Assembly: GCA_964537285.1 (NCBI GenBank) | Contig: CAZHZT010000072.1 | Coordinates: forward strand, 1 to 28,881 | Source of the DNA: an uncultured Saprospiraceae bacterium | GTDB taxonomy: Bacteria > Bacteroidota > Bacteroidia > Chitinophagales > Saprospiraceae | Direction: 5' to 3' | Length of the DNA stretch: 28,881 nucleotides | Shown: positions 1 to 28,881 of the stretch, piece after piece | Layout: the number at the start of each line of letters is the position of its first letter | Position numbering within the stretch: position 1 is the first letter of the stretch | Notes under the pieces: model-generated | The model's input: the letters and a program-made list of their open reading frames with translations, nothing else | What the model was told of the DNA's origin: nothing | The model's database searches: none | Made by a program: the position numbers and the translations under genes

Positions 1-87
1 TGAATACAGCCTTGATTTTTTGCTACTTTTTTATCAAGAAAAAAGTAGATAAATCACTGATTAACGAATCCTTATATAGGTTTTCTC

Positions 88-128
88 AAAACATGAGTCA
101 TCCCGAAAATTCGGGATGACTCATGTTT
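88..128. terminator. Perfect 17-bp-stem hairpin (aaacatgagtcatcccg-aaaatt-cgggatgactcatgttt). It is one of two copies of a REP-like hairpin family in the window and is probably a bidirectional terminator for a gene upstream of the window.
   Basis: The inverted repeat was read directly. A near-identical copy lies at 22345..22386. Confidence 0.55.
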
Positions 129-174
129 CAATATTAAAATTCCAAACTTGCTCTTACAAGCAAACAACTTTACT

Positions 175-182
175 TATTTTTG
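175..182 (+). promoter_or_regulatory. Candidate Bacteroidota-type -7 box (TATTTTTG fits TAnnTTTG), 32 nt upstream of the ATG at 214. A TTG at 148-150 could be the -33 element, but the spacing is slightly long.
   Basis: Match to the published Bacteroidetes sigma-A -7 consensus TAnnTTTG. This is a motif match only. Confidence 0.3.
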
Positions 183-213
183 CAGCTAAAAGTAGTAAAG
201 AACGAGGATTGTT

Positions 214-633
214 ATGGAAAATGAATTTGAAAAACTAGTAGCCGTCAGCGGTCTATCCGGCATATACAGGATGGTTGCTAATCGCAGTAATGGCCTTATC
301 ATAGAAGATATTGACAACGGGAAACGTCGTTTTGCGCCTTCTCGCAAGCATCAATTCACCCCGCTTGCATCCATTGGTATTTATACCGACGATGGAGACA
401 CAGTAGAACTCATCAAAGTGCTTCAAATCATAAAAGATAAGGAAGAGGAGGTTCCCTTAGCAGAACTTGATGACGGCCCGGATGTACTCCGTGCTTATTT
501 TGCGGAAATTTTGCCCAACTTTGACCGCGATCAGGTTTATATCAGCGATATTAAAAAAGTAATAAAGTGGTATGCATTCCTGGCGGAAAGAGATATGATC
601 CCAGAGGAAACCGCTGCAGGAGAGGAGGAATAG
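214..633 (+). CDS. Conserved hypothetical protein, DUF5606-like (139 aa)
   Basis: ATG-initiated ORF preceded by a candidate promoter. The N-terminal pattern 'VSGLSGIYRMV...GLIIEDIDNGKRRF...IGIYTDDG' resembles the conserved Bacteroidota DUF5606 family as I remember it. The C-terminus is acidic. Confidence 0.7.
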   Translation: MENEFEKLVAVSGLSGIYRMVANRSNGLIIEDIDNGKRRFAPSRKHQFTPLASIGIYTDDGDTVELIKVLQIIKDKEEEVPLAELDDGPDVLRAYFAEILPNFDRDQVYISDIKKVIKWYAFLAERDMIPEETAAGEEE

Positions 634-674
634 TAAATTCATCTAATACACTATAACCTAAGTCAACAGAGTAC

Positions 675-1244
675 TTAGTAGACTTCCTTCACTTTTTCTT
701 GTAAAAAAGGTAAAACTTCATCCTCAAACCAAGGATTTTTTCTCAGCCATATATTATTTCTAGGAGAAGGGTGAGGTAATGGAAGGTATTCAGGGAGGTA
801 CGTTCTAAAGTTTTTTACCGTTTCGGTAAGTGTTTTCTTTTTCTTATTTCCTAAGTAGTATGCTTGTGAATAACTACCGATCAATAGGACCAGTTCTAAA
901 TGAGGCATTGCTTTGAAAAGTCTTTCATGCCATAAAGGCGCACATTCTTTGCGCGGAGGTAAATCACCTGATTTCCCTTTCCCCGGATAGCAAAAACCCA
1001 TAGGGATAAGAGCAAAGATTTCAGGCTTATAGAAAATCGCTTTATCAACATTTAACCAATCTCGCAAACGCTCACCACTCTTGTCATCCCACGGAATACC
1101 CGTTCGGTGTACAATGCTTCCGGGAGCCTGGCCAACAATTGCGATCTTGCTCAGCTTGCTTGCCGATAGTACAGGATTTACTCCATCTACTAAAAAAGGT
1201 AGGCAAACTTTGCATTGGTGTATTTCAGTGAGCAGGGCTTTCAT
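675..1244 (-). CDS. Uracil-DNA glycosylase superfamily protein (family 4/5-like). The start is taken at the internal ATG (MKALLTEI...) rather than the ORF-track ATG at 1310.
   Basis: Motif A-like 'IVGQAPG' and motif B-like 'HPSPRN', plus a 'WDDKSGERLRDWL' region typical of UDG family 4/5 proteins. The 1310 start would overlap the upstream gene by 50 nt. The 1244 start leaves a 17-nt gap after the TIGR02757 gene. Confidence 0.7.
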   Translation of the reverse strand: MKALLTEIHQCKVCLPFLVDGVNPVLSASKLSKIAIVGQAPGSIVHRTGIPWDDKSGERLRDWLNVDKAIFYKPEIFALIPMGFCYPGKGKSGDLPPRKECAPLWHERLFKAMPHLELVLLIGSYSQAYYLGNKKKKTLTETVKNFRTYLPEYLPLPHPSPRNNIWLRKNPWFEDEVLPFLQEKVKEVY

Positions 1245-1260
1245 AATTAGTGATATTACA

Positions 1261-2088
1261 TTAAATTGATTTACTCTCATCCATCCCGATACCAAATAGC
1301 GCAAAATCATATTTCACAGGATCTGCTGCATCAAACGCCCTCACCGCTTCTGTAAGCTCAAGCGTAGCTTGCCAGTCCGATTGCTTCCTCTTTAACAAAC
1401 CAAGCGCTCGAGCTGTATTTCCCACATGTACATCCAAAGGCATCAGCAATTGATGGGGTTTTATGCTGTCCCAAACTCCAAAATCGACCCCTCGATCATC
1501 TTTGCGAACCATCCAGCGTAAAAACATATTCAGACGTTTGCAGGAAGACTTCCGGAGTGGAGTAGCAACATGCTTTTTTGTTCGTTCCGGAGCATAAGGC
1601 AAGGAGAAAAAATCCTGATGAAACCCTACCAAAGCAGCCTCGACAGTTTCAGAGCCGGGTGATAAATGAGAAGCAAATGCTTTTTCCAATGATTCGTGTT
1701 TCCGATAGAAATGTTGTAAAAATTCCAGAAAATAGAGCGTATCAGTGGGCTGAAAAGTGCGATGTTTAAACTCCAGAAAAGCCACCCGATCTTTTTCGGT
1801 ATGTTCTACAATGAACTGATAAGGCATGCCATGCATCAGCTGTACCAATTGCCCGGCTTTATCAATAATGGTTTGGCGGCGGCCCCATGACAGCATGGCA
1901 GTCCAAAAGGCCATTATTTCAATATCCTGAAGCTTGCTAAACTTATGAGGTATGGAAATGGGATCTTTTTGGATAAAGTCAAAATTATTATACTTGCTTA
2001 CGCATGCATCCAGATAATTTTTTAGATATTTGTCGCCTATTTGCTGCATATAGATTCCCTCTAAATCAACCCCTGAATTATAAAACAT
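1261..2088 (-). CDS. TIGR02757/DUF2400-family conserved hypothetical protein (275 aa). An alternative start at the second Met (MQQIGDKY, coordinate 2049) is possible.
   Basis: Long ORF whose sequence character is typical of the Bacteroidota TIGR02757 family (recalled from memory, not searched). It is tail-to-head with the UDG gene, which suggests an operon. Confidence 0.6.
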   Translation of the reverse strand: MFYNSGVDLEGIYMQQIGDKYLKNYLDACVSKYNNFDFIQKDPISIPHKFSKLQDIEIMAFWTAMLSWGRRQTIIDKAGQLVQLMHGMPYQFIVEHTEKDRVAFLEFKHRTFQPTDTLYFLEFLQHFYRKHESLEKAFASHLSPGSETVEAALVGFHQDFFSLPYAPERTKKHVATPLRKSSCKRLNMFLRWMVRKDDRGVDFGVWDSIKPHQLLMPLDVHVGNTARALGLLKRKQSDWQATLELTEAVRAFDAADPVKYDFALFGIGMDESKSI

Positions 2089-2412
2089 TGAATATCAACA
2101 CCAGTTAACATTTATCCCCAGGGCAGCATTTGTTTCTTTTGTAACGTTATTAAAAAGGTTAACAAAAAATTAACATTAAATCATGACAGCAACCCTCTCA
2201 TATACATTAGTTCTGGCAGTTATTCTCATCGGTAGAAAAGCAATCGCTATCCTGGAAAGCGACAAACAGACGCTAAATTAAGTTGCGGTTAAACGGGGAA
2301 ATGTCAACGGGAAACGAATAAACATCTATCCATTCAAAGACTTTCCAGCCTAAACGCCTGGCTGTTTTCAAACGTTGTCCGCTAACCGTTTTCCCTCATA
2401 CCGCAGCATGGG

Positions 2413-3180
2413 TTAGCTGCTCTTTTCGTCTGGCGCATTTTTCTTGTACATGGAAAAATTAGCCAACTTCATTCTTTGCAAAAAATGATTGAAGGAAACC
2501 CGAAGTACTCCAAGTCCATATTTTATACTTCGGGGCAGGTTTATTGATGATGCCTCTTCAAAGTATTTCGTAGGGCAAGTAACTTCAGCAATGTTGAATC
2601 CTGCATAAATGATTTGCGACAGCATTTCATTATCGAACACAAAATCATCAGAATTCCCGTTGAAATTAATGGTCCTGAGCACTTCTCCACTGAAAGCGCG
2701 GTAGCCCGTATGATATTCCGACAGCTTGTAGTTAACCAATAAGTTCTGAACCAGGGTCAGCCCTCTATTGGCAATGTATTTGTAAATGGGCATTCCACCT
2801 TTTAACGCGCCAATCCCTAATATCCTGGAGCCTAAAACAACGGGATATAATTCATCTCCGATTATATTAACCATAGCAGGAATTAGAAGGGGGGTGTATT
2901 GATAATCCGGATGCAACATAATAACGATATCTCCACCAAGCTCCAAAGCTTTATTGTAGAGCGTTTTTTGATTGCCTCCGTACCCTTTGTTCTTTTGATG
3001 CTCAATCACATGATGGATACCGATCTTTTTAGCTAATTCAGCCGTATCGTCCTTGCTGGCATCATCACATAATATGACCTCATCCACCAGATCAAAAGGA
3101 ATCTCTTTGTATGTTTTTTCCAATGTCTTGGCAGCATTATATGCGGGCAGAACGACGATAACTTTTTTATTCTTATACAT
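2413..3180 (-). CDS. Family-2 glycosyltransferase (polyprenol-phosphate sugar transferase-like; 255 aa)
   Basis: N-terminal 'KVIVVLPAYNAAKTLEKT...DEVILCDDASKDDT' is the classic GT-A / GT2 DxD-containing fold. The C-terminal part resembles DPM1/ArnC-like transferases. Confidence 0.85.
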   Translation of the reverse strand: MYKNKKVIVVLPAYNAAKTLEKTYKEIPFDLVDEVILCDDASKDDTAELAKKIGIHHVIEHQKNKGYGGNQKTLYNKALELGGDIVIMLHPDYQYTPLLIPAMVNIIGDELYPVVLGSRILGIGALKGGMPIYKYIANRGLTLVQNLLVNYKLSEYHTGYRAFSGEVLRTINFNGNSDDFVFDNEMLSQIIYAGFNIAEVTCPTKYFEEASSINLPRSIKYGLGVLRVSFNHFLQRMKLANFSMYKKNAPDEKSS

Positions 3181-3360
3181 GCCTATTTAAATTCTTTGCT
3201 GCAAAGATATAAGAACCCGCCATAAATCGATTGATCTCTGCCATCTTGTACGAAAATTCAAATAAATGTCGTTATGGCACAAAGCTTGATCTGTATTAGT
3301 TATTTTTTTTATTTTATCTTGTGAAATTATTTTATTTAAAGAACGAATAGGTTTTCCTTG

Positions 3361-3529
3361 CTAGTGCTTCAGGAACTAAATCCTTGATAGCTTTAGGGGC
3401 GATTTTTTTGGTGGCAAACGAGGCGCGAAGAGGGAGCATAGCCCAAAGCTACGTGACCGATGAGCAACGAAGTAGGCCGCCAAAAGAAGCCTTCAAAAGT
3501 GTCAAGGATTTAGTTCCTGAAGCACTAGG
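3361..3529. repeat. MITE-like element. It has 27-bp perfect terminal inverted repeats (ctagtgcttcaggaactaaatccttga ... tcaaggatttagttcctgaagcactag) around a 115-bp partly self-complementary core. It sits in the divergent GT2/lon promoter region.
   Basis: Inverted repeat read directly: 3361-3387 against 3503-3529. Confidence 0.6.
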
Positions 3530-3583
3530 GAATGAGATGAATTTTAGTTAAAAAAGAAACTTCTTTTTTGATTATTGATTTGT

Positions 3584-6025
3584 ATGCCTTTCGAATCAAA
3601 GACCAGGATTAGGAATATGTTTGAAGAATTATTTGTACCCTCTAGTTTGGAAGAAGAGTCTGACTTCATGCCAATTTTTTCTATAGATGAAGAAGATGAA
3701 CATGTGGATGAAAGCGAATTGACACATTCCGTCCTACCTGTTTTGGCATTAAAGAATACAGTTCTGTTCCCAGGTATCATTGCTCCAATAACGGTGGGCC
3801 GCGACAAATCGCTCAAAGCTATTAACAAAGCCTACAATTCAGAAAGACTCATCGGAGTCCTTTCTCAAAAAGATAGTGACCTGGAAGAACCAGAAATCGA
3901 TGACCTCTACAGAGTAGGAACTGTAGCCCGAATCGTTAAATTACTCAAAATGCCAGATGGCACAGCAACGGCCATATTGCAAGGGCGCAAGCGATTCAAA
4001 TTAGATGAAGTACTTTTTGAAGAACCATACATCAATGGTCGTATAAGCTTCCTTGACTACGCTCCGGTATCCAATGAACTGGAATTCGAAGCACTGCTTT
4101 CTTCCATAAAAGATATGGCCAGAAAAATTATCGAGCTCTCCCCAAATATTCCTTCTGAAGCAATCGTAATGCTCGATAATATTTCCCAGAGTTATTTCTT
4201 GTTGAACTTTATCGCCTCCAACCTTGGGGTCAATGTACGCAAAAAGCAAGCTATCCTTGAGCAAAATGATTTGCTTGAAAAAGCCAAGGACATCCTCAAC
4301 CACATGGATAATGAACTTCAACTACTGGAGTTAAAAGGGCAAATCGAGGCCAAAGTCCGGGGAGATATCGAAAAACAACAACGCGATTATTTCCTTAACC
4401 AACAGCTCAAAACCATTCAGGAAGAACTGGGGCAGAACCCCCAGGAGGAAGAAATTGTCAACCTCATTGAAAGAGGAAAAAAGAAAAAATGGCCCGCTGA
4501 AGTCAAGAAAGTATTCGAAAAAGAGATCAACAAAATTAAACGCACCAATCCTCAAGTAGCTGAATACAGCGTTTTACTCAATTATGTCGAGTTACTTCTC
4601 GATCTACCCTGGGAAGACTATACAAAAGATAATTTTAACCTCAAAAAAGTACAAAACGTACTGGACAAAGATCATTATGGGCTCGAAAAAGTTAAAGAGC
4701 GCATCCTGGAACACCTGGCCGTACTTAAACTTAAAGGGGATATGAAGGCCCCGATTGTATGCCTGGTCGGGCCTCCCGGCGTGGGAAAAACTTCTTTGGG
4801 CAAATCTATTGCAAAAGCGCTGAAGCGAAAGTTTGTGCGCATGTCTCTCGGTGGCCTGCACGATGAATCGGAAATTCGTGGGCACCGGAAAACATACATA
4901 GGAGCAATGCCTGGCCGTATCATTCAATCTTTGAAAAAAGCCCAATCTTCCAATCCGGTATTTATATTAGATGAAATTGATAAAGTAGGTAAAGATTTTA
5001 GAGGAGACCCCTCTTCTGCTTTGCTCGAAGTACTTGATCCGGAACAAAACACCCATTTCTCAGATAACTACCTGGAAATTGAATACGATCTCTCAAAAGT
5101 TCTTTTCATTGCCACCGCTAACTCCTTGAGCACCATTCAACCGGCTCTTCTTGATCGAATGGAAATTATAGAAATCAATGGCTACTCCGCTGAAGAGAAA
5201 GTCGAAATAGCCAAAAGACACTTAATCCCCAAACAGCGTAAAGAACATGGATTAGACGGGCAGCACGTGCGCTTCAAAAACGAGATCATCGCTAAAATAA
5301 TTGCAGACTACACCAGAGAGTCGGGTGTGCGTTCATTAGATCGAACCATGGCTGCCGTAATGCGCAATATCGCTAAAAAAGTGGCCATGGAGGAAACGTA
5401 TTCGATAACCATTCGCGAAGAGGAGTTGAAAGACATTCTGGGCGCTCCTAAGTTTTCTGCCGATTTATATCAAGAACAACAACCTTATGGCGTTGCTATC
5501 GGTTTGGCATGGACTCGAGTGGGCGGCGATATCCTTTTCATCGAAGTGAGCTTGAGTAAAGGAAAAGGCAAACTAACCCTGACGGGAAATTTGGGCGATG
5601 TGATGAAAGAATCTGCCACTACCGCCCTTAGCTACCTGAAATCAAATAGCGAAGCTCTTGGTATTCCATCCAAATCTTTTGAAGAAACGGATATCCACGT
5701 TCACGTGCCACAGGGAGCTATTCCTAAAGATGGTCCATCTGCAGGAATCACCATGCTGTCAGCTTTGGCCTCAGCGTTCAATAAGAAATCCATCAAGCCC
5801 TTTCTGGCTATGACGGGAGAGATCACCCTCAGAGGAAAGGTCCTGCCGGTCGGTGGCATCAAAGAAAAGATCCTGGCAGCAAAACGGGCAGGTATCAATG
5901 AAATCATTCTTTGTAAAGAAAATAAAAAGGATATTGAGGAAATTAACGAGGAGTATATTAAAGACCTGAACTTTCAATATGTTGATAATATGCAGGAAGT
6001 GTTGGATATAGCAGTCGGGTTTTAA
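3584..6025 (+). CDS. lon: ATP-dependent Lon protease (LonA). The first ATG is used. The ORF-track start at 3575 is a TTG.
   Basis: LON N-domain '[23 protein letters not shown]', Walker A '[15 protein letters not shown]', Walker B 'FILDEIDK', and the catalytic-serine motif '[11 protein letters not shown]' near the C-terminus. Confidence 0.95.
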
Positions 6026-6146
6026 GTTAAATTTAACCCTCATTATACAACTAATTACAGTTATTGGAGAACTTTCTCTCTGGAAACACTTTATATTTTA
6101 TGAGTTGAAGAGGTTGAAAGCGTTTAGAAAGTTGGTAAAACATCTT

Positions 6147-6182
6147 TCTAAATACTCTAAACTCCCTAAATACCCTAAACTC
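6147..6182. repeat. Four tandem 9-mers (tctaaatac tctaaactc cctaaatac cctaaactc) downstream of lon and about 185 bp upstream of the next gene. Next to it is a short AT-rich hairpin (tttagaaag...ctttctaaa, 6124-6153).
   Basis: Read directly from the sequence. Confidence 0.5.
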
Positions 6183-6365
6183 ATTAGACTTTATTCTGAA
6201 ATCGTTTTATGAGCAAAAAAGGAAGGGTTTTGATTCCAATCAAGGAATGGCCGCAGCCTAATAGCCTGAGCTATCAAGGCGAGGACAAGACGCAGAGCGG
6301 AACCTAATGACACCTTTCTTGCCGTAAACTATTTCAAAATAAAGTCTATTATACAAAAGAATATT

Positions 6366-7013
6366 ATGTATATAAGATTAACGTCGCTTTGCTTTACAAT
6401 TTGCTTCCTGTTGGCCAGCCTGAATATATCTGCCCAGAATAATGAACCTGAATTGGTGCAATTCTCGGGAATGGTTCTGGATGGCTCAGATGTACAGCTA
6501 TATCCAATACCTTTTACCAATGTCATCGTAAAAGGAAAAGGCAGGGGTACCTTCACGGATTTCAGAGGGTTTTTCTCTATTGTAGTGGAAAAAGGCGACG
6601 TAATTGAATTTTCTTCTGTTGGCTATAAAAATATCGAATTCATCATTCCGGACACTTTTGCCAATGACCGCTATTCCGTTGTACAACTAATGACCAGGGA
6701 TGTGGTAAACTTACCTGAAACGGTGGTCTTCCCCTGGCCTAGCCGCGAACACTTCAAAGTCGAATTCCTGGCGATGGATGTCACTAGTGAAATGCAAGAA
6801 CGGGCCCTGGAAAACCTTGCTAAAGAATCTCTTGACAGAATGCGTAATCAGGTCCCATCAGATGGCAATGAAGCTGCTGACTTCTATTTGCGGCGTCAAG
6901 CCAGCAATTATTACTACATAGGCCAAACGCCTCCAATGAACATTTTTAACCCAAGAGCCTGGGCTGACTTCTTTAAATCATGGAAAAACGGCGACTTTAA
7001 AAAGAAAGAGTAA
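6366..7013 (+). CDS. Secreted protein with a carboxypeptidase-regulatory-like (CarbopepD_reg) beta-sandwich domain (215 aa)
   Basis: Signal peptide ending '...NISAQ'. 'FSGMVLDG...PIPFTNVIVKGKGRGTFTDFRGFFSIVVEKGDVIEFSSVGYK' matches the CarboxypepD_reg fold found at the N-termini of SusC/TonB receptors. Confidence 0.7.
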   Translation: MYIRLTSLCFTICFLLASLNISAQNNEPELVQFSGMVLDGSDVQLYPIPFTNVIVKGKGRGTFTDFRGFFSIVVEKGDVIEFSSVGYKNIEFIIPDTFANDRYSVVQLMTRDVVNLPETVVFPWPSREHFKVEFLAMDVTSEMQERALENLAKESLDRMRNQVPSDGNEAADFYLRRQASNYYYIGQTPPMNIFNPRAWADFFKSWKNGDFKKKE

Positions 7014-7063
7014 CCTACGCGAGGAGGTATTTCATTTTGTCGCTTTGAGAAGGTGTTTTCTTT

Positions 7064-7095
7064 GGAGAGAGGCACGCGGCCGCGTGCCTCTCTCC
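7064..7095. terminator. GC-rich perfect palindrome (ggagagaggcacgcggccgcgtgcctctctcc), a likely bidirectional rho-independent terminator. It is nested inside an outer inverted repeat (7028-7043 / 7122-7137) built from the motif atttcattttgtcgc.
   Basis: Palindrome with T-rich sequence on both flanks. The outer arms share a 15/16-mer with 24281-24296. Confidence 0.6.
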
Positions 7096-7280
7096 AAAAA
7101 TAATCTTTTCTCTTGCAGGTAGTGACAAAATGAAATGAACCGATGCGAGGAGAGGGGCTTTGTTCAGAATGTTGTCTAACTTAGTTTACAGAGAATTACG
7201 TTTTCCCAAACTAAATTTGGACCTTTGTGTTCTAATGTTGAATAATTCTGTTTTTTACATTTTAAAATACGGAAAGCCTT

Positions 7281-10200
7281 ATGACGCCCGCACAACCTTA
7301 CCAGCCTAAGCACAAAGTACGTCTTGTTACAGCTGCTTCCCTATTCGACGGCCATGATGCCGCTATTAACATCATGCGCCGAATCATGCAACGATCTGGT
7401 GCCGAAATAATACATCTTGGCCACAACCGATCCGTCAGAGAAATTGTCGATACGGCGATTCAGGAGGATGTTCAAGGCATTGCCATCACTTCCTATCAAG
7501 GTGGTCATGTGGAATACCTGAAATATATGTATGACCTGCTAAGAGAAAAAGGAGCCGGCCATATAAAAATATTTGGCGGCGGCGGTGGGACCATATTACC
7601 CTCTGAAATCGAAGAACTGCACACCTACGGCATCGATAGAATATACTCCCCTGACGATGGCCGTGAAATGGGGCTTCAAGGAATGATCAATGATGTCCTT
7701 CAAAATTGCGACTTCCCGACCGGTGTCAACCTGAATGGGGAACTAAAAGCATTTACAAGCAAAAACCCTAAAGCTATCGCGCGGATGATCTCGGCCATCG
7801 AGAATTTTCCAGATGAAAACCAGGAATGGCTCGTAAACATGCAAACAGAAATAAGAAAAAATCAGAAAACCATTCCGGTCCTGGGCATTACCGGAACAGG
7901 TGGAGCGGGAAAATCCAGCTTAGTCGATGAATTGGTTCGCCGTTTCCTGATCGATTTTGAAGATAAAACCATTGCCGTCGTTTCCGTTGATCCTTCCAAA
8001 AGAAAAACCGGAGGTGCTCTGCTGGGAGACCGGATCCGCATGAACGCCATCAGCAATGACCGGGTCTATATGCGTTCCCTGGCTACTCGCCAGTCTAATC
8101 TTGCGCTTTCTAAACATGTTCAAGGCGCAGTGGATATTTTAAAAGCCGCTCAGTTCGACTTGATCATCCTGGAAACCTCCGGTATCGGACAATCTGACAC
8201 GGAAATTGTCGACCATTCTGATGTTTCACTATATGTAATGACCCCGGAATACGGGGCAGCTACCCAGCTCGAAAAAATTGATATGCTGGATTTCGCTAAC
8301 ATTATTGCGATCAACAAATTCGATAAACGCGGAGCCTTGGATGCACTCCGAGACGTTAAGAAACAATATAAGCGCAATCACGGCCTCTGGGACACACCCA
8401 ATGAAGATATACCTGTTTTTGGCACTATCGCTTCTCAGTTCAACGACCCGGGGATGAATACCCTCTACCGGGTTATCATGGATAAATTAGTGGAAAAAAC
8501 CCAGGCTGACCTGCCTTCTAATTATTTGGTCAGCAAGGAAATGAGTGAAAAAATCTATATAATCCCTCCCAATCGAACACGCTACCTTTCTGAAATTTCT
8601 GAGAACAATCGCAACTATGATAAATTCGTAGAAAAACAAGAGGAGATTGCACGTAAGCTCTTCAGCTTGAAAAACGCTATCGATGCACTTAATGAGCAGG
8701 AAATCGACCATAAAGAAACGGTCATTCAAAGCCTTGAAAAACGATACAATGACCTGGAACTGGATATCAATGGTGATGCCAAGCGTATCCTGGATGGCTG
8801 GGAAGAGAAAAAAGCTGCTTATGCCGGGGATGAATTTATATACAAAGTCAGAAACAAAGAAATCAGAGTACCTACTTTCACTACCTCATTGTCGCATTCG
8901 CGTATTCCCAGAGTAATCCTTCCTAAATTCAAAGATTGGGGAGAGATCATTCGCTGGGCTATGCAGGAAAATGTTCCTGGCGAGTTTCCTTACACAGCTG
9001 GTGTTTTCCCCTTCAAGCGCAAAGGAGAAGATCCAACCCGTATGTTCGCAGGAGAAGGCGGGCCTGAAAGAACGAATCGCCGTTTTCATTACCTCTCCTA
9101 TGATATGCCGGCAAATCGCCTTTCTACAGCCTTCGATTCGGTAACACTTTATGGCGAAGACCCCGATCATCGTCCCGATATATATGGTAAAATTGGTAAT
9201 TCAGGGGTGAGCGTTTGCTGCCTGGATGATGCTAAAAAGCTATACTCCGGTTTTGATCTTTGCGACCCGAAAACTTCAGTCTCCATGACCATAAATGGTC
9301 CGGCAGCTACCATTTGCGCTTTCTTCATGAATGCAGCTATTGATCAACAATGCGAGCGATACATTATTGAAAATGGCTTACAAGATAAAGTTGAGGCAAA
9401 GCTCAAGGAATTATACGATGATAAAAACCTGCCAAGGCCACAATACAGAGGGGATATTCCGCAAGGCAACAACAAATTAGGGCTTTTACTTTTGGGAATC
9501 TCCGGAGATCAGGTTTTAGATGAGCCAGTTTACAAAGAACTCAAAGCTAAAGCCCTTTCGGCCGTTAGAGGTACCGTACAGGCTGATATATTGAAGGAGG
9601 ATCAAGCTCAAAATACTTGTATTTTCTCTACAGAGTTTTCATTGAAATTAATGGGAGATGTACAGGAATACTTTATCCAAAACAAGGTTCGGAACTTCTA
9701 TTCCGTATCCATTTCCGGTTACCATATAGCAGAGGCCGGAGCTAATCCGATTAGCCAACTTGCCTTTACCTTAGCAAACGGATTCACCTTTGTCGAGTAT
9801 TACCTAAGCCGCGGAATGAATATTGACGACTTCGCCCCTAATTTATCTTTCTTCTTCTCCAATGGCGTGGATCCGGAATATGCTGTGATTGGCCGCGTTG
9901 CCAGAAGGATATGGGCAAAAGCCTTAAAACATAAATACGGTGCTAACGAACGCTCTCAAAAACTTAAATACCATATTCAGACTTCCGGTCGCTCCCTTCA
10001 TGCTCAGGAAATCAGCTTCAACGATATACGAACAACCCTACAAGCATTATATGCTATTTATGACAACTGCAACTCTTTGCATACCAACGCTTATGATGAG
10101 GCCATCACTACACCCACAGAAGAAAGTGTGCGCCGCGCAGTAGCGATTCAGATGATCATTAACCATGAACTGGGATTAGCCAAAAACGAAAATCCATTAC

Positions 10201-10667
10201 AGGGTTCTTTTATAATTGAGGAGTTGACGGACCTGGTGGAAGAAGCTGTCTTAAGTGAATTTGATCGCATCACTGAACGGGGTGGTGTGCTTGGTGCTAT
10301 GGAAACCATGTACCAGCGCAGCAAGATCCAGGAAGAAAGCCTGTATTATGAAACGCTTAAACACACGGGAGAATATCCCATTATTGGTGTAAATACGTTT
10401 TTAAGTAAAGAAGGCTCACCCACGGTTATTCCGCAGGAAGTAATCCGCTCCACTTCGGAAGAAAAAGAAGCTCAAATCAGTACCCGCGATAATTTGCACA
10501 ATGCATCGGCAGAAAAGGGAGCGCAGGCTCTTCGTCAATTGCAGGAGGCATCTATCAATAACCGCAATATCTTTGAAGAATTGATGGAGGCTACAAAATA
10601 CTGCTCTTTGGGGCAGATCACCAATGCCTTGTATGAAGTAGGCGGGCAATATAGGAGGAATATGTAA
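7281..10667 (+). CDS. icmF: Fused isobutyryl-CoA mutase (IcmF): a B12-binding domain, a MeaB-like G-protein chaperone and an acyl-CoA mutase catalytic domain in one 1128-aa polypeptide.
   Basis: N-terminal cobalamin-binding 'DGHDAAINI...GGGG' (DxHxxG-type). Central P-loop GTPase '[17 protein letters not shown]', MeaB/ArgK-like. A C-terminal ~550-aa mutase TIM-barrel region ('YHIAEAG', 'IGVNTF'). The length and domain order match IcmF. Confidence 0.85.
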
Positions 10668-10702
10668 AATGCTTTCCCTGTTCTATTGGGGTAAAAAAAG
10701 AC

Positions 10703-10811
10703 GTTCTTTGACAAATTGTGTGGAACTTTGAAATGATAACCCTTGAATGCCCTTGTGGTTGAAAGGGTTATCATTTTGAAGTTCCATTTTCCACAATTTA
10801 TGTCAAAGAAC
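10703..10811. repeat. Copy 1 of a ~110-bp imperfect palindromic element (gttctttgacaaattgtgtggaactttgaaatgataaccctt ... aagggttatcattttgaagttcc...caaagaac)
   Basis: It is self-complementary, with arms of about 45 nt. It is about 95% identical to the reverse complement of 24409..24518. Confidence 0.75.
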
Positions 10812-10812
10812 T

Positions 10813-10862
10813 AAAAACGAAAGGCCTGTGCTCGCGGATGCGAGCACAGGCCTTTCGTTTTT
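10813..10862. terminator. Strong bidirectional rho-independent terminator (aaaaacgaaaggcctgtgctcgc-ggat-gcgagcacaggcctttcgttttt) after icmF
   Basis: 18-bp GC-rich stem flanked by an A-run and a T-run. Confidence 0.85.
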
Positions 10863-11100
10863 CACCCCAATAAACCTTAACACTTTTTAACTTATGTCGA
10901 ATTTCCTTCTAGGTTTGCCGAGAAAAATAGTCTTACACATCCTTTTGCAATATATTTGAAGCAAATGATAAGTAGAAACAAAAGAAAGTTTTGCGCACTT
11001 TTCCTAATCATTTAATCTACTAACAAATCGACATTTTCCTTTTTTGGCAAAATGGGTGAAAGTGCACCTTTTCTGTCAATGAACTTAAATTTTTTGCGTC

Positions 11101-11775
11101 ATGCTCGAATTACTTAATGCAGCAGTGGCCCCTGAGAGTATTGTGTACACCATTTTGCTTGGGTTAGCCATCCTTTATTGGATTTTCGTTATCATCGGAG
11201 CTCTGGATTTTAGCACTTTTGACTTTGACCTGGATGCAGACCTTGATATGGATATCGATGTGGATGCTGAAATCGATGTGGATGTAGATGCTGACGGAGA
11301 TGTAGTGACTGGTGGAAGCTGGATGGCAGGATTCTTACACTTTTTCAATTTTGGGAAAATGCCCTTTATGGTCATTTTTACTATTTTGATAACCTCTTGC
11401 TGGGCCATTTCCATTATTGCCAATCATTATTTTGGTGGCGGATCAATACTGTTCGCGCTGGCCTTGTTTTTTCCAAACTTATTTGTGAGCCTACTATTAA
11501 CTAAAATTATATCAACACCTTTATTACCATTATTTAAGCACTTTGATAGTGCCGAAGAACCAATTGAATATGTCGGCTTGACCTGCGAATTGACTCTCCC
11601 TGCCTCGAATACAGAGGCGGGGCAAGCCGAGGTTGTTGTTGATGGAAAGTATCTTCTGATCAGTGTTTTAGCTCAGGAAGAAACCAACCATAATTTTTTT
11701 AAAGGCGATAAAGCCTTAATCTGTGGAAAACAAAATGAAAAACCTATTTATCTAATTAAACAGTTGGACAACTAA
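11101..11775 (+). CDS. YqiJ/NfeD-like inner-membrane protein (DUF1449-like) with an acidic DxD repeat and a C-terminal OB-fold (224 aa)
   Basis: Two transmembrane segments and an acidic tract 'DFDLDADLDMDIDVDAEIDVDVDADGD'. The C-terminal 'GQAEVVVDGKYLLISVLAQEE...FFKGDKALICGKQN' resembles the NfeD/YqiJ OB-fold ('FTKGDKVLII' in E. coli YqiJ, as recalled). It sits directly upstream of a flotillin gene, as in yqiJK. Confidence 0.75.
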   Translation: MLELLNAAVAPESIVYTILLGLAILYWIFVIIGALDFSTFDFDLDADLDMDIDVDAEIDVDVDADGDVVTGGSWMAGFLHFFNFGKMPFMVIFTILITSCWAISIIANHYFGGGSILFALALFFPNLFVSLLLTKIISTPLLPLFKHFDSAEEPIEYVGLTCELTLPASNTEAGQAEVVVDGKYLLISVLAQEETNHNFFKGDKALICGKQNEKPIYLIKQLDN

Positions 11776-11854
11776 AAAATGATTTAGATCGTCTGCTAGC
11801 CTTCAACATCTTTTGGTTGTTTTAATTCTAACAATCTAATAACAACTTAAACCT

Positions 11855-14026
11855 ATGGCAACTTATGTATTTATTATCATCGGCGGGGTCATCGTCCTGC
11901 TGAGTGTAGGGATCCTTGCGGCTATCGTTTCCTGGTATAAGAAGACCCCTCAGGGCCAGGCACTGGTTCGAACCGGTAGCGGCGGAACTAAAGTCGCTTT
12001 CGATCGAGGAATCTTTGTCATCCCCGTTCTTCATATGGTCGAAACAATGGAGCTTTCTGTAAAAACCGTCGAAATTGCCCGTATGAAAGAAGATGGGCTG
12101 ATTTGTAAGGACAATATGCGGGCAGACATCAAAGTCGTCTTCTTTGTTCGCGTAAATCAAAACGTCGATGACATTCAGAAAGTGGCTCAAACCATTGGAT
12201 GTATCAGGGCTTCTGACCCCACGACCCTGAACAACCTGTTTGAAGCCAAATTCTCAGAAGCCCTGAAAACCGTTGGTAAACGCTTCGAATTTGTAGAACT
12301 CTACGATAATCGAGAAAAGTTCAAACAAGCTATCATCAACATTATAGGCTCCGATCTGAATGGCTATGTGCTGGATGATTGCGCTATCGACTATTTGGAA
12401 CAGACTCCGATGGAGTTCTTAAAACAAGATAATATCCTTGACTCCGAAGGTATTAAAAAGATTGCTGAACTTACCGCTGTTCAAAAAATCAAGGCCAACC
12501 AAATTCGTCGCGAAGAAGAAAAAACCATTAAAGAACAGAACGTCGAAGCTAAAGAAGCTATCCTTGAATATGATCGACAATTGACGGAAAAAGAAGAACG
12601 TCAAAAAAGGGAAATCGCTAATATCCGCGCTCGCGAAGCGGCTGAAATTGCTAAGATAAATGAAGAAGAAAGGCTGCGTTCTGAGATGGTACGCATCCAA
12701 ACAGAAGAGGAGCTGGCTATAGCCGAAGAAAATAAAGCACGCCAGGTCATTGTTGCTGCCAAAAGTAAGGAACGTACAGAGGCCATCGAAAATGAACGTG
12801 TACAAAAGGATCGCTTATTGGAACAAACCGAACGTGAACGCATCGTTACACTAGCCGAAATCGAAAAGCAGCGGGCCATTGAAGAAGAGAAAAAGAACAT
12901 CCAGGATGTCATCAAAGAGCGAATCATCGTTGAGAAAAAAGTGGTTGAAGAAGAAGAAAAAATTAAAGACACCCGCGAATTGGCAACGGCTAATCGTTCC
13001 AAAGAAGTAGCGTTGATTAAGGCCGATGAAACCGGAGAAGCTACTATAATAAAGCGCCGCAAGGAGGCAGAAGCAGAAAAACTAGCCGCTGAGATCCAGG
13101 CAAAAACCATGTTGATCGAAGCAGAAGCTCAGAAAAATGCAGCCGAAAAAGAAGCGGAAGCTCGTAAAATTAACGCAGAAGCAAAAGCCGCTGAGGAAGC
13201 AACCATTGGCCTGTCTGAAGCTCAAGTCACTGAAGCTAAAGCCAGAGCCAAAGAGGAAGAAGGCAATGTTGAGGCAAAAATCATTGAACAAAAAGCAGTG
13301 GCAGAAGCAAATGGTATCTCAGCGAAAGCAGAAGCTCTCCGCAAACAAGGAAATATGGAAGCCGAAGTATTGTTCGAAAAAGGTCAGTCTGAAGCTAAAG
13401 TCATCGAATTACAATCCCTGGCAAAAGCCAAAGGTACTGCGGAGCAAGGCTCAGCAGAAGCTTCTTCTTTGGAAAGCAAGCTATTAGCTGAAGCTAAAGG
13501 CGTAGAACAGAAAGCCATGGCCATGCAAAAACTGGACGGCGTCGGCAAAGAGCACGAAGAGTTTAAGTTACGCCTGGAAAAAGAAAAAGAAATTGCACTG
13601 GCAAATATCAATATCCAGGCTAAAATCGCTGAAGCACAGGCTCAAGTTCTGGCTGAAGCATTTAAGAAAGCTAATATTGACTTGGTTGGTGGCGAAGCTT
13701 CTTTTGTTAACAACATCCTTAATGCCATTAATCGGGGTAAAACCATCGATGGATTAGTAAATAATAGCGAAGTGCTTTCAGAGTTAAAAAATGGTTTGTT
13801 ATCTAATAATGCTCAAGGCTTGGGTAGCCTGGTTACGCGGCTTCGAAACCTGATTCAGGAAATGGGCATTTCTACAGAAGATATTAAGAACCTGACATTG
13901 TCTTCGCTGCTGCTTAAGTTGCAATCTCAGGCCACCGATGGCAAGCGCTCAATTGTCGAAGATTTGATGAATACAGTGGCTGGTTTGGGCATTGGTGATC
14001 AGGAGGTGAAAGCGTTGCTTTCGTAA
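11855..14026 (+). CDS. Flotillin/SPFH-domain protein, YqiK-like, with an extended Ala/Glu/Lys-rich coiled-coil tail (723 aa)
   Basis: N-terminal TM helix. 'ALVRTGSGGTKVAFDRGIFVIPVLHMVETMELSVKTVEIARMKEDGLICKDNMRADIKVVFFVRVN' is the SPFH/flotillin core. It is followed by about 350 aa of EA-rich heptad repeats. Confidence 0.9.
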   Translation: MATYVFIIIGGVIVLLSVGILAAIVSWYKKTPQGQALVRTGSGGTKVAFDRGIFVIPVLHMVETMELSVKTVEIARMKEDGLICKDNMRADIKVVFFVRVNQNVDDIQKVAQTIGCIRASDPTTLNNLFEAKFSEALKTVGKRFEFVELYDNREKFKQAIINIIGSDLNGYVLDDCAIDYLEQTPMEFLKQDNILDSEGIKKIAELTAVQKIKANQIRREEEKTIKEQNVEAKEAILEYDRQLTEKEERQKREIANIRAREAAEIAKINEEERLRSEMVRIQTEEELAIAEENKARQVIVAAKSKERTEAIENERVQKDRLLEQTERERIVTLAEIEKQRAIEEEKKNIQDVIKERIIVEKKVVEEEEKIKDTRELATANRSKEVALIKADETGEATIIKRRKEAEAEKLAAEIQAKTMLIEAEAQKNAAEKEAEARKINAEAKAAEEATIGLSEAQVTEAKARAKEEEGNVEAKIIEQKAVAEANGISAKAEALRKQGNMEAEVLFEKGQSEAKVIELQSLAKAKGTAEQGSAEASSLESKLLAEAKGVEQKAMAMQKLDGVGKEHEEFKLRLEKEKEIALANINIQAKIAEAQAQVLAEAFKKANIDLVGGEASFVNNILNAINRGKTIDGLVNNSEVLSELKNGLLSNNAQGLGSLVTRLRNLIQEMGISTEDIKNLTLSSLLLKLQSQATDGKRSIVEDLMNTVAGLGIGDQEVKALLS

Positions 14027-14040
14027 TTTTCCATTGCTAG

Positions 14041-14108
14041 CGTTTGGTGAAGGCTGAAGCCTTCGTCGTTGCGGATACTGTGACGAAGGCTTTAGCCTTC
14101 GCCGAACG
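14041..14108. repeat. BIME-like pair of REP-type palindromic units in inverted orientation (cgtttggtGAAGGCTgaAGCCTTCgtc ... gacGAAGGCTttAGCCTTCgccgaacg). They lie in the flotillin-to-ATPase intergenic spacer.
   Basis: The unit family matches the palindrome carried by the 74-bp tandem repeats at 28627..28881. Confidence 0.7.
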
Positions 14109-14156
14109 TAATATAAAACGTCAAACTGCATCAACCACATTTTAAAGTTGCTTATA

Positions 14157-17100
14157 ATGACAAATAACCCTTCCAATGAACTAGAGAGAGGCAGTTATGA
14201 AATCATACGGAATCGACTCCATAAACAAAGTCAAGAACTTCAAAATCGCCTCGATAAACTCAATAACCTCAGAAAAAAAGTCTTTGGAAACGTTGAGTTC
14301 AAACTCGTTTCCAACGATCGCATCAATACCTCTAATTATTGTATTGCCAGAGATATTGCCGCTTTTGGCAATTACTGCCTCTTTGGATATAACGTGCAGA
14401 TTGGCTTGCGCTCAGAGACCACCCTGCGCGATGTCTTTAGCCTCTACCAATACAAAGATCAGCGTTTCCAGGAACAAGAGCTGACACTCCTAAACGATGA
14501 CAAGTTTAAAGCGGATTTTAAAAACCTTTATAGATATTATAGAAATGCCTTCTTTACAAAATTTGTAAAACAAGGACCTTTCCTTTATATGGTATTCCAG
14601 CTCTCTGACAAAGTCGGGGATTACAAATCATTTAAATGGCTACAAAAAGAAGAGCACTTGGAGTATGTCGATGGCCGAAGTGAACATGAGCTTAAACGTC
14701 CGGATCAATATGAATTCCAATGGACCCGGGCACATCGCGAAATGTATCGCAATGGAGAACATCCCCACATTTCCATCCTCGACAGGGTGTTTGTCGAAAC
14801 AGTAGGCGGAGATCTGACCATTAAAATTGAAGATAATACATCTGATGGACTGGGTATCTATCGCGAGGATGTGGAACATGCCGAGCAAACCCTTGATGAT
14901 GCGGAGTATTTCTTTGCCGACCTTGGCAACATGATCGCCCTGAAAATCAAGCCTTACCAGGAGGCATTTCGCTACTTTATTTTTAATGATAAAACACAAC
15001 AAGTCCAAAGAATTGATGCTCTGGGAGAATCTGGAATCTTATTACCGGATCGCCAGGGCTTGGTATTCCCGAATGGCTATTATTTGCAATCCGGAGATTA
15101 TAAGATCTTCAATCCCGATCTTAAAAAAAAGCATTTTGAGAAAAGAATCGTTTCCTCCAATGGCGAAGACTTTCTCTATGTCTTTTTTAATGATGAAAAA
15201 GGAACTTATGTTATTCTCCCCTACAACATTATTGAGCAAAAGGCAAACATTCCTATATACTGTAACGGGTTTACCTTATTTCCCAATGGAGAACTGGCCA
15301 TTTTCAGAAGTGAAAACGAACCTACTAAACATCATGTCATTCAGATTTGGCAAACCCCCTTTCTAAAAGGAGAACCTGCCCCTTCCCAGCATTCTGATGA
15401 ATTCATATTCAAAATTGGCAACAAGGAAGTGGTTAAGGCTATGGCTGAAATCAATGACGTACTTATCCTTTGCAGGAAAGAAGATTCATACGCCAATTTG
15501 TATGACGATATCCTTAAGGAGTCTACGGATATTCTGGATTCCTTCCACTGGTTGAATCAGGAAAGTACATTCAGAATTGATGAGCCAGTTACTGCCATCA
15601 AAGACATTGCCGCTACGGCTATTGAAGCCTTCGAGAAAAAAGTAGATGCAGAACGAGCAACAAAACAAGAAGTCGAAAAAGTTAACCAATCCTCTCAAAC
15701 GCTTTTTGATAAAATTAAGCGGGCTAACTTCGAATCTGTTGAAGAATACGTCAATACACTCACTCAACTGAGGCAGCTCAGGGGAGAAATCATCTCGCTT
15801 AAGGATCTACGCTATGTGGACGCTGAATTCGTTGACACCCTTGAAAAACAAACCAAAACATTTTTAGCTAAACTTTCTGAAGAGTGTGTCGGCTTTTTGC
15901 TGCAAGACGATGCGCTTTCCCCCTACGAATCCAAAATAAAAGAACACGATGTCCGGATAAAGGAAATCACGACGGTAAAAATTGCCAATGATCTCGAAGA
16001 GGACATTAATAGCACAGGGGCGGCCTTGGAACTACTTATCGATGTAGTAAGCAACCTTAAGATCGAAGATACCACCCAAACTACCCGCATTATTGATAAC
16101 ATTTCCGCACTTTATGTACAATTAAACCAATTAAAGGCTTCTGTTAAAAAAGAAGCCAAAGCCTTGGCAACCAAAGAAGCTTCCGCAGCTTTTGGTGCTC
16201 AATTAAAGTTAATAGATCAAGCTTTAGTCAATTATTTAGACCTGGCTGTCAGCCCTGAAAAATGCGACACCTACCTCACCAAATTGATGGTCCAGATCGA
16301 AGAACTGGAAGGAAAATTTATTGAACTGGATGACTTCATTGAAGAAATTGGTGAGAAAAGAACCCATATATTTTCCGCTTTTGATCAAAAAAAGGCTAGG
16401 CTCCTTGAGGAACGCAACAACCGCACAGCTGCCATTGAGCGTGCCATTGACCGAATGTCGGAAAGCATCCAGAACCGGGCGAATGCTTTATCCGATAAAA
16501 ACGAGATCAACGCCTTCTTCTCTTCTGACCTGATGGTGGACAAGGTTCGGGACCTGATCAGCCAACTCAGAGAGCTTCAGGATAGCAATAAAGCAGATGC
16601 TGCTCAAACCCAATTGAAGCGTTTAAAAGAAGAAGCTCTGCGGCAATTAAGAGATAAAACAGAACTCTATCTGGAAGGTGGAAGCCTCATTCGCTTTGGC
16701 AAACATACTTTCAGCGTCAATATCCAACCCCTCGAACTTACGATGGTAAATCGCGAAGATGCGCTTTTACTTCATCTTACCGGGACGAGTTTTTTCATGC
16801 CTCTGGAAGAACCTGAATTAATAGACACCCAATCTGTTTGGAAGCAAGCTTTGCCTTCAGAAAACGAAACGGTTTACCGAGGAGAGTTTCTGGCTTATTC
16901 CATTTTTAAAAATAAAAATGGCCTTGGAAATAATACAAACTGGGAGGCTTTTGTAAAAGAGGAGGCACAAAGCCGTTATCAGGAAGGATATGTGAAAGGC
17001 GTGCATGATCAGGATGCCGAAAACATCCTAAAAGCCTTGCTGGAATTAGATCGTTCAGTTGGGCTGCTAAGGTTTGCCCCCGATGTCCGTGCATTGGCAC

Positions 17101-19037
17101 GCTATTTCTGGGAGTTACAAATAGACGTTGAAAATCGTGCCTTGTTCCAAGAGCAATTGAAGAGTGCAGGCATGATCCGCCGGTTTTTCCCAACCACCCA
17201 TGAATTTGATTACCTGATCGAAGATATTGAAGGAGTGCTGCGAGCTGAAAGTCGAGATCAACTTATTCGGGCATTCAATAACACAAATGATAAGCTGAGC
17301 AAAGTTGCGCAATATTTATTTTACCAACTTTCAGATGGAGAATCCTTCGTTATCTCTCCGGAAGCTGCTGGTTTATACGATAATTTTAAAAAGTATTTGA
17401 ACATCCAGAAAGGCGATTCCATCTATCAGAATTCCATTGCTGAGCTGGAAAAACATCCGCTGGAACAATTTCAATTGATCAAAAAATGGATGATGGCTTT
17501 CTTGCATCAGCAAAGTTTAACGGATGCCATTCCTTTCCTGAATGAGACCAGCATTTTGCTGCTTTTAGAACCGGAAAACTATTCTAAAAAAGCTGTACTA
17601 AACGCCAAAACTACTTTAAAGCTTGAAAACTTACACGGCGATCACCCTGTTATTGTAAACAACGAATACAAACTTGACTTTCTGGACTTTACAGAAAAAA
17701 TGGAGCATTTTCACAATGAAAGGCTTCCTCTATTCAATCGATTTCAAGAAGCCAAAAGAGGTGTATTGCATAAATATCGGCAAAAACTACAGCTAGAGTC
17801 TTTCAAGCCCAGGGTGCTAAGCTCCTTCGTCCGTAATAAACTAATTGACAAAGTCTATCTCCCTATCATTGGAGATAATCTGGCGAAGCAAATTGGTGTT
17901 GCAGGAGAAAACACCCGAACAGATCGCATGGGTTTGCTCTTACTGATCTCCCCTCCAGGTTATGGCAAGACAAGCCTGATGGAATACGTTGCGAATCAGC
18001 TTGGTTTGATTTTCATGAAAATCAATGGCCCCGCAATTGGTCACAGAGTAACTTCTCTTGATCCTAAGGAAGCACCTAACCGGGCTGCTGCCCAAGAACT
18101 GAACAAGCTCAACCTGGCTTTGGAAATGGGCGATAACATCATGCTTTACCTCGATGATATCCAGCATTGTCACGCCGAGTTTTTGCAAAAATTCATCTCT
18201 TTATGCGATGCTCAACGTAAGATCGAAGGTGTATTCAAGGGGGAAAGCAAACAATACGACCTAAGAGGAAAGCGGGTTTGTGTAGTCATGGCCGGAAACC
18301 CATACACAGAGAGCGGTGAAAAGTTTAAAGTTCCCGACATGCTTGCAAACAGAGCGGATATTTATAATTTGGGAGATATTATCGGAGATACCGAGCACCT
18401 TTTCAAACTAAGTTACATTGAAAATGCGCTAACATCGAATAGTACTCTTCAGCAGTTGGTAAATAAGAGCAACGAGGACATGCACCAACTCATTGAAGTG
18501 GCTGCTACCGGGAATCAGGAGAGCCTGCAACTGGAAGCTGATTATGGAACTGGAGAAGTCGAGGATTATCTATCGGTGCTAAAAAAGCTTATCCTTATCC
18601 GGGACGCTCTGTTTAAGGTCAATAAAAACTATATTCAATCGGCAGCAATGGCTGACGATTATCGCTCTGAACCCGCATTTAAGCTTCAAGGATCATACAG
18701 AGACATGAACAAACTGGCCGAAAAAGTAGTACCCCTTATGAATGAAAAAGAGGTATCTGCTTTGTTATTAACGCATTATGAAAGCGAAGCTCAAACATTA
18801 ACTACAGGAGCAGAAGCTAATTTTTTAAAACTTAAAGAAATCCTAGACCTTATCCAGGCAGACGAGAAGAAACGCTGGGAAGAAATTAAGCATACTTTCC
18901 AGAAAAATAAACTGTTTAGAGGTGGCAATGGCGACAATCCAGTGGCCCAGGCAGTGGCGCAGTTGGGTATGCTTACCGATGAGCTGGAAGGGATAAAAAA
19001 GGCTTTGAATAGCAATAAAGAGGAGGCTGGCTCATAA
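14157..19037 (+). CDS. Giant uncharacterised protein (~1626 aa from the first ATG; the ORF-track start at 14148 is a TTG) with a C-terminal MoxR/AAA_5-like AAA+ ATPase module
   Basis: Walker A 'LLLISPPGYGKTSLMEY' (about nt 17958). Walker B 'IMLYLDDIQHCHAE', parallel to MoxR 'LLDEINRA..E' but with DD. Sensor-1 'VVMAGNPYT', parallel to the AAA_5 'ATQNP/TMNP' motif. An Arg-finger/helix-2-insert region 'DMLANRADIYNLGDI'. The N-terminal ~1250 aa have no motif I can recognise and contain coiled-coil stretches in the middle. Confidence 0.85.
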   Translation: MTNNPSNELERGSYEIIRNRLHKQSQELQNRLDKLNNLRKKVFGNVEFKLVSNDRINTSNYCIARDIAAFGNYCLFGYNVQIGLRSETTLRDVFSLYQYKDQRFQEQELTLLNDDKFKADFKNLYRYYRNAFFTKFVKQGPFLYMVFQLSDKVGDYKSFKWLQKEEHLEYVDGRSEHELKRPDQYEFQWTRAHREMYRNGEHPHISILDRVFVETVGGDLTIKIEDNTSDGLGIYREDVEHAEQTLDDAEYFFADLGNMIALKIKPYQEAFRYFIFNDKTQQVQRIDALGESGILLPDRQGLVFPNGYYLQSGDYKIFNPDLKKKHFEKRIVSSNGEDFLYVFFNDEKGTYVILPYNIIEQKANIPIYCNGFTLFPNGELAIFRSENEPTKHHVIQIWQTPFLKGEPAPSQHSDEFIFKIGNKEVVKAMAEINDVLILCRKEDSYANLYDDILKESTDILDSFHWLNQESTFRIDEPVTAIKDIAATAIEAFEKKVDAERATKQEVEKVNQSSQTLFDKIKRANFESVEEYVNTLTQLRQLRGEIISLKDLRYVDAEFVDTLEKQTKTFLAKLSEECVGFLLQDDALSPYESKIKEHDVRIKEITTVKIANDLEEDINSTGAALELLIDVVSNLKIEDTTQTTRIIDNISALYVQLNQLKASVKKEAKALATKEASAAFGAQLKLIDQALVNYLDLAVSPEKCDTYLTKLMVQIEELEGKFIELDDFIEEIGEKRTHIFSAFDQKKARLLEERNNRTAAIERAIDRMSESIQNRANALSDKNEINAFFSSDLMVDKVRDLISQLRELQDSNKADAAQTQLKRLKEEALRQLRDKTELYLEGGSLIRFGKHTFSVNIQPLELTMVNREDALLLHLTGTSFFMPLEEPELIDTQSVWKQALPSENETVYRGEFLAYSIFKNKNGLGNNTNWEAFVKEEAQSRYQEGYVKGVHDQDAENILKALLELDRSVGLLRFAPDVRALARYFWELQIDVENRALFQEQLKSAGMIRRFFPTTHEFDYLIEDIEGVLRAESRDQLIRAFNNTNDKLSKVAQYLFYQLSDGESFVISPEAAGLYDNFKKYLNIQKGDSIYQNSIAELEKHPLEQFQLIKKWMMAFLHQQSLTDAIPFLNETSILLLLEPENYSKKAVLNAKTTLKLENLHGDHPVIVNNEYKLDFLDFTEKMEHFHNERLPLFNRFQEAKRGVLHKYRQKLQLESFKPRVLSSFVRNKLIDKVYLPIIGDNLAKQIGVAGENTRTDRMGLLLLISPPGYGKTSLMEYVANQLGLIFMKINGPAIGHRVTSLDPKEAPNRAAAQELNKLNLALEMGDNIMLYLDDIQHCHAEFLQKFISLCDAQRKIEGVFKGESKQYDLRGKRVCVVMAGNPYTESGEKFKVPDMLANRADIYNLGDIIGDTEHLFKLSYIENALTSNSTLQQLVNKSNEDMHQLIEVAATGNQESLQLEADYGTGEVEDYLSVLKKLILIRDALFKVNKNYIQSAAMADDYRSEPAFKLQGSYRDMNKLAEKVVPLMNEKEVSALLLTHYESEAQTLTTGAEANFLKLKEILDLIQADEKKRWEEIKHTFQKNKLFRGGNGDNPVAQAVAQLGMLTDELEGIKKALNSNKEEAGS

Positions 19038-19074
19038 GTATGTTCGTCGCAGCTGGCCTCCTCTTAAATAATGG

Positions 19075-19563
19075 CTATGAATTTTGCGAATACTGAGACT
19101 TCTTGTAATCTGGCTCCACAGGCACCCGGCCTTTCCATGAATCCGGAACCAACTCTTTGCGGATGTCCAAATCTCTAATCGCCCTTAAAATATCCACCCG
19201 ACTGACTTGCCCTACTAAACGCCCCTGGTCCATTACAGGCAATCGTTTAAGCCCTTTATGAAGGAAGAGATAGGCCGCATCAAATATCGTTTTATCTGCA
19301 CCTATCGTTTGTATTTGAGTAGACATATAGGCACTGACGACACCTGCCTGGCCAGGCTCTTTGTTATACATATCATCGACGAGAAGTTTCAGGCAATCAG
19401 CTTCTGAGAGCATGCCCACTAATTCATTCGCGTCATTTACAACCGGAGATCCGGAAATCCCTTTTTTAAGGAATGTATTGATGGCGTGCAAGATAGGCGT
19501 ATCGGGTTTGAAGGTGATCAAGGAAGTCGCCATGTAATTTACAAGAAGAGGGAATTTTTTCAT
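19075..19563 (-). CDS. CBS-domain pair protein (162 aa). An alternative start at MATSLITF, coordinate 19533, is possible.
   Basis: Two CBS motifs: '...FKPDTPILHAINTFLKKGISGSPVV' and 'QTIGADKTIFDAAYLFLHKGLKRLPVMDQGRLVGQVSRVDILRA'. Confidence 0.8.
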   Translation of the reverse strand: MKKFPLLVNYMATSLITFKPDTPILHAINTFLKKGISGSPVVNDANELVGMLSEADCLKLLVDDMYNKEPGQAGVVSAYMSTQIQTIGADKTIFDAAYLFLHKGLKRLPVMDQGRLVGQVSRVDILRAIRDLDIRKELVPDSWKGRVPVEPDYKKSQYSQNS

Positions 19564-19678
19564 AATTTGCTAGTTTTTGTGACAGATTAGCATTTAATTT
19601 ACAAAAAAATAACCATAAATTCAACTAAATCCTTCCGCCATCGAAAACTTAAATTCTACCATAGCTTATATTGATCAA

Positions 19679-21196
19679 TTGTTGTTGAGTAAAAATGCCT
19701 TCATCAAGATCAATAGCTTTGATGCGAAGTACCTTCAATCAAAAGAACCTGCTTTTGTAATCTCAAACAGGCGATTCACCGAAGCAGATGAACTCATTTT
19801 GATTAAACTGCTCCTCTCTTATACTCCAAACTTTAAAATCCTTACCACTCATCCCCATTATTTGAACCATCCCTTGCTAAAGCCTTATTTTTATGAGCCT
19901 TTTGCCTATCAATTTCAAAAAATAAACCTTCCTTCCACCTCTACCGCCATCCGGCAGTCCATAGAAGCGGTTATTTCTGAAGGTAAGAGTTGCGTAATCG
20001 TAATGGATTACGCCATCAAGCGGCTGGGAACACTGAATCGGCTCCAGCAAAACTGGCGGATTATGAGGTGGGTAAAAAAAGCTAAGCTTCCTATTGTGCC
20101 GATCAATTTTTTTTCTGAACATCTCAACCCTAACAACGCCAGCATTTCTGTCAGAGTTGGCAAGCCCATTTCGCCGGAAGTGCAAAAGATGTTTAAATCC
20201 TACAGGAGGTTTGGAAAGTTTGTCCAGCTTAAAGTCATGGCCCTGGGCTCTTCCCTGGAAGTACGAAATTTCTACCACCAAATCGATTCCGCTAAAAATG
20301 TTAAAGAAGCAGTTGCTCCTGCTATTTCAAGTGAACTCATTGAGGCAGAAATTGAGCAATTAACCTACGAGAACTTAGTAGCCAGCCGATCCGACTTTGA
20401 TGTCTTCGTTGCAGGGGCATTTAAGATCCCTAACATCTTGAAGGAAATTGGCCGCTTGCGGGAACTTACCTTTAGAGAAGTAAATGAAGGAACAGGCTAC
20501 AGTAGAGATTTAGATGAATACGACCTTTACTACCAGCAACTTATAATTTGGGATAGAAAAGCTAAGAAAATTGTAGGAGGGTATCGACTAGGCTTAGGGG
20601 ACGAAATTTTCAATCGATTTGGGGTAGAGGGCTTTTACATCAACAGCCTTTTTAAAATTGAGAAAGGTTTTTATCCAATCATGAAAGACGCGGTTGAACT
20701 TGGGAGGTCTTATGTAGTGAAAGAGTACCAAAAACATCGCTTACCTTTGTTTTTGTTATGGAAAGGAATACTCCATTTTTTATTAAAAAACCCACGTTAT
20801 CGTTATCTTTATGGCCCTTTGAGTATAAGTAAACACTATTCTGATTTGTCGAAAAGTCTGATTATTGAGTTCGTCAAGAAGTATTATTTTGATAAAAAAC
20901 TGGCGAAACACCTTGAGCCCCGAACACCTTTCGTGTTTAAAGTCCCCAAAGCAGATATTGACCTGATACTGGACAGTTTAGAAAACAATATAGGAGAATT
21001 GGATAATTTCATTGAAGATATCGAACCCGATCATTTCAGGCTTCCGGTACTATTGAAGCAATACATCAAACAAAACGCTAGATTTATCAGCTTTAATGTG
21101 GACCCTAATTTTTCCGATGTTCTGGATGGTTTTATGATCCTCGATTTAAAGAATGTGCCTTATTCCACCATTGAAGCATTAAAGAAAGAACAATAA
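19679..21196 (+). CDS. Two-domain acyltransferase. The N-terminal domain is PlsC/LPLAT-like with degenerate catalytic motifs. The C-terminal domain is an OlsB-like GNAT N-acyltransferase ('hemolysin-like'). It is possibly OlsF-like or in the glycine/ornithine-lipid family. It has a non-ATG start (TTG).
   Basis: C-terminal 'LRELTFREVNEGTGYSRDLDEYDLYYQQLIIWD' is the signature of OlsB/PF13444. N-terminal 'FVISNRRFTEAD' occupies the position of PlsC motif I (NHxxxxD) and 'LPIVPI' matches motif IV. There is no in-frame ATG before residue ~109. Confidence 0.65.
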   Translation: MLLSKNAFIKINSFDAKYLQSKEPAFVISNRRFTEADELILIKLLLSYTPNFKILTTHPHYLNHPLLKPYFYEPFAYQFQKINLPSTSTAIRQSIEAVISEGKSCVIVMDYAIKRLGTLNRLQQNWRIMRWVKKAKLPIVPINFFSEHLNPNNASISVRVGKPISPEVQKMFKSYRRFGKFVQLKVMALGSSLEVRNFYHQIDSAKNVKEAVAPAISSELIEAEIEQLTYENLVASRSDFDVFVAGAFKIPNILKEIGRLRELTFREVNEGTGYSRDLDEYDLYYQQLIIWDRKAKKIVGGYRLGLGDEIFNRFGVEGFYINSLFKIEKGFYPIMKDAVELGRSYVVKEYQKHRLPLFLLWKGILHFLLKNPRYRYLYGPLSISKHYSDLSKSLIIEFVKKYYFDKKLAKHLEPRTPFVFKVPKADIDLILDSLENNIGELDNFIEDIEPDHFRLPVLLKQYIKQNARFISFNVDPNFSDVLDGFMILDLKNVPYSTIEALKKEQ

Positions 21197-21199
21197 CAC

Positions 21200-22342
21200 A
21201 TGCAAATAAAATCCAAATTGCCGAATGTCGGCACGACCATTTTCACCACCATGTCTGCTCTGGCCAATCAGCATCAGGCCATCAACCTCTCGCAAGGTTT
21301 CCCTAATTTCGATTGCTCCGAACGATTGAAAAAACTGGTCTTCCAATACATGGAAAAAGGCTATAACCAATACGCACCAATGGCAGGCGTACCTGACTTA
21401 AGGTACCAAATTGCTCAAAAAGTAAAAAAATTATACGAAGCTGATATTGACCCCAACACCGAAATCACTATAACAGCAGGTGCTACACAGGCTTTATTTA
21501 CAGCCTTAGCAGCCTTCGTCCGCCCAGGCGATGAAATCATTCTGATTGAACCCGCTTACGATTGTTACAAGCCGGCAATTGAATTAAACGGTGGCATTCC
21601 GGTTGCTTATGAGCTTAAAGCTCCGGATTTCCGCATAGACTGGAAGGTACTAGCGACCCTGGTCAATGAAAAGACCAAGGCAATTATGCTGAACACTCCC
21701 CACAATCCTAGCGGCCGGACCCTTAAAGCAGCTGATCTCCAACAACTAGAGCAATTGGTTGCAGGTAAGGAAATCATGGTGATCAGTGATGAAGTCTACG
21801 AGCATTTGGTATTCGATGATTTGCCTCACGAAAGTATATTGCGTTACCCAAAACTTAGGGAGCAATTCTTCGCCACTTATTCTTTCGGGAAGACATTTCA
21901 CAATACAGGCTGGAAAGTGGGTTATTGCATAGGCCCCGAACCATTAATGGCAGAATTCAGAAAAGTGCATCAGTACAACGTTTTCTCTGTCAATACGCCC
22001 GTACAGTATGCACTAGCGGAGTTTCTTCAGGATGAATCGGAGTATCTTAGCCTCAATAGTTTCTATCAAGCGAAACGAGATCGATTCCTTCCTTATTTAG
22101 AGCAATCTCGATTTGAGCCGATCCCCTGCGAAGGCACTTATTTTCAACTAGCCAAATACTCAAACTTAAGCGATGAGCCAGATACGGCGTTTACGCAACG
22201 ATTGATCGTGGAAAACGGGATTGCGACGATCCCAATCTCCGTTTTTTATTCTAGTGGCCTGAATGAACACATTGTCCGTTTCTGCTTCGCAAAAACAGAT
22301 GATCTGCTGGATCGTGCCGGAGAAGTTATAGCAGGGATTTAA
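21200..22342 (+). CDS. PLP-dependent class-I aminotransferase, YbdL/methionine-aminotransferase-like (380 aa)
   Basis: 'SFGKTFHNTGWKVGYC' holds the PLP-Lys motif and is nearly identical to the YbdL region. The gene also has 'LNTPHNPSG' and sits 3 nt after the acyltransferase gene. Confidence 0.85.
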   Translation: MQIKSKLPNVGTTIFTTMSALANQHQAINLSQGFPNFDCSERLKKLVFQYMEKGYNQYAPMAGVPDLRYQIAQKVKKLYEADIDPNTEITITAGATQALFTALAAFVRPGDEIILIEPAYDCYKPAIELNGGIPVAYELKAPDFRIDWKVLATLVNEKTKAIMLNTPHNPSGRTLKAADLQQLEQLVAGKEIMVISDEVYEHLVFDDLPHESILRYPKLREQFFATYSFGKTFHNTGWKVGYCIGPEPLMAEFRKVHQYNVFSVNTPVQYALAEFLQDESEYLSLNSFYQAKRDRFLPYLEQSRFEPIPCEGTYFQLAKYSNLSDEPDTAFTQRLIVENGIATIPISVFYSSGLNEHIVRFCFAKTDDLLDRAGEVIAGI

Positions 22343-22344
22343 AT

Positions 22345-22386
22345 AAACATGAGGCATCCTGAAAATTTGGGATGACTCATGTTTAT
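22345..22386. terminator. Second copy of the 40-nt hairpin family (aaacatgaggcatcctg-aaaatt-tgggatgactcatgttt), placed between convergent genes
   Basis: It differs from copy 1 (88..128) by 3 substitutions. These keep pairing through G-U wobbles, so they are compensatory. Confidence 0.65.
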
Positions 22387-22391
22387 TCATG

Positions 22392-23285
22392 TTAGAGATG
22401 CTCTACTAACAAGGCCAGCTTAATTGCCCTCTCCCGATCATCATGCTCCAGCGCTTCCATCGCTTTCTGATGCAAAGCCTCCAAAGGTTGTTCTTGTTGC
22501 AGAATAGTCTGAATAGCCTCTTCTTCCTTTAATGCCAAAATCGCTTCTTTACCAGGTAATTCCAAAACGCCTGCAAGTTGACCAATAGCATTTCCCGTTA
22601 GCACCTTACTTTCGCGAATACTCTGGGGCAACTGATCGTAACCAATACTAAGTTTCGTAACAGGCTGCACAATAGTATGTACAGCCGGGCCACTGGCACG
22701 TACATAATAAGCTCTTCCCATACGGCCCATTAAATCAATTTTATGTGGATCGATGCGGTTTCTTTCTCCAAGGATTTCTTCATTAATGTGCATACGCAAG
22801 ACCCTGCACAGCATTAGATTTCCTGCTCCGCCATGTTCTCCCAGCGGAATGATCTGCTCTACGCGGCATTCCATGTGTACCGGCGATTCCTTCACGCGAA
22901 AAGGCTTTACTAAATCTGAAGGTATTGGCGTAAGCCCTGCTTTTTCAAACTCATTAATATCTTGCTCCCACTCAATGCTTGTAATGGTCATTTGACGAAC
23001 AATAGAGTGATTAACCACATTTATCACCGCTTCACGGGTCTTTTCAATGTTGTGAAGCGTATCCTTTGTAGTATTATTCAAAACCCTGCGATTGGAAGAA
23101 AAAATCACCATCGGAGGATTCGAACTAAAAGCATTGAAAAAACTATATGGTGCCAGGTTGGGCTTACCGTTCTCATCAACGGTACTTACAAAAGCAATTG
23201 GGCGTGGAGCTACCGCACCGAGGAGGAACTGGTGCATGTCTTTGGTAGCCGTATTTTCCGGATCTACAATTAGCATATTTGACAT
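22392..23285 (-). CDS. Flavin-reductase-like (FMN-binding split-barrel) domain protein with a C-terminal extension (297 aa)
   Basis: 'FLLGAVAPRPIAFVSTVDENGKPNLAPYSFFNAFSSNPPMVIFS' is the PF01613 flavin reductase-like core. Confidence 0.8.
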   Translation of the reverse strand: MSNMLIVDPENTATKDMHQFLLGAVAPRPIAFVSTVDENGKPNLAPYSFFNAFSSNPPMVIFSSNRRVLNNTTKDTLHNIEKTREAVINVVNHSIVRQMTITSIEWEQDINEFEKAGLTPIPSDLVKPFRVKESPVHMECRVEQIIPLGEHGGAGNLMLCRVLRMHINEEILGERNRIDPHKIDLMGRMGRAYYVRASGPAVHTIVQPVTKLSIGYDQLPQSIRESKVLTGNAIGQLAGVLELPGKEAILALKEEEAIQTILQQEQPLEALHQKAMEALEHDDRERAIKLALLVEHL

Positions 23286-23368
23286 TTTTGTTTTTATGCC
23301 AAGTTAAAGAAGTTATTGGATTTTATGGGAATAATTTATATTAGTCTTATTCTATAAGTGCCTGTACA

Positions 23369-24217
23369 TCATTTTTCACGCTTATCATAGCCAAATATTT
23401 TCGTATCCTTTTTCTTCCCAAACCAGACAACGCGGTTCGATGTTAAATAAACTTCTCCCTCCGTTTCAGGTAAGCCAATTAAAAAGTACGTCGCTTCGGC
23501 CCTAAACTTTGGATTGTAAACGTTAATGGTCTTGTCTTTTTGCCATAAAATATTTCCTTCGAAGGCTTGTATACCTCTTATACCATCGCCAAGGGGATGC
23601 ATTGAAGCCCATTGAGCGAAAAGGTCAAATAATATAAGGGAGGACTCCTGTTCATCTTGCTCGATTAGAAAAACAAAATTACCATACTCCCAAAGTTTCT
23701 TTGCATTTAATCGCTTGCCAATCTGCTGAACAAGGGGGCCACTTCGAAAAAGCTTTTCCCCTTTTCGGTTTATTTTAAGTAGCTCTGCATTGATATCATC
23801 GTATATCCATAGATTACCATCATTGGCTAAGGCAATGGCACTTACTAAAGTATATCCAAGGTCTACCAAGTTAATCTGGGCGGTAGGGTTTAGAGTTCGA
23901 TCCAGAAAAAGAACGGTTCCGAAATCTTTATAAAAAAGTAGGATCTCCAAGGGATTGTTGACATTTATGGAGTGAAGCCGCCCTCTGCGCACATCACTAT
24001 GCCGAAATTGCTCGACACCATCTGAATTATACTTAATCAAATCGTTGGCAGGAGTGATTAGGTATAACTGGCCTACTTTGTCCATTTTGACATCAACAGC
24101 TCTCTGGGATAGCGTGATGGATTCTTGGAGTATTAGGGTATCAAGGATCGTCTGAGCTTGAATACTATACGATAATACTGCAATGGAGAAAACAAGAAGA
24201 GGCGAAGCGTTTTTCAT
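23369..24217 (-). CDS. Secreted hypothetical protein (about 282 aa from MKNASPLL). The ORF-track start at 24283 adds 22 non-signal residues.
   Basis: Signal peptide 'MKNASPLLVFSIAVLSYSIQAQ'. No recognisable catalytic motif. Its tryptophan-rich, repetitive character suggests a beta-rich fold. Confidence 0.6.
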   Translation of the reverse strand: MKNASPLLVFSIAVLSYSIQAQTILDTLILQESITLSQRAVDVKMDKVGQLYLITPANDLIKYNSDGVEQFRHSDVRRGRLHSINVNNPLEILLFYKDFGTVLFLDRTLNPTAQINLVDLGYTLVSAIALANDGNLWIYDDINAELLKINRKGEKLFRSGPLVQQIGKRLNAKKLWEYGNFVFLIEQDEQESSLILFDLFAQWASMHPLGDGIRGIQAFEGNILWQKDKTINVYNPKFRAEATYFLIGLPETEGEVYLTSNRVVWFGKKKDTKIFGYDKREK

Positions 24218-24408
24218 GATGGTAGTGTTATAACATCCAAAACGTTTATTATTTGCAGAAAGTATTAAGCAAATTAGGTGCATTTCATTTTGTCGCTGCC
24301 CAAACTACACTTACTCACTTTCCCATAACACTTACTCAATGCTCCGGTATTTAACCCAATTCTGCTGCATTTTTGGATTGTAAGTAGTTCACGGAATTAT
24401 TAATCATA

Positions 24409-24518
24409 GTTCTTTGACATAAATTGTGGAAAATGGAACTTCAAAATGATAACCCTTTCAGCCACAAGGGCATTCAAGGATTATCATTTTGAAGTTCCGC
24501 ACAATTTGTCAAAGAACG
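24409..24518. repeat. Copy 2 of the ~110-bp palindromic element, in inverted orientation relative to copy 1. It ends 23 nt upstream of the VIT-vWA gene start.
   Basis: It is the reverse complement of 10703..10811 with a handful of mismatches. Confidence 0.75.
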
Positions 24519-24540
24519 TTAATCATTAAATCTTCAATCC

Positions 24541-27537
24541 ATGAAAAACATCAGAATAAATTATTCCCAACGGGGATGTGATTGCGTTAAAACCAGGTTT
24601 CCGAATGCTTTAATTAGAAGCTCAAAGCTATTGATAATAATTGCATTTATCCTTTCGACAGCCATTATACATACACTTAACGCACAAGAAGACCAAACCC
24701 TGTCTCCATATTTTTTGGTTAAGGGCCAATCCAGCGACGGAGCATTTGCCCTAAAATCTACCCAAGCAGATGTGAACATTGCCGGCGTGATCGCTGATGT
24801 AACCGTTACGCAGGAATACCAGAATAATACCGAAAATCCACTAGAAGCTATTTATGTATTTCCTGCTTCTACCCGTGCAGCCGTTTACGACATGAAAATG
24901 ACGATAGGAGAGCGGGTTGTACAGGCAGAAATTATGGAAAAAGGCAAGGCCCGACAGGAATATGAACAAGCAAAGGCTAAAGGAAAAAGAGCATCACTGC
25001 TGGAACAAGAGCGCCCGAACGTTTTCCAAATGAATGTAGCCAATATTATGCCGGGCGATTTAATTAAAGTAGAACTAAAGTATACAGAACTGCTCGTGCC
25101 CGAAGATAGTGAATACACCTTTGTATATCCAACTGTTGTAGGCCCGAGATATGTTAGCGCCGGAGAATCCGGATCAAACCAGTTTAATGCCAACCCATAC
25201 ACCAAACAAGGAGAAATGCCCGCTTATGAGTTTGATTTAAATATCAACCTCGCCGCTGGTATGCCGATACAAGACATCCTGTGTAACACCCATGAAGTAA
25301 ATGTAAACTACCCATCCAATGATAATGCTATTGTCAAACTTGATGCTTCTGAAAAGAAAGGAGGAAACAGAGATTTTATCCTTAGTTATTGCTTAGCGGG
25401 AAAGGAAATTGAATCTGGCTTGCTGCTTTTTGAAGGAAAAAAGGAAAACTTTTTCCTGATGTGCATGCAGCCTCCTAAGCGAGTGCGCCCGGATCAGATC
25501 CCTCCCAGGGAATATGTCTTCATTATGGATGTATCAGGCTCTATGAATGGCTTCCCTTTGGGTGTAAGTAAAGAATTGATGAGTAATTTATTACAAAAGC
25601 TTCGCCCTTCTGACCTGTTCAACATCTTATTTTTTGCCGGAGGTTCAAGCTGGCTGTCGCCCAGTTCTCTAAAGGCTACGGATGATAATATCACTAAAGC
25701 CATCGAATTCATGAATAACCAACGTGGTGGCGGAGGAACCGAATTATTGTCGGCCATGAAAAATGCCTATGCTTTGCCTAGGCCTTATGATAATTTGTCC
25801 AGATCTATGGTCATAATTACAGATGGTTATGTAACGGTGGAGCAGGAAGCGTTTGAAATGGTTCGCCAGAATTTGAACCAGGCGAATGTCTTTGCTTTTG
25901 GGATTGGCTCCAGTGTGAATCGTCACTTAATAGAAGGGCTGGCTTTTACGGGGCAGGGAACACCTTTTGTAGTGACCAATCAGGAGGAGGCTCCGGAAAT
26001 ATCCAAAAAACTCATTGAATATATCCAACAGCCAGTACTCACGCAAATCAGTACTCAATTTGAAGGCTTCGAAGCCTATGATGTCCTTCCTGAATCCGTT
26101 CCGGATGTATTATCTGAACGACCGGTACTTTTATTCGGGAAGTACAAAGGAAAACCTGCAGGAACAATTACCGTAAAAGGGCATTCTGGAGAGGAGGTCT
26201 ACACTAAAAAGTTTCGTGTTTTAAATGCATCCCCTTCAAAGAATAACAATGCCCTAAAATACCTTTGGGCCAGAGAGAAAATACGGATGCTGGATGACTT
26301 TTCCGGTTATGGCCAAGATTTGGATAAAATTGCCCAAGTAACAAACCTAGGGTTAAAATACAACCTCATGACGAATTACACTTCTTTTGTTGCCATTGAT
26401 AAAAAGAAAGTAAGAGATAAGTCCGAAGAATTGGTTACCGCCAAACAAGCACTACCTCTTCCACAAGGCGTTCCTAATTCTGCAATAGGTTTCGACCTTG
26501 GATTAGAAGAAGTCATGGCCTTTAATGGTTCTGAAGTATTGGATGGCATGATGGTTTCCAGTACTCAGAAAACTAATCACTTCATTGAGATTAGCGAAGC
26601 ACAAAAGAAAAACACCATTACCTTCATTTTGGGAACAGATAGCAAAGCCAATAATCCATATTTTGAAAAAGCAGGGCAATACTTCCGCTTTAGCACTGAA
26701 AACAAAACAGAATGGGTCGTGGATAGCTGCAAAACACTAGAAGAAATCAAAGCTTTTTTAAGGGAAAACCATCCGGGTGATGCCCCTTGGGGAACAATTA
26801 ATTTGGTCGTACATGGTAATGAATGGACGGGTATCAGTTTACCTGTAAATGAAGGAGCAAGCAAGCGTACTAGCAAAAACAAGCTAGCCCAGTACAACCT
26901 TTCTCCTGCAACGCCGCCACTTTCTGACCAACAAATTGATAAAAATACGTTGGTAAAAGTTTATGCTTGTGGTTTAGGGAAAGATACTCTTCTGTTAAAT
27001 CAACTAAGTATTGCCTTCGGTGGCCATGATCATGACCGACCAACAGTTGAATCTACCCCCTATTTTGTACAATTTTTGGACAAAAATCACCTGACCGGGC
27101 AGGTTGATTTGCATCAGGCAGAATATTTCTATGCCTTCTTCAAAAATGGTTATCGCCCCGGTGATATTCGTTTGAGCCGCCAATTGAGCAGCCGCTTCCC
27201 GGATGCCGGAATTGATTGGCGGGGAGCACTCTCAAGAACATCACCGCGATTCTCGGGAGATACTTACCAATACACCATTGACGTGCCTGTCGTTTGGATT
27301 GTAACCTACCCTAATAAGGATTTACGCCCAACCCTCGGCACAAAAGAAGCACAACAAACGTGGCTGAACCAACAAACCGCATTGAAGCAGTCCCTTGAAA
27401 AAATGGATATCCCTGAAGAAATGTTCAACTGGCATTTTAGAGAAATCATGTATGAAACGGAAGCAGGAGAAGAAGTGCCCGCGATTAAAGTTATTGGCTT
27501 GAGCTCAGTAGTTCTGGTACTTCGTACTATTGAATAA
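24541..27537 (+). CDS. Exported VIT (vault/inter-alpha-trypsin) + von Willebrand factor A domain protein with a ~400-aa uncharacterised C-terminal region (998 aa)
   Basis: Signal/TM 'LLIIIAFILSTAIIHTLNAQ'. VIT-like N-terminus. vWA MIDAS 'YVFIMDVSGSMNG' (DxSxS) with downstream 'ITDG'. Confidence 0.85.
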   Translation: MKNIRINYSQRGCDCVKTRFPNALIRSSKLLIIIAFILSTAIIHTLNAQEDQTLSPYFLVKGQSSDGAFALKSTQADVNIAGVIADVTVTQEYQNNTENPLEAIYVFPASTRAAVYDMKMTIGERVVQAEIMEKGKARQEYEQAKAKGKRASLLEQERPNVFQMNVANIMPGDLIKVELKYTELLVPEDSEYTFVYPTVVGPRYVSAGESGSNQFNANPYTKQGEMPAYEFDLNINLAAGMPIQDILCNTHEVNVNYPSNDNAIVKLDASEKKGGNRDFILSYCLAGKEIESGLLLFEGKKENFFLMCMQPPKRVRPDQIPPREYVFIMDVSGSMNGFPLGVSKELMSNLLQKLRPSDLFNILFFAGGSSWLSPSSLKATDDNITKAIEFMNNQRGGGGTELLSAMKNAYALPRPYDNLSRSMVIITDGYVTVEQEAFEMVRQNLNQANVFAFGIGSSVNRHLIEGLAFTGQGTPFVVTNQEEAPEISKKLIEYIQQPVLTQISTQFEGFEAYDVLPESVPDVLSERPVLLFGKYKGKPAGTITVKGHSGEEVYTKKFRVLNASPSKNNNALKYLWAREKIRMLDDFSGYGQDLDKIAQVTNLGLKYNLMTNYTSFVAIDKKKVRDKSEELVTAKQALPLPQGVPNSAIGFDLGLEEVMAFNGSEVLDGMMVSSTQKTNHFIEISEAQKKNTITFILGTDSKANNPYFEKAGQYFRFSTENKTEWVVDSCKTLEEIKAFLRENHPGDAPWGTINLVVHGNEWTGISLPVNEGASKRTSKNKLAQYNLSPATPPLSDQQIDKNTLVKVYACGLGKDTLLLNQLSIAFGGHDHDRPTVESTPYFVQFLDKNHLTGQVDLHQAEYFYAFFKNGYRPGDIRLSRQLSSRFPDAGIDWRGALSRTSPRFSGDTYQYTIDVPVVWIVTYPNKDLRPTLGTKEAQQTWLNQQTALKQSLEKMDIPEEMFNWHFREIMYETEAGEEVPAIKVIGLSSVVLVLRTIE

Positions 27538-27540
27538 TTA

Positions 27541-27677
27541 ATCACAGATTACGCAGAGGACACAGATGAGGGTGGAGCTACGCTCCAATTAGATGATTAA
27601 GTCGGCCTGCGGCCGATAAGACTCCTTCTTTGGAGCGTAGCTCCAACACCATCTGTGCCCTCTGCGTAATCTGTGAT
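27541..27677. repeat. 137-bp near-perfect palindrome with 28-nt outer arms (1 mismatch), inner arms ggagctacgctccaa/ttggagcgtagctcc, and centre tcggcctgcggccga. It starts immediately after the VIT-vWA stop codon.
   Basis: Read directly from the sequence. It could form a hairpin of about 60 bp. Confidence 0.7.
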
Positions 27678-27691
27678 CAAACACAAGAAAA

Positions 27692-27880
27692 ATGAAACAC
27701 TTAGTCCTACTTACACTAATTATAACACCACTTTTCCTCTCTGCCCAATTCTACTACCACGATCAATTAGTTGTGAACGCGGACATACTAAACCTCCGCT
27801 CAGAACCCAAAATCGCCAAAAATGTAATTGGGAAACTCAAAGAAGGCACCTATCCCTCTCTTCACAGCCTTTCGATATAG
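27692..27880 (+). pseudogene. Short ORF (62 aa) with a signal peptide and the first half of a bacterial SH3 (SH3b/SH3_3) domain. It is likely a gene remnant. It overlaps the 3' end of the convergent response-regulator gene by 19 nt.
   Basis: 'MKHLVLLTLIITPLFLSAQ', then 'VVNADILNLRSEPKIAKNVIGKLKEGT', which resembles the N-terminal half of SH3_3. The ORF stops before the domain is complete. Confidence 0.35.
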
Positions 27881-28608
27881 CGCAATACCTGAGTTTTTCG
27901 TCGATGAGCAACGGGGATATTCTCGCCATCCTTCATGGTGAGGTATCCGCCGTCTGCTTTGTCAAAAGCAGTGACTTGCGTCATATTTACAAGATAGGAA
28001 TGATGTACCCGCAGAAAACCTTGGTCATGTAGTAGTTGGTCGAACTCCTTTAAGGTACGGGAGACCATAAGCTTTCCAACGTTTTCCACCCGGAAGATGG
28101 TGTAATTGCTATCCGATTGGCAGTAATAAATATCCTGAATCGGCACCACATTAATCTTCTCCGCGGTGTGCAAAGCAATCTTTCTGGGAGCCTGATCAGA
28201 CTTCAACGCATTGAGCAATAATCCTCTACTTTCTGTGCCCGAAAACTGCAGCAAACGTTTGGCTTTTTCAACAGCCTCTTTAAGATCTTCAGGATTGATG
28301 GGCTTCAACAAATAATCAATGGCTGAAAACCTGAAAGCACGAATAGCATGTTCATCCGATACTGTAGTGAAAATTAGTTGAAAATGCATGTCCTCGGGCA
28401 ATATTTCCAGAAGATCAAAGCCCGTACCATCCCCTAGTTCCACATCCAGAAACACAAGATCCGGGTCAAGCTCTTTAATGCACTTAGCCCCCTTTACTAC
28501 ACTATCTGCATGCCCTACAATAGTTACATCAGGACAATAAGTACTTAAGTCCGCTTTCAAGACTTCCAGTGCCTGTGGCATATCTTCAATGATGACTGCT
28601 TTAACCAT
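27862..28608 (-). CDS. LytTR-family two-component response regulator (REC + LytTR DNA-binding domain; 248 aa from MVKAVIIED). The ORF-track start at 28701 would run into the tandem repeats.
   Basis: Receiver 'VIIEDMP...DLVFLDVELGDGTGFDLL' with the phospho-acceptor Asp. C-terminal LytTR region 'IYYCQSDSNYTIFRVENVGKLMVSRTLKEFDQLL...FLRVHHSYLVN'. Confidence 0.85.
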   Translation of the reverse strand: MVKAVIIEDMPQALEVLKADLSTYCPDVTIVGHADSVVKGAKCIKELDPDLVFLDVELGDGTGFDLLEILPEDMHFQLIFTTVSDEHAIRAFRFSAIDYLLKPINPEDLKEAVEKAKRLLQFSGTESRGLLLNALKSDQAPRKIALHTAEKINVVPIQDIYYCQSDSNYTIFRVENVGKLMVSRTLKEFDQLLHDQGFLRVHHSYLVNMTQVTAFDKADGGYLTMKDGENIPVAHRRKTQVLRYIERL

Positions 28609-28626
28609 TTGTATTTGTATTTTAAA

Positions 28627-28881
28627 CTGTTCGGCGAAGGCTACAGCCTTCGCCATTCTAAACGCAAAAATCTGTTTTGCGGACTTGTATAACACTTGCA
28701 TCGTTTGGCGAAGGCTACAGCCTTCGCCATTCTAAACGCAAAAATCTGTCTCGCGGACTTGTATAACACTTGCATCGTTTGGCGAAGGCTACAGCCTTCG
28801 CCATTCTAAACGCAAAAATCTGTCTCGCGGACTTGTATAACACTTGCATCGTTTGGCGAAGGCTACAGCCTTCGCCATTCT
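28627..28881. repeat. Tandem array of a 74-bp unit, at least 3.4 copies, truncated by the window end. Each unit carries the REP-like palindrome GGCGAAGGCTacaAGCCTTCGCC plus an A/T-rich segment with an ACTTG-n6-ACTTG direct repeat. The array begins about 20 bp upstream of the LytTR regulator start codon.
   Basis: The palindrome copies start at 28633, 28707, 28781 and 28855, giving a period of exactly 74. The units are near-identical, with 2-3 substitutions in copy 1. Confidence 0.85.

Follow-up and report, generated by a model that had tools for sequence, protein, structure and literature searches.

An inverted pair of palindromic elements on a Saprospiraceae contig, very probably two insertions of a dispersed MITE

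Two copies of a palindromic element lie in opposite orientation on a contig of an uncultured Saprospiraceae bacterium, enclosing a block of approximately 13.6 kb that carries a flotillin-like/ATPase gene cluster. The arrangement raises the question of whether the pair bounds a segment that was inserted or can invert, or whether the copies are MITEs of a kind scattered more widely. The window analysed here is the entire 28,881-bp NCBI contig, from a Saprospiraceae/Lewinellaceae-like member of the Bacteroidota.

Structure and boundaries of the element

The preliminary description had reported two palindromic elements of about 110 bp in opposite orientation, which we confirm. Pairwise alignment of 10701-10813 with the reverse complement of 24407-24519 gave 108 identities over 113 positions, an inverted-repeat scan of the window returned the same intervals as arms (113 nt, 96% complementary), and BLAST within the window matched the copies with an E-value of 6.7e-50, detecting no third copy in the 28,881 bp. 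All five differences between the copies are transitions, and the longest perfectly identical run is 54 nt. Each copy is an imperfect palindrome with hairpin potential (RNA fold of -57.7 kcal/mol, z = -12.2 against shuffles, for copy 1; -54.0 kcal/mol, z = -11.3, for copy 2), the arms being 77–96% complementary along the entire length and the internal arms pairing almost perfectly.

Both ends of both copies carry terminal inverted repeats (TIRs), GTTCTTTGACA ... TGTCAAAGAAC, with a core of 11 nt; the outermost bases, C and (on the other strand) A, make this an imperfect inverted repeat with ends of the form (C/A)GTTCTTTGACA. A check for target-site duplications (TSDs) around each copy, as the preliminary description had proposed, returned a best flanking repeat of 8 nt for both, at an offset of 1 nt outside GTTC...GAAC, matching at 8/8 positions in copy 2 and at 7/8 in copy 1. 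A perfect 8-mer flank repeat at any of 49 offsets was present at 28 of 20,000 random loci, and a joint flank match with at most one mismatch at a shared offset at none of 20,000 random pairs. The TSDs were read at the DNA level in these two copies only, and that of copy 1 sits in an A-run. Since the TSDs set the boundaries, the unit is 111 nt long (10702-10812 and 24408-24518), and the coordinates first given, 10703-10811 and 24409-24518, were correct to within 1–2 nt. The features are as follows.

10694..10701, no strand: left TSD of copy 1, AAAAAAGA, a 7/8 match to 10813-10820 with offset and length as in copy 2
10702..10812, plus strand: putative MITE copy 1, 111 nt, short-type end on the left (CGTTCTTTGACAAATTGTG...) and long-type end on the right (...CCACAATTTATGTCAAAGAACT)
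10703..10713, plus strand: TIR core GTTCTTTGACA, with partners at 10801-10811, 24409-24419 and 24507-24517
10813..10820, no strand: right TSD of copy 1, AAAAACGA, shared with the terminator stem, of which it forms nt 1–8
10813..10862, plus strand: terminator-like hairpin with a perfect 23-bp stem, A-tract before and T-tract after, downstream of the IcmF-like gene
24400..24407, no strand: left TSD of copy 2, TTAATCAT, 8/8
24408..24518, minus strand: putative MITE copy 2, 111 nt, in reverse-complement orientation relative to copy 1
24519..24526, no strand: right TSD of copy 2, TTAATCAT, 8/8

The element is non-coding and has no capacity to encode a transposase. Five of its six reading frames contain stop codons in one or both window copies; the sixth is open, with conservation that is confined to the element and no Pfam match.

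Copies at other loci and the proposed origin of the pair

A protein-database search with the translated element added 13 copies, each on an NCBI contig of its own. Twelve of the matches are small ORFs (41–97 aa) that start M[IT][TSI]LSATRAFK.YHFEVPHNLSKN and are then wholly divergent, while the thirteenth (P0123), an S4-domain protein of 162 aa, takes its N-terminal 27 residues from the element; P0123 was also the sole match when the other five reading frames were concatenated and used as the query. All 13 are NCBI-only singletons from contigs of differing length, with an element-derived start of 24–27 residues followed by unrelated flanks, and appear as spurious or over-extended ORFs. The codon after ...GAAC begins with G in 11 of the 12 small ORFs, and likewise in both window copies, which provides independent confirmation of the element boundary deduced from the TSDs; over the 14 copies compared the terminal base is fixed and the sequence beyond the element end is variable. 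Most copies have unrelated flanks and no gene context in common. With the two in the window this amounts to at least 15 loci, a count taken across contigs that may come from more than one genome. The preliminary description had held that dozens of copies throughout the genome, together with identical gene order in related genomes, would identify an ordinary dispersed MITE or REP; the expectation of many copies is borne out in part, by the 15 or more loci counted over database contigs.

Exact-word scans returned no match to a 21-mer of the long end among JGI metagenome contigs and, for three k-mers in IMG/VR, one chance match of 20 nt and no element copy; BLAST in distant mode against plasmids and phages also gave no match to the element. 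An 18-mer from the stem had at least 32 matches among genome contigs, of which those listed were all chance matches of 18–21 nt, and a gapped TIR pattern found no copy among the matches listed for genome contigs.

All four element–flank junctions are contained in the window contig, and the three that could be read in a separate Logan assembly of SRR7048223 all agree with it. The Logan contigs end within the element, precisely at the point from which the two copies no longer differ, and they break at every inverted repeat. The repeat breaks short-read assemblies of this lineage, and masking it is advisable; it is also a source of spurious small ORFs and has led to the wrong extension of at least one gene start, that of P0123.

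We consider it very likely that the element is an ordinary dispersed MITE of a new family, of which the window contains two separately inserted copies. The preliminary description had offered scattered MITEs as one of its alternatives, and it is this one that the TIRs, the 8-bp TSD belonging to each copy and the 13 or more further copies on other contigs support. Because each copy has its own TSD, the two are best regarded as independent insertions and not as a single composite unit; as separate insertions of a dispersed MITE, they would not mark the edges of a special gene block. Mobility is deduced from the TSDs and the dispersal; no autonomous element with matching ends turned up, the window encoding no transposase, and no empty site was seen in the relatives compared, whose gene order differs around both sites. 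We propose that the TIRs (core GTTCTTTGACA) would be recognised in trans by a transposase, probably of the DDE type, whose gene would lie at another place in the genome. Cuts in A/T-rich intergenic DNA, offset from each other by 8 bp, would have let the unit insert, and their repair would leave 8 bp of target directly repeated on its two sides. Copy 1 would have entered at the 5' edge of the IcmF-like terminator hairpin and copy 2, in a separate event, 14–22 nt ahead of the start codon of VIT-vWA; the expected pre-insertion (empty) sites are GGGGTAAAAACGAAAGGCC and GGAATTATTAATCATTAAATC. The opposite orientation of the copies around the 13.6-kb block would then be coincidental, the element being a high-copy one that occurs twice in these 29 kb. 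ISL3 or IS1595 was considered as the presumed parent, given the 8-bp TSD and what we take to be a resemblance between the TIRs, and we claim no assignment.

Comparison with known repeats

Bacterial MITEs are defined as multicopy, non-coding elements of 50–1000 bp with TIRs and TSDs of 2–10 bp (PMC4596501; bioRxiv 10.1101/2024.01.18.576219). The present element resembles them in its length of 111 bp, A/T-richness, TIRs, 8-bp TSDs, lack of a transposase and at least 15 dispersed intergenic copies, but differs in having no sequence similarity in the plasmids, phages, IMG/VR and JGI metagenomes searched. The Correia elements (NEMIS) of Neisseria are approximately 100–155 bp long with 26-bp TIRs and a TA duplication, form a hairpin RNA that RNase III cleaves, and are able to carry promoters. 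They share with our element a similar size, an almost fully self-complementary hairpin, positions near gene starts and ends, and the potential for co-transcription; however, the element described here has an 8-bp TSD in place of TA, is unrelated in sequence, belongs to a different phylum and in the sequence analysis gave no sign of promoter activity or RNA processing. The Porphyromonas gingivalis MITEs BrickBuilt, MITE239 and MITE464/PgRS contain tandem repeats between TIRs of the IS5 type (GAGACCTTTGCA), and their TSDs are short and variable (PMC4596501). They are similar in occurring in Bacteroidota, in being intergenic and in causing assembly breaks, at approximately 10–20 copies per P. gingivalis genome (PMC4596501), whereas ours is a simple hairpin that has GTTCTTTGACA at its ends and is flanked by TSDs of 8 bp. 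With such TSDs it would represent an additional MITE family for Saprospiraceae-like Bacteroidota; in the literature searched, no paper was found that joins 'MITE' and Saprospiraceae in a relevant sense.

REPINs are REP doublets mobilised by RAYT transposases, and they have neither a TSD nor transposon-type TIRs with a defined terminal base; REP/REPIN insertion proceeds by Y1 transposition, which does not duplicate the target site. Like REPINs, the element is a hairpin-forming intergenic repeat of approximately 100 nt with many copies, and it might be a repeat of this or another hairpin type, spread by RAYT (IS200/IS605-like Y1) or non-transpositionally and not by a DDE enzyme. Its long hairpin, nearly perfect over some 110 nt, its place beside a terminator and the company of other repeated-palindrome families on the contig would all fit such an origin. 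We nevertheless consider it improbable, as 8-bp duplications flank both copies and the ends form a defined TIR with a fixed terminal base, beyond which the sequence varies across 14 copies. The REP/REPIN class itself requires insertion without a TSD and association with a RAYT gene, and was rejected on the first count, TSDs being present at both copies.

The enclosed block and the neighbouring genes

It could also be proposed that the pair delimits a mobile or invertible segment of 13.6 kb, either as a composite-transposon-like unit or as a block flipping by recombination between the copies. The copies are inverted and share 54 nt of perfect identity, long enough for occasional homologous recombination given the minimal homology of RecA, and the genes between them form a compact cluster. 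However, a matching TSD is found at each copy separately, and the outer flanks AAAAAAGA and TTAATCAT differ, so that there is no shared outer TSD and the block was not inserted as a whole; the flanks are moreover unswapped, and there has thus been no net inversion since insertion. The block is also similar to its flanks in composition (GC 41.6% compared to 41.9% and 42.8%; tetranucleotide correlations 0.94 and 0.91), the 18 ORFs of the window include no transposase, integrase, invertase or recombinase domain, the elements themselves are non-coding, and 13 or more further loci carry the element. Homologues of IcmF, at 84% identity at best, have completely different neighbours and no adjacent VIT-vWA gene, although synteny is absent in general, and OlsF-like homologues in JGI metagenomes, at no more than 57% identity, have no shared neighbours. 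A composite transposon or IS-bounded segment was rejected on the lack of a common outer TSD and the non-coding nature of the bounding elements, and a site-specific invertible segment of the inverton or shufflon type on the unswapped TSDs and the lack of a recombinase domain in the 18 ORFs. The suggestion in the preliminary description that the copies may bound a segment that was inserted or can invert is not sustained by the separate TSDs, unswapped flanks, flank-like composition and lack of a recombinase or transposase; such an origin of the arrangement is largely refuted, and we give it very little probability.

Among the genes first listed for this block, the DUF3686 AAA ATPase, CBS, OlsF/GlsB-like acyltransferase, aminotransferase and flavin-reductase-like assignments were borne out by Pfam/NCBIfam, while the flotillin and NfeD labels were not: searches of Pfam, NCBIfam and PDB sequences found nothing for the 723-aa 'flotillin', and the 'NfeD' gene has only a sub-threshold match to YqiJ_N. 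The pair does not set the limits of the 13.6-kb flotillin-like/ATPase cluster as those of a mobile element, so it gives no grounds for a story of horizontal transfer or phase variation.

If the copies are two insertions of a dispersed MITE, they may still affect the genes beside them. Copy 1 starts 34 nt past the stop codon of the IcmF-like gene (10667), directly before the hairpin at 10813..10862, which on its sequence is a bidirectional intrinsic-terminator-like site with copy 1 at its 5' edge. Relative to copy 2 it has two adjacent transitions, its sole changes in the main paired arm, which convert Watson-Crick to G-U pairs on the strand co-transcribed with IcmF, and it may act as a hairpin in the IcmF 3'-UTR. 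The long-type end of copy 2 faces a 304-aa gene (start 24283, minus strand), and 22 nt separate its short-type end from the downstream VIT-vWA ATG (24541), so that the native upstream region is displaced by 119 bp; copy 2 could supply VIT-vWA with an element-borne promoter or a structured leader. At the P0123 locus, an S4/Hsp15-like gene probably has its true start approximately 25 nt beyond the end of the element copy.

That the element is primarily a cis-regulatory or RNA module (a portable promoter, terminator, RNA-stability hairpin or small RNA) whose position before VIT-vWA was selected, as the placement of the copies before VIT-vWA and the S4-domain gene and the G-U pairs of copy 1 might suggest, is extremely unlikely: most copies have unrelated flanks and no common gene context, no Rfam family was matched at gathering score (below it there was only generic miRNA-model hairpin noise), a sigma-70 scan, which does not cover the differing Bacteroidota consensus, found no plus-strand promoter-like site facing VIT-vWA and a sole match (TTGACA-18-AATGAT) that is directed into the element, and inspection by eye revealed no convincing TAnnTTTG / TTTG arrangement. 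There is a slight chance that the dispersed element serves as a portable outward promoter or structured leader, being 22–25 nt upstream of starts in the two copies with a known downstream gene, and that in addition the inverted pair, with its 54-nt core, lets RecA now and then invert the 13.6-kb membrane-ATPase block.

Structure and insertion sites of the element pair

A repeat search of the window returned one outstanding inverted pair, 10701–10813 and 24407–24519 (113 nt, 96% complementary), and BLAST within the window, which matches the two copies at E = 6.7e-50, found no third. They share 108/113 identities in pairwise alignment, with a longest identical run of 54 nt and five differences that are all transitions, and the similarity ends sharply at either side. 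Each copy is an imperfect palindrome, predicted to form one long hairpin as a single strand (-57.7 kcal/mol for copy 1 and -54.0 for copy 2; z = -12.2 and -11.3 against dinucleotide shuffles), confirming the preliminary description of two palindromic elements lying as reverse complements. The ends of the element differ from each other but have a common core, GTTCTTTGACA; the "short" end reads GTTCTTTGACAAATTGTG(T/C)GGAAC and the "long" end GTTCTTTGACATAAATTGTGGAAAATGGAAC, and the plus-strand layout is flank-[short...long]-block-[long...short]-flank, the block being the sequence between the copies. The sole copy 1 changes in the main paired arm are two adjacent transitions at 10729–10730 (TG in copy 1, CA in copy 2), which convert two Watson-Crick pairs to G-U wobbles on the strand co-transcribed with the preceding IcmF-like gene and would give A-C mismatches on the opposite strand; with only two copies this pattern may be due to chance.

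Target-site duplications (TSDs), for which a check around either copy had been proposed, were sought at boundary offsets of -3 to +3 on either side and lengths of 4–12 nt. The best flank repeat, an 8-bp duplication, lies one base beyond GTTC...GAAC at the identical position in the two copies:

Copy 1: AAAAAAGA, C-GTTC...GAAC-T, AAAAACGA (7/8 matching)
Copy 2: TTAATCAT, A-GTTC...GAAC-G, TTAATCAT (8/8 matching)

Of 20000 random loci simulated on the window, 28 had a perfect 8-mer at one or more of the 49 offsets; of 20000 random pairs, none matched jointly at a common offset with one mismatch or fewer. The position and length of the TSDs thus define a unit of 111 nt, at 10702–10812 and 24408–24518. 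The copy 1 target, AAAAACGA, makes up the initial 8 nt of a terminator-like hairpin whose 23-bp stem is perfect (10813–10862), placing this copy between the IcmF stop codon and the IcmF terminator. The pair has different outer flanks (AAAAAAGA on one side, TTAATCAT on the other), and the left flank of copy 1 likewise differs from the inner flank of copy 2 read as its reverse complement. The pair was therefore not inserted as a single composite unit, and there has been no net inversion of the block since the two insertions.

The intervening block and its neighbours

Genes in the window, which is a complete NCBI contig (28881 bp), were identified by Pfam and NCBIfam.

Genes flanking and between the two element copies
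Upstream of copy 1: Lon protease; CarboxypepD_reg-like protein
7281–10667, upstream of copy 1: IcmF-like gene (fused B12-binding/MeaB/methylmalonyl-CoA-mutase)
11101–11775, first between copies: 224-aa membrane protein, sub-threshold match to YqiJ_N only (E = 2.7e-4, 21.5 bits against a cutoff of 23)
11855–14026, second: 723-aa protein, no family match
Third: 1629-aa DUF3686/DUF7902/AAA ATPase
Fourth: CBS-pair protein
Fifth: OlsF/GlsB-like acyltransferase
Sixth: class I/II aminotransferase
Seventh: flavin-reductase-like protein
Eighth: 304-aa protein, no family match
Downstream of copy 2: VIT-vWA protein (24541–27537); LytTR response regulator

The labels proposed earlier for the giant ATPase and the CBS, acyltransferase (OlsF/GlsB-like), aminotransferase and flavin-reductase-like genes were upheld, whereas those of flotillin (723 aa) and NfeD (224 aa) were unverified by sequence profiles; for the 723-aa protein, even permissive thresholds brought no match in Pfam, NCBIfam or the PDB sequences.

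The suggestion that the pair delimits a segment that was inserted or can invert is unsupported, since each copy has its own TSD, the outer flanks are unmatched, the block resembles its flanks in composition (GC 41.6%, compared to 41.9% and 42.8%; tetranucleotide r = 0.94 and 0.91, compared to 0.90 between flanks), and no window ORF carries a transposase, integrase or invertase domain in Pfam or NCBIfam. The best IcmF homologues, at no more than 84% identity, belong to Saprospiraceae, Lewinellaceae or Phaeodactylibacter MAGs, and on the contigs carrying the closest of these the neighbours are wholly different on either side. OlsF-like relatives in JGI metagenomes (≤ 57% identity) have no neighbour gene in common with the window. 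Most window proteins checked are also present in the Logan assembly of SRR7048223, which agrees at the three element-flank junctions inspected. Within the element, the contigs of this assembly break precisely where the copies become identical; as they also break at other inverted repeats of the window, these breaks are uninformative regarding copy number or heterogeneity of orientation.

Dispersed copies and identity of the element

At the DNA level, two scans of genome contigs gave only chance 18–21-mers among the matches listed, one scan of metagenome contigs and three of IMG/VR gave nothing real, and BLAST did not find the element in plasmid or phage sequences. One frame is open across the element in the copy 2 plus-strand orientation, with an internal ATG (MITLSATRAFKDYHFEVPHNLSKN), and its peptide was searched against two protein collections. 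The word-indexed collection returned two small ORFs, and the remaining five frames, joined into one query, yielded a further match, the 162-aa protein P0123; exhaustive HMMER over 1.84 billion representatives gave 11 true matches and one obvious false positive. In all there are 13 matches, P0123 and 12 ORFs of 41–97 aa, every one an NCBI-only singleton, on 13 contigs of 3.5–136 kb. In alignment all 12 small ORFs start M[IT][TSI]LSA.R.FK.YH.EV..NL.KN and continue into wholly unrelated sequence. The first codon past ...GAAC begins with G in 11 of the 12, in agreement with the terminal base deduced from the TSDs and thus independent support for the element boundary.

The alternative reading, of MITEs (small non-coding mobile repeats) scattered genome-wide, was therefore right, with 13 further copies, in unrelated flanks, on 13 contigs; we assume that these contigs and the window all derive from one MAG. 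An ORF is called only if the flank is by chance open for at least ~17 codons and lacks a competing real gene. Neither window copy produces one or is among the 13 matches (their flanks would read ...SKNVNH* and ...SKNVFFYPN), hence the true copy number probably exceeds 15 several-fold.

The anatomy of the element fits bacterial MITEs as usually described (PMC4596501; bioRxiv 10.1101/2024.01.18.576219): it is 111 nt long, A/T-rich and non-coding, with terminal inverted repeats, 8-bp TSDs and at least 15 dispersed intergenic copies. It represents a family not described before, within a very familiar class of elements, and its Saprospiraceae-like host lineage has been poorly sampled; no relevant paper linking MITEs and Saprospiraceae was found in the literature searched. 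The TSDs argue against a REPIN/RAYT-type origin. Most likely the element would be mobilised by a DDE transposase acting in trans and making 8-bp staggered cuts. Among the IS families that generate 8-bp duplications are ISL3, IS1595, IS256, IS6, IS66, IS1 and ISAs1.

Two of the matches merit separate description. The copy in P0123, on a 22488-bp NCBI contig, either carries two long ends or has its central loop in the opposite orientation with respect to the long end. It ends ~25 nt upstream of M36, the probable true start of an S4-domain, Hsp15-like gene, and the gene caller placed the ORF start 35 residues further upstream, within the element, a case of MITE-caused mis-annotation together with a small hairpin-loop inversion. 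In P0136, an element-derived ORF on an NCBI contig of 3506 bp, the flank translates to ...GLEHLPYKQGVVGSNPSSPTK, which resembles read-through of the T-arm of a tRNA gene, and this copy probably lies ~120 nt from such a gene.

Neighbouring genes and other repeats

Regulatory side effects of the copies are plausible. In the IcmF 3'-UTR, the transcript of copy 1 is expected to form a hairpin predicted at -58 kcal/mol. Because of copy 2, the native upstream region of VIT-vWA now lies 119 bp further off, so transcription of that gene would have to begin within the element or else pass through a hairpin of -54 kcal/mol. A scan for sigma-70-type promoters, a type distinct from those of Bacteroidota, detected no promoter-like site directed at VIT-vWA and only an inward-facing TTGACA-18-AATGAT at the short end of both copies; inspection by eye found no good TAnnTTTG / TTTG arrangement. 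No Rfam family reached its gathering score, and the matches below that score were only generic hairpin noise.

The window contains several other repeats. A 40-nt palindrome (AAACATGAG.CATCC...GGGATGACTCATGTTT) at 89–128 and 22345–22384 (93% identity) looks like a family of repeated terminators or REP-like hairpins; the aminotransferase (stop 22342) and flavin-reductase-like (stop 22392) genes converge on its second copy, and a Logan contig breaks inside the first. Directly after the VIT-vWA stop codon, 27538–27680 is a 143-nt palindromic unit (51-nt arms 90% complementary, 41-nt centre) flanked by TTAATCA / TGATCAA, which could be a large terminator or another MITE-like element, unrelated to the first. 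A 47-nt inverted repeat (3361–3407 / 3482–3528, 81% complementary, 74-nt spacer), intergenic and upstream of lon, coincides with a Logan contig end. The window itself ends, upstream of the LytTR response-regulator gene, in ~3.4 tandem repeats of a 74-nt unit (28629–28881) that probably terminated the contig; each unit contains the 24-nt palindrome TGGCGAAGGCTACAGCCTTCGCCA, and two related palindromes lie at 14041–14108, between the 723-aa and DUF3686 ATPase genes.

Follow-up and report, generated by a model that had tools for sequence, protein, structure and literature searches.

A conserved flotillin–giant AAA+ ATPase module in a Saprospiraceae bacterium is a further instance of a published operon and probably acts at the membrane

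Do three consecutive plus-strand genes of an uncultured Saprospiraceae bacterium, encoding a YqiJ/YuaF-like partner, a YqiK-type flotillin, and a giant AAA+ ATPase, form a genuine module, and if so, what might their products do together? The genes lie in a 28.9-kb window (the whole stretch of DNA that was analyzed, 28,881 nt), in which the following features are relevant.

Positions 10813–10862, plus strand: hairpin followed by a T run (perfect 23-bp stem, 100% complementary, 4-nt loop)
Positions 11101–11775, plus strand: gene for the YqiJ/YuaF (NfeD-like) partner, 224 residues
Positions 11776–11854: first spacer, between the partner and flotillin genes, 79 nt
Positions 11855–14026, plus strand: gene for the YqiK-type flotillin, 723 residues
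Positions 14027–14156: second spacer, between the flotillin and giant genes, 130 nt
Positions 14041–14108, no strand assigned: two inverted copies of a 27-nt palindrome peculiar to this genome, forming a REPIN-like doublet within the second spacer
Positions 14157–19037, plus strand: gene for the giant AAA+ protein, 1626 residues, cytosolic, with no transmembrane segment in the transmembrane scan
Positions 14235–15548, plus strand: DUF3686 region of the giant protein, an N-terminal helix followed by a β-propeller-like domain (residues 27–464, Pfam E = 5.5e-174)
Positions 15909–16160, plus strand: DUF7902 of the giant protein (residues 585–668, Pfam E = 1.1e-23)
Positions 17838–18416, plus strand: AAA+ α/β core of the giant protein (residues ~1228–1420)

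The coordinates of the open reading frames agree with an earlier note on this DNA, which had described three co-directional genes separated by 79 and 130 nt. That note had also stated that no opposite-strand gene interrupts the cluster; indeed, the minus-strand reading frames within it are only short and nested in the large plus-strand frames, and in relatives a comparable minus-strand frame is an antisense shadow of the flotillin gene. For the giant gene, starts at 14148 and 14157 are available, and the ATG at 14157 (1626 residues) matches the N-terminus of the homologues. The hairpin at 10813–10862 is likely the terminator of an upstream mutase gene and, as such, the 5′ limit of the transcription unit of the module. 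A σ70 promoter scan yielded chance-level matches (17 found, 17.2 expected), as did a search of the whole window for the Bacteroidota −7 motif TAnnTTTG (27 found, 28.8 expected). Two copies of the latter lie upstream of the first gene (10910 and 10951) and none in either internal spacer; because the motif occurs at chance level throughout the window, this placement cannot decide co-transcription of the three genes.

The second spacer had been suspected to hold a REP pair, which copy number, arm complementarity, and folding all corroborate. Its two arms (14041–14067 and 14082–14108) are 27 nt each and 89% complementary, the core palindrome GAAGGCTNNAGCCTTC is present in 6 copies in the window against 0.10 expected, and the doublet folds into a single long hairpin (−54.7 kcal/mol, z = −7.25) with no U tract behind it. 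Since the doublet is missing from all related loci (87/87), it is a genome-specific insertion and does not belong to the module as a conserved regulatory element.

Profile comparisons bear out the assignment of the first two genes as a yqiJK-type pair. The flotillin consists of an N-terminal transmembrane segment (residues 7–25), an SPFH/Band_7 domain (~30–190), a helical region of ~400 residues rich in Glu, Lys, and Ala (190–600), and a conserved C-terminal region (~600–723). With one N-terminal transmembrane segment followed by lysines, the bulk of the protein is predicted to face the cytoplasm. The flotillin family profile aligned with Escherichia coli YqiK by hhalign at a probability of 100% (E = 3.4e-40) over 402 columns, reaching into the helical region, and NCBI names the homologues "flotillin family protein." Full-length searches against Pfam and NCBIfam gave no match; the missing Pfam match is probably due to the long helix tripping the HMMER filters. 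When residues 1–220 were scanned alone, Band_7 (PF01145) was detected at E = 3.3e-15 (57 bits, cut-off 23.6), whereas NCBIfam returned nothing useful for the flotillin fragments. Across 21 family members, Band_7 was matched in 7 and was the only domain found (E ≤ 0.01), with no Flot domain (PF15975); the C-terminal fragment likewise had no match (E ≤ 1). Single-sequence and profile searches of the PDB reached QmcA at E = 1e-4 at best.

The partner protein is predicted to span the membrane three times (residues 18–36, 85–103, and 116–134), with an acidic DxDxD loop at residues ~37–70 and a small β-rich C-terminal domain. Its match to Pfam YqiJ_N falls below the cut-off (21.5 bits against 23), but 9 of 15 orthologues contain the domain, the best at E = 3.6e-8. 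The partner profile aligned with E. coli YqiJ by hhalign (probability 95%, E = 3.5e-8) and, weakly, with the soluble domain of Bacillus subtilis YuaF in the PDB (2k14, E = 0.17, residues 150–206). The Pfam scan gave no NfeD match. For both proteins, the decisive assignment came from the hhalign comparisons with E. coli YqiK and YqiJ, not from the PDB searches.

The giant protein had been thought recognizable only in its AAA part, but DUF3686 and DUF7902 cover N-terminal portions as well, the latter sitting inside a long all-helical, coiled-coil-like region (residues ~416–840) that is seen as helices in the AF2 model. The AAA+ core carries a Walker A motif (SPPGYGKT, 1265–1272), a Walker B motif with DD in place of DE (YLDDIQH, 1331–1337), a β-hairpin ahead of sensor 1 (~1355–1368), sensor-1 N1381, and R1399. 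The ATPase motifs are intact, and the residues of both Walker motifs, of sensor 1, and the Arg are invariant; the stretch from Walker A to Walker B has no aromatic pore loop. Pfam AAA_5 matched marginally (22.3 bits, cut-off 22; 24.8 bits for the fragment) and was outscored by AAA (PF00004; 28.6 bits full-length, 31.5 bits for the fragment). By structure comparison, the fold, including the hairpin, is nearest to the MoxR-family maturation chaperones CbbQ and NorQ, in keeping with the "MoxR-like" label of the earlier note. NCBI calls the family "DNA repair ATPase," and the Pfam entry for DUF3686 reads "ATPase involved in DNA repair." The match to RuvB_N is below threshold (22.3 bits, cut-off 27), with RuvB matches covering only the Walker-A (P-loop) strand, and domain scans of the giant detected no DNA-binding, helicase, or protease domain and no nuclease, toxin, or other effector domain. 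Our literature search retrieved no paper on DUF3686 or on "DNA repair ATPase" together with flotillin.

Is the gene linkage conserved? Homologues of the giant were plentiful, with at least 586 confirmed stretches among the 600 matches listed; the best 120 are full-length and 51–59% identical, and those from distant phyla are 34–41% identical. Of 80 informative loci, 74 have a flotillin gene upstream of the giant gene at a distance of no more than 10 kb, and in 73 of these both genes share a strand; the loci span Bacteroidota, Planctomycetota, Verrucomicrobiota, Desulfobacterota, and Hydrogenedentota. This arrangement recurs in all seven distant loci from Gammaproteobacteria, Actinomycetota, and Deinococcota (Pseudomonas pQBR103, Proteus, Vibrio, Halomonas, Streptomyces, Nonomuraea, and Deinococcus), and the gene order is kept in at least 8 phyla. 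The remaining 6 of the 80 loci, with no pair within 10 kb of the giant gene, are scattered among relatives that have it. Clustering places the partner gene in 59 of 81 loci. The check proposed in the earlier note, whether the giant ATPase routinely neighbors an SPFH/NfeD pair, thus has a positive answer, and the three genes are a real, conserved, co-directional module. Within it, the flotillin and giant genes are loosely joined, with a median gap of ~280 nt and inserted genes in at least 20 relatives, so co-transcription is not assured. The identities of flotillins and giants to the window proteins correlate (r = 0.85), which fits co-inheritance but also mirrors shared phylogeny and therefore carries little weight.

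The module is not new, contrary to what had been supposed. Ravi et al. (bioRxiv 2020; mSystems 2024, PMC11237479) described the same operon, with or without an upstream CesT/Tir–PspA dyad, in a purely computational account that ties it to the PspA/IM30 envelope-stress system. Their exemplar is Dokdonia donghaensis ANH61663.1, and the Dokdonia entry of their Table S3 agrees with the gene order found here. The present locus is therefore one more instance, not a discovery. Among our 80 relatives, the dyad stands directly upstream of the module in about 30. The full form, likewise seen in about 30 loci and exemplified by that of a Dokdonia sp., opens with a divergently oriented HTH+S24 regulator, after which come the CesT_Tir_1, PspA_IM30, YqiJ-like, flotillin, and giant genes; on pQBR103, the order is YjfI, PspA, polyamine genes, and then the SPFH and giant genes. 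The window matches the published operon in its three proteins, their domain architectures, the gene order, and the shared strand, and its partner is of the operon's 3TM YqiJ/YuaF type, as judged from the three transmembrane segments, YqiJ_N in orthologues, and hhalign. It differs from the full form in lacking both the dyad and the divergent regulator, and a further difference is the REP doublet, peculiar to this genome, between the flotillin and giant genes. The 28.9-kb window contains no PspA or CesT homologue, and upstream of the module stands the mutase gene; this agrees with the published "abbreviated" form, of which the locus remains a member.

What, then, might the module do? The most likely reading of the domain content and neighborhood is a membrane-stress or membrane-remodeling complex in which the ATPase would act on a flotillin cage or on PspA polymers. 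The locus itself is an abbreviated, PspA-less Ravi operon, and its products probably work as a cage- or PspA-remodeling complex at the membrane. Such a role, already raised as a possibility in the earlier note, fits the frequent upstream CesT/Tir–PspA dyad. In the proposed mechanism, the flotillin and its YqiJ-like partner would build an SPFH cage or microdomain at the cytoplasmic face of the inner membrane. The cytosolic giant would oligomerize via its MoxR/dynein-like AAA+ module and dock through its β-propeller and long helical arm. When the membrane is damaged or being maintained, it may then use ATP to build up, take apart, or reshape the cage, or to reshape ESCRT-III-like PspA polymers or clients gathered there. 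A PspA partner in this genome, if any, would be encoded outside the 28.9-kb contig. The missing aromatic pore loop and the DD of Walker B make a classical Vps4-like threading unfoldase mechanism doubtful.

MoxR-type ATPases usually pair with a VWA partner. Among the 80 loci, no VWA gene accompanies the three genes as a conserved neighbor, which counts against the membrane-remodeling reading, as do the loose flotillin–giant junction, the 6 loci with no pair within 10 kb, and the absence of PspA and CesT homologues here. In the window, a VIT+VWA gene at 24541–27537 lies 5.5 kb from the module and is not conserved.

To our knowledge, how SPFH/flotillin cages are dismantled is an open question. 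A 2025 review of bacterial ESCRT-III-like systems (PMC7619361) notes that a Vps4-like ATPase "appears absent in bacteria," treats the regulation of PspA polymerization as open, and links SPFH oligomers to PspA activation. The conserved giant ATPase is an obvious candidate for regulating PspA polymers or disassembling flotillin cages. We tentatively suggest, as a rather doubtful extension, that it could be the missing ATP-driven remodeler of bacterial membrane scaffolds, unrelated to Vps4 but equivalent to it in function, and would take apart or reshape flotillin cages, PspA polymers, or both. It would do so in a MoxR/dynein-like manner, with no substrate threading and with the propeller and helical arm serving as a lever. 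Since organisms amenable to experiment carry the module (Pseudomonas fluorescens SBW25 plasmid pQBR103, Proteus mirabilis, Vibrio campbellii, Streptomyces, and Flavobacteriia), the question is directly testable.

Other readings of the same genes deserve consideration. The cage might instead sequester membrane-protein clients that the ATPase extracts, matures, or releases, a client-directed chaperone or quality-control role akin to that of HflK/C–FtsH or of MoxR-type maturation chaperones. The proximity of the AAA+ fold to CbbQ and NorQ, the β-propeller as a typical protein-binding platform, and the enclosure of FtsH by HflK/C all speak for it, and Ravi et al. [quoted passage not shown] We nevertheless consider it unlikely, given that no protease domain, VWA partner, or conserved client gene is found nearby and that no additional partner is conserved apart from PspA and CesT/Tir. 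A DNA repair ATPase that stands beside the flotillin pair by accident would explain the database names and the weak RuvB_N match. That match is confined to the Walker-A strand, however, no domain expected of such an enzyme was found, and chance does not explain why the giant gene neighbors a membrane pair in at least 8 phyla; with no repair genes conserved nearby, only membrane and PspA genes, we give this reading hardly any credence.

Defense had been offered in the earlier note as another possibility. In such an anti-phage or conflict system, infection would be sensed at the membrane and the giant ATPase would serve as effector or switch. Giant NTPases with repeat domains are frequent in defense systems, some copies of the module reside on plasmids (megaplasmids such as pQBR103, and plasmids of Deinococcus and Streptomyces), and selfish genes are often inserted beside the giant gene. 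Yet searching the three proteins against PADLOC-DB v2 gave a sole, negligible match to IetA (E = 0.002, 15.6 bits, 29 residues at Walker A), and no homologue was present in 50,697 phage records. The giant has no effector domain, divergence follows taxonomy (the r = 0.85 above), and the neighbors are housekeeping genes or PspA and polyamine genes, not defense islands. Judging such a system quite improbable, we rejected the defense reading on the PADLOC, phage, and neighborhood results.

The preferred reading of a membrane-stress or membrane-remodeling complex can be set against several known systems. The first two genes are homologous to E. coli yqiJ–yqiK and B. subtilis yuaF–floT, the match to YuaF being weak, but in E. 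coli yqiK is followed by sibD/ibsD and not by a giant ATPase gene, and YqiK has 553 residues against the 723 of the flotillin here. The coupling of an SPFH assembly to an AAA+ enzyme, which the earlier note had regarded as without a characterized example, has a counterpart in HflK/C–FtsH, a solved SPFH cage around an AAA+ enzyme, in which an SPFH assembly and an AAA+ hexamer work together at the inner membrane. In that system, FtsH is a membrane-anchored AAA protein of the classical clade that also carries a protease domain, and the HflK/C cage lies in the periplasm; the ATPase here is soluble, MoxR/dynein-like by fold, and devoid of a protease domain, and its flotillin is predicted to face the cytoplasm. 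Relative to the MoxR family (CbbQ–CbbO, NorQ–NorD, and RavA–ViaA), midasin, and dynein, the giant places a single C-terminal AAA+ module in a 1626-residue protein with a propeller and a helical arm, has DD in Walker B, and has no VWA/MIDAS partner conserved in its operon. Vps4 is a classical-clade AAA protein with an MIT domain and an aromatic pore loop, neither of which the giant possesses, and PspA, directly upstream in about 30 of the 80 relatives, is absent from the window. Even so, the module resembles ESCRT-III/Vps4 and PspA (IM30/Vipp1) in that a membrane-remodeling polymer is genetically coupled to an AAA+ ATPase.

The YqiJ-flotillin-giant module is real, conserved and biologically interesting, and has already been published as a prediction. 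Its three genes share the plus strand, downstream of a hairpin that marks the 5' boundary of the module.

Features of the module and its 5' boundary
10813-10862: terminator-like element (perfect 23-bp hairpin plus T run), 3' of the upstream mutase gene
11101-11775, plus strand: gene 1, YqiJ/YuaF-type partner, 224 aa
11855-14026, plus strand: gene 2, YqiK-type flotillin, 723 aa
14041-14067 and 14082-14108: REP pair, a 27-nt palindromic unit present twice in inverted orientation, in the flotillin-giant spacer
14157-19037, plus strand: gene 3, giant AAA+ protein, 1626 aa counted from ATG

The 79-nt and 130-nt spacer lengths reported in the earlier note are both confirmed. The giant ORF opens at TTG 14148, and the start was taken as ATG 14157 because it agrees with homologue N-termini. 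On the minus strand, the module has only short ORFs nested within its large plus-strand ORFs; comparable ORFs in relatives turned out to be antisense shadows of the flotillin gene. Between the mutase gene and the module, directly before the hairpin, is a long nested inverted repeat (10703-10811; arms 10703-10732/10782-10811 and 10721-10744/10763-10786), possibly a further mobile or structured element. The mutase gene (7281-10667, plus strand) encodes a 1128-aa fusion of B12-binding, MeaB GTPase and methylmalonyl-CoA-mutase domains, an IcmF-like architecture.

A one-genome-per-species scan yielded at least 600 matched stretches, 586 of these 600 being confirmed to encode a relative; the best 80 were examined. 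Seventy-three of these (Bacteroidota, Planctomycetota, Verrucomicrobiota, Desulfobacterota and Hydrogenedentota) and seven distant loci (Pseudomonas pQBR103, Proteus, Vibrio, Halomonas, Streptomyces, Nonomuraea and Deinococcus) made up 80 informative loci. A flotillin gene lies within 10 kb upstream of the giant gene in 74/80, with 73 on the same strand, and directly upstream in 7/7 distant loci, whose giants are 34-41% identical. By clustering, a YqiJ-like gene is present in 59/81 loci. The six loci without linkage are scattered among close relatives that keep the pair, which points to secondary rearrangements. The earlier note's own refuting condition was orthologues routinely located away from flotillin/NfeD genes; given these counts, that test does not refute its reading.

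The wider context frequently includes PspA. In ~30/80 loci (Flavobacteriia, Cytophagia and others), the gene order is CesT_Tir_1, PspA_IM30, YqiJ-like, flotillin and giant, headed by a divergent HTH_3+Peptidase_S24 regulator. Two further contexts point the same way: pQBR103 (YjfI, PspA, rhomboid, DUF2491, DUF350, DUF1190, glutathionylspermidine synthase, hypothetical, SPFH, giant) and four loci with DUF4178, a lipoprotein, DUF350 and spermine synthase downstream. The 28,881-nt window itself lacks homologues of both PspA and CesT.

A CBS-pair gene (~160 aa; 19075-19563, minus strand) converges on the 3' end of the module just downstream of the giant gene, and such genes also occur near the module in a Streptomyces plasmid and a Mariniblastus MAG (related loci L082, 13506-13997, and L075, ~17734-18081, both minus strand); occurrence in 3/88 loci from three phyla could be coincidence. 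Adjoining the module is a membrane-lipid gene (19679-21196, plus strand) that shows no conservation in related loci. Its product, a 505-aa GNAT-type N-acyltransferase, is a relative of OlsF and GlsB, both aminolipid synthases (NCBIfam scores of 238 and 136 bits, respectively, both below cut-offs). MoxR ATPases usually pair with VWA proteins; a 998-aa VIT+VWA protein is encoded 5.5 kb downstream of the giant gene (24541-27537, plus strand), with other genes standing in between, and is not conserved in related loci.

The partner has three hydrophobic segments (aa 18-36, 85-103 and 116-134), an acidic DxDxD loop and a beta-rich C-terminal part. Its own YqiJ_N score of 21.5 bits falls slightly below the Pfam cut-off, which 9/15 orthologues pass (best E 3.6e-8). 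Against E. coli YqiJ, the profile of the family gives an hhalign probability of 95% (E 3.5e-8, 182 columns); the solved YuaF domain is matched weakly (E 0.17). The DxDxD loop, coded by an imperfect 24/30-nt tandem repeat (11231-11303; aa ~44-68), differs strongly in length between orthologues. Given the polyamine genes in extended operons, a role in binding a cation or polyamine is conceivable. Full-length flotillin gave no Pfam match; residues 1-220 scanned alone matched Band_7 (E 3.3e-15), and hhalign pairs the profile of this family with E. coli YqiK over 402 columns (probability 100%, E 3.4e-40). One N-terminal TM segment is followed by lysines and ~400 residues of E/K/A-rich helix, a predicted topology that would place the bulk in the cytoplasm. 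In three related loci, an additional gene for a short (~185-aa) SPFH-only protein separates the YqiJ-like gene from the flotillin gene (L029, 6957-7508; L069, 2451-3044; L071, 8248-8799).

The REP pair folds into one hairpin (-54.7 kcal/mol, z -7.25) that is not followed by a U tract. Its core palindrome, GGCGAAGGCTACAGCCTTCGCC, occurs six times in the window versus 0.10 expected and is absent from 87 related loci; the pair is thus a genome-specific REP/REPIN-like insertion and no conserved part of the module. Four of the six copies belong to an array of 74-nt tandem repeats that runs to the contig end (28629-28881; 3.4 copies, 98% matches), each unit bearing the palindrome. This array, upstream of a gene for a LytTR response regulator (27862-28608, minus strand), probably caused the assembly break. 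Relatives of different lineages often carry IS200-like Y1 transposase, GIY-YIG, DUF559 endonuclease-like and various small genes at the same junction (L002, L009, L016, L020, L043, L046, L061, L063, L073 and L077, among others), making the spacer a recurrent landing site for selfish elements. The IS200-like Y1 family includes REP-associated transposases.

The giant, in which no TM segment was found, belongs to a family with over 5287 members in the protein collection, almost all of them full length. Its propeller domain occurs in 709 clusters at 50% identity, in which full-length members span ~1600-2000 aa. Planctomycetota and Desulfobacterota giants reach 1750-1906 aa, 100-280 aa longer than those of Bacteroidota (L024, L028, L030, L036, L037, L039, L050, L054, L068, L075 and L080). 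Pfam matches DUF3686 (aa 27-464, E 5.5e-174) and DUF7902 (aa 585-668) in addition to a C-terminal AAA module, so the AAA part is not, as the earlier note held, alone recognizable. The predicted model of aa 431-1626 (pLDDT 81.9) runs from ~400 residues of long helices through a small beta domain and a helical domain to the AAA+ core and lid. Thirteen giants from eight phyla share, without variation, Walker A (SPPGYGKT), Walker B (YLDDIQH; DD, not DE), sensor-1 N1381 and R1399; an aromatic pore loop is absent. Sequence searches reach p97, NVL and RuvB at the Walker-A strand alone, and the model has a beta-hairpin preceding sensor 1. The earlier note's AAA_5/MoxR-like label therefore stands, by a modest margin.

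Domain content, predicted topology, intact ATPase motifs in the giant, conserved synteny and the frequent PspA partner are established here; the mechanism is a proposal. A flotillin/YqiJ scaffold facing the cytoplasm may recruit the soluble giant via its propeller and helical arm, and the ATPase could then use ATP to remodel the cage, PspA polymers or their clients. Three features speak against Vps4-type threading and favor lever or chaperone-like action: the MoxR/dynein-like fold, a Walker B with DD and the absence of an aromatic pore loop. Readings of the module as a defense system and of the giant as a DNA-repair enzyme are poorly supported.

The earlier note's interpretation holds for the linkage, the gene pair, the type of ATPase and the REP element. 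Its claim of novelty is not upheld, as the association was already published as a predicted PspA-associated membrane module, on which literature searches found no experimental work. Unlike the window module, E. coli yqiJK comes without the giant gene. Ravi et al. (mSystems 2024, PMC11237479; bioRxiv 2020) describe the same gene set, combining CesT/Tir-PspA with a 3TM YqiJ/YuaF protein, and the Dokdonia donghaensis gene order in Table S3 of PMC11237479 is identical to that found here. The window is therefore another member of their computationally defined operon type.

Follow-up and report, generated by a model that had tools for sequence, protein, structure and literature searches.

What is the small GC-rich palindrome that occurs twice, in inverted orientation, between a flotillin gene and the gene for a giant ATPase in an uncultured Saprospiraceae bacterium, and again several times in a tandem array farther along the same DNA? 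The original prediction took it for a REP-type palindromic family resembling the REP/BIME systems of enterobacteria. We analyzed the whole stretch of 28,881 nt that carries these copies (hereafter, the window) together with related loci from other genomes, designated by L numbers. In our assessment, with a probability of about 0.8, these hairpins are REP elements, short palindromes folding as single strands, and a REP-associated tyrosine (HUH/Y1) transposase (RAYT) of the kind typical of Bacteroidota has them as its cognate substrate.

The core GAAGGCT-NN-AGCCTTC has six matches in the window (~42% G+C), as compared with none in 100 dinucleotide-preserving shuffles, and the predicted GC-rich palindromic family is therefore real. 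The unit spans 22–27 nt and consists of a 5′ GTT(C/T) foot followed by the stem (C/T)GG(C/T)GAAGGCT, which makes 10–11 bp, and a loop of 2 nt (GGCT-NN-AGCC) rather than the three nucleotides originally proposed. The six copies that had been counted are indeed six core matches, but they represent only two independent loci, because the array copies are one tandem amplification and the other two form one inverted pair. Both loci are intergenic, lying 14.5 kb apart in unrelated contexts, and the likeness between the doublet and the array reaches past the stem to the 5′ CGTTY foot and part of the tail. Further variants (a GTTYGSYG foot with any hairpin, or any GC-rich hairpin) were sought in the window, and the six known copies alone were recovered. 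Rfam at gathering thresholds placed no family at the doublet or the array. Permissive thresholds added just matches of the generic long-hairpin kind, to miRNA precursors of eukaryotes and far under the cutoff; the match of the doublet to mir-548, at 36.9 bits against a gathering score of 90, was read as an artefact of this type. The features are collected in Table 1.

Table 1. Features of the window that bear on the palindromic hairpins (positions count from the first nucleotide of the window).
Feature	Position	Strand	Details
Flotillin/Band_7-family gene	11855–14026	+	upstream of the doublet
REPIN-like doublet	14040–14109	+	one long hairpin when folded; −54.7 kcal/mol, z = −7.25
REP-like copy 1	14041–14067	+	foot CGTTT and hairpin GGTGAAGGCT-ga-AGCCTTCGTC; G·T wobbles pair on the + strand
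Doublet spacer	14068–14081		14 nt between the two tails; place of the RAYT gene in relatives
REP-like copy 2	14082–14108	-	minus-strand reading CGTTC GGCGAAGGCT-aa-AGCCTTCGTC; G·T wobble pairs on the minus strand
DUF3686/DUF7902/AAA ATPase gene	14157–19037	+	1626 aa; downstream of the doublet
LytTR-type response-regulator gene	27862–28608	-	start codon 20 nt from the array
Tandem array of a 74-nt REP-like module	28629–28881	+	runs off the window end; Tandem Repeats Finder
Array hairpins	28633–28654, 28706–28729, 28780–28803, 28854–28877
Second small hairpin of the module	28664–28680	+	GCAAAA-atctg-TTTTGC
Core match starts	14049, 14085, 28636, 28710, 28784, 28858

The region 14041–14108 reads cgtttGGTGAAGGCTgaAGCCTTCGTC, then gttgcggatactgt, then GACGAAGGCTttAGCCTTCGCCgaacg. 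Its two 27-nt arms are 89% complementary and stand 14 nt apart, and as a single strand the doublet folds far more stably than its shuffles, whose mean is −28.2 kcal/mol. The heads, with their feet at 14042 and 14107, point outwards, while the tails point toward the spacer. Two inverted REPs, a short spacer and a single long hairpin are the marks of a REPIN, and all of them are present here, so that the inverted pair noticed originally stands as a REPIN-like doublet.

The array is organized differently. Tandem Repeats Finder reports a period of 74, 3.4 copies and 98% matches, and the units are direct head-to-tail repeats of one module. The second hairpin of this module (GCAAAAATCTGTTTTGC) is intact in the first unit and degraded (GTCTCGC) in the later ones. 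Folded array units give a 10-bp hairpin on either strand, with z about −7, and the G·T wobble is lost in these copies (GGCG...CGCC). The array is best explained as a recent tandem amplification of one module, made of the REP hairpin and the small GCAAAA..TTTTGC hairpin, with slippage or unequal exchange as the likely cause. The label 'BIME-like' fails for this locus: in E. coli BIMEs, REPs of the Y and Z types take turns, oppositely oriented and joined by defined linkers, whereas the array repeats one 74-nt module, and a single REP type, not a mosaic of two, was found in the window. The likeness to BIMEs is that of REP clusters at intergenic or intercistronic positions. Upstream of the LytTR response-regulator gene, 20 nt separate the array from the ATG (28608, minus strand), and the array must lie in the 5′ UTR or the promoter region of that gene.

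The reading of the hairpins as a REP-type family is upheld by three independent relatives, L182, the L159 lineage (with L179–181) and L164, in each of which a RAYT gene is flanked by a homologous hairpin. The 5′ GTT foot, the CGGCG(A/T)AGGC stem and the G·T wobble are common to the window and these RAYT flanks. The L182 contig was reached through the second-best flotillin homologue (P0002, 74% identity) and not through the hairpin motif. Along this contig, flotillin is followed by a terminator, a REP, the RAYT and an inverted REP, and the RAYT gene lies directly downstream of the flotillin gene, in the position that the doublet occupies in the window. The encoded protein has 187 aa and scores 97.7 bits on the NCBIfam model NF047646 ('REP-associated tyrosine transposase'; cutoff 80), and its gene is flanked by GTT[CGGCGTAGGC tgt GCCT(G/A)CGTCG] at 4223(+) and 4916(-), the former reading GTT[CGGCGTAGGC tgt GCCTGCGTCG]. 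By a count of matches made by eye in alignment A1, the L182 hairpin and copy 1 of the window are 78% identical over 32 nt, a match that takes in the foot and the tail CGTCGT(A/T)GCG and in which one A:T base pair has become T:A. The 5′ flank in L182 runs on into GCAAAACTCCGTTTTGC, just as the first array unit runs on into its second hairpin at equal distance, and over 57 nt that include both hairpins the two modules are ~67% identical (again counted by eye in A1). Judging from this alignment, the array unit and the module in the 5′ flank of the L182 RAYT gene are homologous. A second REP variant, GTTCGGCGTCCATACGGATGC, was also seen upstream of the main REP when the RAYT region of L182 was read (4027–4110 and 4160–4940).

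In L159, a 200-aa ORF has inverted copies of GTTATACGAAGGCT-cc/gg-AGCCTTCGTAT on both sides; it matches Pfam Y1_Tnp, scores 111 bits on NF047646 and fails the IS200 model. Three further contigs of the same lineage, L179–181, show the same arrangement at a syntenic site. One strain (L179, 10623–10810) has the 3′ end of the RAYT gene and the downstream hairpin partly duplicated in tandem, the duplicated hairpin being mutated. The L164 contig breaks off within its RAYT gene, whose product is 52% identical to that of L182; here the hairpin precedes the RAYT N-terminus by 43 nt. At all three RAYT loci the tails face the gene, with the GTT feet on the far side, which is the polarity of the window doublet. 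Given this identical heads-out, tails-in polarity, the doublet looks like a REPIN, with the geometry of a REPtron from which the gene is missing. The association with a RAYT, for which a search had been proposed, is thus borne out by three relatives but not by the window itself: the 29 kb contain neither a RAYT gene nor a remnant of one, there being no transposase ORF and the best tblastn hit with two RAYT queries having E = 0.85. The 12–20 kb around the RAYT genes of L179–181 and L182 held no further hairpin copies, indicating that high copy number is not universal.

Comparison of 20 copies from the window and its relatives revealed how far the structure is conserved. In 98.2% of cells the bases pair, and three stem pairs are changed on both sides; since most of the 20 sequences were fetched with a palindromic pattern, the pairing of the core is partly by construction, which leaves the outer pairs and L182 unaffected. 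The third stem pair is G·T in 13 of the 20 sequences. A G·T wobble becomes an A·C mismatch on the other strand, and the element is therefore strand-specific, as expected of a single-strand substrate. Instead of the canonical GT[AG]G foot of GTAG-type REPs (RAYT groups 2/3), 16 of the 20 aligned copies have the foot GTT(C/T/A).

The transposases themselves form a large family. The L159 RAYT has 1727 homologues at E <= 1e-10; most of those listed are ~185 aa long, with the JGI name RayT or the label Bacteroidota or Ferruginibacter on several. For many of these homologues the longest contig measures just 1–2 kb; such hairpins break short-read assemblies. The RAYT genes of L169–178, whose products are ~62–64% identical to that of L159, have different hairpins of a similar style clustered at their flanks, for instance CTGCGAGGCT-tg-TAGCCTCGCAG and TGCGAAACT-aaa-AGTTTCGCA, and GAAGGCT..AGCCTTC copies are absent from these ten loci. 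The difference in flanking hairpins at this level of RAYT identity indicates that the REP sequence co-varies with the RAYT lineage. When individual loci were read, L173 and L176 (~9700–10000, 10560–10760) had four to eight different small hairpins by the RAYT gene, including GTTGCCAAAGGCAAC, and in the L176 region similar hairpins lay on both sides of the gene.

The survey of Quentin et al. (2018, PMC6006769) described RAYT subclass 2.6, equivalent to group 5 of Bertels, as Bacteroidetes-dominated and flanked by 'atypical secondary structures', and defined it by NH[LIV]H, YIH[QN]NP, a W motif WQ and a length of ~179 aa in addition to phylum and flanking hairpins. The L159 protein (200 aa) has NHIH and YIHQNP and the L182 protein (187 aa) NHVH and YIHNNP, so that motifs (NH[IV]H, YIH[QN]NP), length (185–200 aa) and phylum all agree. 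Both proteins have WT in place of WQ, and we therefore assign the RAYTs beside the homologous hairpins to subclass 2.6 only tentatively, from these sequence motifs. What resembles the subclass 2.6 REPtron is the single RAYT gene, the inverted, non-GTAG flanking hairpins, the copies elsewhere in genomes and the phylum; what differs, apart from the W motif, is that the window shows REPs only, and PMC6006769 gives no consensus of the 'atypical' structures with which to compare them. In Bertels et al. (2017, PMC5581495), the flanking 16-mers of group 5 occur ~31 times per replicon. REPs in Bacteroidota are also listed by PMC3733652 and PMC12306157. The original remark that REP-type elements are not well documented in this phylum was consequently half right, the RAYT subclass and the listed REPs standing against it. 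The hairpins belong to a known kind of element, inasmuch as Bacteroidetes RAYTs with 'atypical' flanking hairpins had already been described.

Other known systems resemble the element in part. As in the REPINs of Pseudomonas fluorescens and the REPs of E. coli, short imperfect palindromes lie outside genes, an inverted doublet forms one long hairpin, and the RAYT flanks match the dispersed doublet in sequence and geometry. Unlike those elements (Bertels and Rainey; RAYT groups 2 and 3), the foot is GTT(C/T) instead of GT[AG]G, and the clade and the phylum are different. The CGTC-tagged REP families 1–4, which occur mostly as inverted dimers downstream of genes, in Bacteroidetes as well (Di Nocera et al. 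2013, PMC3733652), share with the window the small palindromes, the inverted dimer downstream of a gene and a CGTC at one end of the doublet copies. In these families, however, the CGTC is unpaired, the stem has 8–9 bp and begins with A/T, the loop has 4–5 nt, a CCA-like tail follows and there is no transposase, whereas in the window element the CGTC is paired inside a 10–11-bp stem that begins with G/C, the loop has 2 nt and RAYTs are associated. On the rules for stem and loop, membership in the CGTC-tagged families was rejected.

The hairpin was also sought in other genomes. A scan of GTDB genomes with RYGAAGGCTNNAGCCTTCRY returned at least 113 loci, and the matches listed belong mostly to unrelated families, including Thermogutta, GTAG-tagged Eggerthellaceae, Clostridia and Methylococcales; among the matches listed, no DNA is in common with the window beyond the hairpin itself. 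An identical stem by itself is weak evidence, since the 7 bp recur in REP-like families of other phyla that are unrelated to this one, and the REP argument is built on the foot, the wobble, the tail and the second hairpin. The GAAGGCT..AGCCTTC core is that of abundant and otherwise unrelated repeats in Planctomycetota, Actinomycetota (with GTAG feet), Clostridia and Methylococcales; loci with the stem include nine of Thermogutta MAG-77 (L056, L068, L086, L105, L117, L122, L133, L140 and L148) and eight of Eggerthellaceae (L051, L057, L083, L103, L113, L128, L141 and L156). The Bacteroidota matches listed share the GTT/GCT foot, the stem CGGCGAAGGCT..AGCCTTCGTCG and the G·T wobble at the third pair, often with a 'TAAAAGCAAG' hairpin next to them. 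In the 24 Bacteroidota loci among the matches listed, every hairpin lies between long ORFs, and in one Dysgonamonadaceae MAG (Nc350_bin116) the hairpin is present on at least six contigs. The dispersal and intergenic bias that had been proposed as a check are accordingly found in other Bacteroidota MAGs. In a metagenome scan, a 26-nt pattern matching all six window copies retrieved six contigs, L164 among them, all with GTTCGGCGAAGGCTC(C/T)AGCCTTCGTC and with the loop CC in five and CT in L166. A scan of viral contigs found 46 with one site each and none with multiple copies. One hairpin-bearing locus, L058 of MAG SZAS-39, also contains a Flavo-1 RNA (RF01705, 60.6 bits) at 7030–7135.

The genes next to the doublet define the setting in which it might act. 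The best homologues of the window flotillin are 72–75% identical, carry a precomputed PF01145 Band_7 assignment and are named flotillin family protein (Saprospiraceae); nothing in the protein collection is more than 75% identical, and the named matches are from Saprospiraceae or Bacteroidota. A Pfam scan of the window protein gave no match. The ATPase start at 14157 is backed by the N-terminus of the L183 homologue. The doublet begins 14 nt past the flotillin stop codon (14024–14026) and ends 48 nt before the ATPase ATG. No T-tract was seen after the hairpins of the doublet or the array, and the terminator scan makes no call at them; a reading as intrinsic (Rho-independent) terminators was rejected for want of a T-tract behind either hairpin. 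The sole call in the doublet region is a weak site at 14006–14024. There, a weak terminator-like hairpin, GTGAAAGCGTTGCTTTCGT then AATTTTCC (14006–14035), overlaps the flotillin stop codon and may be a residual native terminator of flotillin.

The adjacency of flotillin and the DUF3686 ATPase was found in one of the five relatives examined, L183, where the GC-rich hairpin in the 92-nt spacer, CTGCGGAGC-gaatg-GCTCCGCAG, is unrelated and lacks a clean T-tract. More usually flotillin closes a transcription unit, as in L160, L182 and L184, where a canonical T-tract terminator follows it. The gene after flotillin varies (L183, 927–8071, as against L160, L161, L182 and L184), being the DUF3686 ATPase, a RAYT, genes on the opposite strand, or PagL with an aminotransferase. 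Because the next gene differs among relatives, the 3′ flank of flotillin may be a hot spot of recombination or insertion. In the window, co-transcription of flotillin and the ATPase is plausible from the gene arrangement. REPs and BIMEs of E. coli protect mRNA 3′ ends and cause attenuation, as at malE–malF and elsewhere. By analogy, the doublet in a transcript might serve as a barrier to 3′-exonucleases or as a partial attenuator between flotillin and the ATPase, a role that we would entertain without favouring it. The hairpins may also modulate the expression of their neighbours, namely the flotillin/giant-ATPase pair and the LytTR regulator.

Other explanations of the hairpins have to be weighed against these data. 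The window has no RAYT, REP families without a dedicated transposase have been reported, also in Bacteroidetes (PMC3733652), and the array copies are without the G·T wobble; these observations would suit a RAYT-independent palindrome, either a decaying 'orphan' REP of the CGTC-like kind or a MITE moved by another transposase, whose likeness to the RAYT flanks would then reflect common ancestry and not a current partnership. We regard this as improbable, given that the canonical REPtron geometry, with homologous hairpins bracketing the gene, is found for three independent RAYTs and that the element misfits the CGTC definitions of an A/T-first stem and a 4–5-nt loop. Moreover, neither the terminal inverted repeats nor the target duplications of a DDE-type MITE were noticed in an unsystematic reading of the flanks. 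Somewhat less probable still are locally evolved, non-mobile cis-regulatory hairpins, acting as terminator, attenuator or mRNA-stability element, which would owe their likeness to convergence or to a single local duplication. Convergence is conceivable for a stem such as GAAGGCT..AGCCTTC that recurs in unrelated phyla, and the place of the doublet behind flotillin is indeed taken in relatives by a terminator or a different hairpin. Yet neither hairpin has a T-tract or a terminator call, the two distant loci have foot, stem and tail in common despite their unrelated contexts, and homologous modules, including the second hairpin, flank RAYT genes elsewhere.

For the array, a palindromic repeat at regular spacing could also suggest a CRISPR-like or other spacer-bearing array with the hairpin as its repeat. 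This reading is rejected because the units are the same throughout: whole units are 97–100% alike and the 'spacers' are identical. The window, in addition, has no cas gene or cas domains, and there is no match to an Rfam CRISPR family; we give this explanation practically no credence. Under the preferred reading of the hairpins as REP elements, a RAYT in the source genome, whose presence we infer, would spread or maintain the copies by recognizing the hairpin in single-stranded DNA. The conserved G·T wobble near the base of the stem would make the REP structure strand-specific, and the doublet would represent the geometry of the RAYT-bracketing REPs of relatives with the gene absent.

The window contains other palindromes as well. 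An internally palindromic element of 113 nt is present at 10701–10813 and 24407–24519, the copies being 96% complementary. They bracket 13.6 kb with the YqiJ-like, flotillin, DUF3686 ATPase, CBS, GNAT, aminotransferase and flavin-reductase genes and an unannotated gene for a 304-aa protein (23369–24283, no Pfam match), and may either belong to a second family of the MITE/REPIN-like kind or form the two ends of some larger unit. Yet another palindrome, the 40-nt near-perfect AAACATGAGTCATCCCGAAAATTCGGGATGACTCATGTTT, is repeated at 89–128 and 22345–22384 (93% identical), the latter copy lying between convergent genes; this makes three such families in the 29 kb. More long intergenic palindromes are found at 27538–27680, 7047–7112, 3361–3528 and 10813–10862, with arms of 51, 33 and 47 nt and a perfect 24-bp stem; this last, flanked by A5/T5 after an IcmF-like mutase gene, has the look of a bidirectional terminator.

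To conclude, REP/RAYT systems are, to our knowledge, well studied in Gammaproteobacteria only. No general concept is changed by the present work, REP/RAYT in this phylum having already been described at the survey level. For the Bacteroidota RAYT clade the literature offers no REP consensus, and our analysis supplies a concrete one, with a GTT foot, a CGGCG(A/T)AGGC stem, a G·T wobble and heads-out geometry. It also provides a natural comparison of a filled with an empty site: behind flotillin, L182 has a RAYT, and the window a doublet with no gene in it. A bolder interpretation, which we advance as a speculation and consider rather doubtful, is that the GTT-footed wobble hairpin is the hitherto undefined recognition element of a Bacteroidota-specific RAYT clade and the doublet a RAYT-less 'solo REPtron'. 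If so, conservation of the recognition element would reach from the Saprospiraceae-like bacteria as far as the Bacteroidales of termite guts, and a foot and guide other than GTAG would imply a different mode of recognition. Ancestrally, a RAYT gene would have stood downstream of flotillin and later been lost; the doublet would be what marks this locus, and would offer a direct snapshot of the origin of a REPIN.

Follow-up and report, generated by a model that had tools for sequence, protein, structure and literature searches.

A tandem array of REP-like hairpins upstream of a LytTR response regulator gene at the end of a Bacteroidota contig

At one end of the window (the whole 28,881-bp contig analysed here), all of the sequence available upstream of a LytTR response regulator gene is a tandem repeat. 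What is this repeat, and does it serve the gene beside it? Our analysis indicates that the array probably arose by tandem amplification of a REP-like hairpin and a short flank, giving a hairpin-seeded minisatellite upstream of the LytTR gene, for which 'REP-like hairpin minisatellite' is the accurate label. The first-pass annotation had offered a minisatellite and a passive REP cluster among its alternatives, and given a second locus of the hairpin in the window and the dispersal of its core among other genomes, these are the readings that fit best. The features are collected in Table 1.

Table 1. Coordinates of the repeat array, its parts and the related features in the window
Feature	Position	Strand	Evidence or remark
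Tandem array of 74-bp units	28629-28881	no strand	Tandem Repeats Finder (TRF); contig end cuts the array
Array units	28629-28702 (variant), 28703-28776, 28777-28850, 28851-28881 (partial)		
REP-like core GGCGAAGGCT-AC-AGCCTTCGCC, unit 1	28633-28654	no strand	Exact matches, inverted repeats; 0 expected in shuffles
Further array copies of the palindrome core	28707-28728, 28781-28802, 28855-28876		
Extended interrupted 48-nt hairpin, one unit	28695-28742	minus	RNA fold: dG -26.4 kcal/mol, z -4.2
Linker (~26 nt, rest of unit)	28743-28768	no strand	blastn-short, promoter scans
Response regulator, receiver + LytTR, 248 aa	27862-28608	minus	Pfam PF00072 (1.1e-15), PF04397 (3.3e-18)
Second palindrome locus, inverted doublet	14041-14108	no strand	28-bp REPIN-like hairpin; dG -53.9 kcal/mol, z -10.8

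TRF returned a single tandem array with a period of 74, 3.4 copies, 98% matches, no indels and a score of 485, and a separate repeat search of the window gave the same 74-bp register. Because the contig stops inside the array, and because identical 74-bp units are unresolvable by short-read assembly, 3.4 copies is a minimum; the figure is probably a floor set by the assembler and not a biological number. The initial count of at least 3.4 near-identical units is thus correct as a lower bound only. The array had also been placed about 20 bp upstream of the regulator start, which agrees with the 21 nt that we measured between the array start and the ATG at 28608 (minus strand). The unit nearest the gene, unit 1, carries mismatches to the later units at 28632, 28676 and 28678, while units 2 and 3 and the partial unit 4 share one sequence, and the last 203 nt (28679-28881) are perfectly periodic. 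The identity of the distal units therefore points to recent duplication or expansion, or to homogenisation.

Each unit consists of a hairpin part and a linker. The hairpin has a perfect stem of 10-11 bp, (T)GGCGAAGGCT-AC-AGCCTTCGCC(A), with GGCGAAGGCTnnAGCCTTCGCC as its palindrome core, and in its extended 48-nt form it comprises an outer 8-bp stem, internal loops of 5 nt and 3 nt, and an inner 10-bp stem. As a short palindrome (~20-60 bp) that forms a stable stem-loop, it has the size and fold by which REP sequences are recognised. When one unit was compared with the window by blastn-short, the hairpin part alone matched elsewhere, and the linker sequence was unique to the array. The linker had been described as A/T-rich; at ~38% G+C, against 40-46% nearby, it is not markedly so. 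The paired motif ACTTG-N6-ACTTG, reported from the outset in each unit, was indeed found once per complete unit on the plus strand (28757-28772 in one of them) and nowhere else in the window, against a chance expectation of 0.075. Its recurrence from unit to unit is not independent evidence, however, because the repeat itself dictates it.

Other classes of repeat were considered and rejected. A CRISPR array would have variable spacers, whereas here repetition at 98-100% identity extends over all 74 bp of the unit and leaves none. No RYYYAAC/GTTRRRY ends of an integron attC site were seen by eye. A coding repeat is contradicted by the period, since 74 is not a multiple of 3, and by reading frames that all close within 18-54 codons; the 44-aa open reading frame (ORF) had no Pfam match.

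The hairpin, unlike the linker, recurs within the window. Allowing up to 3 mismatches, the 22-nt core was found in the four array copies and at two further positions, 14046-14067 and 14082-14103, with none expected by chance (shuffles). These two copies lie in opposite orientations, 14 nt apart, and share the flank CGTTYGG with the array copies. Together they form a doublet that has the architecture of a REPIN and lies in the 121-bp gap (14027-14147) between two co-directional genes, one for a 723-aa protein and the other for a DUF3686/AAA ATPase. The hairpin family is accordingly represented by two extragenic loci in the available 29 kb. Separately, we noted that the genes on either side of the doublet (11855-19037, plus strand) encode a 723-aa protein without a Pfam match and then a 1629-aa protein with DUF3686 ('ATPase involved in DNA repair'), DUF7902 and AAA domains; with the doublet between them, they may constitute a two-gene system.

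Beyond this contig, the core belongs to dispersed repeats. A scan of GTDB representative genomes with the pattern GGYGAAGGCTnnAGCCTTCGYC recovered 67 stretches, mostly from Bacteroidota metagenome-assembled genomes (MAGs) with many copies each. Core-rich examples included Dysgonamonadaceae bin116 (~20 loci), Tannerella, Symbiothrix, Prevotellaceae, 'Bacteroidetes SZAS-39/40' and a Chitinophagaceae MAG, and in those MAGs the core forms part of conserved modules with several hairpins. A few matches fell in unrelated phyla, roughly as many as we estimate a 20-base pattern would produce by chance in 600 Gb. Several of the GTDB copies (L032, L034 and L050 among them) are ~90-130 nt from where the retrieved stretch ends, as is typical of dispersed repeats that break assemblies. 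No match to the array hairpin was found in viral contigs. A core of the form GGCGAAGGCT..AGCCTTCGYC is thus common to dispersed repeats across several Bacteroidota families. Recurrence of the core and the CGTTYGG flank at the doublet, together with the multiple copies of the core in other Bacteroidota, upholds the original description of the hairpin as REP-like.

Among these genomes we also observed that a conserved ~90-nt module of three hairpins, cctcgctcGGCGAAGGCTCCAGCCTTCGTCgtgttaaaaGCAAGCGtccccGCTTGCgGCATGTCTggaGACATGCtttt, is present many times over in termite-gut Bacteroidales MAGs (within L001-L067, for example, L002 5725, L017 6394 and L060 493). In SZAS-39/40 and the Chitinophagaceae MAG, the same first hairpin is partnered with GTAGCCtcttGGCTAC. 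There appears to be a widespread palindromic repeat family in Bacteroidota with one common hairpin core.

How closely does the array resemble characterized palindromic repeats? The REP/REPIN clusters of Pseudomonas fluorescens SBW25 and the BIME arrays of Escherichia coli consist of G+C-rich palindromes with flanks, arranged head to tail in near-identical units (PMC3116915, PMC3337134). Like these, the array appears to belong to an extragenic, dispersed family found next to or between genes, and the inverted doublet at 14041-14108, of the same family, is REPIN-like. The array unit itself differs from a REPIN in having one hairpin, in direct orientation with a 74-bp period, and no inverted doublet. 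BIMEs are regularly spaced REPs of alternating orientation (PMC2817692); spacing in the array is likewise regular, but the orientation is the same in every unit. The host differs from that of the REP, REPIN and BIME systems as well, being a Bacteroidota MAG (Saprospiraceae-like by best protein matches) and not a proteobacterium.

A further comparison is with the CGTC-tagged REPs, which have been reported in Bacteroidetes, are mostly extragenic and lack a dedicated transposase (Di Nocera et al. 2013, PMC3733652). They have an unpaired tag at one end, an 8-9-bp stem, a 4-5-nt loop and a CCA tail (PMC3733652). The doublet copies and their Bacteroidales relatives resemble them in ending in ...CCTTCGTC. 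In the window, however, CGTC/CGCC lies inside the 10-11-bp stem, and the array copies read CGCC, with no CCA tail outside the stem. Because CGTC occurs only within the stems of the doublet and the array reads CGCC, the array does not belong to the GTAG/CGTC-tagged class.

We therefore considered how a hairpin of this family could have become an array. Amplification is favoured over transposition because the hairpins are all in one orientation and the linker occurs nowhere else in the window; a single hairpin-plus-flank module would have been multiplied by unequal recombination or replication slippage, not by repeated transposition. Several observations count against a REP reading. No gene for a RAYT, the Y1 transposase associated with REPs and REPINs and often flanked by them, or for another Y1 transposase is present among the window ORFs, the uniform orientation of the hairpins contrasts with the alternation of BIMEs and the inverted doublets of REPINs, and the terminal GTAG/CGTC tag is not clearly outside the stem. 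Tandem hairpins of similar spacing are also scarce: the pattern hairpin-N40-65-hairpin gave 0 matches in JGI metagenomes, and TRF, run on the 67 hairpin loci, detected only one two-copy case, of 100 bp (L001).

The regulator gene is well defined, in that the database protein P0001 has the identical 248 residues; because P0001 agrees over this length and homologues begin MIKA, compared with MVKA here, the start codon at 28608 is sound. In a protein search, the best named relatives were from Saprospiraceae and other Bacteroidota MAGs, at 52-57% identity. The first-pass annotation had called this regulator an orphan, a label that the gene context does not support. Downstream in the window, where a VIT/VWA gene and a 62-aa ORF lie, Pfam searches identified no kinase; the upstream side extends for just 273 bp and consists of array. 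Four of six relatives examined (L068, L069, L070 and L072) have a kinase of ~1000 aa with Reg_prop/Y_Y_Y/His_kinase (PF06580) domains upstream on the same strand, either directly adjacent or with one gene of 180-200 aa between, and 41-155 bp before the regulator. The other two (L073 and L074) have no kinase nearby and are orphans. The window regulator is 52-56% identical to all six and groups with neither the kinase-linked nor the orphan set. On balance, a kinase beyond the contig end is slightly favoured, and the picture of an orphan regulator with a repeat-filled promoter is a product of the contig break inside the repeat. Neither a repeat array nor this hairpin was present upstream of the regulator homologues.

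In three of the kinase-linked relatives (L068, L070 and L072, at ~5250-5960), a gene of 178-198 aa without a Pfam match holds a conserved position between the Y_Y_Y/His_kinase and LytTR genes. It may encode an uncharacterised third component of these kinase-regulator systems.

We searched the array for signals that would give its units a role of their own. No match to Rfam 15 reached the gathering threshold, the sub-threshold matches being to eukaryotic miRNA hairpin models only (E ~1), and no tRNA or tmRNA was detected in the array. A consensus scan found no sigma-70 promoter inside the array. The units had been proposed as terminator modules, but no hairpin with a T-run was found in 28609-28881 on either strand; the array hairpin is followed by ATTCTAAAC on the plus strand and by AAACGATGC on the minus strand. 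For Bacteroidetes promoters we used a home-made scan for TTTG/TAnnTTTG with a -33 cut-off of 3/4, at which such sites occur window-wide at ~2.6 per kb per strand. The array contains a weak -7-like element, GATTTTTG, that agrees with 5/6 of the consensus; every unit has a single copy on the minus strand (from 28746 in one unit), ~7-15 nt upstream of the hairpin. Its paired -33 element is poor (2/4), which places the array site below the cut-off.

With a gap of just 24 nt between the ATG and the first hairpin, the regulator mRNA must begin inside the array or upstream of it. Transcripts from the minus strand therefore probably include the units, folded as successive stable stem-loops, and REP and BIME clusters suggest by analogy that such structures would partially impede read-through, or 3'-5' decay, between the upstream gene and the regulator. 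In most relatives examined, the gene upstream of the regulator belongs to the kinase operon, and the most plausible effect of the array would be damped read-through into the regulator gene. There is a precedent in REP325 of E. coli, a REP cluster between the co-directional genes yjdM and yjdN that acts as a partial terminator and stabilises the upstream mRNA (bioRxiv 10.64898/2026.03.23.713779). The mechanism demonstrated for REP325 is the one we would propose for the array if a kinase operon lies upstream. The array may act, then, as an RNA hairpin array in a leader or intergenic transcript; any effect on the regulator is most likely incidental and not that of a dedicated control device. Read as a REP-like hairpin minisatellite, the locus adds one more example of REP-like palindromes in a tandem cluster, from a Bacteroidota lineage that has received little study, and on present evidence it matters little.

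An array of identical units next to a regulatory gene could instead work as a switch, whether for phase variation or as a rheostat, in which gain or loss of units alters the promoter distance or the number of leader hairpins so that regulator expression varies between cells. The identical distal units would be a substrate for slippage or unequal recombination, and the array lies directly upstream of the regulator gene at a point where assembly failed and the contig ends. We nevertheless regard such a switch as unlikely. The promoter scans found no convincing promoter in or next to the units. Known phase-variable promoter repeats, moreover, mostly have units of 1-7 nt. Nor did the searches yield a second version of the locus for comparison of copy number: a unit-specific 36-mer had 0 matches in GTDB representative genomes and a unit-specific 22-mer had 0 in JGI metagenomes. 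Exact look-ups with the regulator (248- and 279-aa versions, P0001) and one neighbouring protein returned no further contig, and the array's own ORFs (44, 34 and 48 aa) were absent from the protein collection searched. If copy number did vary and change regulator expression, the array would be of modest interest as an example of two-component tuning by a repeat with large units.

The position of the array at the contig end raises the alternative that it, or most of its copies, was made by an assembler circling a de Bruijn cycle and is not a real locus. The length of the periodic tail fits this well: 203 nt is about 129 + 74, that is, one period plus ~129 nt. Common short-read assemblers use k-mers of up to about this size (k ~127), and a tail of 203 nt would be the expected product of one trip round such a cycle. 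But the three mismatches in unit 1 show that the reads covered two or more distinct copies, and a cycle at k ~127 would itself need reads supporting ~200 nt of perfect periodicity, as in the contig. With more than one kind of unit in the reads and support for ~200 nt of periodic sequence, the array can be taken as real, and the artefact concerns the copy number and not the existence of the array. That the array as a whole is an assembly product is improbable.

The neighbouring gene suggests a third possibility, namely that the array is an autoregulatory operator in which the ACTTG-N6-ACTTG of each unit binds the adjacent LytTR regulator, titrating it or recruiting it cooperatively to its own promoter. 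The array abuts the regulator gene, with 21 nt to the ATG, and the 74-bp period corresponds, by our arithmetic, to about seven helical turns, which would align all of the sites along one helical face. LytTR proteins recognise paired repeats (PMC4847170). Autoregulation is common among them, and a short direct repeat close to a LytTR regulator gene recalls the operators of the AgrA, YpdB and ComE type. LytTR sites, however, comprise two direct or inverted repeats of 9-11 nt with 11-13 nt between them (PMC4847170), whereas the repeat here is the 5-nt ACTTG (8 nt as the imperfect ACTTGYAT), spaced 11 bp start to start with a gap of 3-6 nt, and the remainder of the 29-kb window lacks the motif. 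No comparable repeat was found upstream of the six homologues or of their kinase genes. In addition, the whole 74-bp unit is conserved, not the motif alone, and near-perfect identity over this length indicates recent duplication rather than selection for a binding site. An operator array is accordingly quite improbable, and the suggestion of regulator-binding modules made at first reading finds no support in the sequence, as the geometry departs from LytTR architecture (PMC4847170) and the repeat does not recur upstream of homologues.

A broader version of these ideas, in which a copy-number-variable stack of hairpins or regulator-binding modules stands between a sensor-kinase operon and its LytTR regulator, seems to us just as doubtful as the operator. 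If true, expansion and contraction of the stack would tune the kinase-to-regulator ratio, or autoregulation, within a population, making the array a minisatellite rheostat in a two-component system.

Least probable of all is that the array is a series of small transcription units (promoters or small RNA genes), each yielding a hairpin-containing transcript: the octamer GATTTTTG in every unit (5/6, minus strand) and a stable fold per unit (z ~-4) are countered by the poor -33 element (2/4), the lack of a sigma-70 promoter or U-tract terminator, Rfam matches at noise level (E ~1) and the lack of a homologous unit elsewhere for covariation.

Some other features of the window deserve mention. Directly after the VIT/VWA gene lies a large palindrome (27538-27680), with 51-nt arms that are 90% complementary (dG -95 kcal/mol, z -15.8), a 41-nt central segment that forms a hairpin of its own (CGGCCTGCGGCCG) and a small palindrome, GGAGC-TAC-GCTCC, in each arm. 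This appears to be another, unrelated element of a REPIN/MITE-like kind; with this element on one side and the array on the other, the regulator gene is therefore bracketed by repeats. The 62-aa ORF between them (27692-27880, plus strand) has a signal-peptide-like N-terminus and runs convergently into the regulator gene, overlapping its 3' end by 19 nt. It gave a faint partial match to SH3_3 (E 0.095, first 23 of 54 profile positions), and may be the remnant of a truncated SH3-domain gene, hinting at a past rearrangement.

Elsewhere, a single ORF of 1128 aa (7281-10667, plus strand) combines B12-binding, MeaB-like GTPase and methylmalonyl-CoA mutase domains in an architecture like that of the IcmF-type fused mutases. 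Close to the opposite end of the contig (93-126) is a hairpin with a perfect 14-bp stem, CATGAGTCATCCCG-AAAATT-CGGGATGACTCATG; with TTTCAATATT directly after it, this is probably a terminator.
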